Part shown: positions 1 through 64,000 of the stretch, piece after piece | Layout of the letters: each line of letters opens with the position of its first letter | Position numbering within the stretch: the first letter of the stretch is position 1 | Source of the DNA: a virus | Direction: 5' to 3' (one strand) | Virus record (IMG/VR): IMGVR_UViG_3300045988_067909 | Length of the DNA stretch: 64,000 bases | The notes under the pieces: generated by a model | What the model was told of the DNA's origin: nothing | The model's input: only the letters and a program-made list of their open reading frames with translations | Databases searched by the model: none | Program-made: the position numbers and the translations under genes

Positions 1-3000
1 ATAATCATATAGTCATCAGTTAACTCTGTAATTACACCTTTGTATTTAGCTTTAAAAGCAAATGTATCAGATGTCATATAAGGTAATGCTTGGTCTGCAC
101 CATTAGTTACTAATAATGGGTCACTACGTCTAGTTCTCATACCATGCTTAGAAGTTTGGATGAATGTCATAGCTGTACGGAATGGGTCATCATGTGTAGA
201 ACCGAATGGTGTTAACGCTTCAGTAATAGATAACGTATTAACGTCATTCATCTTACCTTCTTCGTTTTTATTATTATAGATATAACCACGTGTATCATTA
301 ATAGCCATATTAATCGTAGTCTGTCTATTAATACCAACGTTACCAGCAAAGCCTGTAGACATAGCTAGTTTATTAACCATAGATTTATCATATGTACGTT
401 TCTCTAGATTATAAGATCTATCAGAGTTCAAACCAGATAAGCCTTTGAATGTAACTGTATTAGCAGTTTCCATTTCAAGTAATGGTGTTAAGATACTTAA
501 GTCAGATGCTGTGGAGTCTGCTAAAGTCAAGTCTATAACAGCAGAGCGTTTCATAAACATCTTGCTATCAGTTCTACCATTCTTATATTCAGCTAAGAAT
601 AATTGATATGCTGTAGCCAAAGACTTATAAACAAAGTGAGCTAAACGTTCATTAGTACGGAAACGGTTACCAGTAATATCAGTATGCTTATTATACTGAT
701 TATCTGCTAATAGACTACTAGCATAACCTAATGCTGTAATATAATCAGTTGGAAGATTATACTTCTTACATACTTCAACAGTGATAGGGTCCATCATTAA
801 GTTATAGAATGCATCTAAACCATTGGCTTTAATTCTACCACCATATTGGTCTAATACATCTAACCACATAGCTACACCATTAGTTTCAGCTATAGTATAG
901 TCTTCTGTATTGATTTCAAATAATCCAGATACTAATAACGAAGTCTCTGGAGAATCATCATACTCTAAGAAACCATCTTTAAACTTAATATAGTTCTTTG
1001 TACCTGTAGGTCTCTTTTCATATACATTCCATTGTACCTTAGCTCTATTTAATGCTTCAGATAACCCTACAGAATATGCCATTACACAGATAACTGGGAT
1101 ATTCATTTGGTTGATAGATGCTCTAGCATGTGCTACTGTTTTACCTTGTTTATAATACTTCTTGAACTGTTCCTGATAAGCAGCATCAGTCATAAGCTTA
1201 CTATTAATCATTCTAACTACATCATCATCTTCAGCAGCTAATACAGTCTTATCTTTAGTATTAATACCATAAGCTAGTATACCCTCACCTGGGTCTTTAA
1301 ATTTAGGTGCATTATGTAATTCATCTTGGTTGAATAAGATCTTAGTACCATCTTTAAATTCAATATAAGAGAACTGTGATGAAATATCAATGTATTCCAT
1401 AGGAAGAATGTATTTAGCAGTAATCTTTAAGTTAGAGCCTATAGCTATTTTCTTAATAGTAGTACAACCCTTATACTTATTTTCCAATATCTTATATAAT
1501 GATCTAATAATAGCTGCGGTAGTGTTTGTAGACTTACCTTGTTGACCATACTTATTAATCATAATTTTATTATAGTTAGTAACCAACTGTGATGTAGTCG
1601 GACCTGTCTTAATAATAGGAAGATTAATCAATTGACCAGATATAGTCTTATCATTACCACGTAATCTCATAAAACGATTATCAATTAACTTAGGCACATC
1701 GAATGTAAGATTATGTCTAGTACCATTGGCATCTTCAAGCTGAACTCTATATGTCCATACTGAATCTTCAGATGTAGATGTATCATCTTTGTCTATCTTA
1801 ATAATAGACATAGGGATTGTTTTATTTTCAGTAAATGCATGTATAGCTCTAACTATATCAGCATCTAAATCATATTGTTTATCAAAGTTGATTTTCTTTA
1901 AACCATCCCATTGCTCATCGATAGTCTGTACTTCTGGAATGTCAGTAGATCTTAATGGTTGGTCAGCTTCATCTTCAAGTAATTGAGAGATAGGTTTATT
2001 ATTTAGACTAGATTTCAAGAACTTATCATTCAATAGGCTCATACGTTTACGTCTAGCTTGTGAAATATCTATAGTTGTATGTCTAGTCTCTTGTGCTTTA
2101 AGTAAAGCCACTTTAAGATTAACTTCTTCTTCAGCTTTCTTAATAGCTTCTGCTTCATCTGAAGAAGCATTTACTATATCATTAAGCTGATTAGATACAT
2201 CTTCTTGAGCTTTCTCTTCTTCTTTAGAAGACTGAGGATCTAAAGGTTTAGTTTCTGGTTCTTTAGGTTTATCCATATCTAACACATCAGCTTTTCTAAC
2301 GTCTTTAACTATATTAGATTTAGAACCATCTACGTTATTGATTTGAATACCAGATTGCTTTTCAATAGCATCAGCAACTTTGATTTTGATTTCTTCTTTG
2401 TTTTCACGTTCAGTGTCTTCTACTGGTTCTCTCATAATAAGTTTACGGATATTTTGTTTAAACTTAGAGATAGCGTAGTTATCGAAATCATCAAAGTTAA
2501 CTTTGAACCAACCTGTTTTACCTAGGAAGATAAAATCAACCCCTTTGAAGTACTCTAGTTCATATGAACTAGTAGTATATAATCTAGTTATAATGGAGAA
2601 GATATTGATATCTTTAGTGATACTAAATAAACTAGATAGGTCAGCGTCTTTAGCCCAATCATGTACTGGAACTATAACAGTTTTCTTTGTATAAGAACCA
2701 AGACGTTTATCATTAACGAATCTAGCCATTAATGTAAATAAGATATCAGTCCCATAGTCTTTAGGGAACTTCTTATTATACTTATTAGTAAAGAATGCGT
2801 CAGTGTAATAAGTCAAGTCATAGAATAAGTTTCTATTCATATACTTATCTATAGATAGTTTGGTAAATACAATATTAGGGAACTTCTCTCTAATAGTATC
2901 GTAGTATGCCATGATTTCTTTTCTATTTCTAAAACGCTCTCTATATAGCATTTTAGATAGACGTTTATTAGTCATAGGGCCTTCGACAGATTCACCAAAC

Positions 3001-3341
3001 AAGATTAAATGATCACAAGTTTGGATATAGTCTTCTGTAACTATATGGTCACCCTCAAGCACAAGATCTAAGTCTGGTTGATAATCTAATAGTTCGCCAG
3101 ATTCACTTTGTACTTGTCTTAATGGTGTAACGTAATAGCTATAGTTTGGTTCCACATAGTATGAACTAAACATAGCTAAGTTCTCTACTAATGGTGAATC
3201 CATTATATCTTTTACACCATCAAATGATTTAGCCATAAGAAATATACAACTACCAAATCGTTTATTCTTCTTATTGATAGGAGTATAAAACTTAGAGTTT
3301 ATCAATCGTAAAGGTTGTATACGGTCTACTAAGATAGCCAT
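1..3341 (-). CDS. Large hypothetical protein, possibly virion-associated. N-terminal 1113 codons; the C-terminus lies beyond the window start.
   Basis: Uninterrupted minus-strand reading frame from an ATG at 3339-3341 to the window edge. GGAGG sits 8 nt upstream (reverse complement of 3350-3354). The plus strand has no ORF over 60 aa across 1-1788. No family recognised. Confidence 0.5.
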   Translation of the reverse strand, partial: MAILVDRIQPLRLINSKFYTPINKKNKRFGSCIFLMAKSFDGVKDIMDSPLVENLAMFSSYYVEPNYSYYVTPLRQVQSESGELLDYQPDLDLVLEGDHIVTEDYIQTCDHLILFGESVEGPMTNKRLSKMLYRERFRNRKEIMAYYDTIREKFPNIVFTKLSIDKYMNRNLFYDLTYYTDAFFTNKYNKKFPKDYGTDILFTLMARFVNDKRLGSYTKKTVIVPVHDWAKDADLSSLFSITKDINIFSIITRLYTTSSYELEYFKGVDFIFLGKTGWFKVNFDDFDNYAISKFKQNIRKLIMREPVEDTERENKEEIKIKVADAIEKQSGIQINNVDGSKSNIVKDVRKADVLDMDKPKEPETKPLDPQSSKEEEKAQEDVSNQLNDIVNASSDEAEAIKKAEEEVNLKVALLKAQETRHTTIDISQARRKRMSLLNDKFLKSSLNNKPISQLLEDEADQPLRSTDIPEVQTIDEQWDGLKKINFDKQYDLDADIVRAIHAFTENKTIPMSIIKIDKDDTSTSEDSVWTYRVQLEDANGTRHNLTFDVPKLIDNRFMRLRGNDKTISGQLINLPIIKTGPTTSQLVTNYNKIMINKYGQQGKSTNTTAAIIRSLYKILENKYKGCTTIKKIAIGSNLKITAKYILPMEYIDISSQFSYIEFKDGTKILFNQDELHNAPKFKDPGEGILAYGINTKDKTVLAAEDDDVVRMINSKLMTDAAYQEQFKKYYKQGKTVAHARASINQMNIPVICVMAYSVGLSEALNRAKVQWNVYEKRPTGTKNYIKFKDGFLEYDDSPETSLLVSGLFEINTEDYTIAETNGVAMWLDVLDQYGGRIKANGLDAFYNLMMDPITVEVCKKYNLPTDYITALGYASSLLADNQYNKHTDITGNRFRTNERLAHFVYKSLATAYQLFLAEYKNGRTDSKMFMKRSAVIDLTLADSTASDLSILTPLLEMETANTVTFKGLSGLNSDRSYNLEKRTYDKSMVNKLAMSTGFAGNVGINRQTTINMAINDTRGYIYNNKNEEGKMNDVNTLSITEALTPFGSTHDDPFRTAMTFIQTSKHGMRTRRSDPLLVTNGADQALPYMTSDTFAFKAKYKGVITELTDDYMI

Positions 3342-3908
3342 TCTATTAACCTCCAATTTGTTAATTCTGAGTATATTATTCGTTTAATAGCTTGTTAAGG
3401 CTATACTATATAGCTTACTCCAAAATAATCTAACACTTATATAGAGTAAATAATATAAGCTGGTTATATTATTTAATACTATACAAAATCCATGGAGTAA
3501 AGTTAAGCTTAGAATGGAAGTTTATATTATAAGTGTAATAAGATCATTTTTATTTATCTATTTCCCAATAGAAATCCGAATTGAAAAATGTTATGACATA
3601 ACCAAACTTGAAATATTATAGTTTCATACTTAGTTTTTAACTAAGCTATATTATATAACTTTCTTATGATCTCATTAGCTATTAGTATAAATCATATTCC
3701 AAGTCAAGTAAGGGGATAAATAGTTAGTATTAAACAATTATAGGTATCTTATACGACGTTACTCATTTTCTTTATTTATTGCGGTGATAACTTCAATTTC
3801 AAAATATACTAACCCGTAATACAATATTTACAGCTAGTCACCACAATAAAAAATGTGCAGGGTTATGATACTCAACCTTGTAGTATACTTGATCTCAAAA
3901 ATAAAGAT

Positions 3909-3950
3909 CCCCTATAGGATTATGAGTCCTATAGGGGTTCTTTCTGCTTT
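3909..3950. terminator. Bidirectional intrinsic-terminator-like hairpin CCCCTATAGG-loop-CCTATAGGGG
   Basis: 10-bp GC-flanked stem with T-rich tracts on both sides (TTCTTTCTGCTTTT on the plus strand; ATCTTTATTTTTGAG on the minus-strand reading). It belongs to a recurrent stem family in this window. Confidence 0.5.
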
Positions 3951-4011
3951 TAATAAATTATTACTAGATAAACAAGTTATTAATCTTATATAGCCTAAGT
4001 GAGGTACAGTT

Positions 4012-4158
4012 ATGACTGATAAGAGCAAAAAAGATATGTTAGAAAATGGAAATATGAGCTTTATTGATTTCTTAAATCAAAGCACACCTATTGAGTTAAA
4101 TGAGTTTCTCAAATCTAAAGGGAAACGAAAAGTAAGATCAATGTTTATACGTCTATAA
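4012..4158 (+). CDS. Possible small ORF, 48 aa, Lys-rich
   Basis: ATG preceded by GTGAGGT 7 nt upstream. It lies between a terminator and the next gene. It is short and has no homology signal, so it is speculative. Confidence 0.2.
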   Translation: MTDKSKKDMLENGNMSFIDFLNQSTPIELNEFLKSKGKRKVRSMFIRL

Positions 4159-4202
4159 GACTTATAATATAAAACTAATTTTCTTTATGGAGGAAACAAA
4201 AC

Positions 4203-4733
4203 ATGAGTACTGTAAAAGAATTAATGGGACAAATCAAAGCTGAATTGAAACACGCTTCTGCTTCTAATAAAGATGAAGCACGTGTAATGGCGGCTATGCT
4301 TAATGACACTAATTTCAAAGTTGGTGTATATGATTCCACTGGTAAAGTTGGTGAAGTATGCATCGCTGATGACTATCGTAATATCTTAGCTAATGCAATC
4401 TCTTCTACAACTAAAATCTCTAAAGAAGAAGCTACTGTATTGGCCGCTGGTTATGAAGCTAAGAAAGCTGATGCTGAACGTATGTTAAACATCGTTAAAA
4501 CATTCCCATTTGAATATATGCGTAATACTGGCCGTACTTTCAAACTAGGTGGTCGTGAAAAATCCAATATTACTTTATCTTTCAAAGATGTACAAGCTTC
4601 TACTCGTTCTTTCCCTAAACAAGAGGGTATTGATAAAGATGGTAAAGCTATCTACGTTAAAACCGAAGTTAAAGTACCTGGTTATGAAAGTATTAAAGTT
4701 CAAAACCCTTGCCCAGCTTGGGTTAAAAAATAA
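4203..4733 (+). CDS. Hypothetical 176-aa protein, probably abundant and possibly structural. Monocistronic, lying between two terminators.
   Basis: Strong ribosome-binding site (GGAGGAAACAAAACATG). Codon usage looks like that of highly expressed genes. Hairpin terminators upstream (3909) and downstream (4938). Confidence 0.75.
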   Translation: MSTVKELMGQIKAELKHASASNKDEARVMAAMLNDTNFKVGVYDSTGKVGEVCIADDYRNILANAISSTTKISKEEATVLAAGYEAKKADAERMLNIVKTFPFEYMRNTGRTFKLGGREKSNITLSFKDVQASTRSFPKQEGIDKDGKAIYVKTEVKVPGYESIKVQNPCPAWVKK

Positions 4734-4937
4734 TACAGCTATAACAAAATAGTGAGTAGAAATATAATGCCATCGCCAAGAATACGAGCAATTATAATTA
4801 TACTCACATTGAATTTCTTCCTAGTTAGTAAGGTGCTTTCATACCTCTAGCCAACCTTACTATCTAGGTAGGATTCCTCTTATAGTTATTACATTTAACT
4901 CCAATTTTCTAACTTAACTGACTCCAAACACAAATAT

Positions 4938-4970
4938 CCCCATATAGGCACTGTCCTATATGGGGTATTT
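4938..4970 (+). terminator. Hairpin CCCCATATAGG-cactgt-CCTATATGGGG followed by TATTTG
   Basis: 11-bp perfect stem directly after the 4203-4733 gene. Member of the CCCATATAGG stem family. Confidence 0.5.
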
Positions 4971-5018
4971 GCCGTATGTCAAGAACACACCATTAATCCA
5001 AGAAAGGAGGAATTACAC

Positions 5019-8000
5019 TTGGCAAAAGTTAAAATTACTAATTATCTAAAGAACCTTGGTAAGTCTTTAGTATTTGCTACAGTAGAAGATACTATTAAAG
5101 CTGAAATGCCTTCGGCTACAGAGTTTATGTCTACTAATGCTGATACTATGAAACAAGTATACCATGGTATAAAAGATTATAAAAGTACAGTTAAACGTGC
5201 TGGTCAAATGATCTCCAATACTGGTCTTTACCAGGCAGGGGACTTTGCTTTTAAGTCTGCTTTAGAGGATTTAAAAACTGGTAATTTCTATAACCAACAA
5301 CGTGGCGATGACTTAATGATGAAGTCAATGGGTATGGACGATTTCGATATGGATTTCGATGATGATTTCTCTATGGAATCTGATAATAAGCCTAGTCTTG
5401 ATCATGATACAGAAGCCACTATACAAACTATAGAAGCTAGTACTGCTGCTAGTACAAATGCTATTGCTGGTGCTACTGTAAAAAGTGCTGAGCATGTAGC
5501 TGGTACTGTACGTCAAAGTACAGCACTGATGTTTGCTCAACAAGAGAAACTATTCTCTGGGTTAAATAATAATATCTTAGGTATGCATGGTACTCTAAGT
5601 AATATTATGTCATTTAACCAAAATAACTTACAAGCTCATTTAGAGAACTCTCGTAAATACTTCGAAGAGTCTACTAAATTGAATCGTGAAAACAATGCTA
5701 TCTTAAAAGAAATGCTAGATATGCAACGTCATGATTTCCAAGCTAGACAGAAAGCTCAAGAAGAAGCAGCTAAGAGAACTAAAGAAAAATTTGATATCAC
5801 TAATTTGGTTGGACCAAATGGTGGTATAAATTTAGCTAGTTATTTTAGTAATATCAAGAAGAATGCTACTGATGAATTAGAATCTTCTGAACTTGGTATA
5901 TTAGCTGGAATGGAACCAGACCAATTAAAGATGATGGTAGCAAATCCATTATCTATCATTCCTATTGCTATTGGTCAAGGTATCATTGGGAAGAACGTTC
6001 GTGCTCAAATGAAGAAACTAGATAAGACCTTATCTGGTACATTCGCACATATGCTTGCAGAGCTTCATAAGGCAGGACAAGAACGTGATGGTATAGCTGG
6101 TATTATAGGTCGTATCTTTGGTGCTAAACAAGAGATGACTACTAAACTCAAAACTGACAAGTTTGAGAAAGGCCCTGTACCATTCGATGGTATTACTAAG
6201 AAAGCTATCATTGATGTAATCCCTGGTCATTTAGCTAGAATTGAAGCAGCTCTTACAGGTAATTCAGCACCAGTGTATGACTATGAATCTGGTAAGTGGA
6301 CAACTATGGCTAAAATTAAAGAACGCCGAGACAATATGGAAAAAAGTGCTAAACAAATTGGCTTGGCTGAATTTAAAAAGCAAATGGAAAAGGGTGCCAT
6401 TACTAGTGGTGTAACTAAAGACATAGACTCTATCGGTAGTAAGAAAGAGTTCATGGAAGAATTATCTGAATACTTCTTTAAGAATCAGACTTTATCTGGT
6501 TATGACGGTAAGTATAAAGATGCTGCCAATAAAGCATGGGATAATGCTGATATGTCTTTAGCTGCTAAAGAAATCCATGATGCTATGTCTAACTTTAATA
6601 GTATGATGCATTCTATCGAGAATACACCACATGATACTATGCTTAAGTTATTTGATGGATCTCAAAAGTTTGCTGGTAAACAAGGCAAAGGTGGCAATCT
6701 TTCTGGGGTTAGCTTATTAACAGATGATGATGGTAATGGAGCAATCTATTACTTAAAGAATATCTGGGAAGAACTTAGATCAATTAGAGCTGGTGCTTCG
6801 TTTGGTGGCGCTGGTAAACGTAAGAAACCTGCTAAAGCTAAATATAAGAGAGGCTCTAATACCAATAAAGCTCACGTTAGTGGAGAGTCTAAATCTAAAA
6901 GTTCTTCAGAAGATGGAGAAGGTCCCATACTTGGTACTGCTGATCAATGGGCTAATTCAGCAGATGAAGTTGGGTATGAAGATCCAGATGAGTTAAAGCC
7001 AGATCCTAATAATATCTTAGAAGAGATATTCAGTGATACTGATGCATCTGCTGCTGATAAGTTTAAAAACGTACTTAAAGCACTATATAAATCTCCACGT
7101 AGTGTAGTAGCTGGTGCTGTAGGTATGGTTGATAAGCACATCTATAAATTCTTCTTTAAACAAGATACAGGTCTTAAAGATAAAGAAGGTAAACCTATAG
7201 TTGGTTTCTTTAATCGTATGGCTTATCAATTAGATAAGACATTTGATAGCGTAGTTGATACTTTAAAGAAGAAACTTCTTAACCCTATTAAAGCTAAAGC
7301 TAAGAAAGCTTGGAAAAAAGGTAAGGAATTCTTTGGTGGATTCGTTGATGAAGAAGACCAAGAAGAGTTTACTAATACATTTAAAGATTCTAAAGATGGT
7401 TTTATTGGTTCTATTAAAGAGCAATTTGCATCTGTAAAGAAAGATATCTTTAAAGAAGATACTGAGATGAAATTAGCTTCTCAATCTAAGCAATCTCGTA
7501 GTGTATTTATGAATAAACTAGAGAGTATGCTTGATAATGCGGTAACTAAAGATGAAGCTGATAGTATCAAGAAGCGTATCAATAAAGCTAAACGTCTATT
7601 CAAAGAAAAAGAAAATGAAGAAGACAAAGAAGAAAAAGCTAAGTTAGAGCAAAACTATAATGGTACGTTAAATGTACCAGCATATTCTTTGACTACAGTA
7701 TCACCTGGTGAAGCTATTATTCCAGCTGACCAAAACCCATTTAATCCTGATAGAGATAAAGCTGATCGTAGTAAAGATCGCTATGAGGAAGATAAATTAA
7801 AACGTAAATTTATTGGTGCTGATGGTCAAGAGATTTTATCTCATGCAGACGGTACATCATCTTTTGGTAAGGCTGGTAAGTTTGCTCGTGGTAAATTAAA
7901 TGCTTTATGGAAAGATGGTTTTGGTCGTATCGGTGATATGATCAAAGAAACCCTAGGTTCTGATGCATTTAAAAACTGGAATGAAAAAGACCGTGACTTA

Positions 8001-11000
8001 TTCATGAATCCTGCTAAACTTGCTGGTAAAGGTTTAGCTGGTGGTGGTGCAGGTGCTTTAATTGGTACATTATTTGCTCCAGGTGTCGGTACTATTATTG
8101 GTGGTTTAGCTGGTGCTGCAGGTAATATCCTAAGAGAATCTGAAACCGTTAAAGGTTGGCTATTTGGTCAAATAGGTAAAGATGGTACTCGTCAAGGTGG
8201 TGTATTCTCTCGTAAGACACAAGCCTTAATGAAGAAATATCTTCCTGATATGGGTGCATGGGGTACCGTAGGTTCTGTAGCTGGTTTATTAACTGGTTTT
8301 GGTCCTGTTGGTGGCGCTATGCTTGGTGCTGCTATAGGCTTTGCTAAGAATAACCAATCTATTTCTGATAAATTATTCGGTACACAGTTAAAAGATAAAG
8401 ATGGTCATATTATTGGTCGTGCTAATAATGGTATCTTATCTAAGAAGCAACAAGCATTCTTGAAGAAATCTTATAAGACTATGCTTCCTGGTGCTTTAGC
8501 TGGATTAGTTTTAGACCCTACAGGTGGTTTCTTAACTAATATCGCATTTGGTGCTGGTGGTAGTTTATTACTTACATCTGACAAATTCCAAAACTTCATG
8601 CTAGGTAAACGTGGATTTGATGGTAAACGTCGTGGTGGTGTAGTTGGTAAACTAGAGTCTGCTCTTACTGCACCAATTAAGCTATTTGCTAAATCCATTA
8701 CAGATACCAAGGAAGGTTGGATAGGTAAATCTATCGTTAAACCAACAGCTACACTCTTCAAAGGTTTAGCTGGTGAGATTAAAATGGCTTGGCGTAAAAC
8801 TAATATCATGGATGTAATAGGAACTGCTTGGAGAAAAGCTATCGAAAAGACAGTTGGTATTCCATTTATGCATAAATTAGAAGAAAGCTTCTTAAAACCA
8901 TTAAAATCTAAAATTGGTAGCTGGATAGGTTCTATATTCAAACCAATTAAAGCTGGTGGTAGTTGGCTTAAAGGTAAAGTAGCTGCTGGATTTGGTAAGC
9001 TAGGTGAAGCTGGTGACTTACTAATTGACCGTCAACAAATGCAAGGTCTTGGTGCTGCTTTAGGTATGTCTGCTAGAGAACGTCTAGAACGTGGACAACA
9101 ACGTGGATTAGACGGATATAAATACCAAACTATGGATACTAAGTTAGTTGGTATGGATGCTGGTCAGTTAAATACTTATCGTAACTCCTTATATGCTATG
9201 CTTGATGGTGATCAAATTCATGACCATAAAGTTGATACTATTAAAGCTGCTAGAGAAAGATTCTATGGTAATAAACGTGACTTAGAAAATGGTTGGACTA
9301 AGAAAGGTGCAGATGAAATCGCTGTAGCTTTAGATAAGGGAGAACCATGGATTAAGATTAAGAAAATTATCTTAGATCATCACTTACCATCAGAAACTGA
9401 AGAGTTCTTATTAAGAGAAGCAAGAAAAACTTATGATGAAGTCACTGCAATGACTGATATGCAAAAGATTTCTGCAGAAGAACGTGCTAAGATTCAAGCA
9501 GAAACTGAAAAATCTCTTGGTCTTGAAGAAGGTGCGTTAAATTCTCGAAGCACAACTAATGATATATTATCTACAGTCAATAATGAACTTAGTGAACGTG
9601 ATGTAGATGAAACATTAGGTTCTAAAACTGAAGTTGTAAATGAAAAGATAGTTACAGCTATGGATACATCTGTCCAATACTTGGATAAGATGAATCTACA
9701 ATTGGCAAATATCGCTAGTCTTATTTATTCTGGTAAACCTATCAATGATGATATCATGAGGGAATACAATATAAATAAGAATGGTACAGCAACTCCAGAA
9801 GATGCTGCTTCTGCTGATGCATCATTACCGACAGGGTATACTAAATCTGGTGATAAATATTATGATGCTCAAGGACGTGAAGTAGTTAAAACTACTGATG
9901 GCGGTTTCAAATTAGCCGATACCGAATCTAATAGTGATATTAAGAAAGAAGCTGAAGCTAAAGAGAAACGTGAAGATGAACGTTTTGAAAAACTAGAAGA
10001 GAGCATCGATAAGAAGAATGGTAAAGATGACGATAAGAAGAAAGATAAAGACAAAGGTGGTATCTTTGGTAAACTTAAAGGTGCATTAGCTGGTCTTATA
10101 GGCCTTGGTGGATCTATGGGTGGTTTATTAATGAACCTAGGTAAAGGTGTTGCTGGTGCTGGTATTGTTGGTTTATTTGCTCCTCAATTAATTAAAGCTA
10201 TGCCTGCTATTATCGAAGCAGTAAAAGAGAATGCCAAACCTATTGCTGATTCTGTATCTTCTGTAGTCACTGAAGTCATTCCTCAAATTACTAAGAACTT
10301 ATTCCATAGTATGGCTGACTTTATTACTGACCCTAAAGTTGGCATAGTATCTAAGTTAATCGGTACAGTTGCTGTTGGTGGTCTTATGGCTAAAGCTGTA
10401 TGGCCTCTAGTTAATGTAGGTAAGACTATATTCTCTATGGGTAAAGGTCTATTCACTTGGTTTAGAGGTTCTTCTAAGAAGACTGAAACTGAGATGGCTA
10501 TTGCTGCTAATGCTATGAATCGTGCAGCTGCTGCTATGGAACTTATGGCTGCCACTGGTGGTAAAGGTGGACCTAACTATTCTCAAATGGCTAAGAATAT
10601 GGGTCTTAGTGGTGATATATCTCCTGGTGGTGGTTATGGTAAACCTGGTAAGAAAGTCCCAGGAAAGAAACCTGGTGGTCTTAAAGGTAAACTAGGTGGA
10701 TTCTTTAGTAAGTTTGGTGGACCTAAAACTAAACTTGCTGCATCTATAGCTGCTACTGTTGGTTTGGATTATGCTCTTGATTCTATGACAGCAAGTGCAG
10801 CTGAACCAGAAACTATGGATCCTAGTATGGCCGGTTACGATACAACTGGGAACGGTGATATTCCTGTAGGAGCAAATTACGATGCTTCCAGTGAGGAAGT
10901 ACAGCAAGCCACTCAAAACGTCGATTCTGACGATAAAGGTGGTTATGGTGTAACTGACATAGCTATGGATGCTGGACAATGGTATCTCACCGATAAAGCT

Positions 11001-14000
11001 GTCGGTGCTGTATTGGATAAAGCTACAGGTGGTGGTTCTACTGCAGCTGAAGCTGGTGGTGGAGCTGTTACTGATGCAGGTAAAGCTGCTGTTAAGAATG
11101 AATCCAAATTATCTCAAATTGCAAATAAGATGAGTAAAACTGCCGAATCCACTAAAGGTATTGCTGGTAAGATATTCAGCTGGGTTTCTAACGGTGTAAC
11201 TTCCATGCTTAATAAGATTGGTAGTGTTATGCCTAATAAAGAAGTTGCTGGACGTATAGCTAAGATGGCAGGTGAAGCTGGTAAACGTGTAGCTGGTACT
11301 TTGATTAAACGTGCTGCTGCTGGTATTGCTAAGCTAGCTTCTAAAGCATTAGCTGTTGGTGCAGGTGTCGGTGCTGTATGGGTAGCTTATGACGTTATCT
11401 CTGGTATCGTTGGTGGTGTATGGGATTGGTATAATATTGCTGATATCGCATATGATGCTAATGTGGATACTGGTGTTAAAGTTATAGCTGGTGCTTCTCG
11501 TACTATCAGTAATATTTGTCTTAACTTAATCGACGAACAAGATATCTTTAATGTATTGGCCGGTATATTCTATGATATGACACCATTCCGTGAAGATATT
11601 AAACGTCGTATTCAAGAGTACAATGATAATCCTGATACTCACCCTAAAGGTGCTCCATCTAAAATCTCTACAGCTAAAGAATACAATGATATCTTTGCTA
11701 AAGGACTTTGGGATAAAGCTAAAGAAACTGCTAAAGATGTCAAAGACTGGGTTAGCGATAAAATCGATAGTGCTAAAGAAACAGTTAAAAGTGTAGCTGC
11801 TAATCTAGCTGGTAAAGCATCCAACGAAGCTCAATATGTATGGAATAAAGCTAAAGATGTAGCATCTTCGGCAACTAACGCTATAGGTAACGAGCTATTA
11901 TATATTGGTGGTAAAGCTATGACTGGTGTCGAATGGTTATCAGCCAAAGCTCAACCAATCTTAACCATGTTTGGTAAAGCTGGTGAATTAGTAGTTAACG
12001 GTATGAAAGCTGTCGGTATTACAGTAAAAGACACTGTCGGTAAAGTTACAGGATTCTTAGGTGATATGGTACAAGGCGCAAACCAATGGCTCAAATCCAA
12101 AGGTATTGATATTGGAGCTATTCCTGGTAAAGTAACTCAAGCTGCTGGTGATGCTTGGTCATTCTTGAAAACTGGTGCTAGTACTATAGCTGATAAAGTT
12201 TCTAATGAGTATACCTATGTAAAAAATGGTATAGCTAATAACTTAACTTGGGCTAAGAATGGTCTAATGTCTATTGGCCAAGGTATAGCAGACCGTATAG
12301 GTGGTAACCAAACATCTAAAACAGGTCAAAGTAAATATGGTCGTGGTGCTTTCTTTAAACAAAACGATCCATTATTTGCTAACTTACCATATCAAAACTC
12401 TACTGAGTCTACTGGACAAACAATTGGTGATTCTGGTTGTGGTCCTATAGCTGGTGTTAATGCTATTATAGCAGCTAAACATGGTATGGGTGGTGCTGAT
12501 CCTGTATCTGCAGTAAATTATGCTGCTAAGAATGGTTATAAAGAAACTAATGATGGTACTAAACCTGGATTCTTTAAATCATATGCTAAATCCCAAGGTA
12601 TGGATGCAGATAACTTGTCTAAATCCAATGTAGCTGATAGCTTAATGAGTGGTGGTTCGGTTGTATTATCAGGTAAAAGCCGTAATGGTAAATTATCATC
12701 TGATCATCCATTTGGTCCTAACCCTCACTATGTAACTGCTACAGACTATGATGCTAAGTCTAAAACTGTAACTATCCAAGACCCTGAAGAACCTGGCGAT
12801 AACTATAGATACCCTATTGGAAGTGTATTGAATAATACTGATACCGCTATTGGTATTAGTAAACGTGGACGTTCTAAGAATACTCTTCGTCGCTTAGGAC
12901 ACGGTAAATGGGGTATGGGTAGAACATTCGTTCCTCGTTGGGGCCATGGTAAGTTCGGCAGAGGTGATGGTGGTGCTGGTCCACAAATTCTTCAAATGCT
13001 TACACAGTTAGGATTTAATAAGATTGCTGCTTGTGGTATCCTTGGTAACATGATGCAAGAATCTAAATTATATCCTGATATTGTTGAGGGTGGTAGTCAT
13101 GCTCCAGAAATTAGTGTAGATGGTGCTACAGGTTATGGTTTATGCCAATGGACAGATGCTGGTCGCCAACAAGGATTGGCTGATTTCGCTAAATCTAACG
13201 GTAAATCCTCATCTGACCCAGGCGTACAGTGCTCTTACATTGCTCAAGAATGTAATAAAATGGGTATTACTACTAGCTTGAATGATTGTGCTAGTGCATC
13301 CGATGCAGCATACTTATTCCATAAAGAATATGAAATATCTTCTGATAGTAAAGAAGCAATACAAAGTCGTCTAGACTGGGCTGAAGAAGCTTATGCTAAC
13401 GATGGTGCAATAGCTGGTTCTAATGGTAACCTTTCCTCTAGTGGTGTTATCGGCGGAGCTGCTGGTGGAGCCGGTGGTGGTCAACAAGGTAACTTATTGA
13501 TGAAAGCTATCTTTGGTGATGCTGGTGATAAGATTACTCAAGCTTATAATGCTTTCTTCGGTTCTCCTGGTGGTGGAGCCGGTGGTGGTATGTCTGGTGG
13601 TGTAGTTGGTAGTGGTAATACTAAAGCCGCATCTAACTGGGCAGACTCTATGGTTAATAGCCAAGGGTATGGTAATAACGGTTGTAGTACATTCGTTAAT
13701 AAATACCTAGAGCAAGCTGGTGTAAAACAAATCAATATGTACGTTCCGACTGCAGAAGAAGAGGCTAAACAAAACAAGCCTTACTCATTTAAACCTGCAT
13801 CTGCTGGCGGTAATGAAGGTGACGTAGCGTTAATAAATACTTTGACTAGCGATGCTGAGGCTGACCATGTAGTTATCGCTGACGGTAAAGGTGGTTATTG
13901 GGGTAACTCTTCCAGTAAAAATCTTATCGTTAAAGGTGATATTGCTAACGACTTCGGTGCTGAGAATATCAATGGTTATATCGCTACTGGTGGTGATGGA

Positions 14001-14609
14001 CAAGGTGCTGTTGCTACAGGTAGTGCTACAAGATCTCAAGCGGATATTCTTAGAGACTCTTCATTGGATTATGGTGCTGGTAAATACGGTAGAGCTAAAG
14101 GTATCAGTAAATCTAAACAAATTAAGATTGAAGGTAATGCTGCGGTTAAAGCGGCAGCTGCTTATGCTAAACAGCAAAAGAAATCTAAATTTGGTAAAGG
14201 TTCTGGTATCTGGGATGCTGTATTGTCTGGTGTATCTTCATACTATACACAAAAACAAGCATCTCAATCTACAGGAGATACAGCTAATATCAATGTGACA
14301 CAAACACCAGCTACTGGTAGTTTAACACCAGAGCAAATCATGCAGTTATTACAAGCTATCATTTCATTGCTTGGACAAATTGCTACTAACACTGCAGGAG
14401 GTAATGCACAAACAGCTCCGGCAGGATCTCAAGCAGCAATAAACCCAGCTGGTGATATCAGTAATATCTTACAATCCGTCCAAGGATTATTAGGTCAAAA
14501 CAACCAAAACTTATTATCTAAGATTGGTGGTATGATTTCTGCATTCGGTGGTGGTATGTCTGCTCAAGATAAACTATCATCTAATTTAAGAACTCTAGCT
14601 GCTAAATAA
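5019..14609 (+). CDS. Tail tape measure protein, 3196 aa, with three embedded peptidoglycan-hydrolase-like domains
   Basis: TTG start 9 nt after AAAGGAGG. N-terminal coiled-coil and Lys/Glu-rich region. Several Gly-rich hydrophobic segments (GGGAGALIGTLFAPGVGTIIGGLAGAAGN) typical of tape measure proteins. GDSGCGPIAGVNAI...H Cys/His peptidase-like motif around nt 12420-12800. Phage-tail-lysozyme signature ACGILGNMMQES...GYGLCQWTD around nt 12980-13400. CHAP-like C...H motif (NGCSTFVN...GDVALIN...ADHVVIADG) around nt 13660-13920. Gly-rich linkers and a Gln-rich C-terminus. Confidence 0.65.
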   Translation: MAKVKITNYLKNLGKSLVFATVEDTIKAEMPSATEFMSTNADTMKQVYHGIKDYKSTVKRAGQMISNTGLYQAGDFAFKSALEDLKTGNFYNQQRGDDLMMKSMGMDDFDMDFDDDFSMESDNKPSLDHDTEATIQTIEASTAASTNAIAGATVKSAEHVAGTVRQSTALMFAQQEKLFSGLNNNILGMHGTLSNIMSFNQNNLQAHLENSRKYFEESTKLNRENNAILKEMLDMQRHDFQARQKAQEEAAKRTKEKFDITNLVGPNGGINLASYFSNIKKNATDELESSELGILAGMEPDQLKMMVANPLSIIPIAIGQGIIGKNVRAQMKKLDKTLSGTFAHMLAELHKAGQERDGIAGIIGRIFGAKQEMTTKLKTDKFEKGPVPFDGITKKAIIDVIPGHLARIEAALTGNSAPVYDYESGKWTTMAKIKERRDNMEKSAKQIGLAEFKKQMEKGAITSGVTKDIDSIGSKKEFMEELSEYFFKNQTLSGYDGKYKDAANKAWDNADMSLAAKEIHDAMSNFNSMMHSIENTPHDTMLKLFDGSQKFAGKQGKGGNLSGVSLLTDDDGNGAIYYLKNIWEELRSIRAGASFGGAGKRKKPAKAKYKRGSNTNKAHVSGESKSKSSSEDGEGPILGTADQWANSADEVGYEDPDELKPDPNNILEEIFSDTDASAADKFKNVLKALYKSPRSVVAGAVGMVDKHIYKFFFKQDTGLKDKEGKPIVGFFNRMAYQLDKTFDSVVDTLKKKLLNPIKAKAKKAWKKGKEFFGGFVDEEDQEEFTNTFKDSKDGFIGSIKEQFASVKKDIFKEDTEMKLASQSKQSRSVFMNKLESMLDNAVTKDEADSIKKRINKAKRLFKEKENEEDKEEKAKLEQNYNGTLNVPAYSLTTVSPGEAIIPADQNPFNPDRDKADRSKDRYEEDKLKRKFIGADGQEILSHADGTSSFGKAGKFARGKLNALWKDGFGRIGDMIKETLGSDAFKNWNEKDRDLFMNPAKLAGKGLAGGGAGALIGTLFAPGVGTIIGGLAGAAGNILRESETVKGWLFGQIGKDGTRQGGVFSRKTQALMKKYLPDMGAWGTVGSVAGLLTGFGPVGGAMLGAAIGFAKNNQSISDKLFGTQLKDKDGHIIGRANNGILSKKQQAFLKKSYKTMLPGALAGLVLDPTGGFLTNIAFGAGGSLLLTSDKFQNFMLGKRGFDGKRRGGVVGKLESALTAPIKLFAKSITDTKEGWIGKSIVKPTATLFKGLAGEIKMAWRKTNIMDVIGTAWRKAIEKTVGIPFMHKLEESFLKPLKSKIGSWIGSIFKPIKAGGSWLKGKVAAGFGKLGEAGDLLIDRQQMQGLGAALGMSARERLERGQQRGLDGYKYQTMDTKLVGMDAGQLNTYRNSLYAMLDGDQIHDHKVDTIKAARERFYGNKRDLENGWTKKGADEIAVALDKGEPWIKIKKIILDHHLPSETEEFLLREARKTYDEVTAMTDMQKISAEERAKIQAETEKSLGLEEGALNSRSTTNDILSTVNNELSERDVDETLGSKTEVVNEKIVTAMDTSVQYLDKMNLQLANIASLIYSGKPINDDIMREYNINKNGTATPEDAASADASLPTGYTKSGDKYYDAQGREVVKTTDGGFKLADTESNSDIKKEAEAKEKREDERFEKLEESIDKKNGKDDDKKKDKDKGGIFGKLKGALAGLIGLGGSMGGLLMNLGKGVAGAGIVGLFAPQLIKAMPAIIEAVKENAKPIADSVSSVVTEVIPQITKNLFHSMADFITDPKVGIVSKLIGTVAVGGLMAKAVWPLVNVGKTIFSMGKGLFTWFRGSSKKTETEMAIAANAMNRAAAAMELMAATGGKGGPNYSQMAKNMGLSGDISPGGGYGKPGKKVPGKKPGGLKGKLGGFFSKFGGPKTKLAASIAATVGLDYALDSMTASAAEPETMDPSMAGYDTTGNGDIPVGANYDASSEEVQQATQNVDSDDKGGYGVTDIAMDAGQWYLTDKAVGAVLDKATGGGSTAAEAGGGAVTDAGKAAVKNESKLSQIANKMSKTAESTKGIAGKIFSWVSNGVTSMLNKIGSVMPNKEVAGRIAKMAGEAGKRVAGTLIKRAAAGIAKLASKALAVGAGVGAVWVAYDVISGIVGGVWDWYNIADIAYDANVDTGVKVIAGASRTISNICLNLIDEQDIFNVLAGIFYDMTPFREDIKRRIQEYNDNPDTHPKGAPSKISTAKEYNDIFAKGLWDKAKETAKDVKDWVSDKIDSAKETVKSVAANLAGKASNEAQYVWNKAKDVASSATNAIGNELLYIGGKAMTGVEWLSAKAQPILTMFGKAGELVVNGMKAVGITVKDTVGKVTGFLGDMVQGANQWLKSKGIDIGAIPGKVTQAAGDAWSFLKTGASTIADKVSNEYTYVKNGIANNLTWAKNGLMSIGQGIADRIGGNQTSKTGQSKYGRGAFFKQNDPLFANLPYQNSTESTGQTIGDSGCGPIAGVNAIIAAKHGMGGADPVSAVNYAAKNGYKETNDGTKPGFFKSYAKSQGMDADNLSKSNVADSLMSGGSVVLSGKSRNGKLSSDHPFGPNPHYVTATDYDAKSKTVTIQDPEEPGDNYRYPIGSVLNNTDTAIGISKRGRSKNTLRRLGHGKWGMGRTFVPRWGHGKFGRGDGGAGPQILQMLTQLGFNKIAACGILGNMMQESKLYPDIVEGGSHAPEISVDGATGYGLCQWTDAGRQQGLADFAKSNGKSSSDPGVQCSYIAQECNKMGITTSLNDCASASDAAYLFHKEYEISSDSKEAIQSRLDWAEEAYANDGAIAGSNGNLSSSGVIGGAAGGAGGGQQGNLLMKAIFGDAGDKITQAYNAFFGSPGGGAGGGMSGGVVGSGNTKAASNWADSMVNSQGYGNNGCSTFVNKYLEQAGVKQINMYVPTAEEEAKQNKPYSFKPASAGGNEGDVALINTLTSDAEADHVVIADGKGGYWGNSSSKNLIVKGDIANDFGAENINGYIATGGDGQGAVATGSATRSQADILRDSSLDYGAGKYGRAKGISKSKQIKIEGNAAVKAAAAYAKQQKKSKFGKGSGIWDAVLSGVSSYYTQKQASQSTGDTANINVTQTPATGSLTPEQIMQLLQAIISLLGQIATNTAGGNAQTAPAGSQAAINPAGDISNILQSVQGLLGQNNQNLLSKIGGMISAFGGGMSAQDKLSSNLRTLAAK

Positions 14610-14662
14610 GTTTTGTTGTAAATTATTACAATACTAACAAATTCAGTAATTGTATATCTCAT

Positions 14663-14720
14663 ATATGGGTAGGGTATCTACTATTATTCTACCCATATAC
14701 TACTTTTGTAACTTTTTACA
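14663..14720 (+). terminator. Hairpin TATATGGGTAG-loop-CTACCCATATA followed by a T-rich tract
   Basis: 11-bp stem 54 nt after the tape-measure stop, followed by CTACTTTTGTAACTTTTTAC. The ATGGGTAG/CTACCCAT stem recurs at 30352 and 59413. Confidence 0.55.
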
Positions 14721-14842
14721 AGCTACATAACAAAAAAATACAATCTTCTAAGATAATCGTTATAGAATATGGTATTCATATTCTACGATGGAGCCTGTCT
14801 CAAAGAATAACTGTCCACGTTAATCATTATTATCTTAGAGCT

Positions 14843-15075
14843 GGGCGAAAATATTAAAGTATTTATGTATTTTCTCCCCCACTTGTCCACTGCTCTCAAG
14901 CGTCTTATTCTCCTTTTGTCTCCTGGAAAAACACATGTTTTTCATGGGGGAGAGAGGGAGGTAGGGGGCTTGGGGGTGGTGGGCAAGTGGGGGAAGAAAA
15001 TACGTAAGTATTTTCGAGCGGCCTTGAAAGCCGGGCGAGAAAATACTTACGTATTTTCTAAAAATTTTTTATTGA
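14843..15075 (+). ncRNA. Candidate structured RNA or regulatory element. A long G-rich imperfect hairpin (14867-15003) followed by two 20-nt perfect palindromes.
   Basis: The pyrimidine-rich arm (TTTTCTCCCCCACTTGTCCACTGCTCTCAAGCGTC...) pairs with the purine-rich arm (...GGGGGCTTGGGGGTGGTGGGCAAGTGGGGGAAGAAAATAC) over about 48-58 bp. Many pairs are G.U wobbles, which form only in the plus-strand transcript. The apex loop is AAAAACACATGTTTTT. GC content here is far above the roughly 35% of the window. The element ends in the T-run at 15065-15070. Confidence 0.35.
14996..15058. promoter_or_regulatory. Two copies of the 20-nt palindrome GAAAATAC-N4-GTATTTTC (14996-15015 and 15039-15058) flanking a 23-nt GC-rich mini-hairpin spacer
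   Basis: Copy 2 is the exact reverse complement of copy 1. A third, degenerate copy (GAAAATA-N14-TATTTTC) lies at 14847-14875. The repeats look operator-like, or form a large stem-loop immediately before a T-run. Confidence 0.4.
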
Positions 15076-15179
15076 AAAAGATAAAAAATGTAGTATAAAA
15101 TTAGTACAAAATATAGAAAAAGTATAAACCTCTATAGTATATAAAATAAGCTACTGTATATAAAATTATTACAAAGAAA

Positions 15180-15208
15180 CTCAGATAGAATAATATATTC
15201 TATCTGAG
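15180..15208. repeat. Perfect 29-nt palindrome CTCAGATAGAATAATATATTCTATCTGAG
   Basis: Seen directly. It lies in a non-coding region that also carries GTATATAAAAT direct repeats (15137-15165). Confidence 0.6.
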
Positions 15209-15542
15209 ATAATTTTTCTATATAGAAGATAAAATAAAACTCTCTATAGAAAGAAAGTGTATATACTCTACTCAGGAGATAAACAAACTACTTCTATTTT
15301 GTAGAGTATCATAATACTTAGGAAATTATATAAGGGTGGACTTACGTCGAGTCGCAGCTTCTAAGGCTGCTCCTCTCCTAGTCCACCATTATCTAATTAT
15401 CTTAAGTAGTATCATGATCTATTTTTTACTTTATGCTGACGCAGTTAAATTATATAACTATAGGGGTAAACAGTTTGTCTCTGTAGCAACTAATTATTAT
15501 ATAAGCAAAAATTATTCTACACAAAGAAAGGATATTCTAATT

Positions 15543-16445
15543 ATGCAATTTGATTATGAGATTCTAGATAGAATAGAATTAGATAGACCAATGATTATTG
15601 TATTCGAAGGAGTAGATGGAAGTTTTAAGAATACTCAAGCTAATCTACTAATGGATTATATCGAAGAGAATATTACAAGCAAAGTAGTTATGTTTCAGTT
15701 TCCTAACTATGGTAGTCCATCCAGTTATAATCTAACAGATTATTTCAAATCTAGTAAGCTATACAAATCTGAAGATAACTTCGAGTATGTAATCAGTCCA
15801 TTAGCAGAGTCTGCATTATTCATTACAGATATCTTCACTACGTTTAATAGTAAACAAGAACTAGATAACGTACGTACATTCTTTAATGATAACTATATTA
15901 TCATTATGGACAGATACTTCTATTCAAATATCTATTACCAATTAGCTAAACGTGTAGTAAGCAAGATGAAGCATATGCCTAGTGGATATTTGAGTTCAGT
16001 TAAATATAAAGAATCCCAAGGAATAGATTTCTCCATTATGAAAGAGATGGTAAAGAAACTAGCAGATGGATTCTTATTACCTAAAGCAGACTTAATCTTT
16101 AAGATGCATTACAAAGATACTAGTGTATTGAAAGAGACTATCGAAGCAAGGGCTAAAGAACAGACTGACCGTAATGATGAAATTAATGATGGTCAATATA
16201 CGATGCTAGATATAGCAAATGATATCTTAGCTAGATCTTTATTAGATGAAGAGCAATGTTTAGAATCCAAAGAAACAGATGTAGTCGTAGATATCCAACG
16301 AATGGATATGGAATCATCTAAGATTGTATACAGAACCAAAGAAGATATTAACAATGAAATCGTTAAAGTATTCTTAGAAAGAATTGGACAAGATGAAGAT
16401 ACTAAAGAAGATACAGAACTTAATGTCCACCAAGGAGAAGAATAG
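15543..16445 (+). CDS. Thymidylate kinase or dNMP kinase-like protein with a degenerate P-loop
   Basis: IVFEGVDGSFKNTQ aligns to the thymidylate-kinase P-loop (IVIEGLEGAGKTT), but GK[ST] is replaced by FKN. KVVMFQFPNYGSPSS matches the TxEPGG region. MDRYFYSNIYYQ matches DRhxxSSxAYQ. PKADLIF matches the LID segment PDLTLYLD. ATG at 15543 follows AAAGGA. The in-frame upstream extension back to the GTG at 15336 has no kinase homology. Confidence 0.55.
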   Translation: MQFDYEILDRIELDRPMIIVFEGVDGSFKNTQANLLMDYIEENITSKVVMFQFPNYGSPSSYNLTDYFKSSKLYKSEDNFEYVISPLAESALFITDIFTTFNSKQELDNVRTFFNDNYIIIMDRYFYSNIYYQLAKRVVSKMKHMPSGYLSSVKYKESQGIDFSIMKEMVKKLADGFLLPKADLIFKMHYKDTSVLKETIEARAKEQTDRNDEINDGQYTMLDIANDILARSLLDEEQCLESKETDVVVDIQRMDMESSKIVYRTKEDINNEIVKVFLERIGQDEDTKEDTELNVHQGEE

Positions 16446-17241
16446 ATTAATCACAGAAGATATTGAGACTACAAGTCAAACAGTATCCTTGCTATTCTTT
16501 CCAGACTTACCAGAGAAATATCCAGTAGCATCAGCAGAGAACTATCACTTCTTATTCGCTGTAGATGGAGATACCATAAACAAAGAACAAAAGATGTACT
16601 TACAGTTATACCAAATATCAGATAACTTAATATCTTTGAATCTTAAAGAGTATATAGATATCATTACAGATATACGTATACAGAATGAGGACTCCATCTT
16701 ATATAGACTAGCTACATACTTTGGGGTTATAGAAGAAGATACCATCGAAGGGATATATGAGTTCATTCGTTTACGTGGTTATGTAAATACTTTAGAACCA
16801 GTAGAAGAAGATGACATCTTATATTTTAATATACCAGACATAGAAGACATATCCAAGAACTACATGGTTGGTAGAGAAGATACAGATTGGATATTAGACC
16901 CTTCGATGATATATCTGCAAGTCAGACTAATGGACATTAGATTAATTGATTTATTAATTCTATCTACATTAGCCAAGAATTGCATCTACAAGCAATTATC
17001 TACATCTTCCAGTGGGGATACACAGGAGACATCGTATATTTGCGAATTAGCAATATCATACCGTTCTATTCTTACCAATAAAGATACAATTGGGAAGACT
17101 ATATTAAAAAATATATACAAAAATATTGAAAATATAGACTATTTTGAGAAGTATTTAGATAGTAAGATACGTACAGAGATTTATAATGCAAAGCTAGCTA
17201 ATGGTAGTGAAGTAGAAGAAGTATTGGAGGACTTAGACTGA
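16393..17241 (+). CDS. Hypothetical protein, acidic
   Basis: 283-codon ORF overlapping the end of the kinase-like gene by about 50 nt in another frame. The start is uncertain: ATG at 16393 or at 16423. Confidence 0.5.
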   Translation: MKILKKIQNLMSTKEKNRLITEDIETTSQTVSLLFFPDLPEKYPVASAENYHFLFAVDGDTINKEQKMYLQLYQISDNLISLNLKEYIDIITDIRIQNEDSILYRLATYFGVIEEDTIEGIYEFIRLRGYVNTLEPVEEDDILYFNIPDIEDISKNYMVGREDTDWILDPSMIYLQVRLMDIRLIDLLILSTLAKNCIYKQLSTSSSGDTQETSYICELAISYRSILTNKDTIGKTILKNIYKNIENIDYFEKYLDSKIRTEIYNAKLANGSEVEEVLEDLD

Positions 17242-18413
17242 TGAGAAAATACGCACAGATTTATAAACAAAAAGTCGTATTCTTAACAGAAACAACTCTT
17301 ACCTTAGATGAGGTAAGAAGTAACTTCGGTGACGAAGCTATTTGGCTAGACGTAACTGGTTTAGCTGATGTCGGTATTGGTTACATTCAAGGGTTAGATG
17401 CTGATGGTAAATTTACATTAGTTCCACCAACAGTTGATGATATGAATAATGTAACCGAAAAAGAACGTAGAGCTAAGATTATGCTTATTCTTATGACTAA
17501 TCTTAAAGCTAAGTATAATAAGATTGCTATGGAAAATGGATTTGTATCCATTGACGATGCTTTAATCGCAACTATTATTAATGATGCTATGGAAGCAGAT
17601 ACATCTGTAGCAAGTAAACTTGGAGAAGACTATTATAAACAACGTGCATTAGTACGTAATTACTTCTCCACTGAGCATTACCAATATTACAAAGGAGATT
17701 ACCAATTCTTCCGTTTAGGTGATATTGATAGAATTCTTGAAGATGCTAAACCAGCTGTAGTTGAAAAAGAAAAACCTGAAGTACATGAACCTGTAGCAGG
17801 TACACCATCCCCAGCAAACCCACCAGGATTTGATAATCATAATAATATCGTTGACGATATTCCTGAATTACCACCATTACCTGAAGAAAGTCATCATAGC
17901 GTACCTACAGTTCCTACGAATGATGATAATACTGGTGATATCCCTGAACTTCCACCATTACCTTCTGGTGATACTAATGATGCTACAGGTGGAGATATTC
18001 CTGAGTTGCCACCATTACCACCTACAGATGGAAGTACAGAAACTACTCCGCATGAAAATGAACCAGGTAGTGCATCTCCAGCTGAACCTCCAGCTCCTCC
18101 TAGTGAAGATGAAACTGTTCCAGAATTACCTAAAGAACCTGATGCTGGTACAGTAGTTAAACCACCTACAGTTGGTGATGATGATATTCCACCATTACCA
18201 CCAACAGAAGAGCTACCTAGTACAGGAGAACCAGGAACTGTTCCAACTGAATCTAAACCTAAGATTCCTACAACAATGCCAGATGGTTCTCCTATTCCAC
18301 CTAATGCTACAGTAGATCCTAAGACTGGTATCATTACAGTTGATTCTGAGGACTTTGTAACTGAATATTATCCAGATGGTAGAACGTCTGTGTCTGCCAA
18401 GGACCGTTTATAG
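17241..18413 (+). CDS. Hypothetical protein with a C-terminal Pro-rich tandem-repeat region (DIPELPPLP, 4 copies)
   Basis: ATG overlaps the upstream stop (ATGA arrangement). Globular N-terminal 170 aa, then four DIPELPPLP repeats in a Pro/Thr/Glu-rich tail. Confidence 0.7.
   Translation: MRKYAQIYKQKVVFLTETTLTLDEVRSNFGDEAIWLDVTGLADVGIGYIQGLDADGKFTLVPPTVDDMNNVTEKERRAKIMLILMTNLKAKYNKIAMENGFVSIDDALIATIINDAMEADTSVASKLGEDYYKQRALVRNYFSTEHYQYYKGDYQFFRLGDIDRILEDAKPAVVEKEKPEVHEPVAGTPSPANPPGFDNHNNIVDDIPELPPLPEESHHSVPTVPTNDDNTGDIPELPPLPSGDTNDATGGDIPELPPLPPTDGSTETTPHENEPGSASPAEPPAPPSEDETVPELPKEPDAGTVVKPPTVGDDDIPPLPPTEELPSTGEPGTVPTESKPKIPTTMPDGSPIPPNATVDPKTGIITVDSEDFVTEYYPDGRTSVSAKDRL
17856..18210 (+). 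repeat. Coding tandem repeats GATATTCCTGAATTACCACCATTACC (period about 57-80 nt, 4 copies)
   Basis: Direct nucleotide repeats encoding DIPELPPLP. Confidence 0.7.
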
Positions 18414-18462
18414 GCCTTGGAGAACATCACTATAAGCTCACACCAAAAGGAGGTGGTTTGTA

Positions 18463-19191
18463 GTGAGAAACCCAAATATGCTTAATCAGGTTTCTACCGT
18501 AGATAAATCTATTCTAAAAATGGATTATGTCCCTCAGTATGATTTACAAGACTGGGAATTGAATGATCCTAAGGAATTTGATAAATTTATTAAGCAAATT
18601 GAGAAGAATGTACGTAATAGTATTGAATATAGAGAACTTATTCAATACTTACGTCTTTCTTTCAATATGGATACTTGCTCTTTCTATAAGAACGTATCTA
18701 ATAGAGATAATACAAGTATCAAGATTCATATCCATCATGATCCAATTACGTTATATGATATTTGTATGGTAGTATATCGTAAACAGCAAGCTTCTGGGCA
18801 AGAGTTTGATGAAGAAACTATTGCTAAAGAAGTTATGTGGATTCATTACAATGGTATGGTTGGTTTAATCCCACTATCAGAGACAGTACATGAACTAGTA
18901 CACAATAACTACTTATTTATCCCGACAACTCATGTTTACGGGGAATATAAGAAATTTGTAGAGATGTATGAACCATACTTTACAATAGACCAATTGGAAA
19001 ACTTACATGAGATTGAGAAAGCTACGGCTTCATATGATCATGCTAAGAGCCAAGAGCTATTGAAAACTAAGTACATGTATATCGATGATAGTGGTGCTTA
19101 TGACTTACCTAGAAAAGAATTCATACTTGAATTATTGAAGAAACGTAAGCAAGAGATAATTAACACTTTAAATCCTAGAACACGTTATTAA
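18463..19191 (+). CDS. Hypothetical protein, 242 aa, His-rich
   Basis: GTG start 7 nt after AAGGAGGTG (an alternative in-frame ATG lies at 18478). No family recognised. Confidence 0.6.
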   Translation: MRNPNMLNQVSTVDKSILKMDYVPQYDLQDWELNDPKEFDKFIKQIEKNVRNSIEYRELIQYLRLSFNMDTCSFYKNVSNRDNTSIKIHIHHDPITLYDICMVVYRKQQASGQEFDEETIAKEVMWIHYNGMVGLIPLSETVHELVHNNYLFIPTTHVYGEYKKFVEMYEPYFTIDQLENLHEIEKATASYDHAKSQELLKTKYMYIDDSGAYDLPRKEFILELLKKRKQEIINTLNPRTRY

Positions 19192-19228
19192 TTGGATATA
19201 GAATTTATATCCAAAGAAAGGATTAAAC

Positions 19229-19690
19229 ATGAAAGACTTTGACGTATTACAAGAATTATCTATGCAATATGATTTAGGTCATTTTAATACCTTGCAAGAA
19301 GACGAAATTAAAGCAAAAGCTATTACAGTAACTGAAGCCGTGGAATCTTTAGACTCTGCATTGAAATTTGATGCTACTATGATTCCTGTCGTTGAGTATA
19401 CTCAAGACAATGGCGAAAAGTTAGTTGTAATTGCAGCGAATGATTTGGCTCATTATATGGAATGCGCTAACTGTGCAGATTCTTTAGTAGCAATTGGTGA
19501 CATCTGTGATAAGAACTTAGTTCCAGATGATGCTACGTTCACTAAAGCCGTTCTTGTTGATGATTCAAAAGTTAAATTCATTAAGGAAGCAACAAAACAA
19601 AATACATTCTCTAAAGAAGCAGCTGAACTAGTGGGTTTATTAGAAAACTTACAAAGCAATGGTATTAAGATTGTCACTAAACACAAATAA
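19229..19690 (+). CDS. Hypothetical protein, 153 aa
   Basis: ATG preceded by AAAGGA. Acidic protein. Confidence 0.65.
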   Translation: MKDFDVLQELSMQYDLGHFNTLQEDEIKAKAITVTEAVESLDSALKFDATMIPVVEYTQDNGEKLVVIAANDLAHYMECANCADSLVAIGDICDKNLVPDDATFTKAVLVDDSKVKFIKEATKQNTFSKEAAELVGLLENLQSNGIKIVTKHK

Positions 19691-19777
19691 CTATTGATTC
19701 TTATAATAACTATCCAGTAAGGCCGTTATTGGTCTTACTGGATATTTTTGTATCACACTAAAGGGGGTGTATAGAAA

Positions 19778-20566
19778 GTGTTTGATATTTACGACCCAAG
19801 AACTTTGAACTTATTTACTGATGCATCTGTCAATAAGAAGAGTCATACTAAACAGAATAACGATGTAGTCGCAGGATGTCTACCATTATTCTACTCTGAC
19901 CAGATGCAATATCTCGATAGATGTGGAAAATTTTGGATGTTAGAACCAACCTATCAGTATATACGTAAGACAACTAATAACTATGGTGAGCTATATGGTC
20001 TTCTTTTAGCCTTTATGTATATAGAGCAAATGACTACAGGAAGACAAGTATGTCCATTTACCACATTTAATATCTTTAGTGATAGTAAGATTAGTGTATG
20101 TGCTCTTCGTGATTGGCTACCAGGTTGGTTAAGAAACATGGATGAGAATGGTATTATGTATAACTCATCTGGAATTCCTGTAGCAAATCAAAGTCTTTAT
20201 CATCATATCTTAGCAGTTATATCTAATATACCTGATTGGGTAAATATTAGAATATCCCACATCAATGGGCATATAGATACAAGAAAATTATTGCATATTA
20301 AGAAAGCCTATAATAACTTTTTGAATTCTAATAGCTATAATCAAGAATTTGTATCATTTAAAGAGTACTTTGAATTGGCTGATGATTTACATAAAGCCAA
20401 TAATTATATCGATAATTACACTAGACAGATGCTATACAATAGTAATAGTACTGGTGTATATGGTAGACGTATAGAAGCAAATATGCCTATTATAACTGAA
20501 AGATACCCATACCCAGACTTCAGAAGAATATCAAAGATATTTAGTTTTAAATATAGTAATCTTTGA
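19778..20566 (+). CDS. RNase H-like protein
   Basis: LFTDASV matches the RNase H motif (TDGS). TTNNYGELYGLLLAFMY matches TNNRAEL...A. IFSDSKISVCAL matches the STDSQYV region. ISHINGHIDTRKL matches the WVKGH region. GTG start 9 nt after AAAGGGGGTG. Confidence 0.5.
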   Translation: MFDIYDPRTLNLFTDASVNKKSHTKQNNDVVAGCLPLFYSDQMQYLDRCGKFWMLEPTYQYIRKTTNNYGELYGLLLAFMYIEQMTTGRQVCPFTTFNIFSDSKISVCALRDWLPGWLRNMDENGIMYNSSGIPVANQSLYHHILAVISNIPDWVNIRISHINGHIDTRKLLHIKKAYNNFLNSNSYNQEFVSFKEYFELADDLHKANNYIDNYTRQMLYNSNSTGVYGRRIEANMPIITERYPYPDFRRISKIFSFKYSNL

Positions 20567-20634
20567 GAAACACTATCATAAGCACTTATACTTAGTTCAT
20601 TTACTAAAATACATATAACTGAGGAGAAAGAAAT

Positions 20635-21144
20635 ATGGCTAAAGCAAAAGTAAAAGAAGATACTAATAAAAAGAAACCAGTAAGTGGTGACCGTTTTACA
20701 GTTGCCGAAGTACGTGAACAGTTATTAGCTACGATGATTAAGAATAATCAAGACATTATGCAATGTGTAGCCAATTCTGAGCAACTACTAGAAGAGCTAA
20801 ATGACATTAAAACTAAAATGGCTATTCTAGAAGAAAATCAAAAAGATAGTACTACATTGATTGAAAAGCAAGCTTCTAAATTAGATGAGTTTGCTGAATT
20901 CGATGGAGAGATTTCAACTAAAGTTGATACTATGGCAGCTACATTAGTTGATCATATTGATAAATATGATAGCAATGTAAAAGCTGAATTAGAAGATAAG
21001 GCTAAACAGCTTAAAGATATCTTGAATGTAGCAGAACCTCTTGAAATGGAAGCTATTAAACCAGTGTCTGTAAACTTAAAAATTGTATATGTCTTAATCG
21101 TTATTATGATCATCATGGATGCATTAATCTTATACCGCATCTAA
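20635..21144 (+). CDS. Coiled-coil protein with a C-terminal transmembrane helix
   Basis: ATG after GAGGAGAAAG. The C-terminus IVYVLIVIMIIMDALILY is strongly hydrophobic. Confidence 0.65.
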   Translation: MAKAKVKEDTNKKKPVSGDRFTVAEVREQLLATMIKNNQDIMQCVANSEQLLEELNDIKTKMAILEENQKDSTTLIEKQASKLDEFAEFDGEISTKVDTMAATLVDHIDKYDSNVKAELEDKAKQLKDILNVAEPLEMEAIKPVSVNLKIVYVLIVIMIIMDALILYRI

Positions 21145-21154
21145 AAACAAAAGT

Positions 21155-21190
21155 CCCATATAGGTCATTGACCTATATGGGTAACTTTTT
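21155..21190 (+). terminator. Hairpin CCCATATAGG-tcattga-CCTATATGGG followed by TAACTTTTT
   Basis: Perfect 10-bp stem 11 nt after the stop, with a T-run. Confidence 0.65.
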
Positions 21191-21243
21191 ACTTTAGATA
21201 TCACATATAAGAAACAATCTTTTCTTATAGGAGGTAATGAGAG

Positions 21244-22017
21244 ATGAAAGAATTAAACATCGAATTTATTCTAATGAATGACTACAGTGGTAAGGGTTCT
21301 ACTACTGAAGAAGCTATTGAAGATTACAAAAAAGGTAAGACAGAGTTTCTTGCTTATCATACTGAAGATGGTAAGACTAATTTAGTTATAGCTAATCAAT
21401 TACAATACTTATTTGTAACTGATCTTACTATCGAAGAAGTTAATAAGCAATTCTCCACATTATTAAAACTATCAGTCAATACTGTATTTGATGAAGTAGT
21501 TGAAATCACTTCACCATACTTTGAAGTGACTAATGATAAGCTAGTAGCATATGTATATGTAAATGGTAGATTTAGAATATTGATTCTTGATGCTGCTAAT
21601 GTAACTAATATCGTAATGGAACCATATGCTGAAAATGCTAATCCTATGGAATTAACCAATCCAAACTTTATTAAGAAAACTATGGCTGATTTAATGGCTA
21701 GTACAGACAAAGCTCAAACCCATGAAGACCTAGTACAAGGTGTTATGGCTAGAGTTAGATACGGATATAATGGAATCGTATTATTCGGAGACATGTTCTT
21801 CAATAATAGATATCAGCTAGACAGTAAAGAGCTAGTTGATTTATTCAAGAAAGCTCTTATGGATATAGTTAATCCACCAGAAGAAGAACCTATCCAGACT
21901 AACAATGATCCAGTAGAAGAGCCTACTGAAGAAAATCATGTACATTGTAGATGGTCCTATGAGGAGCCAGAAAGTGAAACAATTAACGCAGAAGATTTAG
22001 ATAATTCCGAAGACTAA
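21244..22017 (+). CDS. Hypothetical acidic protein, 257 aa
   Basis: AGGAGG ribosome-binding site. ATG start. Confidence 0.7.
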   Translation: MKELNIEFILMNDYSGKGSTTEEAIEDYKKGKTEFLAYHTEDGKTNLVIANQLQYLFVTDLTIEEVNKQFSTLLKLSVNTVFDEVVEITSPYFEVTNDKLVAYVYVNGRFRILILDAANVTNIVMEPYAENANPMELTNPNFIKKTMADLMASTDKAQTHEDLVQGVMARVRYGYNGIVLFGDMFFNNRYQLDSKELVDLFKKALMDIVNPPEEEPIQTNNDPVEEPTEENHVHCRWSYEEPESETINAEDLDNSED

Positions 22018-22178
22018 TACATTTAATAGCACACTGGGCACTTATGGCTCAGTGTGCTTAATAACCCCCTCAGAAATGATAAATGAACTTAATTTATAGA
22101 TGTATATTATAGCTGTGATATTGAACAGCTATTCTTTTGGCTGATGTTTTTTATTTCCATTAAGAAAGGAGAAAGTCT

Positions 22179-25100
22179 ATGGATAAGTTCAGTATTGATA
22201 GTTATTATACACCCCATGGACAGATGGGAGTACAAACTATCACAAGAGAAGAGTATGAAGCCTCACCTAGCATGGGTGAACAGTTCATATCCATTTCAAA
22301 AGTAGAGGGGAACCCTCATGTGTTTAAAGAAACAAAAGGAGAAAGAAAAATGTATTTCGATGCGTTGCGGACACGCAACAGACAACAACAGGTGCAACCT
22401 ATGCCTGTTCAACAACAAGTACCTACACCAACTGTAGATACTACAACAAGCTTCCAATGTGAAGTAATCACCAATAAGATTGAAGCTCTCAAAGCAAAGA
22501 ATAGAGAGCTAATGAAACATGGAGAGAAGTATATACAAACAATCTTTGACAATGCAGACAAGATTGAAGATCTTAAGAAAGAGTTAGCTGCACTCAAAGG
22601 TGAAGTATATAAAACGAAATCGATGTTCATCTCATTGGCAGGTGAGGCAAAAGAAGAAGAGGTGGTTATCGAACCACCTAAACCTGTGGAACAACCACAG
22701 CAACAACAGGTGCAACCTAATATTGCTAATCCAAGCAATTTTACACCTGAAGAGCTAGCATTCATTAATGAGAATGCAGAAGCTTTCAATCAGTTGACTA
22801 ATCAAATGCTTCAAATGCAAGCTCAAGGTCAACATGTTCCATCTCTAGGAGAGATGATGAATGGTGGTCATCCAGTACAACACCAACACAGTCAAAACTG
22901 TGGATGTGGACATAACCACCATCAACAACCTGTACAACAACCTGTACCACAGCAACAAGCACCTCAGCAACAGGGGAGAATGTCTTGGGCTGATATGGCG
23001 CAAATGGTAAACCAAGATATAGCAGATAAACAAATGCAATATCAACAACCCGTACAGCAACAACAATGGCAACAACCACAACCTGTAATGCAACAAGTTC
23101 AAACAGTTCCAGCAGGTGTATGGTATGGTATGCAACAACAAGTACAACAACCACAATGGCAACAGCCAGTACAACAAATGCAAATGACTCAACCTCAAAT
23201 GCAATATCAACAACCTATGCCACAACAGCAAGCACCTCAACAACAAGGAAGAATGTCTTGGGGTGATATGGCACAAATGGTGAATCAAAGTATAGTAGAT
23301 AAGCAAATGCAAGATAGAGGCGTTGACCCTAATGTGCATTTTGACTTCCAAGATGCTGTACCATTGTATAAAATCTATGAGGCTCAAGCACAACGTGATG
23401 CTATGATGGCTCAACAAATGCAAATGCAATACCCACAACCTCAGCCACAAGCAGCAATGTCTCAAAATATGGCTATGGGTAATGCACCTAAATTTGATTT
23501 TGAAACAGCAGTTCCATTGGATTATGGGTTTAATAATCAACCACCGATGAGTGGTATGAATACATTTATCCCACCAACTGCTAGCAGAATGCAACCAGAT
23601 GCAAGTGGTTGGCATAGACCACTAGACAACTACAGTAAAAAACAAAAACGTACATTAGCTGAAATTGCTGCAAACCGTGGTGTAACTGAAGAGTCTTTAA
23701 AGACTCCGACCCAAATGACTTGGCAAGAAGCAGCCCAAGCTGAGGCTATTGCTGCTACACCAATAGTTCTTAATAGACTTCAACAGATAGCACATGAGAA
23801 AGGATACAAGGATATTCAGACTCTAATTACAGCTGGTGAAGTTGACTTTGATGCTATACTTGAACAAGTAGCACAAGAAATGACTGACAAGGTGTATAGT
23901 GAACTACAATCTACACCTAAAGATGATAGTCTACATTTAGCAGATATGCTCCCTGATGTATATGATGCTAAGAAATGGTTAGGTTTTGCTAACCGTCCAG
24001 AAGAAATTGAAAATGATATCCATATCAGAAATATGTATATCAATCGTCTTAATGATATGGTTTGTGGTATTCCTCATAACGTACCATGGAAACCAGAAAA
24101 CACATATGACGATGTATTATCATTTCTAAATGCTTATCCAGATCGTGCTGATTTGGAACAAGAATTTGTATTAGAACTATACGAAGACTTGTTATTATCT
24201 CGTGGTCAAGACCCTACTGAGGGTGTATTCCCACAACTCCCTAAAGGACAACGTATCATTAGTAGCCCACACCGTACATATTTCCATGGTGCTGGTTTAC
24301 CTAATATTACATCTAATACTACATCTGCTGCTCAACAGCAACTAGGTATGCAATACCAAGGACAGATGGTAGATGCACAAATGTTGGCATATGAAGACCA
24401 ACGTCGTAACTGGGAGATGATGACTACAGTTGGTGGTCATCCATTAGCAGGTTATCCCGTAAACCCTAACTGGCAAGTTATGGTTACACCTAAAGACTCC
24501 AGTTGTCTTAATATTTTAGTGGACAAATTCTATGTTCCTGTATACGATGTAGGGTATATGGAAGCTCCACCTAATGATAAAGCTATTGCTGATATGCTTA
24601 ATAATCCTAATCTTACTCCAGAGCAACGTGACTCTAAAGTTAAAGAAATCAATGATTATAAAGCAAGATACAATGAATGGCTTAAACGTTATAACTGGGA
24701 ACAAAACAAGCAAGCTTTATTTGATAAGTTACAACTATTAGTAGATAAGCGAGGCATCTACGTTAAGCAAGTAAACAGTGCAAGATATGACCAAGATACT
24801 TATAATCTATTAATGGATAGTATCGGATCTTGTGACCGTGGTATTGCTAAGATGCAAGCAGAGCTACCAACACCAAGACCAGAAGATCCTGCTTGGTGTG
24901 ATGAGCAAAACTTATTGTATGCCAATTACTTGATCGAACAATACAACCAACGTCGTGAAGAATTTGAACGCCGTGCATTGCGTAGATCTTGGCAAGCTCG
25001 TGGTAATAGATTGGGATGGACATTCCCAATGGACGAAGTTAAAGCACAAGTACAACAAAATGACATGCTTAAACACTTTATCCCTAATACTAATGTATTA

Positions 25101-26120
25101 ACTCCAGCAGAAGCATATCTCTTCAATAAAGAATCTGCACGATTCGCTAAAGAAGAGTACGAATCTAAACATGAGAATGCTCGTAAGTTCCATGAAGATA
25201 AAATGGCTTGGTGGAAAAGTATGTGGGTAGCATCCTATATGGTAACAAACCAAGTTAGCAATGAAGAAGCTTCTAAAGTATATGATGAAGAAGATCCATA
25301 TGGCTTGATTCATCAATACATCTATGACCCAAGACTCCAAACAGAATCTTCAAGAAAGCTTCGTAAGATGGAAGATTGGGAATATCCTGATTGGGATATG
25401 TTAACACAAAAACGTCGTATTGATTTCGATGAAAAAGAATTACGACTTTATAACTGGCGTATGAAGAACCAACGTTTCCGTGATGCGGTTATTCCTGTAC
25501 GTCCAGCACCTGAATGGTCTGCATTCCAAGGAAGAAATGGTCAACCTATTATGATTCCTACGAACTTCTACCCATGGGCTACAGCATTCAGTAACTATAA
25601 AGCTACAGGCGATAAAGAAGTCGACAATAAGAACTTCGAAGCATGTATAGCTAGAGCAGAAATGCTAGAGAAAGCTCACCGTAGACCAACTGACTTATCT
25701 GAAGATGCTGGGTATTATAAACGTGCCCCATTCCAAGAAGCATTAAGCAGTTATAAACACAAGACTCGTATCGGTCAAGTATCTGACTTACTTGAGGAAT
25801 ATGAAGATGATGAGCAATTCAAAGATATGATGAATAATTATATCTACTTAGAAGAGACTGGCAAACTAGCTGGATATGATTATAATAAAGATAGAGTCAA
25901 CTTTGAGAACTCTATTCTAGAACAATTCCTAGCTGTCGGTCAAGAATTACCTAAAGGGTCTTGTCTAAAAGATCCTGAATTTGATACTTACAATGGTAAA
26001 TCTATGGAATCTATTGCTAAGCATCAAGTCGAATTAAATATGCAAGCTAACGATGCAATCAAAGCATATCTATCTCCAGAACTAGGAGGCACATATGATA
26101 GTAGCAAGCACATTAGCTGA
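22179..26120 (+). CDS. Large Gln-rich protein, 1313 aa, with an internal tandem duplication and a His/Cys cluster. Function unknown.
   Basis: AAAGGAGAAAG ribosome-binding site. A 250-aa low-complexity Q/P-rich region. CGCGHNHH motif. The C-terminal 800 aa are of normal composition. Confidence 0.7.
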   Translation: MDKFSIDSYYTPHGQMGVQTITREEYEASPSMGEQFISISKVEGNPHVFKETKGERKMYFDALRTRNRQQQVQPMPVQQQVPTPTVDTTTSFQCEVITNKIEALKAKNRELMKHGEKYIQTIFDNADKIEDLKKELAALKGEVYKTKSMFISLAGEAKEEEVVIEPPKPVEQPQQQQVQPNIANPSNFTPEELAFINENAEAFNQLTNQMLQMQAQGQHVPSLGEMMNGGHPVQHQHSQNCGCGHNHHQQPVQQPVPQQQAPQQQGRMSWADMAQMVNQDIADKQMQYQQPVQQQQWQQPQPVMQQVQTVPAGVWYGMQQQVQQPQWQQPVQQMQMTQPQMQYQQPMPQQQAPQQQGRMSWGDMAQMVNQSIVDKQMQDRGVDPNVHFDFQDAVPLYKIYEAQAQRDAMMAQQMQMQYPQPQPQAAMSQNMAMGNAPKFDFETAVPLDYGFNNQPPMSGMNTFIPPTASRMQPDASGWHRPLDNYSKKQKRTLAEIAANRGVTEESLKTPTQMTWQEAAQAEAIAATPIVLNRLQQIAHEKGYKDIQTLITAGEVDFDAILEQVAQEMTDKVYSELQSTPKDDSLHLADMLPDVYDAKKWLGFANRPEEIENDIHIRNMYINRLNDMVCGIPHNVPWKPENTYDDVLSFLNAYPDRADLEQEFVLELYEDLLLSRGQDPTEGVFPQLPKGQRIISSPHRTYFHGAGLPNITSNTTSAAQQQLGMQYQGQMVDAQMLAYEDQRRNWEMMTTVGGHPLAGYPVNPNWQVMVTPKDSSCLNILVDKFYVPVYDVGYMEAPPNDKAIADMLNNPNLTPEQRDSKVKEINDYKARYNEWLKRYNWEQNKQALFDKLQLLVDKRGIYVKQVNSARYDQDTYNLLMDSIGSCDRGIAKMQAELPTPRPEDPAWCDEQNLLYANYLIEQYNQRREEFERRALRRSWQARGNRLGWTFPMDEVKAQVQQNDMLKHFIPNTNVLTPAEAYLFNKESARFAKEEYESKHENARKFHEDKMAWWKSMWVASYMVTNQVSNEEASKVYDEEDPYGLIHQYIYDPRLQTESSRKLRKMEDWEYPDWDMLTQKRRIDFDEKELRLYNWRMKNQRFRDAVIPVRPAPEWSAFQGRNGQPIMIPTNFYPWATAFSNYKATGDKEVDNKNFEACIARAEMLEKAHRRPTDLSEDAGYYKRAPFQEALSSYKHKTRIGQVSDLLEEYEDDEQFKDMMNNYIYLEETGKLAGYDYNKDRVNFENSILEQFLAVGQELPKGSCLKDPEFDTYNGKSMESIAKHQVELNMQANDAIKAYLSPELGGTYDSSKHIS
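22948..23310 (+). repeat. Two copies, about 270 nt apart, of a roughly 95-nt coding repeat (PQQQAPQQQGRMSW[AG]DMAQMVNQ.I.DKQMQ)
   Basis: Near-identical nucleotide and protein segments at about 22948-23040 and 23218-23310. Confidence 0.7.
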
Positions 26121-27882
26121 TGATGTAAGACTCAATCTGACAAATAGTAATGTAGACGTAAGAAAAATTCATCTAAATGCTATGTATAGGTCATTAGCTT
26201 ATACAGTACCATTAGAGAGAGCTTTCGATGATCTACAAGGGCCTATGGTTGAGGACTTATTCGATGCAGAGACAATCAAATCTATTAAGTTAGTAGTGAC
26301 TAATCCTAAGATTAAATTCTTCAAAGATAAGTTTAGAATCTTAGCAGGAATACTAAACCCACTCGGTTATATACTAGCGCATGCTGGTACTAACCGTGTA
26401 GTGTTCCAACCACAGTTTGATGATTCTTTCGTAGTTAAGATTGGTTTAGATATTGCTGGGCGAACTAATAATCCGAATGAGATTGTTAACCAGAAATATC
26501 TTAAACCATTCGTATGTAAGTGCTTTGATACCACGGATGATGGTGTTATAGGTACTTTCGAACGTGTAGTTCCTATAGAGAATTTATACCAACTATGGTC
26601 TGTACGTGAAGATATCTTTGATATCATGCGTGCTATAACTAAGAGATTTATAATCGATGATTTCGGTACTGAAGCTTTTAAGAACTGGGGAGTTCGTAAA
26701 GGCTTTGGTCCAGTATTACTAGACTATGCTGATATGTATATTCTAGATAAAGATACGGCATATTGTCGTAAACCTATAGACTGGCATAGTACTGCTGTGT
26801 GTGGTGGTGAGCTAGGCTACACTCCTGGATATAATAAGATTATGTGTAAGAAGTGTGGTGGTATAGGTAAAGCTAAGCAATACAAAGGAAAAGAAAAATT
26901 ATCCGTTTATGTTCCATCTAGGGGGATTGACATGGGAATCAAATGTACTATTAAAGTTGGTGGTAGAACTGTATTCAGTACTGAAGAAGGTTTCACTAAC
27001 CAAATCAATGAAAGTAAAGAAGAATTCGTAGCTCCACATGAAGTAGTTCTCAATGATTATCGTCAAGCTATTGATGATATGAAAACTGAGACTGAAAAGA
27101 CAAGAGAGCATAACGATGAATACTTAAAAGCTCTTCTTAAAGAAAGAGAAGAACGTGAAGCACTTAAAGCTGAAGAAGAAAAGAAAAAGAATGATGCTAA
27201 GGTACGCATCATTGTTACAGCTAATGGTGTAAAAGTGATTCGACCAGAAGATAAGAAAGAAGAACCAGTTATTGAGAAACCAATCAAATTGATTACTCAT
27301 GATGGTAAACCAGTAAACGTAGTTGACACTACAAATGGCAAAATCTATGACTTTACTGAGCCTGTAGAAACTAAACAGGAAGAAAACACTAAAGTAGAGT
27401 CTAAAGAGATTGAAAACAAGGAGACTGAAGAAGATATGAATGCTAAAATGCTAATGAATATGCCAGACATCAAATATTTTAAGCAAGTATTACAAGATCG
27501 TATTAACGATTTCATGAGTGAAATCGAAACTTATGATGATAAAGAGCTTAAAGACTTAGTTAAGAAGCTAAATGAAGTCAAAGGTAAGAGTGAGCTAAAC
27601 AAACCAATGTTGCTTACAGAAATCTTGCCAGACTTCTTATGTATTGATCTTGAAAAAGATGGATTCAAAGAATTAGATGGTCCAGTAATGTATACTGTAC
27701 GTGTAAACTCTTTGAAACTATATGACACAATCAAAGAAGATATTGAACGTCTAATCAAAGACATTGAGGATGTACGTATTGAACGTGAAGCAGAAGCTCA
27801 AGAGTCTCGTGTAGTTAGCAATAAAGCTGGTAAACACAAAAAAGTAAAATATAGTAATAAGAAGTTTGATGCAAACTTCTAG
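26095..27882 (+). CDS. Hypothetical protein, 595 aa, with a Cys-cluster (zinc-ribbon-like) and a C-terminal charged coiled-coil
   Basis: GGAGG ribosome-binding site. Start overlaps the upstream gene by 26 nt. CRKPIDWHSTAVCGG...CKKCGG motif. Confidence 0.7.
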   Translation: MIVASTLADDVRLNLTNSNVDVRKIHLNAMYRSLAYTVPLERAFDDLQGPMVEDLFDAETIKSIKLVVTNPKIKFFKDKFRILAGILNPLGYILAHAGTNRVVFQPQFDDSFVVKIGLDIAGRTNNPNEIVNQKYLKPFVCKCFDTTDDGVIGTFERVVPIENLYQLWSVREDIFDIMRAITKRFIIDDFGTEAFKNWGVRKGFGPVLLDYADMYILDKDTAYCRKPIDWHSTAVCGGELGYTPGYNKIMCKKCGGIGKAKQYKGKEKLSVYVPSRGIDMGIKCTIKVGGRTVFSTEEGFTNQINESKEEFVAPHEVVLNDYRQAIDDMKTETEKTREHNDEYLKALLKEREEREALKAEEEKKKNDAKVRIIVTANGVKVIRPEDKKEEPVIEKPIKLITHDGKPVNVVDTTNGKIYDFTEPVETKQEENTKVESKEIENKETEEDMNAKMLMNMPDIKYFKQVLQDRINDFMSEIETYDDKELKDLVKKLNEVKGKSELNKPMLLTEILPDFLCIDLEKDGFKELDGPVMYTVRVNSLKLYDTIKEDIERLIKDIEDVRIEREAEAQESRVVSNKAGKHKKVKYSNKKFDANF

Positions 27883-27895
27883 TCAGGAGGTTTCA

Positions 27896-28624
27896 ATGAA
27901 TTATGCACCACAAGCTCCAAGTCCATTTATTATAACCAACTCTACTATTATGGTAGATAACTTATTAGCTAGTGGACGCCCTTCGAGGGTTATTGCAATT
28001 ACAGATGAACCTATGGATGGTGGTGGGATATTAACTATCCCAGCCTATCTTCCACCATTTGAATTGGTAGCAGAATACTTAGATGCACAAGAACGCTACA
28101 ATGGTAATGTAGCAGACCAAGTATTTAGAGACCAATATATGGCATACTTGCAATCTAATAACACTGTCGTTTTGAACAGTGCATTGCTTGTAGCCACAGG
28201 TTTACTTACAGGTAAACAAATACTACTATATTTTCCTAAAGATGAATGGGATAGTTTCAATCTAATCCCTGAAGTCTTATTGGCATTCTTCCAAGAGAAG
28301 CTCCAAAGTAAAGTTCCGATTGAGAATATGAACTTGGGCCACTCTGATGATGCTTATGCTATTTATCCTGATATGGGTGCTGGCTTTGATGCATTGATTT
28401 GGTTACAGCAAAGCAATAATATTTCCTATGAGAACTTTATTGCTTTATTCAATAGAGCCCAAGCATCTCAAGCATTCATTCAAAACGTCTTGTACAATCA
28501 ACAACCGATGCTTATGGCTAGATATGGTGATAGACTATCTTTCGAAGATGCTAACCGTATTGCTAAAGCCACATATGAAGCATCTTTACGTGGTACAAGA
28601 CCATCTATGTTTGTAAGGAGTTAA
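27896..28624 (+). CDS. Hypothetical protein
   Basis: ATG at 27896 lies 6 nt after GGAGG. The ORF-track start at 27866 is an upstream TTG. Confidence 0.65.
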   Translation: MNYAPQAPSPFIITNSTIMVDNLLASGRPSRVIAITDEPMDGGGILTIPAYLPPFELVAEYLDAQERYNGNVADQVFRDQYMAYLQSNNTVVLNSALLVATGLLTGKQILLYFPKDEWDSFNLIPEVLLAFFQEKLQSKVPIENMNLGHSDDAYAIYPDMGAGFDALIWLQQSNNISYENFIALFNRAQASQAFIQNVLYNQQPMLMARYGDRLSFEDANRIAKATYEASLRGTRPSMFVRS

Positions 28625-28628
28625 GATT

Positions 28629-29180
28629 ATGAAACTAATCTTTACAGACACAATCACTTCTAGATTATATGAAGATCTCTTTAAGCTAAAAGAAGATATT
28701 CATATAACTAGACTAGAGTCTCTTGAAGGTGTAGCTGAGATTATATATGCATTACGTAATTATGATCCAGCTACAAAGGACTATGATTTCATGTTTGGTG
28801 ATAGTGTAATGAATCAATCTCAAAAAGCTTTTAAAGAGTTATTTGAAATTGCTACATGTGTCATCAATAACAATACAGCTATCATAGTAGTTGATATGTA
28901 TAACGATTGGTTATACAATATTGCTGAAGTAATAGGAGACTTCTTTAAAGAAGAATGGGGTATTGAACCAATCTATATCCGAGATGTAACTGATCAAAAA
29001 TTGTTACAAGAATATGACTATTTTGAGTCAGCAGAAGATTTAGACTTCTCAAGCATCAATCAATCGTCTGGTCTATACGCTCAAATATTACAACAAATAG
29101 CAGAGCATAAACCTCTAAGAGGTATGCCATCTACATATGGCGTACAAGTAAGGAGTATGTTTACTAATGAGCTTGTATGA
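28629..29180 (+). CDS. Hypothetical protein, 183 aa
   Basis: AAGGAG ribosome-binding site. ATG start. Confidence 0.7.
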   Translation: MKLIFTDTITSRLYEDLFKLKEDIHITRLESLEGVAEIIYALRNYDPATKDYDFMFGDSVMNQSQKAFKELFEIATCVINNNTAIIVVDMYNDWLYNIAEVIGDFFKEEWGIEPIYIRDVTDQKLLQEYDYFESAEDLDFSSINQSSGLYAQILQQIAEHKPLRGMPSTYGVQVRSMFTNELV

Positions 29181-29949
29181 TGAGGTATTAACCAGACGAG
29201 ACTACGTATCAGATATAAGAATGGTAATCGATAGTAATATCGTGGAGTACGATATTGAGAAAGCCAATCTTAATATACTATACAAGTACAGAAAGATTGA
29301 TGATAAGACATATGATATGGTTTATCATATGGATAGATATAATAGACAATACTTTATGGGGAATTTTATACGAGACAACCATCTCAGTTCTACCTTAGCT
29401 GAGGGGATTAAGAAGGCCAAGTTAGCCTTTCTCGAGAAAAATGAAGTTCCCTTAGTATCCCTACTGGAGATACGTAATGATGCGTTATTTCTCATAAATC
29501 CTAGTATATTATACCCAGAACTTGATGGTATAACTTTCAAGGCAAAGTCTATATACTATGATTACTTAGAGTTAAATAATATGAGTATCTTCTTTACTAG
29601 AGATATGCTTATGACATATTTCGAAGTTAAGGGTATGCCTAATAGGGTTGTGGATTTACACATCCCATATCTATTGAAGTCTTTTGATAATATAATCAAT
29701 ATTTATAAGAGAGATAAGCGTAATGCTATTAAACAGCTCCATGGATTGTATAATGATTATATTGAACGTAAATTGGATATAGGATATTATAGACCATTCA
29801 ATATATTCTCTCAGTATGAGTTTAGAACTAGTTGTAGTCAATTCAATCTAAACTATGTACCTGAGCAATATAAGAATGCAATTGATATTTCATTTAATGA
29901 AAGAATCTTAAGAGAGTTTCATTCATTACTTCTTCAAGATACATTATGA
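29167..29949 (+). CDS. Hypothetical protein, 260 aa
   Basis: 14-nt overlap with the upstream gene. A terminator follows. Confidence 0.65.
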   Translation: MSLYDEVLTRRDYVSDIRMVIDSNIVEYDIEKANLNILYKYRKIDDKTYDMVYHMDRYNRQYFMGNFIRDNHLSSTLAEGIKKAKLAFLEKNEVPLVSLLEIRNDALFLINPSILYPELDGITFKAKSIYYDYLELNNMSIFFTRDMLMTYFEVKGMPNRVVDLHIPYLLKSFDNIINIYKRDKRNAIKQLHGLYNDYIERKLDIGYYRPFNIFSQYEFRTSCSQFNLNYVPEQYKNAIDISFNERILREFHSLLLQDTL

Positions 29950-29962
29950 GACAAAAGATATA

Positions 29963-30002
29963 CCCCATATAGGCAATGCCTATATGGGGTATTTTGTTTT
30001 TT
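29963..30002 (+). terminator. Hairpin CCCCATATAGG-caatg-CCTATATGGGG followed by TATTTTGTTTTTT
   Basis: Perfect 11-bp stem 14 nt after the stop, with a T-run. Confidence 0.7.
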
Positions 30003-30030
30003 ATAGTAAAAGTTAATACTTACGATTATA

Positions 30031-30134
30031 TACTATAATTGTGTATGGTAGATACAGCCACCTACAGTAGCTGTATCTAAATATAACCATACACTTGTAG
30101 ACATAAGTCTACTTGCCGAAAGGAGGTGACTCCT
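30031..30134 (+). promoter_or_regulatory. Conserved cassette leader, copy A. Promoter-like TATACTATAAT, then nested inverted repeats (GTGTATGGTAGATACAGC-N11-GCTGTATCTA-aatataa-CCATACAC; GTAGAC-ataa-GTCTAC), then AAAGGAGGTGA.
   Basis: About 90% identical to 59085-59191 and 59478-59584. The stems are conserved while the central loop differs among copies. Confidence 0.6.
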
Positions 30135-30341
30135 ATGGCACAACCTGGTTGCGTAGGAAACTACGCCAATCAGTTAGCTGAACGTAATTCCAATTTAGAA
30201 TGGAAAATACGTGTAGCTAAAACTTTGGTAGCCGATCGATATCTTGGCATTAATAATGTCACTCATCATGAAGCTATCATGGCTTACCGATTCCTCAAAG
30301 CTGTAGGAATCAAAATGACTATAACTGAAAATCACTTATAG
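30135..30341 (+). CDS. Small paralogous protein A (68 aa; MAQPGCVGNYANQLAER...NVTHHEAI.AYRFLKA.GIK..ITENHL), unknown function
   Basis: ATG lies 8 nt after GGAGG. Paralogous to 59192-59398 and 59585-59785. Own promoter and terminator. Confidence 0.7.
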   Translation: MAQPGCVGNYANQLAERNSNLEWKIRVAKTLVADRYLGINNVTHHEAIMAYRFLKAVGIKMTITENHL

Positions 30342-30351
30342 TCATTAATAT

Positions 30352-30397
30352 ACATGGGTAGTGTTACACCACACTACCCATGTATTATTTTTTTTTT
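30352..30397 (+). terminator. Hairpin ACATGGGTAGTGT-tacacc-ACACTACCCATGT followed by a run of about 10 T
   Basis: 13-bp perfect stem 11 nt after the stop. Strong T-run. Confidence 0.75.
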
Positions 30398-30578
30398 GTA
30401 ATAATAACACGGTTGCAGGGAGAGTAGTCTGCAACCGTGTCACTATAAGGAGAGTAATTAGTTGATTGCGTATTCAACTAACCATGAAAGAATTTATAGG
30501 ATGATTATCCTATGAGTGAATGTAATAGAAGAAGTGGATGGGTTCCGTCTTCTATTACAATCTTTGTTATATTAGTTA

Positions 30579-31394
30579 TTAATAATAAATTTGATAAGTG
30601 ATATCGATACCTTTGTTGAGTTCGATTAATTGTTCATTAGGGAAGTTTAATTTAGTCAAAGGACGGATATCTTGGTAATGCATTACGCCGTCGATTTCTT
30701 TACGCCAAGCATAGCATAAGGAGATAGTATTAATACGTGCTTCATTAAGACCTACAGTATTAACGAAGAATTCACGACATTCATCTTCAGTGATTTTAAG
30801 ATGGATTTCCACTACAGTTTCTACATCTAAGTTTTTATTAGTATTGTAGATCTTAGCATCGATAGGAGTACCATCTTCGAAACGACGAATTAATACAGGT
30901 TCAGTTTCGAATGTTTTAAAGTAATAAGCAACACGATTACCAATTACTTTACGACCATGATAAGTCATTTTCTTAGCATCACTAATGTCTTCAGTTACTA
31001 ATGGGTAACGGAAAGGAACCAATGCTTCAGGAGTAATCCATTTAGCATAATTAACTTCACGTACTTGAGAGTTTTCACGACCACAGCCATCAGTACCTAC
31101 ACAGAATAGCATAACTTTTTCTGCTTCTGCTGGAACTTCGAATACACTGTTTTCTAATCCTAGTTCAGTATTATAGGAAGGAGTGATTTCAGTAGTTGGT
31201 GCAAATCCGAAATGTGCTCGAGCTGTGAATTCAGCACCAGGTAAAACAATTTTATTTTTGCCACGGAATAATACTTTATCAGTACCCAAGGCTCTAATTA
31301 CAATATCAGTATCACGGTATGCATGAGAGCGAATAGATGCTTTCTCTTCAGTACCGTTAAACTCGTTAAAAATGAGTTCTTTAGTATTGGACAT
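30579..31394 (-). CDS. Hypothetical protein, 271 aa, probably structural
   Basis: Minus-strand ORF. The start is taken at the ATG 5 nt after GGAGG (reverse complement of 31401-31405) rather than the track ATG at 31406. It is the last gene of the minus-strand block. Confidence 0.6.
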   Translation of the reverse strand: MSNTKELIFNEFNGTEEKASIRSHAYRDTDIVIRALGTDKVLFRGKNKIVLPGAEFTARAHFGFAPTTEITPSYNTELGLENSVFEVPAEAEKVMLFCVGTDGCGRENSQVREVNYAKWITPEALVPFRYPLVTEDISDAKKMTYHGRKVIGNRVAYYFKTFETEPVLIRRFEDGTPIDAKIYNTNKNLDVETVVEIHLKITEDECREFFVNTVGLNEARINTISLCYAWRKEIDGVMHYQDIRPLTKLNFPNEQLIELNKGIDITYQIYY

Positions 31395-31453
31395 GTCGAC
31401 CTCCATAAATATATTTATCGTTATTTAAGCTTAAACTTTATAACTATGTTAAA

Positions 31454-34400
31454 CTAGGCTTTATAGAACGGGTTAAGCCATATATGGTCATGAGCCCTTG
31501 CTGTATCTTTAACTTTGAAGTGTACATTACTACCCATAGTATCATAAATGAATAAAGAGTTGATGTGATCATCAAGCATCAATTTAATATCTAGGTTAAG
31601 TTTATCATGTACACCATCTAAACCGTCAATCTCATCTATTAATGGTTTCAATACAATGTATTTAATGATATCCTTAGGAAGAATATCATACATATCAGCA
31701 AGAATAAGAGTTTTATACCACCAGTTACGTAAGTACATCTTATCACAGAAATGTACAGCATCTTTAGCTAAAGATTTGATATGTGTATTTACTATACCAT
31801 CAACTATATCAATACTGTCATCGTCTTTAATCTTACAGATATACCAGATATCATCTATGGCTCTAATGGTTTCAAATAGTCTACTATCAAATTTATAGAT
31901 GGTATTAATACCCATAACCTCGATCTTATAAGATTTAAAGAAGTTTATAACTTTAGCTACGTATTGTTTGATAAAGTCTAGACCAACACCTGGGAATGAG
32001 TTAAACAAGTATTGGTATTCATTACTATTAAAGTATCTTTCTACGTATTTGGTAATGTCAATACATGTATTGATGATACGTTTTCTTTTTTCTGTAAGAT
32101 CACCTATATTACGTACACTATCGATAAGTCCAGATAAGTCTTTATCCCTATAAGTCAAGAAATTATAGTAAGACTTATTAGGTTCTTTACCTCGATCTGC
32201 ATCAAATGGCATCTTAAAGAAGTCATTATTATATTTGATTTGCATCAATGCTTCATAAGTCTTCTTATAAGCATTATATTCACGATAGTTATTAGCATCT
32301 TTCATGTGTTTAAGAAGATCATTACGTAATGCTAGGTTATTATTGAATATCTTGAGTAGCTGTTTAGCCGAAGTCAATGGAGTCTTATAAGATTCAAACT
32401 TATCTGCACCAGTATAATCTAGATCTTTATAATATCTAGGACCACGAAGCATCTTTTGTAATACCCCTAAGTCTGCATCAAAGTTAAAGCCCATAATATA
32501 CATAATCTTTTCAGGATCTTGCATGATATCATCTTCAAGATTATAGTATTCGTACATTAGAGAGAATAGTGTACACATAATATCACTAAGTCTAAACATT
32601 TTAAACTCACGAATAGATGGTACTTGTAGCATAAGTCTATCTTCAAGTTTGACTTTATCGAATAATAAGTTAAAGAAGTAAGGCATATCAAATGCAATCT
32701 TAGTCATAGACATTACAGAATCAATAGTAATATACTTTGTACGTACATAGTTAAACTCTTTATCAAGAATCTCTCTATATACATCTTCTTTATCCATTTC
32801 ACCAGTCCATAGCCCATCACCCTCAGTCATTTTATCATAAGGGATATGATTATTTTTATCTTTGATATACTTATCACCAGATTCAGTTAATGGAATCTTT
32901 ACGAATTTCAAATCATAGTTCTTTTCATTATCTTCAACTAGTTTCTTATTAATCTTAGCATTAATATAGTTAAAGATAAACTTGATTTTGGAACCATGTT
33001 TTGCCATCTTAGCTTTATCAGTTAAGAAGATTTTACCATTAATTATTTCATAGTCATTCTTAACTAGTACATATCCATCATCCATAACCATCATCATACG
33101 GTTATTATTAGGAGATTCCAAATATCCATCAAATGGGAATGGAATAGTAATACCTGTAGCATCATCAGCTATATCAGCCATTACCATCTCAGATTTGATA
33201 TACTTATTATACTTCCGGAATATAGTATTGTATACGAAAGTGATATTGAATCCTCTAGTAGCATCAATAACTGTACCATCGGTAAATTCAAAGATATCAC
33301 CACTGATTCTATAACGTTCTGGAGATACTAGTGTACTACCAATAGTTACAAATAACCCATTATGCGATTTCATATAGTTAAAGAATGGGAATATGATTTG
33401 GAATTTATTAGTACCCTCAATAGGTGTAGTTATAAACTGGTCTTCTATATTGATAGAAAACTCATTCTCTGGATAGTCATAGTAGTAGCATACGACATTA
33501 TCAGCTATATTCAATAAGAACTTAGTATCAGTAATCTCTATACCAGTATTAGTATATCTAAATCTAGACTCTTCTAGACGTCTACCATTAACTAGTAGAA
33601 TAATCTTATTCTTCTTAGGTATATATCCGTCATATGGATACTCAAGAGATAGTACACTTTGTTTATTATTATCAACTGCAACTGTTTTAACTTTCTTATT
33701 AGTTACAGTTTGGTCTTCTGGATATGTATATATCACTTCTATAGTAATACCCTTACGCATCAATAAGTTTTGTTTATTAATATGGAGAGTATTCTTAAGA
33801 ATAGTATACTCAGTAAATGCTAATGGGTCTCCATTTACATACACTTCGATGACATTGTTATTATTTATATATCCAGCAAATGGGAAATTAAGTTCATACT
33901 TAGTTTCACCAGGTGTAGTTACAGTAATAGTTTGAGTTTCTGTATGTAATGCTACTGGTCTAGTATTAGAATATATAAAGTTAGTATTGACCACACGGTC
34001 ATTAATAAACTTATCATCATTATCTATATTAGTGATATTAAGTTTATTGTCTGATGTCAATGTAGAGAAATATCTATCTTTTTGAAGATATACTGATGCG
34101 GTATCAGCAAAGTATACACCATGGTCTACATAGTCAATATCTTCTGGGACTTCGGTAATGATAGTATTAGATGTATCTTTGGCTTTAGTTTGAATAGTTT
34201 TAAACTTAAATTTGTATTTATCAGAGTAGATAAATACGGCTACAAGTTCTCTATTGGCATTAGTATCACTAATATTCCAATCTATATCATCAGTAAAGAT
34301 AATCTTAGTAAAGTCATCATTAAATCTATATCGTGTTGGGTCTATAAATGTAGAACCGACTGACAATCTTAAACCAAAGCCCTTTTCAAAGTAAGTATCT

Positions 34401-35851
34401 TTATCTACAGGGAATTCTATAGGAACTTCACGTGTGTTATTATCCACTATAGTGATAAACTTAGTCTCAGTTTTAATAGTATAGTCATTAATATTAGCAG
34501 GGATATCTGGGGTCTTATTACTCAAGAAGTCAAACTTAAGTGTAGTCTTACCGTCAAGATAATGCTCATTTTCAAATACTATCTTATGCTCGATCACATT
34601 ATATTCAAATGGTGGTATTAGTAAGTCATCAGCATACAGATGTATATAATTACCCTTGTCTAAGAACTCTGTATCATTATTAGGGTATGGTATAGGGATA
34701 TTATTATGGTCAGTTATAGGCATAGTGCTTGTAGCAGTATCCATAACCTCTTCGGTATCTAAGTAAGTTTTGTATTTATAGTTAAATACATAGTCACCAG
34801 TATCAGGATCAGACTTTCTGTCTTTAAGAAGATAGTATTTAAAGATTCTAATATCATCAAACCCAAATAATGAGCATATATCAACCATACAAGTTGGTGT
34901 AGATTTGAATTTCAATAGCTTATTAAGATTCTTAACCATAGCTATTTGATATTTCAAAGGAATCTCATCATAGTATGGTACATCATGCCATTCAAAGATA
35001 TAACGAATACATCTTTCATCTAATACATCTAGTTTGATAATATGCTCCCCTGTTTCAGAGATAAGATCAATCATAGTTTGTAATAGAATGAAGATAGTAA
35101 TAAAGTTAGTATAGTAATCACTATCAAATCTATAGGCTTCTGCATACACAGTTGCCATAGTATAAGCACGGTTTACTATATAACGATTCTTAAATTTATC
35201 AGATAAAACTTGTTGATCTATACGTGGTAAGTATAATAACTCAAAGTTATCAGCTTTACGTGCAGCATATGCAGTAATACCTGATGCTATATAGTTTAGA
35301 TAAGCATATGCTGGACCAATATACCTAGAACGTAGTTCATCCATTATGCCATGATCTTCTAGTATATTTAATTCAAACTCAGACATTTCATGCATAGGCT
35401 TACTAAAGTCTACACCAATATTATCTTTACGTAAATCTGCATCTACATATAAGAATGGCATACCTAATGGTGGTTTACCCATAATCATACGATAGTATTC
35501 ATTATATTCTACATAGTGATTTACAAAGTATTCGGATGCAAACTTACGACAAGTTTCACGTTTATTTAATGGTATGAGTCGTGGATCTTTCTTAATACCC
35601 ATCCAATATTCTCTACCTATTTCGCAGCGAGATAAGATAAGATCATTATACTCATAAGCATCATATGGTGCTTTACCTTCGATAGATTGAATATATAGGT
35701 CAGCATAATACATAGATGCTTCATATTCTTTAGAATCAGCTAAGTCTTTATCTTTTACTACTGCACCTAATGCTAAGATTTTACTGTAGTACACAGTATT
35801 ATCTACAAAAGGCTCAGGTGAGATTGCTTTAATAATATGAGAAAGTCTCAT
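31454..35851 (-). CDS. Large hypothetical structural protein, 1465 aa, probably tail or baseplate
   Basis: ATG 11 nt after AGGGAGGA. Long ORF with normal composition within the minus-strand virion block. Confidence 0.65.
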   Translation of the reverse strand: MRLSHIIKAISPEPFVDNTVYYSKILALGAVVKDKDLADSKEYEASMYYADLYIQSIEGKAPYDAYEYNDLILSRCEIGREYWMGIKKDPRLIPLNKRETCRKFASEYFVNHYVEYNEYYRMIMGKPPLGMPFLYVDADLRKDNIGVDFSKPMHEMSEFELNILEDHGIMDELRSRYIGPAYAYLNYIASGITAYAARKADNFELLYLPRIDQQVLSDKFKNRYIVNRAYTMATVYAEAYRFDSDYYTNFITIFILLQTMIDLISETGEHIIKLDVLDERCIRYIFEWHDVPYYDEIPLKYQIAMVKNLNKLLKFKSTPTCMVDICSLFGFDDIRIFKYYLLKDRKSDPDTGDYVFNYKYKTYLDTEEVMDTATSTMPITDHNNIPIPYPNNDTEFLDKGNYIHLYADDLLIPPFEYNVIEHKIVFENEHYLDGKTTLKFDFLSNKTPDIPANINDYTIKTETKFITIVDNNTREVPIEFPVDKDTYFEKGFGLRLSVGSTFIDPTRYRFNDDFTKIIFTDDIDWNISDTNANRELVAVFIYSDKYKFKFKTIQTKAKDTSNTIITEVPEDIDYVDHGVYFADTASVYLQKDRYFSTLTSDNKLNITNIDNDDKFINDRVVNTNFIYSNTRPVALHTETQTITVTTPGETKYELNFPFAGYINNNNVIEVYVNGDPLAFTEYTILKNTLHINKQNLLMRKGITIEVIYTYPEDQTVTNKKVKTVAVDNNKQSVLSLEYPYDGYIPKKNKIILLVNGRRLEESRFRYTNTGIEITDTKFLLNIADNVVCYYYDYPENEFSINIEDQFITTPIEGTNKFQIIFPFFNYMKSHNGLFVTIGSTLVSPERYRISGDIFEFTDGTVIDATRGFNITFVYNTIFRKYNKYIKSEMVMADIADDATGITIPFPFDGYLESPNNNRMMMVMDDGYVLVKNDYEIINGKIFLTDKAKMAKHGSKIKFIFNYINAKINKKLVEDNEKNYDLKFVKIPLTESGDKYIKDKNNHIPYDKMTEGDGLWTGEMDKEDVYREILDKEFNYVRTKYITIDSVMSMTKIAFDMPYFFNLLFDKVKLEDRLMLQVPSIREFKMFRLSDIMCTLFSLMYEYYNLEDDIMQDPEKIMYIMGFNFDADLGVLQKMLRGPRYYKDLDYTGADKFESYKTPLTSAKQLLKIFNNNLALRNDLLKHMKDANNYREYNAYKKTYEALMQIKYNNDFFKMPFDADRGKEPNKSYYNFLTYRDKDLSGLIDSVRNIGDLTEKRKRIINTCIDITKYVERYFNSNEYQYLFNSFPGVGLDFIKQYVAKVINFFKSYKIEVMGINTIYKFDSRLFETIRAIDDIWYICKIKDDDSIDIVDGIVNTHIKSLAKDAVHFCDKMYLRNWWYKTLILADMYDILPKDIIKYIVLKPLIDEIDGLDGVHDKLNLDIKLMLDDHINSLFIYDTMGSNVHFKVKDTARAHDHIWLNPFYKA

Positions 35852-35976
35852 TCTTTGTAGTTCCTCCCTTCGGAATGGAATTATTCGATTACTACTATGT
35901 ACTGACCGTAATAGCCTATTTAGCCCAACATCAAGTTAATCGTACCTATTTGAATAACAACAGGAGTGTTTAGAAT

Positions 35977-36663
35977 ATGAGTCAACCATTTCCGGACTTA
36001 AGCATTATTACAAGTCCAAATAATCCAGTTATAAAATCTCCTTTTGTACCATACCAATTGGAGTTCTATCAAACTAAATATTCCCTAATGGATATTGATA
36101 GATATACAAGTTTTGTAAAGAATGCTGTATCTAGATTTAGAGCATCTAGAGCTTATAAGAATTATAAGTTCTTCTTAATGAATCTAGGTATGGATAGATG
36201 CCAAATCAATAATAATATCACTATGGATATGGCTACTATTGAGATGCATCATAATATGCTAACTATCTTTGATATTGCTTTTATCATTACAGAGCATATC
36301 ATTAATACTACAGGGTATATTACTTCATTTGACTTAGTACAGCATTTACGTAAAGTTCATCATGAGCATAAGGTAATGCTTGTAATGTTAAATTTAACAG
36401 CTCACCAACTTTATCATAATACAAATAATTTCTTCATTCATCCAGATATGTGTTTTGGTAACTGGGGAGCTTTCCTAGAAGAGTATAAATATGGTATCAC
36501 CATTGAGATTGCCAATAAAGTTATACGCTACTTAGATGAAGCTATTAAAGTCGGTTCCACACAAGATAATGGATTGATGGAAGTTCGTGATCATTTAGTG
36601 AATTGGAGTCGATACAATGAGTACAACCTTGGAAATCAGTCTTACGGTAATACTAACTATTAG
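35977..36663 (+). CDS. Hypothetical protein, 228 aa
   Basis: AGGAG ribosome-binding site. A plus-strand islet inside the minus-strand block. Confidence 0.6.
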   Translation: MSQPFPDLSIITSPNNPVIKSPFVPYQLEFYQTKYSLMDIDRYTSFVKNAVSRFRASRAYKNYKFFLMNLGMDRCQINNNITMDMATIEMHHNMLTIFDIAFIITEHIINTTGYITSFDLVQHLRKVHHEHKVMLVMLNLTAHQLYHNTNNFFIHPDMCFGNWGAFLEEYKYGITIEIANKVIRYLDEAIKVGSTQDNGLMEVRDHLVNWSRYNEYNLGNQSYGNTNY

Positions 36664-37054
36664 TATTATAGCTTTCTTCTTTACAGTTAGTGTAATCATT
36701 AACCGTGTTACATACTTCTATGAACAACAAATGGCGTTCAAACGTTCTCGAATTAAGATCGATGTACGTGAAGTCGATAATATGATTGATAATATGATTC
36801 AAGAGGGTATCAATGAATTCTTAGTCATTAATAACCTAGCATTCAATGATGATAACTATATTAGAGAAGATATAGAAAAGCAAATGCGTAAATACGTATC
36901 TGATTATATCATAGCTAGAACTACTCCAGTATTCTTGGAGAAAGCTCACTATGTATATAGAAAAGAGTCTTTTACTAATATAGTAGCTAATAAGATCATT
37001 ATTGGTGTAACCTTGTATGTAGCAAAAAACAATGCTGAAATGAAGAATAGATAG
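36617..37054 (+). CDS. Hypothetical membrane protein, 145 aa
   Basis: N-terminal hydrophobic segment LTVILTISIIAFFFTVSVII. Overlaps the upstream gene by 47 nt. Confidence 0.55.
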   Translation: MSTTLEISLTVILTISIIAFFFTVSVIINRVTYFYEQQMAFKRSRIKIDVREVDNMIDNMIQEGINEFLVINNLAFNDDNYIREDIEKQMRKYVSDYIIARTTPVFLEKAHYVYRKESFTNIVANKIIIGVTLYVAKNNAEMKNR

Positions 37055-37060
37055 AAAGAA

Positions 37061-37087
37061 CCCCATATAGACAATGTCTATATGGGG
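37061..37087. terminator. Bidirectional hairpin CCCCATATAGA-caatg-TCTATATGGGG
   Basis: Lies between the plus-strand gene (stop at 37054) and the minus-strand gene (stop at 37168). A U-rich tract follows on the minus-strand reading (TTCTTTCTATCTATTC). Confidence 0.55.
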
Positions 37088-37167
37088 ATTCATTCTGCTA
37101 ATTGCTTTATCGAGGTTTACCATTGAACTGTCATTGCAGACCAATGATACTATAGTGTTATATAAAA

Positions 37168-37755
37168 TTAAATATCTAATCTATAATTTTCATTATAGTT
37201 CTGTAGTTCTTCCTCTGACATATAGTTCTTAAGTAGCTTATCTAAAGCAAGATCACCAACCTTGTCTTCGAATAAACCACGTACGTGATTATGGAATGTA
37301 TTCAAGAAGAAGTATTTCTTATTCTTTATACATCTAATCATGAATGCTTTATATAAATCCAAGATAGCATTTGTAACACCAGTATGCTTATACGCTCGGA
37401 ATAAGATACCAGTTAAACTAGAGAAAGCAAGTATATCAGAATAATCTAATTCATCAATAGCTGTAAGTATTACACTAGTGATATTATAGTCATTCTTAAT
37501 ATTGAACCAAGCCTGATTACAAGACTCTAGATAGATTAAGATATTAGAAGCCTTGTGTTTAACACAAAGACCCAATACTGTACCATCTAGCATATCTAAG
37601 TATTGCTTAGCATAGAACTTGTATAGTGCTAAATCATCATCAGCAATAATAGACTCTAAGATGAGGTCTAGAGAGACCCCATCTTTAGTTAAGTCATGAA
37701 TATATAATATTCTTTCTGCAGCTGAAAGATTCTTTAGTTTAGCTGAATATTCCAT
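37168..37755 (-). CDS. Hypothetical protein, 195 aa
   Basis: ATG after GGGGAGA (reverse complement). Confidence 0.65.
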   Translation of the reverse strand: MEYSAKLKNLSAAERILYIHDLTKDGVSLDLILESIIADDDLALYKFYAKQYLDMLDGTVLGLCVKHKASNILIYLESCNQAWFNIKNDYNITSVILTAIDELDYSDILAFSSLTGILFRAYKHTGVTNAILDLYKAFMIRCIKNKKYFFLNTFHNHVRGLFEDKVGDLALDKLLKNYMSEEELQNYNENYRLDI

Positions 37756-37778
37756 TTGATTCTCCCCTAATATACTTA

Positions 37779-40097
37779 TTATACCTCTACAACGTCAGTC
37801 AATTTAGCAAACTCTTCTGGGAATAGTTCTGCAAATGTAGCAGTATCTCCAGTATAGGATGCAACTTCTTCCCAAGTCTTAGTTGTGTAGTTATAACGTT
37901 TAGTTTTATCTTTAGTAAATAAAGCTAAACGATAACGGCAAGCATTAGCACTAGTCACTAGAGGATTAGTTTCATCTACTAAGATATGAACGTACTTAGC
38001 ATTATATTCACCCTTTTCTGGTGTGATGATATGATGCTTACCAGTACGGTCATAGTATAAACCACCTTGCCATGCAGATACTGCACAGTTACCATCTAAG
38101 ATAATTTCCATAGGAGCTTCTGGTACAGCAACTTCATCCGAAGTTACACCAGTAACTTTACCTTGTTTATCTTCTAAACGGAAAGGCACAATTGTAATAT
38201 CGGTACCTTTGATAGTTTTGATGCTACGGTTATAGAAGTATGGTACGTATTTAGTATATTTACTTGGTTCGCCATATACTGTTTCACCAACAATAACTAA
38301 GTTTTCAATATCACTTAAAGAACCATCATGTGTTTTATGTTTAAGATAAACACGATAGTCTGATTCTAAGTAGTATTGTGCTAAGACATTGTCATAAGTT
38401 GTATATGTTTTAGTATCAGCATCATATCCACGATCTGATTCAACTAATAGATGAACATCTGCATTTTGTCTATCGATAAGATTATTCTTATAGAAATCAA
38501 CGAGATGGTACATTGATGGTGTATTGATAGGATCAGGAGAGATGTTTAAGCTATAAATGCTTCTACCATCACTTGTAGTATTTTCGCTTGCCCCATCATT
38601 AACTTCACTACCATCGAATGGGAAATCTGCATCACAATATACTGCTTTAGTGAAATCCCAAGCGTATTTCTTATTAGGGATAATCATAGTATTTGTTTTA
38701 TTATGGTATAAACCACTACTATCACCTAAAGCATATACCGTTTGACCATACTCAGTGTTGGCATATTTCAATGCGCTAGCATCAGTAAGTGTAACAGTAT
38801 AATCTGTAGCTGTTGGGTTATAGTTCTTAAATGTATTTTGTGCTACATCATCGTTAAATTTATAATACTTATAATCTTCTTCTGTAGGAACAAGATAATC
38901 GAACCATTGTCTGTACATATAATGGAACTCTTTATCTTTATTTACGACCCATTCTAATTGACAATAATCGAAGTATTTAGTAAAATCATGGGTCACTACA
39001 GATACGCTTAATTTAACTAGCTTGTCGGCTTCTTTAATTAAGAACGCTGTCATTTCTTCTGTAGGTTCTACAGCAATAAGTGTATAGTATTGGAAACTTA
39101 CATCTGCAATAGTAGCATAGTCAGAAATCTTACTAATATTATTCTTAACGTATTCATTATCAGGATTCAAAGTAGAATTGATAAGATTGAATTTAGATTT
39201 CCCTTTAGGTACATAGATTTTGAATGCTGATGTTTTATTACCACCATGAATACCAATTACGCCAATAGTATTTTGTCTACCATATTGACCCATACCAGCA
39301 CGGTTACGTAGAATAAGTTCTTCGTCCATGATAATAGTATCAGTAACAACTGCTTTTACATTAGGGTTACCAGACACAACAAATTGGTCACATTTAATTA
39401 CTGCAGCATATGGAGACTTGCCATTGATATAGAAGTCAGATGTATATTCAGGTAAAGATACTGTTCCTTTACATTCGAAAACATCACTGGTATCTTCTAT
39501 TTCAGCAGTGCTTAACATAGTTAATTCATCTTCAGTAAGATCTGCTTTTGTTTTCAATACGATGCTATCATCATTAAGATTTACTCTAAGACTATATGTA
39601 GGCTCATCATTATACAAATCAGTATACTTAGGCATACGATAGCAAGTATTGCATAATTGACCAAAATGACGTTTACCGAAGTTAATAGTAATATTACGTT
39701 TATCCGAAGGTGTTTGTTCCATAAAGGATTTTGTTGGCCATTGGATAAGATAGTTCTTATCGTCTGGTACTGTATATGTAGTCAATCCAGGAATAGCACC
39801 AATACTATTATGGTCAATCATTTCAGAAGAAGCAGAATACATAAAACCATTACTGATATTTACAGAGCCACCAGCTAAGCCAGTAACCACATCAGCAGCT
39901 TTAATCTTTTCTTCTACTTTATTGGAGATTTTCTTTACATCATTAGCTAGACCTGCTGTAGTATTAGCAGCTGCTACCCCTGTTTCAGAGATAGCTGCTT
40001 TTACATTTTCAAGATCTTTTTTAATTTCTTTAAACCCATTTTTGATATTTTCTAAAATGAGTTCAGTAGTATTTTTTGTATTTTCAATTTCTGCCAT
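37779..40097 (-). CDS. Putative tail spike or receptor-binding protein, 772 aa (paralog of 40118-42487)
   Basis: GGAGGT ribosome-binding site. N-terminal 120 aa and C-terminal 40 aa are similar to the 789-aa neighbour, while the central regions are divergent. Confidence 0.55.
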   Translation of the reverse strand: MAEIENTKNTTELILENIKNGFKEIKKDLENVKAAISETGVAAANTTAGLANDVKKISNKVEEKIKAADVVTGLAGGSVNISNGFMYSASSEMIDHNSIGAIPGLTTYTVPDDKNYLIQWPTKSFMEQTPSDKRNITINFGKRHFGQLCNTCYRMPKYTDLYNDEPTYSLRVNLNDDSIVLKTKADLTEDELTMLSTAEIEDTSDVFECKGTVSLPEYTSDFYINGKSPYAAVIKCDQFVVSGNPNVKAVVTDTIIMDEELILRNRAGMGQYGRQNTIGVIGIHGGNKTSAFKIYVPKGKSKFNLINSTLNPDNEYVKNNISKISDYATIADVSFQYYTLIAVEPTEEMTAFLIKEADKLVKLSVSVVTHDFTKYFDYCQLEWVVNKDKEFHYMYRQWFDYLVPTEEDYKYYKFNDDVAQNTFKNYNPTATDYTVTLTDASALKYANTEYGQTVYALGDSSGLYHNKTNTMIIPNKKYAWDFTKAVYCDADFPFDGSEVNDGASENTTSDGRSIYSLNISPDPINTPSMYHLVDFYKNNLIDRQNADVHLLVESDRGYDADTKTYTTYDNVLAQYYLESDYRVYLKHKTHDGSLSDIENLVIVGETVYGEPSKYTKYVPYFYNRSIKTIKGTDITIVPFRLEDKQGKVTGVTSDEVAVPEAPMEIILDGNCAVSAWQGGLYYDRTGKHHIITPEKGEYNAKYVHILVDETNPLVTSANACRYRLALFTKDKTKRYNYTTKTWEEVASYTGDTATFAELFPEEFAKLTDVVEV

Positions 40098-40117
40098 TTA
40101 TACCTCCATATATTATA

Positions 40118-42487
40118 TTAACCACCTACTGGGCCATTACCAGGTTCAGAACTGAATGCACCAATAGGTTTAGGATCAAATTCATCTGGTGTTACATTAG
40201 CGATTTCTTCCCATACTTGTTTCTTATAGTTATATTTCTTAGATTTATCCATAGTGTATAATGGTAAACGTAAGAATCTGAATTTTTGATCATTAACGAT
40301 AGTATCATTTTCTTCTACTAATACATTAATGAATTTAGTATATTCAGTTACATAAGCGTCTGGTGTATAACGATCATTTTCATTTGTACGATCTTTATAA
40401 GGGCCATCGATAACATCACCAAATTTACAATTATGAAGTTTAATAACCATAGGTTGTGCGGGTGTTTTAAAATATAGATCATTATCTGTAATATTTAATA
40501 TAGTCATTGCACCACCTTGAGTGATACACTTACCAATCCTACAGTTAGTCAATTCCATGTCTTTAATATGTCTATTATAGATAATAGGAACCATATTACT
40601 TTCTTCTATATTTTGACCTGTACGATCAATTACTACATGTTCGATAGGAGTCTTACTAACTGTCAAATACCTAAATTCACTATTAGCATTGAGCATATCA
40701 ATATCATTATTAGATAAATGCGAACCATCAGTAGCCGACAATACAATATCAACACGCCCGGTATCTCCAGTTTCTACATATAAGCCAGACAATGGGAATT
40801 CTTGGCTACTATATAATGGTCCAGGCATTACACTTAAATCTAATGTAATAGTGTGTTTACCATTAACTTCAGGAGCCGCATTAATATCAAATCCGGCAGC
40901 AAAGAATTTAGGGAAGTCTTGTTCGCACATTTCTAGACGTTTGTTTAATTTCCAAGTGTAGTTAGGGTTTTGGAAGAATATTGTAGTAGATTTACGTATA
41001 CCATATGCTCCATCTAATTTATAGAAATTTGCATTATCAGCTTTAGCATTATTTACAATATCCTCAAAAAATGAAATATTGTTCCAATCAGTGATATCTA
41101 ATTTCACTCTATCACTACCATCAGCAGTAATATCAAAACGATTTTTTAATCTTTGTACCATTGACGCAAGTGCATTTACATAGACAAATGGTGGATCAAT
41201 AGCTCTATTATTTACCGGCAACCAATTAACCCATGAACGTGTTTCATCTACCAAATCTGCTGAATTAATCCATTTCATACTATTGAAATCGAATATTTCA
41301 CTACGATCATAAGTATACACATCAATATCTAAATAAGCTAATTTCTTGATATTAGCAATAATACTATCTGTCATAGCATCAGTTTTCTTTACTAAGATAT
41401 TCATTAATGGATCTTTGATATTTTCACGTACTAAACATAACCATTCAGATGGATCTGGATATGTAAATGTAGGATTAGTTGGGCCATATCCATCAATAAC
41501 TAATGTTTCTGCATCAATGTACACATCAGTTTTAGTATGGTCATATGTTACCGTTTGATAGCCACCGGATGCAGGATCATATTCTAAACCATCTTCACGT
41601 TTAGAATGAGCAAAACCGGCAACTAGATAAAGACCATTAATTTGCACAGATTTACAAATTACAGCTTTGAGTTTACCATGATGACCAGCTACAAAATGGT
41701 CAGCAATAGCAATGGAGTTTCCAACTAGGTTATTATTGATATACCATTTACAATCATACTTAGGAACTGATAATTGGTTTTCTTCCGGTAAAGATGTAGA
41801 GATGTCGAAATGGATCACATTATCATCTGTAGTTACACCAGATTTTTCTAAATGGAAAGTGTCTATAGTTGTTTGATCAACTTTAGTATCTGTAGTGATA
41901 CGGTCATCGGTAAGATGTACTTCCAAATCAAAATCAGAACCACGGTAAACATCAGTTTTAAAATCTGTAATATCTTGACCAAAACCAGTATTACTTAGAC
42001 GATTTGTATTATTTTTACTGAAGTGTAATTTTATCAATGGTTTCTCTAAATTACCATATATAGATGCAACTATAGGATCACTACTATTTTTTAAATCCAT
42101 CAATAATCCTCTATCGTTAGTAATAGCACTGTTTGTAGGCCAAGTCATTTGATACATCATATTATCAGGAACCACATAATCAATTTTATTACTAAGGATT
42201 TCTGTATTATCAGCTTTCATATAATTGTAGCTATTATGGAAGATAAAACCACCAACCATATCAAGAGTACCATTATTTAAACCTCTGATTTCGCTAGTAG
42301 ACTTAATTACATCGGTAACTTTAGTTTGGATTTTAGCTATTTCTTCAGATAAGTTTTTTGTAGTACCACTGGATGGAACACCAGCAGCCTCAATAGCTTT
42401 CTTAGCTTCAGTGATATCTTTTTGTACATCAGCAAAACCAGCAGCGATATTATCAAATATTTTACTAGTTAATGTTTCTTTCGCCAT
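40118..42487 (-). CDS. Putative tail spike or receptor-binding protein, 789 aa (paralog of 37779-40097)
   Basis: GGAGGAGAATA ribosome-binding site. TAATG stop/start overlap with the upstream gene. Shared terminal modules (e.g. ...YNYxxKxWEE...). Confidence 0.55.
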   Translation of the reverse strand: MAKETLTSKIFDNIAAGFADVQKDITEAKKAIEAAGVPSSGTTKNLSEEIAKIQTKVTDVIKSTSEIRGLNNGTLDMVGGFIFHNSYNYMKADNTEILSNKIDYVVPDNMMYQMTWPTNSAITNDRGLLMDLKNSSDPIVASIYGNLEKPLIKLHFSKNNTNRLSNTGFGQDITDFKTDVYRGSDFDLEVHLTDDRITTDTKVDQTTIDTFHLEKSGVTTDDNVIHFDISTSLPEENQLSVPKYDCKWYINNNLVGNSIAIADHFVAGHHGKLKAVICKSVQINGLYLVAGFAHSKREDGLEYDPASGGYQTVTYDHTKTDVYIDAETLVIDGYGPTNPTFTYPDPSEWLCLVRENIKDPLMNILVKKTDAMTDSIIANIKKLAYLDIDVYTYDRSEIFDFNSMKWINSADLVDETRSWVNWLPVNNRAIDPPFVYVNALASMVQRLKNRFDITADGSDRVKLDITDWNNISFFEDIVNNAKADNANFYKLDGAYGIRKSTTIFFQNPNYTWKLNKRLEMCEQDFPKFFAAGFDINAAPEVNGKHTITLDLSVMPGPLYSSQEFPLSGLYVETGDTGRVDIVLSATDGSHLSNNDIDMLNANSEFRYLTVSKTPIEHVVIDRTGQNIEESNMVPIIYNRHIKDMELTNCRIGKCITQGGAMTILNITDNDLYFKTPAQPMVIKLHNCKFGDVIDGPYKDRTNENDRYTPDAYVTEYTKFINVLVEENDTIVNDQKFRFLRLPLYTMDKSKKYNYKKQVWEEIANVTPDEFDPKPIGAFSSEPGNGPVGG

Positions 42488-44532
42488 TATTCTCCTCCAC
42501 GAAGATCTCTAACCATCTTTTCTAATTTAGATAGAGAAGAATTTAATTCATCTCTGGTAATGTATTCGCTAGTAGAAGCAGTTGTTGAACCACCACTAAC
42601 AGGAACCCAACCAGATGCTGTTTTAGTATAGATTGTATTTGTAGATGTAACTAAGCATACAGACCCGTTAGGTGCAGTAGCATCTAGATCAGATACGTTA
42701 GCTACAGGGGCTTTCCAAGTACTAACTGTAGTTACACTAGCACCAGCAGAACCAGATTCGGATAATTCATTAGCAACGAATAAACCATTAGTACCTAATG
42801 TAGCTTTAATGGTGTCATTATACACGAAGTCTAATGCACCACCAGTACCAGGTTTAATAGTCCAGTTTTCACCAATAGTTGCCTTATTAGTAGCAGCATC
42901 GAGTTTAGCTAAGAATTTAAGATCAGCTTCAGCTTTAGTATATGTATCATTCCAACGAGTCTTTTCATCTGTAGTTACAAACTTATGAGTTGCATCTTCA
43001 GTAATCATAGTAGCTGGATGTGTAGCAGGATGCTCATAATTAGTAGCACCCTCTTCGATGCCATCTAATTTAAGCTTATCTTCTTTAGACATCTTACCAT
43101 CAATGGTATTAGTAGCTAATGGGATATTTACGCTAGAGATAGTATCCCATGTAGTACCATTATAACGATAGATAGAACCAGTACTAGTTACAGGAACTAC
43201 CATACCTTTCTTAGGTGTAGTATATGTAGTTGCAATATCACTATAATTAGCAACACCAGGTTTCCAATCCATAGAAGAAGCAACTGCATCAAGTTTAGCA
43301 GTCAATTCTGCATTAGATGGTAAATCACTAAGTTTAGATTTTTCATCTGGAGTCATGAATTTACGATTAGTATCTTCAGTGACAATAGCAGATGGGATTG
43401 CTGTTACATTAACTACAGTTTCAGTTTTACCATCAATGATAGATTCAGAAGCAGTGATACCACTGAATTTCATTTTATATGGTGTAGCTAATGCTGCTGC
43501 TTTAGCTGCTGTACCAGTGATATTAATATCCATGCTACTAGGGTTAGCACCAGCAATAACATGTCCCTCACGGTCTACTAATACTTGACTAAAACTACCT
43601 GCAGTTAGGTCAGTAGAAGTCTTAGGATGTACATATACAGTATCTGTGAATTTAGCATTAGCTGGTACACTAGAACCAACAGTAAACCCACGTACAGTAT
43701 CAGCATCAATATTACCTAAAGATGATCGATCAATTTGTAAATTAGTTACATTAAGATTGATATTACCATTAGCATCAGGTCCTGTAGATGCTGCTGTAAT
43801 TTTACCAGAAGCACTTACAGTCTTTATACTATTAACTGCATTATTGTTTCTCTTAACCCAATCTTTAATACGTTCAACTTCGATATTAACGAATGATGTA
43901 TTAGCAATTTTAGAAGAGATATCTCCAGCAGCAGCTGTTGGTACAGTTGGAGTACCAATGAAGTTAGGAGAATCTTTTAATGCAATATCACCAGCATTAA
44001 GACCAGCAATAGATTCAGCAGACTTAGCTTTAGCTGCAATACCACTAATATTTATATCATAAGTACCAGCTGATAAGTTTGATGGACCAAATTTACCATT
44101 AATAGCACTAGCATCAATAGATGTGACATTTAAAGTTACATTATTAGAACCGTCGAATAAAACAGATGGAGCCGTTACCCCACCTGTAAGTGCAAAGGTT
44201 ACAGTACCTTTAAGTCTGTCAGCAGTCTTAGCTCTCTCTGGAGTAAGACCATATAGAGCATTGTGCACAAATCTAGTAGTAGCAATAGTATCATTCCGAG
44301 TATTCAACTCAGGAGTAGGTGCTGTTGGTCTACCAGTAAATGCTGGATCATTAATAGGTGCTTTGGAATTCCAAAACATTTTTTCGATACCAGTTACATG
44401 AACCTCATTATCATTCATATGTCGATTCAAACTCTTTTGGAGATTTTTATCAGAGCTATTAATGAGTTCCCTCAAATCTGGGGATAAATCATTATAGGTT
44501 ATCAGATCGTATTTTTCATTGAAATCTGGCAT
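42487..44532 (-). CDS. Tail-fibre-like protein, 681 aa, with the family N-terminal motif (HVTGIEKMFWN)
   Basis: Start taken at the internal ATG 7 nt after AAAGGAGG (reverse complement of 44541-44548) rather than the track start at 44571. The motif is shared with the fibre paralogs at 45705-54272. Confidence 0.6.
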   Translation of the reverse strand: MPDFNEKYDLITYNDLSPDLRELINSSDKNLQKSLNRHMNDNEVHVTGIEKMFWNSKAPINDPAFTGRPTAPTPELNTRNDTIATTRFVHNALYGLTPERAKTADRLKGTVTFALTGGVTAPSVLFDGSNNVTLNVTSIDASAINGKFGPSNLSAGTYDINISGIAAKAKSAESIAGLNAGDIALKDSPNFIGTPTVPTAAAGDISSKIANTSFVNIEVERIKDWVKRNNNAVNSIKTVSASGKITAASTGPDANGNINLNVTNLQIDRSSLGNIDADTVRGFTVGSSVPANAKFTDTVYVHPKTSTDLTAGSFSQVLVDREGHVIAGANPSSMDINITGTAAKAAALATPYKMKFSGITASESIIDGKTETVVNVTAIPSAIVTEDTNRKFMTPDEKSKLSDLPSNAELTAKLDAVASSMDWKPGVANYSDIATTYTTPKKGMVVPVTSTGSIYRYNGTTWDTISSVNIPLATNTIDGKMSKEDKLKLDGIEEGATNYEHPATHPATMITEDATHKFVTTDEKTRWNDTYTKAEADLKFLAKLDAATNKATIGENWTIKPGTGGALDFVYNDTIKATLGTNGLFVANELSESGSAGASVTTVSTWKAPVANVSDLDATAPNGSVCLVTSTNTIYTKTASGWVPVSGGSTTASTSEYITRDELNSSLSKLEKMVRDLRGGE

Positions 44533-44611
44533 TATATAGCCTCCTTTCACCAATTTACTACTATGTTTCAACAGTACTATAATCGTTGACTATAGGAGGT
44601 TAATAATAACT

Positions 44612-45169
44612 ATGGCAATTAGAAAAGTATTTTTAAATCCTGGCCACGACCCTAAACTTAATGGAAGTGGCTATGCTATCGACCCAGGTGCTGTAGGCTC
44701 TCGCACTACAGAAGCCGAAGTTGTTAAAAAAATTGGTGCATTAGTAAGCCAATATCTTCAAGCTGTAGGTTATGAAACTTACATTATGCAAGATGATGAC
44801 TTAGACGCAGTATGTGAAGCAGCTAACCAATGGGATGCTGATATCTTTGTATCTATTCACTGTAATAGTGCAGAAAATCCAGCAGCTGAGGGTACTGAAA
44901 CATTTACTCATACTAGTGCAGGTCCTAACTCCTTATCTACTAAATTGGCTATTAATATCGACAATCAATTAGTTAATTCTTTAGACTTATATGATCGTGG
45001 TATTAAATCTGCCAACTTCTGGGTATTGCGTAAAACTGATATGCCAGCAGTATTGGTTGAAACAGCATTCATCAATAACCCAAAAGAAGAAGATAAGCTT
45101 ATTAATCAAGTAGATGAGTTTGCTAAAGCTATTGCTCGTGGCATCTCTGATACTGCAGCTCAAGTATAA
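44612..45169 (+). CDS. N-acetylmuramoyl-L-alanine amidase (Amidase_3 family), probable endolysin catalytic module
   Basis: FLNPGHD...DPGA, IHCNS, ETFxHT, DRGIK...NFWVLR...MPAVLVETAFINN match MurNAc-LAA / CwlA-type signatures. GGAGG ribosome-binding site. Confidence 0.7.
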   Translation: MAIRKVFLNPGHDPKLNGSGYAIDPGAVGSRTTEAEVVKKIGALVSQYLQAVGYETYIMQDDDLDAVCEAANQWDADIFVSIHCNSAENPAAEGTETFTHTSAGPNSLSTKLAINIDNQLVNSLDLYDRGIKSANFWVLRKTDMPAVLVETAFINNPKEEDKLINQVDEFAKAIARGISDTAAQV

Positions 45170-45177
45170 TCTATATC

Positions 45178-45612
45178 ATGAATACTGCTGCCGATGTAGA
45201 AAAAGCTCTCCAAATAGATACCGTACCGTCATTAAATTCAGAAGAAATTCAATATAATGGTAATATAGTAGCCTATCAAGGAGACTATTATATCTTTATC
45301 GACGGTAAATGGTCTAAGTTAGGTAAACAGGTATCATCTAGTACTAGTAGCCTAACTGAAAATGAAATAGAAGATATGGAGCCTGAAGAAATGGATGATA
45401 CTGGTAAACCATACTACAAATCTAGAGTATACTTTTACCCTCTAAATATAATTAAGATAGTAACTGTAATATTCTGTGGTATAGCTTTAATGTATTCTTT
45501 ATTCATTCAATCAGAGACTGTAGCGGCTACACTTGCTGGTGGGTTATTAACCTATTTGAGCCGTGGTAGTTCTGGATCTACTACAAACAATTATCAAAAG
45601 AATGATAAGTAA
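45178..45612 (+). CDS. Membrane protein, 144 aa (candidate holin-like partner of the amidase)
   Basis: Hydrophobic helix IVTVIFCGIALMYSLFI. Weak ribosome-binding site. Adjacent to the amidase. Confidence 0.45.
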   Translation: MNTAADVEKALQIDTVPSLNSEEIQYNGNIVAYQGDYYIFIDGKWSKLGKQVSSSTSSLTENEIEDMEPEEMDDTGKPYYKSRVYFYPLNIIKIVTVIFCGIALMYSLFIQSETVAATLAGGLLTYLSRGSSGSTTNNYQKNDK

Positions 45613-45704
45613 GAAAGATATAAGCCCTAATGGTTATATGCCATTAGGGCCATCTTTTGGCTTACTTGAACATCCCAGTAATTCTAAAATAGGAGGTTAA
45701 AACT

Positions 45705-46736
45705 ATGCCAGAGCAAATCAATTATGATTTAGATAGAGACAAGCTTGGTTTAAATGAGCTTAGTCTTAAACTGCGTGATATGGTTACAAAATCATTTAAT
45801 CATACTAAAGATGATGTAATACATATCACTGCAGAAGAGCGAGCATTATGGAATACTGTAGCAACTATTCCTAATGTAAGCAATAATAATAATGGCTTTA
45901 TGTCTATAGCTGATAAAGTTAAATTAGATGGAATAGAAGAGCAAGCCAACCATTATGTACACCCTAAGAAACCTAATGCTGTTCCTGGTAACTATATTAC
46001 AGTAGATATTGATGATGAGGGCCATGTCACTCGTGGATATAACCCAACTAAGTTGCCTATTACTGTAGATAATGCTGATAGATTAGGTGGGTTAGTACCA
46101 GGAGACTTTGCTCCTATAGCTAATCCAATCTTCTTAGGTAAACCACAAGCACCGACTCCAGTAATTAGTGCTGACAGTACCAAGATGGAAATAGTCAATG
46201 TGAAGTATTTAGAATCTCATATCTTCCCTTATGTAAGATCTCGTGTAGAACCAACTGGTGATGGAGAAAATCTATTCTGGATTGATTCTACAAACATCTT
46301 AAGCTCTTATAGTAAAGAAAAGAAATGGCATTCTGTATATACAGAAGCTAGTAAGTATATGCTTGCATTAAATGAAAAGATTGATGTAAATACTCAGCCA
46401 TCTGACTATGCAGCATATCTAAAGTTCTATGGACAAAAGAAATTATCTGCATTAAACTTAGATACAACTATTACTGGTGCTAGAACTGAAGAGTTTGCTA
46501 CAGTAATGGGTATGAGAGCTGTTGACCAAGATATCTCCCATGAGTTTATCTTTATTGGTAACGACTTATTCATCCGTAGTGGTGCAGATAACTGGGATAG
46601 CCTAGTTAAAATCTTTGATAGCAACGATGAAACTATAGCAAAAACTAAGAAAGCTATGGAATTTGATATAGATAACGGAAGCCTAGTAGTTAATAGTGGT
46701 GGTAAGAAATATAAAGTCACCCTAACTGAGGTATAG
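45705..46736 (+). CDS. Tail fibre or receptor-binding protein paralog 1 (343 aa)
   Basis: AGGAGG ribosome-binding site. N-terminal HITAEERALWN then FMSIADKVKLDGIEEQANHYVHP then GHV..GYNP module shared with four neighbours. Confidence 0.65.
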   Translation: MPEQINYDLDRDKLGLNELSLKLRDMVTKSFNHTKDDVIHITAEERALWNTVATIPNVSNNNNGFMSIADKVKLDGIEEQANHYVHPKKPNAVPGNYITVDIDDEGHVTRGYNPTKLPITVDNADRLGGLVPGDFAPIANPIFLGKPQAPTPVISADSTKMEIVNVKYLESHIFPYVRSRVEPTGDGENLFWIDSTNILSSYSKEKKWHSVYTEASKYMLALNEKIDVNTQPSDYAAYLKFYGQKKLSALNLDTTITGARTEEFATVMGMRAVDQDISHEFIFIGNDLFIRSGADNWDSLVKIFDSNDETIAKTKKAMEFDIDNGSLVVNSGGKKYKVTLTEV

Positions 46737-46746
46737 GAGGTTTATT

Positions 46747-48054
46747 ATGTCATATCATGATAGACAAAGTCTAAATCAAACTATTCCTAGGCATATATCC
46801 AAACAGGAACTATCTCCATCATTACGTAATCGTATACAAGATGAGTATGATCATATATACAATCATACTCTACATATTACAGAAGAAGAACGTTATAGAT
46901 GGAATCAATCAGCTAAACGTGTACTTAAACCAGCTACTGTATATGCTGATGGGTTAATGACTAAAGAAGATAAAGCTAAATTAGATAGTATCGAAGTTAA
47001 AGCTAATAAATACGTGCACCCATTCTCTAATGTAACACCTGGTAGTTATCTTGAAGTGACTACTGATGGATTAGGGCATGTAATATATGGTAATAACCCA
47101 GCTAGACTTAATATAAGAGCTAGAAACGCTACTAAGTTAGGTAATATAAACCCAGATGAATTTGTATCACCTAATAATGCATTCCTAAAGGGTAATGTAT
47201 CATTTAGAAAGTATCCTAATGATATAGATCATCTTAATTACCCTATAACTAAGAAAGATCTAGTTGACCAATCATTAACTACAAGCTATTATATTAGTGA
47301 TGACACTACGCCTAATCTGAATAAGATTAGAATTAGTCCGACTACAAATGTAGCATCTTATTATGATGCTGACTCTAATAGCTGGGTTAATATAACTCTA
47401 CCTAATAATATTGCTAGATTAGATTCTAATGGTAAAGTTCCATTGAATCTTATGCCAACACAAGGTCTTCCTATAGGAGCTATTATACCAACACTAAGTG
47501 CTAGTATAGATCTTATGAAAATAGATGGATTCTTACCATTAACTGGTATTGAAGTGATGAAGAATGAATACTTAGATTTATATAACTTTGCTAAGTCATC
47601 TAATATACTTGTACCATATTCTGAATATAGTAAGTTTGAACGATTACCATCTATTGGATTCTTCTTTGATAATGGTAATACTTTCATATTACCTAAGTTA
47701 AACGATTTCTTATGTGCTACTAGCAATATTAGTGATACTGGTAGATACACTCCATCATGTACACCTAGACAGACTAGTACGTTTAATACTATGGCTAAGA
47801 ATGACTTCCTAAAAGAGTTTGACTATAATAATAGAAATGCTGTAAATGAAAGACTATCTTGTTATACTGGTGCATTTAGAATGGTGGACAGTTTAGGTCA
47901 GGCAACTAGTGGTGGTGGTTTTGTAAGAGCTAGAAATATTAATAATAATATATTACTTACAAAGTTCAATTCCAATGAAGGAAATGATAATGACTGTACT
48001 ATAAATGAACCAGCTCATTTTAATACTATATACATGATTAAAGCTAAATACTAA
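46747..48054 (+). CDS. Tail fibre or receptor-binding protein paralog 2 (435 aa)
   Basis: HITEEERYRWN, GLMTKEDKAKLDSIEVKANKYVHP. C-terminus ...IYMIKAKY. Confidence 0.65.
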   Translation: MSYHDRQSLNQTIPRHISKQELSPSLRNRIQDEYDHIYNHTLHITEEERYRWNQSAKRVLKPATVYADGLMTKEDKAKLDSIEVKANKYVHPFSNVTPGSYLEVTTDGLGHVIYGNNPARLNIRARNATKLGNINPDEFVSPNNAFLKGNVSFRKYPNDIDHLNYPITKKDLVDQSLTTSYYISDDTTPNLNKIRISPTTNVASYYDADSNSWVNITLPNNIARLDSNGKVPLNLMPTQGLPIGAIIPTLSASIDLMKIDGFLPLTGIEVMKNEYLDLYNFAKSSNILVPYSEYSKFERLPSIGFFFDNGNTFILPKLNDFLCATSNISDTGRYTPSCTPRQTSTFNTMAKNDFLKEFDYNNRNAVNERLSCYTGAFRMVDSLGQATSGGGFVRARNINNNILLTKFNSNEGNDNDCTINEPAHFNTIYMIKAKY

Positions 48055-48068
48055 AGAAAGGAGAAGCT

Positions 48069-49445
48069 ATGTCTAAAGAGCAAGATGTAATAAAGTGGTG
48101 GCTATCCTATTCTGAAGAAGAAGCTAAACGTCGTAAAGAAGAATGGCTAGATGAGCACAATAAGTCTAGGCTATATAATGAAGTATTAGATAAGCTAACA
48201 GAGAAAGAGTTTAATACTGTATTACATAATACCATCAACGATATAAGATTCCATATGACTGATTCTTTTATGCATATATCTAAAGAAGAACGTGATACTT
48301 GGAATAAAGTCACATATGAATCTTTAACCAAGACAGTATCCGCAGAATCTGATGGTCTTATGTCTAAAGAAGATAAAAAGAAGTTAGATGATATACATGA
48401 AGGTGCTAATAACTATACTCACCCTAAATATAGACCAGTAACGTCTTATAAATTTAAGAAAGTTGATGAGTATGGTCACATCTATGGTTCATCTGAACCA
48501 GATGTATTACCAGTGACTGTAGACTCTGTAGATACATTGAATGGTAAACCTATTGAGTATTTTGCTAAGAATAATAACCAAATATTCAATAATATAACTG
48601 TGCCAGATGTAGATATCTCTACAGCTAAAGATAATACAGCTATTAATTATAAGACAATGAAGTCTTATGTATTAGATGGTGCTATACAAGTTACTAATAG
48701 TAATACAAATCTTGATACAAGAAAGCTTTGGTATAATACTAAAGATAATAAAGCATACTATTATCAAAGTAATATATGGAAACCATTCTCTATACCAGAT
48801 AAACCTGTGACATATAATGATAATGGGGTTATAGACAGCTCTTTATTACCATTAGTAGGATATCCTATAGGGTCTGTAGTTACTGTATATGGTAATACTA
48901 TCCCTCAAGGGTGTTTATTATTAGATGGATCCATTATATCTAAGGCAGACTACCCTAAATTATGGGATAGAGTATCACGATACTATAAGATAATATCTGA
49001 TAACGAGTATAACTCTTTACCATATGAGCATGCTACTACATACTTCTCACTTGTAGCATCAGATTCTGATAAATTTAGATTACCTAATTTATACAATCTA
49101 CATTTAAGACCTACGAGTGAAACTAATAAGCAAGGTGCACTACAACCTAACGCTAAACGTGCTAATATATATGGTACATTCCCAGTGACCCCATTTAATG
49201 GATATTCATTTCCGGAAGATATCGCACTCTATAATAAATATCCTATCGTTAAATGTGAACAAAGACCGATGACTACGTTTAGTTATGGGTCACCATATTA
49301 TAATGAATGGGGTTATATGGGTTATGAATATGCTAATAAGAATCGTGAATCATTAGACAATTACTATAAGCCTATAATAAATGAATCTAGTCAAGGTTTC
49401 TCTCCTAGATCTGTAACTGTTTTGTATTGTATTAAAGCTAAATAG
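48069..49445 (+). CDS. Tail fibre or receptor-binding protein paralog 3 (458 aa)
   Basis: HISKEERDTWN, GLMSKEDKKKLDDIHEGANNYTHPKY. C-terminus ...LYCIKAK. Confidence 0.65.
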   Translation: MSKEQDVIKWWLSYSEEEAKRRKEEWLDEHNKSRLYNEVLDKLTEKEFNTVLHNTINDIRFHMTDSFMHISKEERDTWNKVTYESLTKTVSAESDGLMSKEDKKKLDDIHEGANNYTHPKYRPVTSYKFKKVDEYGHIYGSSEPDVLPVTVDSVDTLNGKPIEYFAKNNNQIFNNITVPDVDISTAKDNTAINYKTMKSYVLDGAIQVTNSNTNLDTRKLWYNTKDNKAYYYQSNIWKPFSIPDKPVTYNDNGVIDSSLLPLVGYPIGSVVTVYGNTIPQGCLLLDGSIISKADYPKLWDRVSRYYKIISDNEYNSLPYEHATTYFSLVASDSDKFRLPNLYNLHLRPTSETNKQGALQPNAKRANIYGTFPVTPFNGYSFPEDIALYNKYPIVKCEQRPMTTFSYGSPYYNEWGYMGYEYANKNRESLDNYYKPIINESSQGFSPRSVTVLYCIKAK

Positions 49446-49454
49446 GAGGTAGCT

Positions 49455-51167
49455 ATGGGTGACTTTAATAATGAACTAGATAAAATTAATAAAACCGAAT
49501 TAGCTTCCCCGTTATCTAAGCTAATTAATGATGGCTATGCTCATATGTATAACCAAAATATGCATACATCTGAAAATGAACGTGATGTATGGAATAAAGC
49601 AGCTAATACTGTACTGTATAAAGCTAATATAGATTTGAATGGATTACTATCTAAAGAGGATAAAGAGAAACTAAATTCTATAGAGAGTGGTGCTAATAAC
49701 TATACTCACCCTAAATATATACAATCTAATGCTGGTACGTATATATCTACAGTATCAGATGATTCTGGTCATGTAATATATGGTAGTAATCCAACGTTCT
49801 TAGATTGTACTGTAGAGAATGCAACTAAGCTTAAAGATACAATCTTTGGTGAATTTGTACGTGCATCTAATCAAGTATTTGGGGATAATGTAACAATAAA
49901 TCCTAATAGCGATGTATATGATGGAACACCTGTTACATTTAAAAACTTTAATGATTATAGATTGGATAAAGCATTCAATAAATCTATAGCTATATCTACA
50001 GATGACGATTCATTATTTGCTCAAGATGGTACATCTAAGTCTATACATTATGGACTAAATAATGATATTGTAATATATAAACGTACTGTATCATCATTAA
50101 CAAGCTATTCATTGGTTAATTCAGCAAATACTATAAAACTAGTAAATGGTAAAATACCAATTAGATATATTCAAGATGATGGTGTGCCTATTGGTACTAT
50201 ACTATTCTGGTTAGGTTCTAATATACCTGATGGATATTTGCCTATGAATGGTATGGCTGTACAAAAATCATTAGTACCAGAGCTTATTGAATATGCTAAT
50301 ACTAATGGTCTATTAGAAAACTGGAATAATATGATGGAAAATAAGTACTACAATGCTAAGTTTGTACTAAAAGATGATAAGTTATATATGCCGACTTTTA
50401 ATAGAGCCATTACTGTATCAGCAAATAATAATAGAACGCTATCTGGTAATATTTCTGAATGGATTACTAAATATATCCGTGGTACATTCCAAGTAGCATC
50501 TGGTGCTATACAGTGGAACCCTGGTCCTAATGAGTTCAACTCTAAACAGGATACTGGTGAGATTCACGTAAAGAACGATGATGGTACAGATAAATTCTTA
50601 ATTCCAGATCCATCTACAGATATTGGGCAAACATATTTAACTATGTATGATAGTGGTGCTGTAGTATCAGCTGGTGATGATATGGCACCAGCTATGATGA
50701 CTGTAAATTATATTATCAAAGCATCATCTACAGGGCTAAAACTAAATTACGTTAAACAACTAAGTTACGATTATTATAATATAGATAATGGTAACCAGGT
50801 TAGATTTAGCGATGTATTAGACCATATCAAGTGTAATAATCATAGACCTATTGTTGATGTGACTATAAGTAATAGAGGTATAGCTTTTAGTAACTCAGCA
50901 GAGATTGATGGGGTCTATGATAAATTACGTTATGAACGTTTAAATCCATATAGACAGTTGATTATTCGAGGTTTGGGCAAATCAATCTACTATCCATATA
51001 GTGTAGATTTAAACGAAAATAACTTAATTACTATTGCAGAAAACAAGGTTCCTAATAGTACATTTACTATTCAGGTGTCAAAGGCCGATCCATATGATAG
51101 AATGGAAAAGTTTGACAGTTTAAAAACTAGACTTGCTAGTTATGGAGTAACGCTAGTAAAAGTATAA
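49455..51167 (+). CDS. Tail fibre or receptor-binding protein paralog 4 (570 aa)
   Basis: HTSENERDVWN, GLLSKEDKEKLNSIESGANNYTHPKY. ...NYIIKAS segment. Confidence 0.65.
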   Translation: MGDFNNELDKINKTELASPLSKLINDGYAHMYNQNMHTSENERDVWNKAANTVLYKANIDLNGLLSKEDKEKLNSIESGANNYTHPKYIQSNAGTYISTVSDDSGHVIYGSNPTFLDCTVENATKLKDTIFGEFVRASNQVFGDNVTINPNSDVYDGTPVTFKNFNDYRLDKAFNKSIAISTDDDSLFAQDGTSKSIHYGLNNDIVIYKRTVSSLTSYSLVNSANTIKLVNGKIPIRYIQDDGVPIGTILFWLGSNIPDGYLPMNGMAVQKSLVPELIEYANTNGLLENWNNMMENKYYNAKFVLKDDKLYMPTFNRAITVSANNNRTLSGNISEWITKYIRGTFQVASGAIQWNPGPNEFNSKQDTGEIHVKNDDGTDKFLIPDPSTDIGQTYLTMYDSGAVVSAGDDMAPAMMTVNYIIKASSTGLKLNYVKQLSYDYYNIDNGNQVRFSDVLDHIKCNNHRPIVDVTISNRGIAFSNSAEIDGVYDKLRYERLNPYRQLIIRGLGKSIYYPYSVDLNENNLITIAENKVPNSTFTIQVSKADPYDRMEKFDSLKTRLASYGVTLVKV

Positions 51168-51195
51168 TTTTTAATCAACCGGAGGGTTAGTGTTT

Positions 51196-51828
51196 ATGAA
51201 CTATTTAATCAATCAAGTGAAAGCTCACTTGAAGATTATTATTGCTTTTATCGTGATTATCTTAATTTCTTTACTGACTATATTGTATTTTAAGCATGAA
51301 GCTAATGTAGAAGCTAATCGTTATAGAGAGATTCTTGATAACGTAACTAAGACTGCAGAATACAATAAAGAGTTAGCTAAAGAAAATAAAATAGTGATGG
51401 CAGCTATTGATGACTTACGTAATAATAAGCCAGTAAAAGAAACCATTACTAATAATAATACAGATACTATAAGATACATCGAGAAGACTTCACCAGAAGA
51501 TCCTGATGTAGTTGTCAATAAAGAAAAAACTGCCAGTATTAGATATAATGGAGAAACTTTCAGTACACCCTTACAATCTTCTGCGGCATCTAGTGTAGCC
51601 AAGGAAGATGGTACAGTAGAAATTAAACAAAAAGACGAAGTTGTTATTGACGTAACTGATATAGCTAATAGACAAATTGCTGCTCATGATTTAATGAGAG
51701 ATAAAGTCGAACAAGAGCTACGTGATGACGTCAAGAAACTTAAACATGAAAACAGAAATTACAAGATAGCTGGTGTAGCTTTAGGTACCGCTGGTATAGG
51801 GTATGCAATCTATAAGGCAAAGAAATAG
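51196..51828 (+). CDS. Membrane-anchored coiled-coil protein, 210 aa
   Basis: ATG 9 nt after GGAGGG. N-terminal transmembrane segment IIIAFIVIILISLLTILYF and C-terminal hydrophobic IAGVALGTAGIGYAIY. Confidence 0.55.
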   Translation: MNYLINQVKAHLKIIIAFIVIILISLLTILYFKHEANVEANRYREILDNVTKTAEYNKELAKENKIVMAAIDDLRNNKPVKETITNNNTDTIRYIEKTSPEDPDVVVNKEKTASIRYNGETFSTPLQSSAASSVAKEDGTVEIKQKDEVVIDVTDIANRQIAAHDLMRDKVEQELRDDVKKLKHENRNYKIAGVALGTAGIGYAIYKAKK

Positions 51829-51884
51829 GTCAATTAGGTGAAACATAAAAATAAGTCTTTATTTTTATTAAAGGTGGTGATGAA

Positions 51885-52682
51885 GTGGACTTTGAAGGTG
51901 CTACTGGTGTACTTTCTATGGTTAAAGATATAGGTGCTATAGAATTTATTCTAATCTTGCTAGTGGCATATGTAATCTACTCCAACCATACCAATACCCG
52001 AGCAATTCTACAATTATCAAGAAGAGAAGAATCAGCTAAGCCTTCTGATAAGTCAGTACAATCTGAAGAAGCTAGAATGATCAATACTATGATTGATGAT
52101 ATGAATCAGCACCCATATACATTAAATAAACTAAATGAGACATATACCAAAACAAATACATTAATCAAACACAAACTCAAAGAGACTGCTGATACACTTG
52201 GAGCTGAACGTATTTGTGTGTATATGTTTCATAATGGTGAGCATTCGGTTAATAATATACCTTTCTTAAAGACCACTTGTATTTGTGAATACATAGATAG
52301 ACATAAAGGGGCAACCAGTCTACTTATGACTCACAAAGGTGTACCTATTAACTTAGCTAGTGACTTATTTAAGCGTATCAATAATCATCAGATTACAGTA
52401 TTGTATCCTGATGATGAAAACGTTATTGATAGAGTCATGGCAAACTTCTTCTATAGAGAGAATGATAATAGAACTACAATAGTGGTTACTATATATGACT
52501 CCTCTAACCAACTGGATGAAAAACCAGTTGGTTTTCTAAGTGCAGATTTTGAATTTGACCATAGGTTAAAAAGTGAAGAACTTAAAGACTACTTCACTGA
52601 ACTTGAAGAGCTAGCAGACTACTTATCAGTATCTGTATTAATTAGCTATCTTTTCTTTCAAACTAAAAAGGAAAAAGAATAA
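51885..52682 (+). CDS. Hypothetical membrane protein, 265 aa
   Basis: GTG 5 nt after AGGTGGTG. N-terminal transmembrane segment. Confidence 0.5.
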   Translation: MDFEGATGVLSMVKDIGAIEFILILLVAYVIYSNHTNTRAILQLSRREESAKPSDKSVQSEEARMINTMIDDMNQHPYTLNKLNETYTKTNTLIKHKLKETADTLGAERICVYMFHNGEHSVNNIPFLKTTCICEYIDRHKGATSLLMTHKGVPINLASDLFKRINNHQITVLYPDDENVIDRVMANFFYRENDNRTTIVVTIYDSSNQLDEKPVGFLSADFEFDHRLKSEELKDYFTELEELADYLSVSVLISYLFFQTKKEKE

Positions 52683-52697
52683 GGAGGAAGTTCTTTC

Positions 52698-54272
52698 ATG
52701 TCTAAACCCCAATTACTTAATAGACTGAAAAACAAAACTGATTTAGTTACCTCTGGTAATCTGTTACAGTATTCTGATACTACGGGTAGATTAGTAGAAG
52801 ATACTGGTTTAAATGCCCAGCAGATTAAAGCAGCAACGCTAAACAATGCCAATATCGTTAGTCACTTAGCTAATGATGGTATCCATGTAACTAGAGAAGA
52901 AAAGAAGTTTATTACACAAGATCATACAGATCTTAATAACCACTTAGTAGACGCATCCTCACATATTAGCCCGACAGATAGGGCTAATTGGGATGCCAAA
53001 GAAACCCCTGAAGGTGCACAAGCTAAAGTTAATATGGCTGCTGCATCTTTTAATAGACATATGGCTACCAAATCTATTCACGTTTCTAATAGTGATAGAT
53101 TGTCTTGGGATGATAAATATACTAAAGCTGAGATTGATAATAAGTTTGTACAGCTAGAATCTAATAATACTTGGAAAGAAGCTGTAGATACTTTTAGTGA
53201 GATTGATATTATGTATCCTTCTCCTCAGCGTGGTTGGACTGTATCTGTAAATGATACTAATATTACATTCCGTTATGATGGTGATAACTGGATTCCTATC
53301 TCTAGTAACGCTGTACCTATGGCTACAGCTGCAGTAGATGGTCTTATGTCTAAAGAAGACAAAGCTAAATTGGATACAGTAGAAATGGGTGCTAATAACT
53401 ATGTGCACCCTAATAATCCATCTACAAGACACGTATCTGATAAGGAGAAAGCATTCTGGTCAGCTAAGGCTGAAGACCGTAATGCTACTTATCAATATGC
53501 TGGTCTTATGTCTAAAGAAGATAAGTATAAATTAGACAATATTGAAACTGGTGCAACTAACTTTAGTATGCCTAGCAAATTAGACCCAACTATTATTGAA
53601 ACTGATAATGATCATTTATTCGTTACATTGGAAGAAAAGACTAATTGGTCTAATAAAGCAAGCAATAACTTAGTTACACCAAATGTAAATGGTATTATGT
53701 CTAAAGAAGATAAGATTAAACTTAACTCTGTAGATATGAATGCCAACTATTACATTCATCCACAAACGCATGACCCTTCTATTATCTTAGAAGATGCTAG
53801 TCATAGATTTGTAACTGATGAACAAATCTTAGCATGGAATAATAAATTAGATGGTTCTTTAGCTACAGCCACTTCTAATGGTGGTATGTCTAAAGAAGAT
53901 AAAGCTAAGTTAGATTCCATCGAAGAGGGTGCTAATAAATATAAGCTCCCAGCACAATTACCACCAACTATCATTGCTCAAGACCCTAATAATAGATTCT
54001 TTACTGATCAAGAAAGACAATCTCTTGCTGATAAGAAAGACTCTAAAGCAATCCTATTAGGTACAGCAGAGTTCAATGGTAGAACTGGTACTATTATCCC
54101 ACATAGCTTTGAGAATACATCATTCTCTGTAGCTATTACTCCAACAGCAAACCCTAATGGTTTGATTGGTGAAGTATGGGTTAAGAAAACTAATACAGCA
54201 TGTATCGTATACTGCTCTGGTGCAGGGGATGCTAAAATCCCATTCGATTATATGCTGATTTATTATAACTAA
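52698..54272 (+). CDS. Fibre-like protein made of 5-6 tandem copies of the family repeat unit (524 aa)
   Basis: Repeated H[IV][ST]xx[DE][RK]xxW[ND] and G[LIG]MSKEDKxKL[DN]x[IV][ED]xGA[NT]x[YF]xxP units. Confidence 0.65.
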   Translation: MSKPQLLNRLKNKTDLVTSGNLLQYSDTTGRLVEDTGLNAQQIKAATLNNANIVSHLANDGIHVTREEKKFITQDHTDLNNHLVDASSHISPTDRANWDAKETPEGAQAKVNMAAASFNRHMATKSIHVSNSDRLSWDDKYTKAEIDNKFVQLESNNTWKEAVDTFSEIDIMYPSPQRGWTVSVNDTNITFRYDGDNWIPISSNAVPMATAAVDGLMSKEDKAKLDTVEMGANNYVHPNNPSTRHVSDKEKAFWSAKAEDRNATYQYAGLMSKEDKYKLDNIETGATNFSMPSKLDPTIIETDNDHLFVTLEEKTNWSNKASNNLVTPNVNGIMSKEDKIKLNSVDMNANYYIHPQTHDPSIILEDASHRFVTDEQILAWNNKLDGSLATATSNGGMSKEDKAKLDSIEEGANKYKLPAQLPPTIIAQDPNNRFFTDQERQSLADKKDSKAILLGTAEFNGRTGTIIPHSFENTSFSVAITPTANPNGLIGEVWVKKTNTACIVYCSGAGDAKIPFDYMLIYYN

Positions 54273-54358
54273 TCAACAAAATAATATAGACTTGGGATGA
54301 ACACGGATCCTAAGAATATCTCTTTTTACTACAATATTACTAAAACTTTTTTAGATGA

Positions 54359-54383
54359 CCCATATAGGCATTGCCTATATGGG
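54359..54383 (+). terminator. Hairpin CCCATATAGGC-att-GCCTATATGGG
   Basis: 11-bp perfect stem after the 524-aa gene. A T-run lies upstream and a modest T-content downstream. Confidence 0.45.
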
Positions 54384-54485
54384 TTATCTACTGTCTCAAT
54401 ACAATGAAATATAATTTTGGATATATATTATAACTGTGTAGTAATTATAGTAAATTTGTTTTATAGTTAAGGAGGAACAATTACT

Positions 54486-55070
54486 ATGGAAAAGCAAAAA
54501 TTTAATTTAAGAGAACTAATTGGTCAATTCAGAACATTTGACTTTGCGTCTTATGATTTGAATTGCAGTTCCAAAAGAACAGCTGTTTACTCAGCTAAGA
54601 AAGGTAACACACTTGTTACTGTATGGACTAATGAGTATGAAACCGAAGATGGTTTCATTACACCATTAATCAAAGTTAAAGAAAAAGAGAAAGTAGATGT
54701 AACTACAGAAGTCTATAAGAGCACTACATTAGAAGATATCTTAGCGGTAGCCAATACTGGTGAATTTTGCATTAGTCAAGACACAGACCACAAGACACTA
54801 TTGAAAGTATCTTGCCGTGCATCTGCTAAAGTATTGGCAACGAACTCCAAAGGTAAACCTATGTTTAGATATACAGTTACTTTTGATACATTCGTTCCAG
54901 TTAATGGGTACTTTAACCCTAAAATCATCATTAGTAAAATTAAACCACGTGGACCAGTCTTCTTTAACTGGAAACATGATGACTTCTCTGATAAAATCAC
55001 ATTAGAGAATGCTGGTTTTGCATTTGTAGATGAAGCAGTCAATGCATTATTAGAATCCGAGGAATGGTAA
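54486..55070 (+). CDS. Hypothetical protein, 194 aa
   Basis: GGAGG ribosome-binding site. Confidence 0.65.
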   Translation: MEKQKFNLRELIGQFRTFDFASYDLNCSSKRTAVYSAKKGNTLVTVWTNEYETEDGFITPLIKVKEKEKVDVTTEVYKSTTLEDILAVANTGEFCISQDTDHKTLLKVSCRASAKVLATNSKGKPMFRYTVTFDTFVPVNGYFNPKIIISKIKPRGPVFFNWKHDDFSDKITLENAGFAFVDEAVNALLESEEW

Positions 55071-55071
55071 T

Positions 55072-55851
55072 ATGACAGTCAGTATAAAAGATAATAAAGC
55101 ATTTGTTAGACGTATAGCTGCATCCATAATACCACAAAAATTGGTAACTAGAAAAGAATCAGTATATGTAGGTGATGATGCACTAGTAGTTAACTCATCA
55201 ATATATATTAACAACAGCACGACTTCTGAATACAGCTCAACTGGTCCAAATATTATTTTGTCTAGTATGATGATAAGACCATTCGAATTATTAGAAATGA
55301 ATGGTGTTGCTGTAGATGATATTACATCATCTAAAATTCGCATCTATGATGATAAAAAATATGTGATTGCTGATGGACATAACACATCATCTTTTATAGT
55401 AGATGATGAATACACAGATACCTTGATATTTAGTGATTCATATAATGAGTTTATGAATATGATCCAGGTTAAAAATAAAAAAGTCGGATCTGTTATGAAT
55501 ACCCTATGTAGCCGTAAGTTACACCATTCTATTGAATATGAAGTAAATAGTAAACTATATTCTGCTACATTGAAATCAGAAGTCGAAATGGGTAAAGACT
55601 TAGACACCTATTCTATGTATATAGAAGATTCTACTAATGTATATACACATACTTCGGCTAAAGATATTATAGATGAATTATTAGCTTTACCATATGAGTT
55701 TCATGGTACATGTATAAACTATAGTGCTATAGATTGTACTAGAAGCTATGGTAAATTTGTAATTGATAAAATGCGATCTGAAGCCGAAGCCAATCAAATA
55801 ATATTATACGTAGATAATAATACAAACAATATTGCTAGACGTCTTATTTAA
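55072..55851 (+). CDS. Hypothetical protein, 259 aa
   Basis: Tightly packed with the neighbouring genes. ATG start. Confidence 0.6.
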   Translation: MTVSIKDNKAFVRRIAASIIPQKLVTRKESVYVGDDALVVNSSIYINNSTTSEYSSTGPNIILSSMMIRPFELLEMNGVAVDDITSSKIRIYDDKKYVIADGHNTSSFIVDDEYTDTLIFSDSYNEFMNMIQVKNKKVGSVMNTLCSRKLHHSIEYEVNSKLYSATLKSEVEMGKDLDTYSMYIEDSTNVYTHTSAKDIIDELLALPYEFHGTCINYSAIDCTRSYGKFVIDKMRSEAEANQIILYVDNNTNNIARRLI

Positions 55852-55865
55852 CCAGGAGGATAACC

Positions 55866-56513
55866 ATGTTTGATTTCAAAGAGAAATTGAGTGAAGTTAA
55901 AACTATGATTGTCAATAGTGTGAATATAGAATTCACACCAGACATCAAAACTATAAACTATCTTTATATCAATAAAGAGAATATGTCTGTCGAAGTCAGA
56001 ACAAAAGAATCTTGTCGAGAAGATTTAATGGATTACTATGATAAAGCAGAATATGAGTTTATAAATAAAGATGACTTAGCTGAAGATTATGTTAAAGGCC
56101 TAGGTGTAAATATCTTAGACGTAGTAGACATATCTAAACATGTAATTGCTACTGATAAAGATAAACCATTCACACTATATGATGCTTTAGATAATCTTAC
56201 TGCAGGGACTTTAGATATCGTATATGATAGAACTAATAAAGTCATTAAGTTTGGTCTTAGTCATTTTACCTGTATTACTGATGCTATTGGTGACTATGGT
56301 GTACAAATCAATACAGACTTACATTATAAGCTACAAGTATTTAGTGATCTAACTAATACTGAAATCTTCAGTAAGTTAGAAAACTATGGTGGTGACACAG
56401 CTTTTACTGTAATGCCATATAATGATGACGGTAATATCACATATAGATTTACTGTATATGATGTAGAAGATACTTTCGATATCATTAACGATATCGTGAA
56501 TTCACTTATTTAA
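55866..56513 (+). CDS. Hypothetical protein, 215 aa
   Basis: AGGAGGATAACCATG. Confidence 0.65.
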   Translation: MFDFKEKLSEVKTMIVNSVNIEFTPDIKTINYLYINKENMSVEVRTKESCREDLMDYYDKAEYEFINKDDLAEDYVKGLGVNILDVVDISKHVIATDKDKPFTLYDALDNLTAGTLDIVYDRTNKVIKFGLSHFTCITDAIGDYGVQINTDLHYKLQVFSDLTNTEIFSKLENYGGDTAFTVMPYNDDGNITYRFTVYDVEDTFDIINDIVNSLI

Positions 56514-56525
56514 GGAGAGACAGTA

Positions 56526-57272
56526 ATGGCTAGAAAAAGCAAGAATATTAAAGTGCAATCAATTGAAGAGATTGCAGATATTGAAACACCTAAAGAGGAA
56601 CCAACTACAGTAGTGGAATCTACAGAAGAAGAAACTGTAGAAGAAGCTACTACACAAGCACCTCCATTAGAAGATCTTATTAACGAAGAACCACGTGAAG
56701 TATTGACTTTCGACAATCTTTCTACTTATAACGATAAGTTTCTTCGTGATAAGATGATTGACTTATTAGACGCAACTAATGAAGTTGATTTCCGAATCAA
56801 TGACAATAATATACCTAATAAGTATTACATTACCAAAGGTAATGCCAGAGTATGCTTCTTCTCTAAAGATATAGAAGTGACTTCGTTAAGTGATACTAGA
56901 AAAGCTATTCTTGATGCTCTATCTAAAGTAGGTCACGATGATAAATTACTTGGTATCACTGTAGATACAGATCTTAGTTATAAATACTATGAAGATGAAT
57001 CTATGCTACCAGCTTTAAATATCACACGTACCATTAGTCTTGTAGATGCAGACAATAAATTTGTAACTATTGTATCTCAATACGTTATTGAGACAGCTAT
57101 AGCAGTAGCCCATATGTTTAAAGCATTATGTCGTGAACTATCTCAACGTAAGTTGAATGGTAAAGTTGTGGCTATTAACTATGCTAAAGATATTGGCTTA
57201 GTTGTATTGCATGATAAGTATATCGGTATTGAAGAAGTAATTAATACTTTGGATGATATGTATCGAGGCTAA
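56526..57272 (+). CDS. Hypothetical protein, 248 aa, acidic N-terminus
   Basis: AAGGAGAGACAGTAATG. Confidence 0.65.
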   Translation: MARKSKNIKVQSIEEIADIETPKEEPTTVVESTEEETVEEATTQAPPLEDLINEEPREVLTFDNLSTYNDKFLRDKMIDLLDATNEVDFRINDNNIPNKYYITKGNARVCFFSKDIEVTSLSDTRKAILDALSKVGHDDKLLGITVDTDLSYKYYEDESMLPALNITRTISLVDADNKFVTIVSQYVIETAIAVAHMFKALCRELSQRKLNGKVVAINYAKDIGLVVLHDKYIGIEEVINTLDDMYRG

Positions 57273-57273
57273 T

Positions 57274-57636
57274 ATGAAATCTGTGTTACATTTTGAGTTA
57301 GAGGGTGAGTTAGTCACCCTCACTCGATATGATGATTTCGGGAATACTATTGGTATAGAAGAAGCGATGTATCCCGATATCTGTATGGAAGAAGAGCTTA
57401 TCTGTTGTATGATGGAGATATTCGATACTGTAGTTAAAGGATATAATAGTGAGATAGTAAAGCTGACTACGATGTATGATGATAAATTTATTAATGTGGA
57501 AATCAATACTAGGAATGACACTATTACATTTGACAACTACTATGACGAATTTCAAATGGCTGATATAATGGATACAATCATAGAGTCTAATATGACTATG
57601 GATAACTTTAGATTTCTTCGAGGTGAAATGATATGA
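57274..57636 (+). CDS. Hypothetical protein, 120 aa
   Basis: ATG directly after the upstream stop, with GAGG 7 nt upstream. The track start at 57253 overlaps the upstream gene. Confidence 0.55.
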   Translation: MKSVLHFELEGELVTLTRYDDFGNTIGIEEAMYPDICMEEELICCMMEIFDTVVKGYNSEIVKLTTMYDDKFINVEINTRNDTITFDNYYDEFQMADIMDTIIESNMTMDNFRFLRGEMI

Positions 57637-58139
57637 CGGATAGAGAAACATATGATGGTATATACAAGACCGTAGCAGATATAGTATTCGAGAAAGGATT
57701 AGCTAGAACACAATCCACTTCAGTATACTTAGATGGTAATGGTCATGTAGGTATTACATATTCCACAGGAGCTATGCATATTACTGATAAAGAATATTGC
57801 TTAGGCTCTAATATGGAAATTAATGTATTTGATACAGATCTTAATAAAGATACAGTAGAATCATTAAAAGATATGCTATTGATTTTACACTCAGATGCAT
57901 ATGAAAGATATGGTGATGTAGAAGTCAAAACTAATACATTATGTGCATTACCTGATACTATTGAGTTTGATGAAATATATGAAACCAATAATCACTATGC
58001 ACCGACAGCATATCTATTTTATGACGATATAAAAATCTATAGTATAGATTTATCTGGGTTTGTAACACCAGAAGATATCCTCAAGATTAAAGATAGTCTA
58101 ATTGACTATTTCAAAGGTTTTGAATATGAGTTCTATTAA
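57633..58139 (+). CDS. Hypothetical protein, 168 aa
   Basis: ATGA overlap with the upstream gene. Confidence 0.6.
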   Translation: MTDRETYDGIYKTVADIVFEKGLARTQSTSVYLDGNGHVGITYSTGAMHITDKEYCLGSNMEINVFDTDLNKDTVESLKDMLLILHSDAYERYGDVEVKTNTLCALPDTIEFDEIYETNNHYAPTAYLFYDDIKIYSIDLSGFVTPEDILKIKDSLIDYFKGFEYEFY

Positions 58140-58193
58140 AATTTACTAACATATTTGTATCTTAATCATATACAAATAGGAGTAAATAGAACG

Positions 58194-58313
58194 ATGGATA
58201 TTTTTATAATAGGTTTATCGTCTACAGCCTTAGTATCCCTACTGGTATATGCTAGTATTCACTTTGATTGTAGATATAAACATGATTTTTACGAATCTAT
58301 ATATAAGAAATAA
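58194..58313 (+). CDS. Possible 39-aa single-transmembrane peptide (MDIFIIGLSSTALVSLLVYASIHFDCRYKHDFYESIYKK)
   Basis: ATG 11 nt after AGGAG. Hydrophobic helix. A terminator follows immediately. It is short and therefore speculative. Confidence 0.25.
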   Translation: MDIFIIGLSSTALVSLLVYASIHFDCRYKHDFYESIYKK

Positions 58314-58320
58314 GTAAAAT

Positions 58321-58357
58321 CCAGGTATAGGAAATTCCTATACCTGGTATATTTTTT
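58321..58357 (+). terminator. Hairpin CCAGGTATAGG-aaatt-CCTATACCTGG followed by TATATTTTTT
   Basis: 11-bp stem with a T-run. Confidence 0.65.
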
Positions 58358-58368
58358 AGGAGGCAATT

Positions 58369-59010
58369 ATGTTAGATACAGATACATTAATAAAAGGATA
58401 TAGTTTTGAAAAGTTTACTGAAAAGATTAGAAACCTAACCAACTCTGAAGTTGGTAATTATAAGAATAAGCAAGTTTTTATTACTGAACGTGTTGATGAC
58501 TTCAACCCAGAAGTACTAATTACTAGAGCTATTCTTTTAGATAAAACTGAAAAGGATAAAGAATATGATGCATCAATAACTGTACGCCGAAACTCTAAGA
58601 ACTTCTGTCCTAAGATGGATACTATTACCGCATTTCGTGTACTATATGAAACTGATTGGGCTGATAATGGTAGATTTAATGTTATAGATTGCAAGTTTAG
58701 TGTAGCATTATCATATAATGCTGATAATAAAAGCTTGACATATACTCATCTATATAGTAAATACAGAAAAAATAGACTGATTCATACTGTATGCTATAGT
58801 GTAACAGAACGATTAGACGAAGCTGCCAATTTATACATAAGCAGCGTATTCAATTCAGCTAAGAAGTATGATGGTATACATAATACAGCATACAAAGTTT
58901 TATATACGGATTTAGATACTATTCATATTCTACCACCAGCACCCATATTCGACTATGGTATATCTGAAGCTTTAGATTTCTTATGTGATACTATAGTTTT
59001 AAATAATTAG
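58369..59010 (+). CDS. Hypothetical protein, 213 aa
   Basis: AGGAGG ribosome-binding site. Confidence 0.65.
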   Translation: MLDTDTLIKGYSFEKFTEKIRNLTNSEVGNYKNKQVFITERVDDFNPEVLITRAILLDKTEKDKEYDASITVRRNSKNFCPKMDTITAFRVLYETDWADNGRFNVIDCKFSVALSYNADNKSLTYTHLYSKYRKNRLIHTVCYSVTERLDEAANLYISSVFNSAKKYDGIHNTAYKVLYTDLDTIHILPPAPIFDYGISEALDFLCDTIVLNN

Positions 59011-59021
59011 TAATAAGAAAT

Positions 59022-59060
59022 CCCAGTATAGTCATTGACTATACTGGGTATTATTTTTTT
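59022..59060 (+). terminator. Hairpin CCCAGTATAGTCA-t-TGACTATACTGGG followed by TATTATTTTTTTT
   Basis: 13-bp stem with a strong T-run. Confidence 0.75.
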
Positions 59061-59084
59061 TGTAAAAGTTAATCTTTATAGTTA

Positions 59085-59191
59085 TATACTATAACTGTGT
59101 ATGGTAGATACAGCTATTCGTAGTAGCTGTATCTAAATATAGCCATACACTTGTAGACTATAAGTCTACTTGCCGAAAGGAGGTGACTCCT
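59085..59191 (+). promoter_or_regulatory. Conserved cassette leader, copy B (TTGTAA -35-like, TATATACT -10-like, nested inverted repeats, AAAGGAGGTGA)
   Basis: Near-identical to copies A and C apart from the loop of the large inverted repeat (tattcgtagta). Confidence 0.6.
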
Positions 59192-59398
59192 ATGGCGAAT
59201 CCGGGATGCGTAGGTAACTACGCTAACCAATTAGCGGAACGTTCAGCCAATGTTGGCTGGATGATCCGCTATTGCCAAGATATAATCTATGATTATGTCT
59301 ATGGTAATAACGGTGTAAGTTTAGCCGAAGCTAAAAAAGCTGAAGCTTACTTGCTCCAACACGGTATTAGTCTCACTGTTGATCTAGACAAAGTCTAA
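59192..59398 (+). CDS. Small paralogous protein B (68 aa; MANPGCVGNYANQLAERSAN...), unknown function
   Basis: Same N-terminal 25 aa as A. The remainder aligns at about 35% identity. Confidence 0.7.
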   Translation: MANPGCVGNYANQLAERSANVGWMIRYCQDIIYDYVYGNNGVSLAEAKKAEAYLLQHGISLTVDLDKV

Positions 59399-59412
59399 TA
59401 CCAATTAATATA

Positions 59413-59455
59413 CATGGGTAGGTGTTCACTCATCTACCCATGTATTATTTTTTTT
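59413..59455 (+). terminator. Hairpin CATGGGTAG-loop-CTACCCATG followed by TATTATTTTTTTT
   Basis: 9-bp stem with a T-run 15 nt after the stop. Confidence 0.7.
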
Positions 59456-59477
59456 GTAAGTAAACTGTTTTACAATT

Positions 59478-59584
59478 ACATACTATAACTGTGTATGGTA
59501 GATACAGCTGGCAGGCTATAGCTGTATCTAAATATAACCATACACTTGTAGACATAGTCTACATGCCGAAAGGAGGTGACTCCT
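59478..59584 (+). promoter_or_regulatory. Conserved cassette leader, copy C
   Basis: Same architecture as A and B. The loop of the large inverted repeat is tggcaggctata and the small palindrome is GTAGAC-ata-GTCTAC. Confidence 0.6.
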
Positions 59585-59785
59585 ATGGCAGGATGTGTTA
59601 TGAATTACCATAATACATTAGCAGAAAGATCTACCAATTTAGATTGGCAGATCAGAACTGCTATAAGCCTAGTGATTGATCGTTACTTTGATATTAACAA
59701 TGTAACGCATCATGAAGCTATTAAGGCTTATCGATTCCTTAAAGCACAAGGAATCAAATTACCTATAACTGAAAATCACTTATAG
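59585..59785 (+). CDS. Small paralogous protein C (66 aa; MAGCVMNYHNTLAER...NVTHHEAIKAYRFLKAQGIKLPITENHL)
   Basis: About 65% identical to protein A. Confidence 0.7.
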   Translation: MAGCVMNYHNTLAERSTNLDWQIRTAISLVIDRYFDINNVTHHEAIKAYRFLKAQGIKLPITENHL

Positions 59786-59806
59786 GTAATAATAAAAATA
59801 ATACTT

Positions 59807-59846
59807 GGTGTGGTAATTTACAAACCCACACCTTGTATTATTTTTT
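59807..59846 (+). terminator. Hairpin GGTGTGG-N12-CCACACC followed by TTGTATTATTTTTTG
   Basis: 7-bp GC-rich stem with a T-run. Confidence 0.5.
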
Positions 59847-59860
59847 GTGTTATATGTGTA

Positions 59861-61084
59861 TTATTTTAAACCAAATGCTTCCATAGGATCCATCTCAACC
59901 ATTCTAACTTGGCTATCATGGAATGCTTTCATGGCAACGTTCTTAAGTTTAGATGCTATTTGTGGAGCAGCAGCACCAATATTCTTTACTCCTAGACGAT
60001 AGAAGATATTACCAGCACACGCATTACAAACACCATTCTCAGCCTCACATAAAGAAGCAAATCTAAACTGTACTGTTTTACCAATATATTGATTCATATT
60101 CTCAGAAGTCAACTCTACCAGTTTATTTCCTTCTTTCATAAAGCAATAGATGTATTCTTTTATATTGTCTTTATTTAGAGTGATTGTAATAGTACGTTTA
60201 GTACCACAGTCACTACCCTTGTCTAATGTCTGAATGTGTTGACATGCTGGCAGTAATAGTTTTTCCCAATAGCCACCAACTTCTGTACGGCTAGCACGAG
60301 AGTAAGGACCTTCGGCTAGAGAGTTAGCAAAGTCAGCATAGTCTTCTTTAGATATACCTGTCATATAGTTAGACATAATGATATTATAACCCTTAGTCGG
60401 ATCTGGGTTTTTAGTAATACCACGAACAACAAACATGTTTTTGAAATGGTTACTCATATTAGATTTAGCACCACTATTATAAGTATCCATAGCTGGGTCG
60501 TCTTTAAGAATCTCTTCAGCTAAGTCTAATAGTTCTTCTTGAATCTTCAATACTATTTTAGGATCTTTAGCATCTAACTCTTTACGATATTTCTTAATAA
60601 GTTCTTCTTTAGCCTTATTGATTTTTGTCGTAATAGTCAATAGTTTCATACTATAACTAGTAGACAATATATTTACATAAGGCATGAACTTTTGACCTTT
60701 CATAACAAAGTCTTGCATAACTTTAAGAGTCTTTCTATTCTCTAGAATAGCATATGAGATCTCTTGCATAATATTACCAACCATCTTCTTGGTAATTGGT
60801 TTATTGATATACCCAAACATATCAAACAAGTCTTTCTCGATGAATACTCTATTGAATACCCATAACCCTACAGTTGTAACAAAAGCATTCTTATTCTTTT
60901 TTCCTTCTGGTCCATATGAGCCAGCTGGAATAGTAACTAAATCATATGTATTGAATCTACGTTTACCGTTAAATTCACCAAACATGCCAATTACTGTAGA
61001 AGTCTTAGCACCCATATCTTGATCTATAGATAGGATATAATCTATATCTTTAGCATTAGTAATTCTATTAGATGTACGTTTCAT
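59861..61084 (-). CDS. Hypothetical protein, 407 aa, with a C-terminal Cys cluster (C-x5-C-x2-C)
   Basis: AAGGAGGTAATACGATATG ribosome-binding site on the minus strand. Confidence 0.65.
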   Translation of the reverse strand: MKRTSNRITNAKDIDYILSIDQDMGAKTSTVIGMFGEFNGKRRFNTYDLVTIPAGSYGPEGKKNKNAFVTTVGLWVFNRVFIEKDLFDMFGYINKPITKKMVGNIMQEISYAILENRKTLKVMQDFVMKGQKFMPYVNILSTSYSMKLLTITTKINKAKEELIKKYRKELDAKDPKIVLKIQEELLDLAEEILKDDPAMDTYNSGAKSNMSNHFKNMFVVRGITKNPDPTKGYNIIMSNYMTGISKEDYADFANSLAEGPYSRASRTEVGGYWEKLLLPACQHIQTLDKGSDCGTKRTITITLNKDNIKEYIYCFMKEGNKLVELTSENMNQYIGKTVQFRFASLCEAENGVCNACAGNIFYRLGVKNIGAAAPQIASKLKNVAMKAFHDSQVRMVEMDPMEAFGLK

Positions 61085-61169
61085 ATCGTATTACCTCCTT
61101 ACGGTTTACTATTATGTAAAGTCAATACTTTATGTCACCAAAAACATCTATGTAATTCTAACTATTCTA

Positions 61170-61187
61170 CCCCAAAATGGGGTTTTT
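61170..61187 (+). promoter_or_regulatory. Short GC hairpin CCCCA-aaa-TGGGG plus TTTTT, immediately upstream of the 61203 ribosome-binding site (possible attenuator or terminator)
   Basis: Seen directly. Located 16 nt before GGAGGAG. Confidence 0.3.
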
Positions 61188-61202
61188 ACGGAGGAGAAAT
61201 AA

Positions 61203-61820
61203 ATGGACTCTAATTTTAATAAAGAAAATAAAGTCTCCTATCAAGAGCTGGCCCCTAGTTTACAGGCGATGCTTGATGGTAAGGCTAGTGTTACAGTTCT
61301 TAATAATCATATTAATGACAATGCACGACATATCACTAACGATGAACGTGCTAAATGGAATGCTACATTACAAGACGCTAATACATGGGCTAAGAACTAT
61401 GTAAATGGTCTTTTAGGTGACTTTGGTGGTCAAGGTGTAACTTTGATGGATGTAGTCAAATCTAAATTAGATAAGACTGAATTCGAAAACTTTAAACGTA
61501 CATTAGCACGTATTGCTTTTACTGGTTCGTATAATGATCTTATTGATAAACCATCTGGTATCTCTTTCTCTGATACTGCAAATAAAGCTTTGAATGCTGA
61601 TCGTGCAACTTTAGCAGATAGAGCTACTGTAGCTGACCGTGCAACTAATGCTGACTTAGCGGAAAATGCTAAACGTGTTGGTGGTATTCGTGTAACTATT
61701 GATGGTACTGCTCCAGCTAACCCTGAAAATAATAAAGAAATCTGGTTCAATACCACAAACTTGACAGTTTACTTCTACGTAAATAATCAATGGAGAATGA
61801 CTCGTTGCGCTGTTGCATAA
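61203..61820 (+). CDS. Small tail-fibre-like protein, 205 aa, with the family N-terminal motif (HITNDERAKWN) and ADRAT tandem repeats
   Basis: GGAGGAGAAATAAATG. NADRATLADRATVADRATNADLAENA. C-terminus ...RMTRCAVA overlaps the radical-SAM start. Confidence 0.65.
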   Translation: MDSNFNKENKVSYQELAPSLQAMLDGKASVTVLNNHINDNARHITNDERAKWNATLQDANTWAKNYVNGLLGDFGGQGVTLMDVVKSKLDKTEFENFKRTLARIAFTGSYNDLIDKPSGISFSDTANKALNADRATLADRATVADRATNADLAENAKRVGGIRVTIDGTAPANPENNKEIWFNTTNLTVYFYVNNQWRMTRCAVA

Positions 61821-63010
61821 GTCCTTTAGAGGAGACTTTCTACAATCTAACTAACGTGCAACTAATGATGTCAACAGGGTGTAATCTTAGTTGCAGGTAC
61901 TGCTATCAGGATGATAAGAAGAATAAGAATATGTCTAAAGAAGTTATGGAATCTTTTATAGACTTCTTATGTGATACAAATCCTGATGTCCCAGTTTTAA
62001 TAGATTTCTTTGGTGGTGAACCATTAGTAAACTGGCCGATAATGAAATATGGTTTAGAACTAATGGATGATTTAGGTTTAACTGAAAAGAAACTATATTT
62101 TATGGTATCCACTAATGGTACACTTATTACTGATGAGGTAGCTGAATACTTCAGAAAGTATAATGTCCATATCAATATATCTATAGATGGTACACCAGAG
62201 AAACACAATTACGAACGTAATAATTCTTACGATAAAACTATAGAGGGATTACATAAGTTATATGACCATGGTCTTTGTAGAGACATTACTGCTAGACTTA
62301 CATTCCCAAACAATTATTTTGGTAGTATAGAAGAGCATGTAAGAAGTGTATTAAACTTAGGTATCCCTGAAGTTACATTTGCAGCTATCTTAGCTGGTGG
62401 TATAACTGATGAAGAGTTAGCCACTTATGAGGAATCTATGTATAGAACTGCTATACTTATTCTTAAGTATGTAGAATATGGCTTAGCAGTTATTCCTAAG
62501 TATATGAGAAACTTCATAATGATGGAACACATAAATCAAGATTTCAAACCTAGACAACCATGTCATTTTAAAACCAATAGAGGTATTGTAGTAGATACTG
62601 ATGGGGTATTATTCGGATGCTCTATTGTCCCAAATTCAGATTTTAAAGAATATTCTTCTAAAGTGTATTCAGATACCGTAATTGGTAATGTCAAATACGG
62701 TATAGCTTATAATCGGAATATTGGGGACAAATACCCTTGTACTACGGCAAATGCTAAAAATGACTGTATCAATTGTGAAGCCAAGAGTATGTGTTTACCA
62801 TGTGCTATGGAAAATATGCTATCATCAACAAGAGACTATCATTTAGTTGCTGATGATAAATGTAAATTAATTAAGGCTAGATATAGAGTTGCATTACGTA
62901 TTCATAATTGGATACTACGAAATAAATTCGGAAGTGTTGCAATGTCTAGGCTAAAAGAAAATCATCTTCTTGGGGAAGATAAGTATAGCATAAGTTCATT
63001 AATAATATAG
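61790..63010 (+). CDS. Radical SAM enzyme with a C-terminal SPASM domain
   Basis: CNLSCRYC (CxxxCxxC) near the N-terminus. FFGGEPL. CHFKTNRGIVVDTDGVLFGC (Cx13Gx4C) and CINCEAKSMCLPC (Cx2Cx5Cx2C) SPASM motifs. Start uncertain: ATG at 61790 overlaps the upstream gene, and alternative ATGATG lies at 61865. Confidence 0.7.
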   Translation: MENDSLRCCISPLEETFYNLTNVQLMMSTGCNLSCRYCYQDDKKNKNMSKEVMESFIDFLCDTNPDVPVLIDFFGGEPLVNWPIMKYGLELMDDLGLTEKKLYFMVSTNGTLITDEVAEYFRKYNVHINISIDGTPEKHNYERNNSYDKTIEGLHKLYDHGLCRDITARLTFPNNYFGSIEEHVRSVLNLGIPEVTFAAILAGGITDEELATYEESMYRTAILILKYVEYGLAVIPKYMRNFIMMEHINQDFKPRQPCHFKTNRGIVVDTDGVLFGCSIVPNSDFKEYSSKVYSDTVIGNVKYGIAYNRNIGDKYPCTTANAKNDCINCEAKSMCLPCAMENMLSSTRDYHLVADDKCKLIKARYRVALRIHNWILRNKFGSVAMSRLKENHLLGEDKYSISSLII

Positions 63011-63044
63011 AGTCAGTAACTTTAAGGGGAATTTTAGGAAAGAA

Positions 63045-64000
63045 ATGTTTTTAGAGTTTAAAGAAATAGGGAATGATGTAAGAGAAGTAGTATTCTATCT
63101 TACTAATGATAATAATATTGATTGTGACTATCTACCACCTAAGGGTAGACAATATATGTCTACCAGGGTGATAGATGCTATGATAGAGAAGATTACTAAG
63201 ATCTTTAAGGATTATAGACGTGTATATACTATCACATTCAAAGGTGGAGAACCTTTGATGTGTTGGGATAAGATTGTCTATATCATAGATAAACTAAAAG
63301 CTAATAATGTAATATGTAGATACAAACTATATACGAATCTGACTTTGATGACATTAGCTAAAGCTAAAGTTATTAAAGCTAATGCTATAGATGTAGTAGG
63401 TTATCTTGATGGTGAAGTAGAGCATAATAGTAAACATCGTACTGGGTATAAAGAAGCTATACGTGGACTAACTTGTTTACGTGAACTTAATATACTTAAG
63501 ACACATGTAACTATCCATATGACATTAATGGAAGATACTATTAAATACTTTGAAGATAACTTTGATTTCATTAGTAAGCTTGGAGTAAAGAGTATCTTAT
63601 TTGAACCAGCAGAATCTATAGATATAACTGGTAAATTTAAGACCTCTCTAAAGAAAGCTACTAAGTATGCTTATGAGCAATACTTCAAGTTTACTAAGAA
63701 TAGATTTGATGCATTATATCTTATATCATATTTAGATTATATAGTTCCAGATTATAAAGATACATCTGCTGATAGTAACTTCTTTACATCTGGACAACTA
63801 TATGTATCGCCATATGGTAAGTTATATGCTAATAGATTGGCATTGGTTAATGGTATTAGGCATATTGGTAATGTATACAGTAACCAATTAGTATTTCCTG
63901 ATACTATTGATATCCATAGCCACCCAAAATGTCGTGGATGTGTAGCTAAGAATGTATGTCAATCCTGTAGTGACATTGCTACATTCGATTCTAAATATCC
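63045..64000 (+). CDS. Degenerate radical-SAM / SPASM paralog lacking the CxxxCxxC triad (partial; continues past the window end)
   Basis: TFKGGEPLMCW, YTNLTLMT and GYLDG align with the preceding enzyme's FFGGEPLVNW, STNGTLIT and ISIDG. C-terminal CRGCVAKNVCQSC (Cx2Cx5Cx2C). There is only one Cys in the N-terminal 70 aa. Confidence 0.55.
   Translation, partial: MFLEFKEIGNDVREVVFYLTNDNNIDCDYLPPKGRQYMSTRVIDAMIEKITKIFKDYRRVYTITFKGGEPLMCWDKIVYIIDKLKANNVICRYKLYTNLTLMTLAKAKVIKANAIDVVGYLDGEVEHNSKHRTGYKEAIRGLTCLRELNILKTHVTIHMTLMEDTIKYFEDNFDFISKLGVKSILFEPAESIDITGKFKTSLKKATKYAYEQYFKFTKNRFDALYLISYLDYIVPDYKDTSADSNFFTSGQLYVSPYGKLYANRLALVNGIRHIGNVYSNQLVFPDTIDIHSHPKCRGCVAKNVCQSCSDIATFDSKY

Follow-up and report, generated by a model that had tools for sequence, protein, structure and literature searches.

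A jumbo-phage operon that combines radical SAM/SPASM enzymes with Cys-Gln repeat proteins: a putative system for stapling large phage proteins

What are radical SAM enzymes doing among the fibre genes of a phage? The window analysed here, a stretch of 64,000 nucleotides of viral DNA, ends with three co-oriented genes that encode a fibre-like protein (g1), a radical SAM/SPASM enzyme (rSAM1) and a homolog of that enzyme with a degenerate cluster site (pseudo-rSAM2). The original prediction, based on the window alone, was that this small operon modifies a virion or receptor-binding component, with g1 as a candidate substrate, or else produces a modified peptide. That interpretation is partly supported by the analysis presented below.

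The locus and the remainder of its operon

The relevant features of the window are:

59861-61084, minus strand: RNA polymerase beta' fragment gene, divergent and sharing its intergenic region with the operon leader
61170..61196, plus strand: operon leader as read from the sequence, with the hairpin CCCCAAAATGGGG, then TTTTT, then the Shine-Dalgarno GGAGGAG of g1
61203..61820, plus strand: g1, 205 aa, first gene of the radical SAM module (open reading frame and sequence reading)
61805..63010, plus strand: rSAM1 (g2), radical SAM/SPASM enzyme of 401 aa, TTG start preceded by GGAG
61880..61903, plus strand: CNLSCRYC, the CxxxCxxC motif of rSAM1 that ligates the SAM-cleaving [4Fe-4S] cluster, read from the sequence and invariant in the alignment
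62561..62863, plus strand: SPASM region of rSAM1 (direct reading and alignment to CteB)
63045..64000, plus strand: pseudo-rSAM2 (g3), first 318 of 440 codons, with the full gene on contig L001
63111..63134, plus strand: NNIDCDYL, degenerate cluster site replacing CxxxCxxC (alignment to CteB CNLRCKYC)
63930..63968, plus strand: CRGCVAKNVCQSC, retained second-auxiliary-cluster motif of pseudo-rSAM2 (sequence and alignment)

As originally noted, the operon is incomplete at the window end. The metagenomic contig L001, which is 100% identical to window positions 53001-64000, extends past that point, and the remainder of the module was read from a second contig, L007 (window-equivalent coordinates are those of L001 + 51202). 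Together they reveal a single long operon, with its genes in one orientation, that begins with g1, rSAM1 and pseudo-rSAM2, the last ending at the window-equivalent position 64367. It measures ~13 kb up to the last radical SAM gene, or ~19 kb if the two fibre-like genes after it are counted. Rather than the two enzymes visible in the window, this operon has five radical SAM/SPASM paralogs; beyond the window lie three of them, along with two paralogous helical proteins and three large proteins with a Cys-Gln (CQ) motif. The order of the genes is:

1: g1, fibre-like adaptor
2: rSAM1
3: pseudo-rSAM2
4: rSAM3
5: glycine-rich 572-aa protein, with the C-terminal end CKTSCQVSCQASCQIACQNCQYDTCHNQNCGGWS
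6: 391-aa helical protein
7: two paralogs of 400 aa and 374 aa, each with an internal CVVGCQVNCQSTCQLTCQ
8: rSAM4
9: 416-aa helical protein
10: rSAM5
11: 486-aa fibre-like protein, then a 1266-aa protein

The source phage, an AR9/PBS1-like jumbo phage of ~260 kb, is frequently encountered in human metagenomes. A fragment of the same phage was binned with a Solobacterium MAG and, to judge from this fragment and from the AR9-like RNA polymerase, the hosts are likely to be anaerobic Firmicutes.

With respect to translational coupling, proposed originally for all three window genes, g1 and rSAM1 overlap by 16 nt from the TTG start (or 31 nt from the ATG start); rSAM1 and pseudo-rSAM2 have the same orientation and are close without overlapping, being separated by a 34-nt gap with a Shine-Dalgarno sequence. 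The TTG at 61805 is the start chosen by gene callers on related contigs; the alternative in-frame ATG at 61790 would give a protein of 406 aa. The dN/dS values (13-20 related contigs) are 0.10 for g1 and 0.07 for both rSAM1 and pseudo-rSAM2, compared with 0.09 for the neighbouring RNA polymerase gene, and they range from 0.03 to 0.11 across every gene of the module, all of which indicates that the window genes are not decaying.

The radical SAM/SPASM enzymes

The reading of rSAM1 as a canonical radical SAM enzyme with a complete SPASM set is borne out. With 79.2 bits from the Pfam Radical_SAM model (PF04055), the cut-off of which is 29.5, the protein belongs to the superfamily, and direct reading finds the full cysteine set that defines a SPASM enzyme (7-8 C-terminal Cys arranged as C-x9-15-G-x4-C ... 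C-x2-C-x5-C-x2-3-C ... C). In rSAM1 these are C-x13-G-x4-C, PC, C-x2-C-x5-C-x2-C and then a downstream DDKC, whose pattern makes them the ligands of two auxiliary clusters. No match to the Pfam SPASM model was obtained for rSAM1 at E <= 0.1, but full-length alignments to the models of PapB and CteB run through the region, and the predicted structure covers it as well. Among PDB sequences the best match is CteB (5WGG), and the AF2 model (pLDDT 82) has CteB as its top fold match (TM 0.69), followed by anSME. Homologs with at least 77% identity are confined to contigs of this phage, ~255-266 kb in length; outside them identity drops to 29% at best, and rSAM1 is a lineage-specific paralog of a conserved A-type maturase. 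A CxxxCxxC motif and an above-threshold PF04055 score are also present in rSAM3, rSAM4 and rSAM5.

In pseudo-rSAM2, by comparison, two of the three SAM-cluster cysteines are missing, as are the C-x13-G-x4-C cysteines of the first auxiliary cluster, while GGEP and the CxxCx5CxxC...C set, including CRGCVAKNVCQSC and the downstream Cys, are retained. It shares 22% identity with rSAM1 (E 7e-9) but is closer to rSAM3 than to any other paralog (24% identity, E 7e-18), and these two have a C-terminal extension in common. With no CxxxCxxC and a Radical_SAM score of 29.2 bits, just under the 29.5 cut-off, it is best described as a radical SAM homolog by fold and sequence that is apparently unable to bind the SAM cluster canonically. 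The original description of a homolog with a partial SPASM and no cluster cysteines was thus accurate, and its low dN/dS marks it as a maintained gene.

For all five paralogs the best-scoring family is the PapB ranthipeptide maturase (NF047865: rSAM1 165 bits, pseudo-rSAM2 69, rSAM3 199, rSAM4 60, rSAM5 87), although none of them reaches its curated cut-off of 340 bits. Next in rank are the SCIFF maturase ScfB/CteB (TIGR03974, 104-129 bits against 425), QhpD (TIGR03906, 115-153 against 453), which is second or third best for the A-type enzymes, and the CXXX-repeat-target family (TIGR04115, 36-111 against 350). The thioether-forming families outscore anSME (TIGR03942, 64-85 against 349) two- to three-fold. 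Such affinities support, as anticipated from the window, an assignment to the protein/peptide-maturase branch of the radical SAM/SPASM enzymes and not to the nucleoside/cofactor enzymes. The type of reaction can only be extrapolated, because every score falls under the curated family cut-offs; moreover, anSME is nearly equal to CteB as a structural match, and therefore Cys-to-formylglycine or other chemistry is possible. An N-terminal RRE is absent from all five enzymes; in the case of rSAM1 the CteB alignment starts only at CteB residue 101. The 19 kb module also has no QhpC or sulfatase substrate gene (C/S-x-P-x-R).

The CQ-repeat proteins as candidate targets

The original suggestion to look downstream for a small precursor-like ORF gave a negative result: no small Cys-rich ORF, RRE, protease or transporter/exporter was found in the 19 kb module, which falls outside the general definition of a RiPP cluster (short leader-core precursor, RRE, leader removal/export), and the candidate targets there are proteins of 200-572 aa. 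The 572-, 400- and 374-aa proteins all carry the motif C-x3-(C-Q-x-x)4, in which C, CQ, CQ, CQ, CQ is invariant across 12 proteins that are otherwise ~20% identical; the Gln of each unit is no less invariant than its Cys. In the IMG/VR lineages the motif ends in CHNQNCGG. Weak matches to Gly_rich_2 and to PHROG tail families were obtained for the 572-aa protein. PHROG, Pfam and PDB searches gave no match for the two helical proteins or for the 400- and 374-aa proteins, whose motif lies inside the chain, ahead of a conserved domain of 140 aa; the AF2 model of the 400-aa protein is unusable (pLDDT 34). The motif has sub-threshold matches to families of radical SAM-modified Cys-rich targets, namely PF13165 SCIFF, TIGR03973 and TIGR04114/04117/04118 (15.8, 16.0 and 17.8 bits for the last three, with cut-offs of 20, 50 and 35 bits). 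An hhalign comparison of the CQ-tail profile with the SCIFF core gave 89% probability (E 2e-6), a short Cys-rich similarity that composition may inflate.

To judge by a (CQxx)4 DNA-pattern scan of IMG/VR, the motif occurs in ~nine phage lineages. Between one and five radical SAM ORFs accompany it at every one of the 22 loci whose CQ tail is genuine and non-repetitive, usually with an A-type ortholog directly upstream of the CQ-tail gene, whereas none of the ~70 simple-DNA-repeat loci, nor any of the remaining loci without an in-frame motif, has such an ORF. In the more distant lineages the genes that flank these loci are mostly without assigned function, one being a DNA ligase. The related pattern CQxC(x4)CHNQNCG is present on a single contig in 185,579 bacterial species genomes, and this is a fragment of the same phage. 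Such co-occurrence suggests that the conserved enzyme-target pair is rSAM3 and the CQ-tail protein, not rSAM1/pseudo-rSAM2, and that the CQ-repeat proteins, a diverse set of 200-730 aa under purifying selection, are the likeliest targets of the enzymes.

Given the resemblance of the CQ tail to the SCIFF core, these proteins could alternatively be carriers from which a modified C-terminal segment of ~35 residues is cut, the released peptide then mimicking or jamming host SCIFF signalling or acting on competitors. Nearly all Clostridia have SCIFF, which has been connected with quorum sensing (PMC8326336), and the likely hosts are anaerobic Firmicutes. A diffusible peptide seems quite improbable to us, however, considering that the module has no protease or exporter, that the carriers are large, diverse and under purifying selection, that the motif of the 400- and 374-aa proteins is internal with a conserved domain after it, and that the RRE with which SCIFF maturases bind the leader is absent.

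It is also conceivable that the repeated cysteines bind metal or iron-sulfur clusters as a ladder in a trimeric fibre, comparable to the HxH metal sites that occur in T4 fibres, and that the radical SAM paralogs do another job (Cys-to-formylglycine, epimerisation, C-C cross-linking or the modification of another molecule). The regular C-x3-C spacing would put the thiols on one helix face, anSME is a close structural match and the family scores are all below cut-off. Yet a pure metal ladder leaves the equal invariance of the Gln unexplained, the thioether families score well above anSME, and the strict adjacency of radical SAM and CQ-tail genes points to an enzyme-substrate relation; we would give this reading very little credence.

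The fibre-like protein g1

The description of g1 has been confirmed by direct reading: it contains HITNDERAKWN, three ADRAT units (NADRATLADRATVADRATNAD), a C-terminal domain with GGIRVTI...NKEIWFNT...W, and RCAVA at its C-terminus. The N-terminal module ELxPxL...HxxDxxxHITxEERxxWN is common to g1 and five other fibre-like window proteins, several of which match PHROG tail-fibre families, and the enzymes do therefore lie among fibre-like genes as proposed. The g1 protein itself has weak PHROG tail matches (E 3e-7 to 1e-3) and none in Pfam. Its orthologs sit directly upstream of the first radical SAM gene in L022, L026, L044, L056, L095 and L100, and the module thus opens with a conserved g1 gene in several phage lineages.

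As the best substrate candidate, however, g1 has lost its place. Its single Cys is missing from all orthologs outside this lineage, the ADRAT repeats are Cys-free, and since the orthologs are kept beside radical SAM genes without a conserved Cys, the linkage must be independent of this residue. Within the lineage the Cys is fixed while the residue beside it varies (A/S), and it is present at 21/21 loci with rSAM1 and pseudo-rSAM2 as against 0/8 orthologs from lineages without these two enzymes; a secondary substrate role is therefore possible. In that case rSAM1, with the inactive pseudo-rSAM2, would close a small terminal macrocycle by bonding the Cys of R-C-A/S-V-A-COOH to a carbon close by, such as the C-alpha of the last residue, an activity compatible with the modification of CQ proteins. 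The overlap of the g1 and rSAM1 genes fits this idea, as does the finding that PapB can link a Cys inside a peptide to the C-alpha of a Gly or D-Ala at the C-terminus (PMC12373016). Nevertheless, we regard the idea as unlikely: PapB does not process peptides ending in L-Ala (PMC12373016), the co-occurrence amounts to a single evolutionary event, the new C-terminus is possibly a by-product of an insertion/duplication junction, and the last codons of g1 overlap the rSAM1 start and are therefore constrained for another reason.

A proposed stapling mechanism

The explanation that we favor, with moderate confidence, is that a set of radical SAM/SPASM enzymes staples the Cys-Gln repeats of large phage proteins, and that the window holds the 5' end of their operon. 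The enzymes would modify the CQ proteins post-translationally by forming thioether (ranthionine-type) cross-links from the repeat Cys to a side-chain carbon of the neighbouring invariant Gln, a product that we infer from the family affinity of the enzymes and the invariant C/Q pattern. Known ranthipeptides (chemistry reviewed in PMC8326336) have N-x-x-C, C-x3-D and SCIFF motifs, to which the Q-x-x-C units of the phage proteins are similar. What the sequences show directly is synteny, co-occurrence, conservation, the set of genes and their family affinities; the chemistry, which enzyme acts on which protein, and a place in the virion are inferred. The result would be a stapled knob, protease-resistant and reduction-proof, on probable components of the tail-fibre apparatus, and the module would work like a RiPP maturation system, but on proteins. 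Since the enzymes lack an RRE, recognition should differ from that of leader-peptide systems, perhaps via a conserved helix upstream of the repeat, the A-type C-terminal extension or the two helical accessory proteins.

As for the window enzymes, rSAM1 and pseudo-rSAM2 are duplicates of the conserved A-type enzyme (rSAM3) that are specific to this lineage. They most likely form a catalytic/non-catalytic pair, although these roles are guesses, for the extra targets of this lineage: the 400- and 374-aa proteins with their internal motif, the newly acquired C-terminal Cys of g1, or both. The more ambitious version, in which large phages staple tail-fibre virion proteins by Cys-Gln thioether ladders and the duplicated active/inactive pair also cyclises the C-terminal Cys of g1, is offered tentatively, as we are more inclined to doubt than to believe it. 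If true, it would be a case of RiPP chemistry transferred to structural proteins, in which the acceptor residue is new and recognition does without an RRE.

Comparison with known systems

No described counterpart of this arrangement was found in our literature and database comparison, in agreement with the original impression; the phage system seems to be undescribed so far, and its novel part would be ranthipeptide-like chemistry applied to large phage proteins. CteA-CteB (SCIFF) and PapA-PapB are the radical SAM/SPASM thioether systems of Clostridia and Paenibacillus. In HMM, sequence and fold comparisons these systems come closest to the phage enzymes, with full SPASM cysteine sets in common, and the CQxSCQxxC-type repeat of the phage target resembles the SCIFF core. 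The phage enzymes, however, score far under the family cut-offs and have no N-terminal RRE, their targets are proteins of 200-730 aa with a sometimes internal motif instead of ~45-aa leader-core peptides, and each of their loci has three to five enzyme paralogs plus two helical proteins. Moreover, the system is phage-encoded, its pattern occurring in the bacterial genomes only as the fragment of this phage.

QhpD, the maturase of the quinohemoprotein amine dehydrogenase gamma subunit, makes Cys-Asp/Glu thioethers; both it and anSME are RRE-less radical SAM/SPASM enzymes that modify proteins, not leader-bearing RiPP precursors. The phage enzymes are likewise RRE-less and, in the proposed reading, act on proteins, but the module has no QhpC-like or sulfatase-like substrate and no CxPxR motif, the scores are below cut-off, and the acceptor would be Gln and not Asp or Glu.

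Paired radical SAM systems, some members of which lack the catalytic cysteines, include HxsB/HxsC, the TIGR04347 pseudo-SAM/SPASM proteins and thuricin TrnC/TrnD. They too have neighbouring paralogous radical SAM/SPASM genes, one of them in some cases without catalytic cysteines, and the HxsB, HxsC and pseudo-SAM models are among the matches of pseudo-rSAM2, all far below their cut-offs. In contrast, there is no His-Xaa-Ser target here, and the rSAM1/pseudo-rSAM2 pairing is only putative.

Several other large phages have multiple radical SAM genes: Campylobacter CP220/CPt10 (11-12 genes), Ralstonia RP12/RP31 and SPN3US, in which they are named "radical SAM superfamily protein 1/2". Published notes consider these genes metabolic or unknown, with no target proposed (PMC2853527, PMC5468394). 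As in the present phage, several radical SAM/SPASM paralogs are clustered in a large genome, but identity to the window enzymes is only 20-26%.

Finally, the CXXX-repeat radical SAM target families of Haft (TIGR04114-04118, with the maturase TIGR04115) pair tandem repeats having Cys at every fourth residue with a radical SAM/SPASM maturase, much as the phage module does. We know of no experimental study of these target families, and literature searches found none. The motif of the window lineage differs in being sub-threshold for every such model, in its invariant Gln and conserved CHNQNCGG end, and in its location on large proteins. In Erwinia phage Wellington, gp182 passes TIGR04114 (24.8 bits) and gp178 scores best on TIGR04115; both this phage and Salmonella SPN3US have proteins that fuse a fibre-like NNADL motif to ~20 CXXX repeats, and their genes adjoin two radical SAM genes and virion structural genes. 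SPN3US and the Erwinia jumbo phages thus present an analogous pairing of CXXX-repeat proteins with two radical SAM genes and, if the stapling of virion proteins is true, the same principle would explain the radical SAM genes of these phages as well.

Genes at and beyond the window end

Both the ORF map and a reading of the sequence place three genes in the same orientation at the window end:

61203-61820, + strand: g1, fibre-like protein of 205 aa (HITNDERAKWN, three ADRAT units, RCAVA end)
61805 (TTG) to 63010, + strand: g2 or rSAM1, radical SAM enzyme of 401 aa with an intact cluster
63045 to past the window end, + strand: g3 or pseudo-rSAM2, 440 aa in full, SAM-cluster cysteines lost

All three agree with the original prediction of a 205-aa protein carrying the fibre module, three ADRAT repeats and RCAVA, a radical SAM enzyme with a complete SPASM domain, and a cluster-less paralog with part of the SPASM cysteines. 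The ADRAT units correspond to no tandem repeat of the DNA in a tandem-repeat search. The cysteines of rSAM1 read CNLSCRYC, C-x13-G-x4-C and C-x2-C-x5-C-x2-C, with one more beyond. In pseudo-rSAM2 the cluster site, NNIDCDYL, aligns with CNLRCKYC of the SCIFF maturase CteB; the first auxiliary-cluster cysteines are gone, and CRGCVAKNVCQSC and one later cysteine are retained. The TTG start of rSAM1 has GGAG nine bases before it and is also called on related contigs, an in-frame ATG at 61790 being the alternative. Of the three genes proposed to be translationally coupled, g1 and g2 overlap, and a gap of 34 nt separates g2 from g3.

The operon had been expected to be incomplete in the window, and its extension past 64000 indeed reveals further rSAM genes, together with large proteins carrying a (CQxx)n motif (CQ proteins). 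The g1 protein is present unchanged on many metagenomic contigs of ~260 kb. One metagenomic contig, L001, matches the final 11 kb of the window at 100% identity and then runs on past its end (adding 51202 to an L001 position gives the window coordinate); an IMG/VR locus (L007) covers the rest of the module. The gene order is as follows:

Genes 1-3: g1 (205 aa, fibre-like), rSAM1 (401 aa), pseudo-rSAM2 (440 aa)
Gene 4: rSAM3, 450 aa, intact cluster
Gene 5: glycine-rich protein, 572 aa, C-terminal CKTSCQVSCQASCQIACQNCQYDTCHNQNCGGWS
Gene 6: helical protein, 391 aa, no Cys
Genes 7-8: paralog pair, 400 and 374 aa, with internal CVVGCQVNCQSTCQLTCQ, a Y/P/W-rich C-terminal domain and CxxC[D/E]NR at the end
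Gene 9: rSAM4, 346 aa
Gene 10: helical protein, 416 aa, distantly paralogous to gene 6 (E 9e-7)
Gene 11: rSAM5, 392 aa
Genes 12-13: fibre-like protein of 486 aa, then a large protein of 1266 aa

Counted as far as the last rSAM gene, this module is ~13 kb long; the two fibre-like genes after it bring it to ~19 kb. The window shows the first 2.8 kb. No convincing plus-strand terminator was found within the scanned part of the operon, where promoter-like and terminator-like sites are near shuffled expectation (~1.3 and ~1.7 sd over it). Among 7-20 related contigs, dN/dS is 0.03-0.11 for every module gene and 0.09 for the neighbouring RNA polymerase gene.

The enzymes

All five paralogs give their top score with the model of the ranthipeptide maturase PapB, followed by the SCIFF maturase, QhpD and CXXX-repeat-target families, although every family score is well under the curated cut-off. 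This HMM comparison upholds the original assignment to maturase-type rSAM enzymes: nucleoside and cofactor roles (QueE, NrdG, MoaA, viperin) were rejected at 20-40 bits versus 165-199 for the peptide maturases, scores that are five- to ten-fold lower. That the phage enzymes are maturases seems to us hardly in doubt. The top solved structure by sequence for rSAM1 is CteB (5WGG), and since the alignment begins only at CteB residue 101, the N-terminal RRE (the leader-binding domain of RiPP maturases) is missing. A confident AlphaFold model of rSAM1 (pLDDT 82) has CteB as its closest fold (TM 0.69), then anSME. The closest phage-database matches of rSAM1 are labelled 'Bacteriophage sp.' from human faeces; the one inspected, MT835472.1, was discarded as a phage analog, being an ordinary SCIFF/ScfB locus and probably clostridial DNA.

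The nearest paralog of pseudo-rSAM2 is rSAM3, the conserved 'A-type' enzyme (24% identity, E 7e-18), and the two have a C-terminal extension in common. With a dN/dS of 0.07, g3 was rejected as a decaying pseudogene; it could be a non-catalytic partner, perhaps still binding one auxiliary cluster. Beyond the window lineage, rSAM1 and pseudo-rSAM2 are without orthologs: every homolog with 77% identity or more comes from this ~255-266 kb phage itself, and the next best stands at 29%. Both appear to have arisen from the A-type enzyme by tandem duplication and divergence.

CQ-repeat proteins as candidate targets

Within the module only three proteins are Cys-rich, and all three have a CQ repeat. 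The motif C-x3-C-Q-x2-C-Q-x2-C-Q-x2-C-Q is invariant in 12 aligned proteins from different phages that are ~20% identical elsewhere, and most of these go on with x-C-x4-C-H-N-Q-N-C-G-G. A profile of this tail aligns at 89% probability with the core of a genuine SCIFF peptide and gives sub-threshold matches to SCIFF and three families of 'rSAM-modified Cys-rich' targets. At the DNA level the tandem-repeat search reveals a weak 12-nt periodicity in the CQ region.

Scanning IMG/VR with a back-translated pattern of four CQxx units returned 120 loci, which were then classified. Some 70 are simple 12-nt DNA repeats and none of these has an rSAM gene. A genuine CQ tail of up to ~24 repeats, on a protein of 200-730 aa, is present in 22 loci, every one of which has one to five rSAM ORFs. 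Three more (L032, L106, L119) encode long CQ/CE-repeat proteins, with no rSAM ORF found in the 3.4 kb stretch of L032 nor in L106 and L119, where the protein lies at the locus edge; the others have neither an in-frame motif nor an rSAM gene. An ortholog of rSAM3 is almost always directly upstream of the CQ-tail gene, and in the closer lineages orthologs of rSAM4, rSAM5 and both helical proteins come next. A stricter C-terminal pattern, CQxC(x4)CHNQNCG, found one contig in 185,579 species genomes, a 5 kb fragment of the window phage; at this stringency the motif is essentially confined to phages. The CQ proteins are very probably substrates of the phage rSAM enzymes.

Homologs of the 400-aa CQ protein were returned from the same lineage alone, and its AlphaFold model was unusable (pLDDT 34). 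For the helical 391-aa protein a word-index search gave only near-identical copies and an exhaustive search 24 representatives, the profile of which had no matches in Pfam or PDB sequences. A PHROG scan of the genes flanking distant CQ-tail loci gave no structural annotation.

The CQ arrays vary in length and position. More than 17 C[Q/E]xx units, a much longer array, are found on a 730-aa protein (L072 2-2191), and ~24 CQxx units with a CHNQNCGGWS end lie close to four rSAM ORFs (L109 652-1872). In a second target type (L001 17376-19719; L044 2513-3718, - strand) a shortened motif lies inside the protein, ahead of a Y/P/W/D-rich domain of ~140 aa that ends C-x-x-C-[D/E]-N-[R/K]; there are two copies in the window phage and one in L146, and that of L044 adjoins an extra A-like rSAM gene.

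The fibre-like protein g1

Orthologs of g1 (47-52% identity) are directly upstream of the first rSAM gene in L022, L026, L044, L056, L095 and L100, with weaker relatives in other lineages. Since this order recurs in several lineages, the linkage between fibre and rSAM genes noticed in the original prediction is real and conserved.

The same prediction made g1 a substrate candidate; its modification would be a lineage-specific side reaction of rSAM1 and pseudo-rSAM2. Its R-C-[A/S]-V-A end is found in all 21 loci with these two genes and a Cys in that position in none of the 8 loci without them; PapB accepts a C-terminal Gly or D-Ala, but not L-Ala, as the residue whose C-alpha it links to a Cys (PMC12373016). 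This coincidence and the linking to C-terminal residues keep the idea alive. However, the coincidence amounts to a single evolutionary event, the codons concerned also overlap the start of rSAM1, and the new end of g1 may be a mere junction scar. Outside the window lineage the orthologs end W-Q-M-T-G-A-A-L-R and have no conserved Cys, and the main candidates are the CQ proteins past the window; modification of g1 itself appears unlikely.

The N-terminal module of g1 is common to six window proteins, several of which match PHROG tail-fibre families. Five lie in the region 42487-51167:

42487-44571, - strand: fibre-like protein
45705-46736, + strand: fibre-like protein
46747-48054, + strand: fibre-like protein
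48069-49445, + strand: fibre-like protein
49455-51167, + strand: fibre-like protein
61203-61820, + strand: g1

The common part reads ELSPxL...HxxDxxxHITxEERxxWN, often then NGLMSKEDKxKLDxIExxANxYxHP, and the C-terminal parts differ; the set looks like interchangeable fibres on one common attachment adaptor.

The phage

The phage is AT-rich (33% GC). Its split RNA polymerase beta' gene (window 59861-61084, - strand) has its closest relatives, at 30-36% identity, in AR9, PBS1 and Staphylococcus jumbo phages, whose group is known for DNA containing uracil. The phage is very common: 190 blocks of the assembly collection have g1 in their index, and many of the contigs bearing it are ~255-268 kb long, with human metagenomes and HMP samples as their source. 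Among deposited phages neither megablast with the region nor tblastn with g1 found a match, and the phage is without a sequenced isolate. A 5 kb fragment of it occurs in a bin (L148, CALISH010000122.1) of the MAG 'uncultured Solobacterium sp.'; the 5' end of the rSAM3 ORF there is joined to unrelated sequence of bacterial appearance, as in an assembly chimera, which this is likely to be, and Solobacterium is only weakly hinted at as host.

Elsewhere in the window, two tandem paralogous small genes (59183-59398 and 59576-59785) encode proteins of 71 and 69 aa that both begin MTPMA. Their upstream or 5' segments of ~150 bp (~59048-59196 and ~59442-59589) are ~87% identical, and the number of these genes differs among related contigs. 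A single 3196-codon ORF at 5019-14609, in a higher-GC part, presumably encodes a giant structural protein.

A possible mechanism and its significance

Maturases of the rSAM/SPASM thioether clade that lack an RRE occur together with proteins bearing an invariant Cys/Gln repeat, in a fibre-gene neighbourhood; this association is conserved, under purifying selection and restricted to phages. On balance we favour, as the explanation, a ranthipeptide-like maturation re-targeted to large phage proteins. Each Cys would be cross-linked by the rSAM enzymes to a side-chain carbon of a neighbouring Gln. Motifs reviewed in PMC8326336, namely N-x-x-C, C-x3-D/E and that of SCIFF, offer a comparison for the Q-x-x-C units of the CQ tails. 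Small rings arranged as a ladder would result, with different paralogs perhaps making different rings or acting on different targets. Recognition in place of the RRE might be provided by the helical proteins, by a conserved helix upstream of the repeat or by the A-type C-terminal extension. We incline, if only slightly, to thioether formation as the chemistry. The products probably belong to the tail-fibre apparatus, given the N-terminal module of g1, weak tail matches of the 572-aa protein and the flanking 486-aa fibre-like protein; for their presence in the virion the chances seem even. The original observation is confirmed and its interpretation partly supported. The system is larger than the window could show, but it is past the window end that the conserved enzyme and the main candidates for substrates are encoded.

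Since 2010, clusters of rSAM genes have been on record from large phages (CP220, SPN3US, and jumbo phages of Erwinia and Ralstonia) with no function assigned, and this reading would supply one. If true, it extends ranthipeptide-type chemistry from small secreted peptides to large, probably virion, proteins and implies a new RRE-independent substrate recognition, possibly with Gln as a new acceptor residue. Redox-proof cross-links in receptor-binding structures would then bear on how stable the particles are in the anaerobic, protease-rich gut and mouth, and would tie the phages to hosts able to provide low-potential electrons as well as Fe-S clusters. Together with its enzymes, the compact (CQxx)n tag is a possible protein-stapling tool, and SPN3US is an analog open to genetics.

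Comparison with known systems

The closest characterised systems are SCIFF/CteB, PapA/PapB and QhpD. The phage enzymes differ in missing all membership thresholds and in having no RRE, and their targets are proteins rather than leader-core peptides. Haft's CXXX-repeat target families (TIGRFAM), with a Cys at every fourth position, are reportedly paired with rSAM enzymes in bacteria, which anticipates the phage pairing.

Among phages, multiple rSAM genes have been described in CP220 (PMC2853527) and RP12 (PMC5468394), with no target named. A full-text literature search found no description of phage rSAM enzymes with Cys-repeat proteins, in line with the original prediction, in which no described counterpart was recognised. 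Phage Phass-1 (L150, OQ749652, 'code 15 clade'), a gut phage with a reassigned stop codon and suppressor tRNAs, has an rSAM/SPASM homolog at 8130-9155 (25% identity to rSAM3), and no CxxxC repeat was found within 8 kb of it in standard-table translation. In Campylobacter phage CP21 (L025, 17834-19268), two extremely Cys-rich proteins, CP21_165 and CP21_166, have repeats of the CxxC type and 12-13 Cys in 30 residues, and sit 7 kb from the rSAM/SPASM gene CP21_151. The numerous rSAM genes in phages of this kind may have a further class of targets here.

Analogous modules are found in two other phages:

Erwinia phage Wellington (L024), 7218-7947: gp183 and gp182, in each of which an NNADLLNG fibre-like motif precedes ~20 tandem C-x3 repeats; rSAM genes gp179 and gp178 1-2 kb downstream, tail-fibre gp186 upstream
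Salmonella phage SPN3US (L149, JN641803), 4091-4489, 4503-4904 and 4908-5126: three adjoining ORFs that combine long CXXX repeats with a fibre-like N-terminus; 'radical SAM superfamily protein 2/1' (gp164/gp163) downstream, virion structural protein gp167 alongside

The repeat proteins are annotated only as hypothetical, and the first SPN3US repeat ORF (4091-4489) has no annotation in the record. Wellington gp182 passes TIGR04114, and gp178 has its top score with the matching maturase family. Both phages have a fibre-like NNADL motif fused to ~20 CXXX repeats, and in each the repeat-protein genes have a virion structural gene just upstream and two rSAM genes within 1-2 kb downstream.
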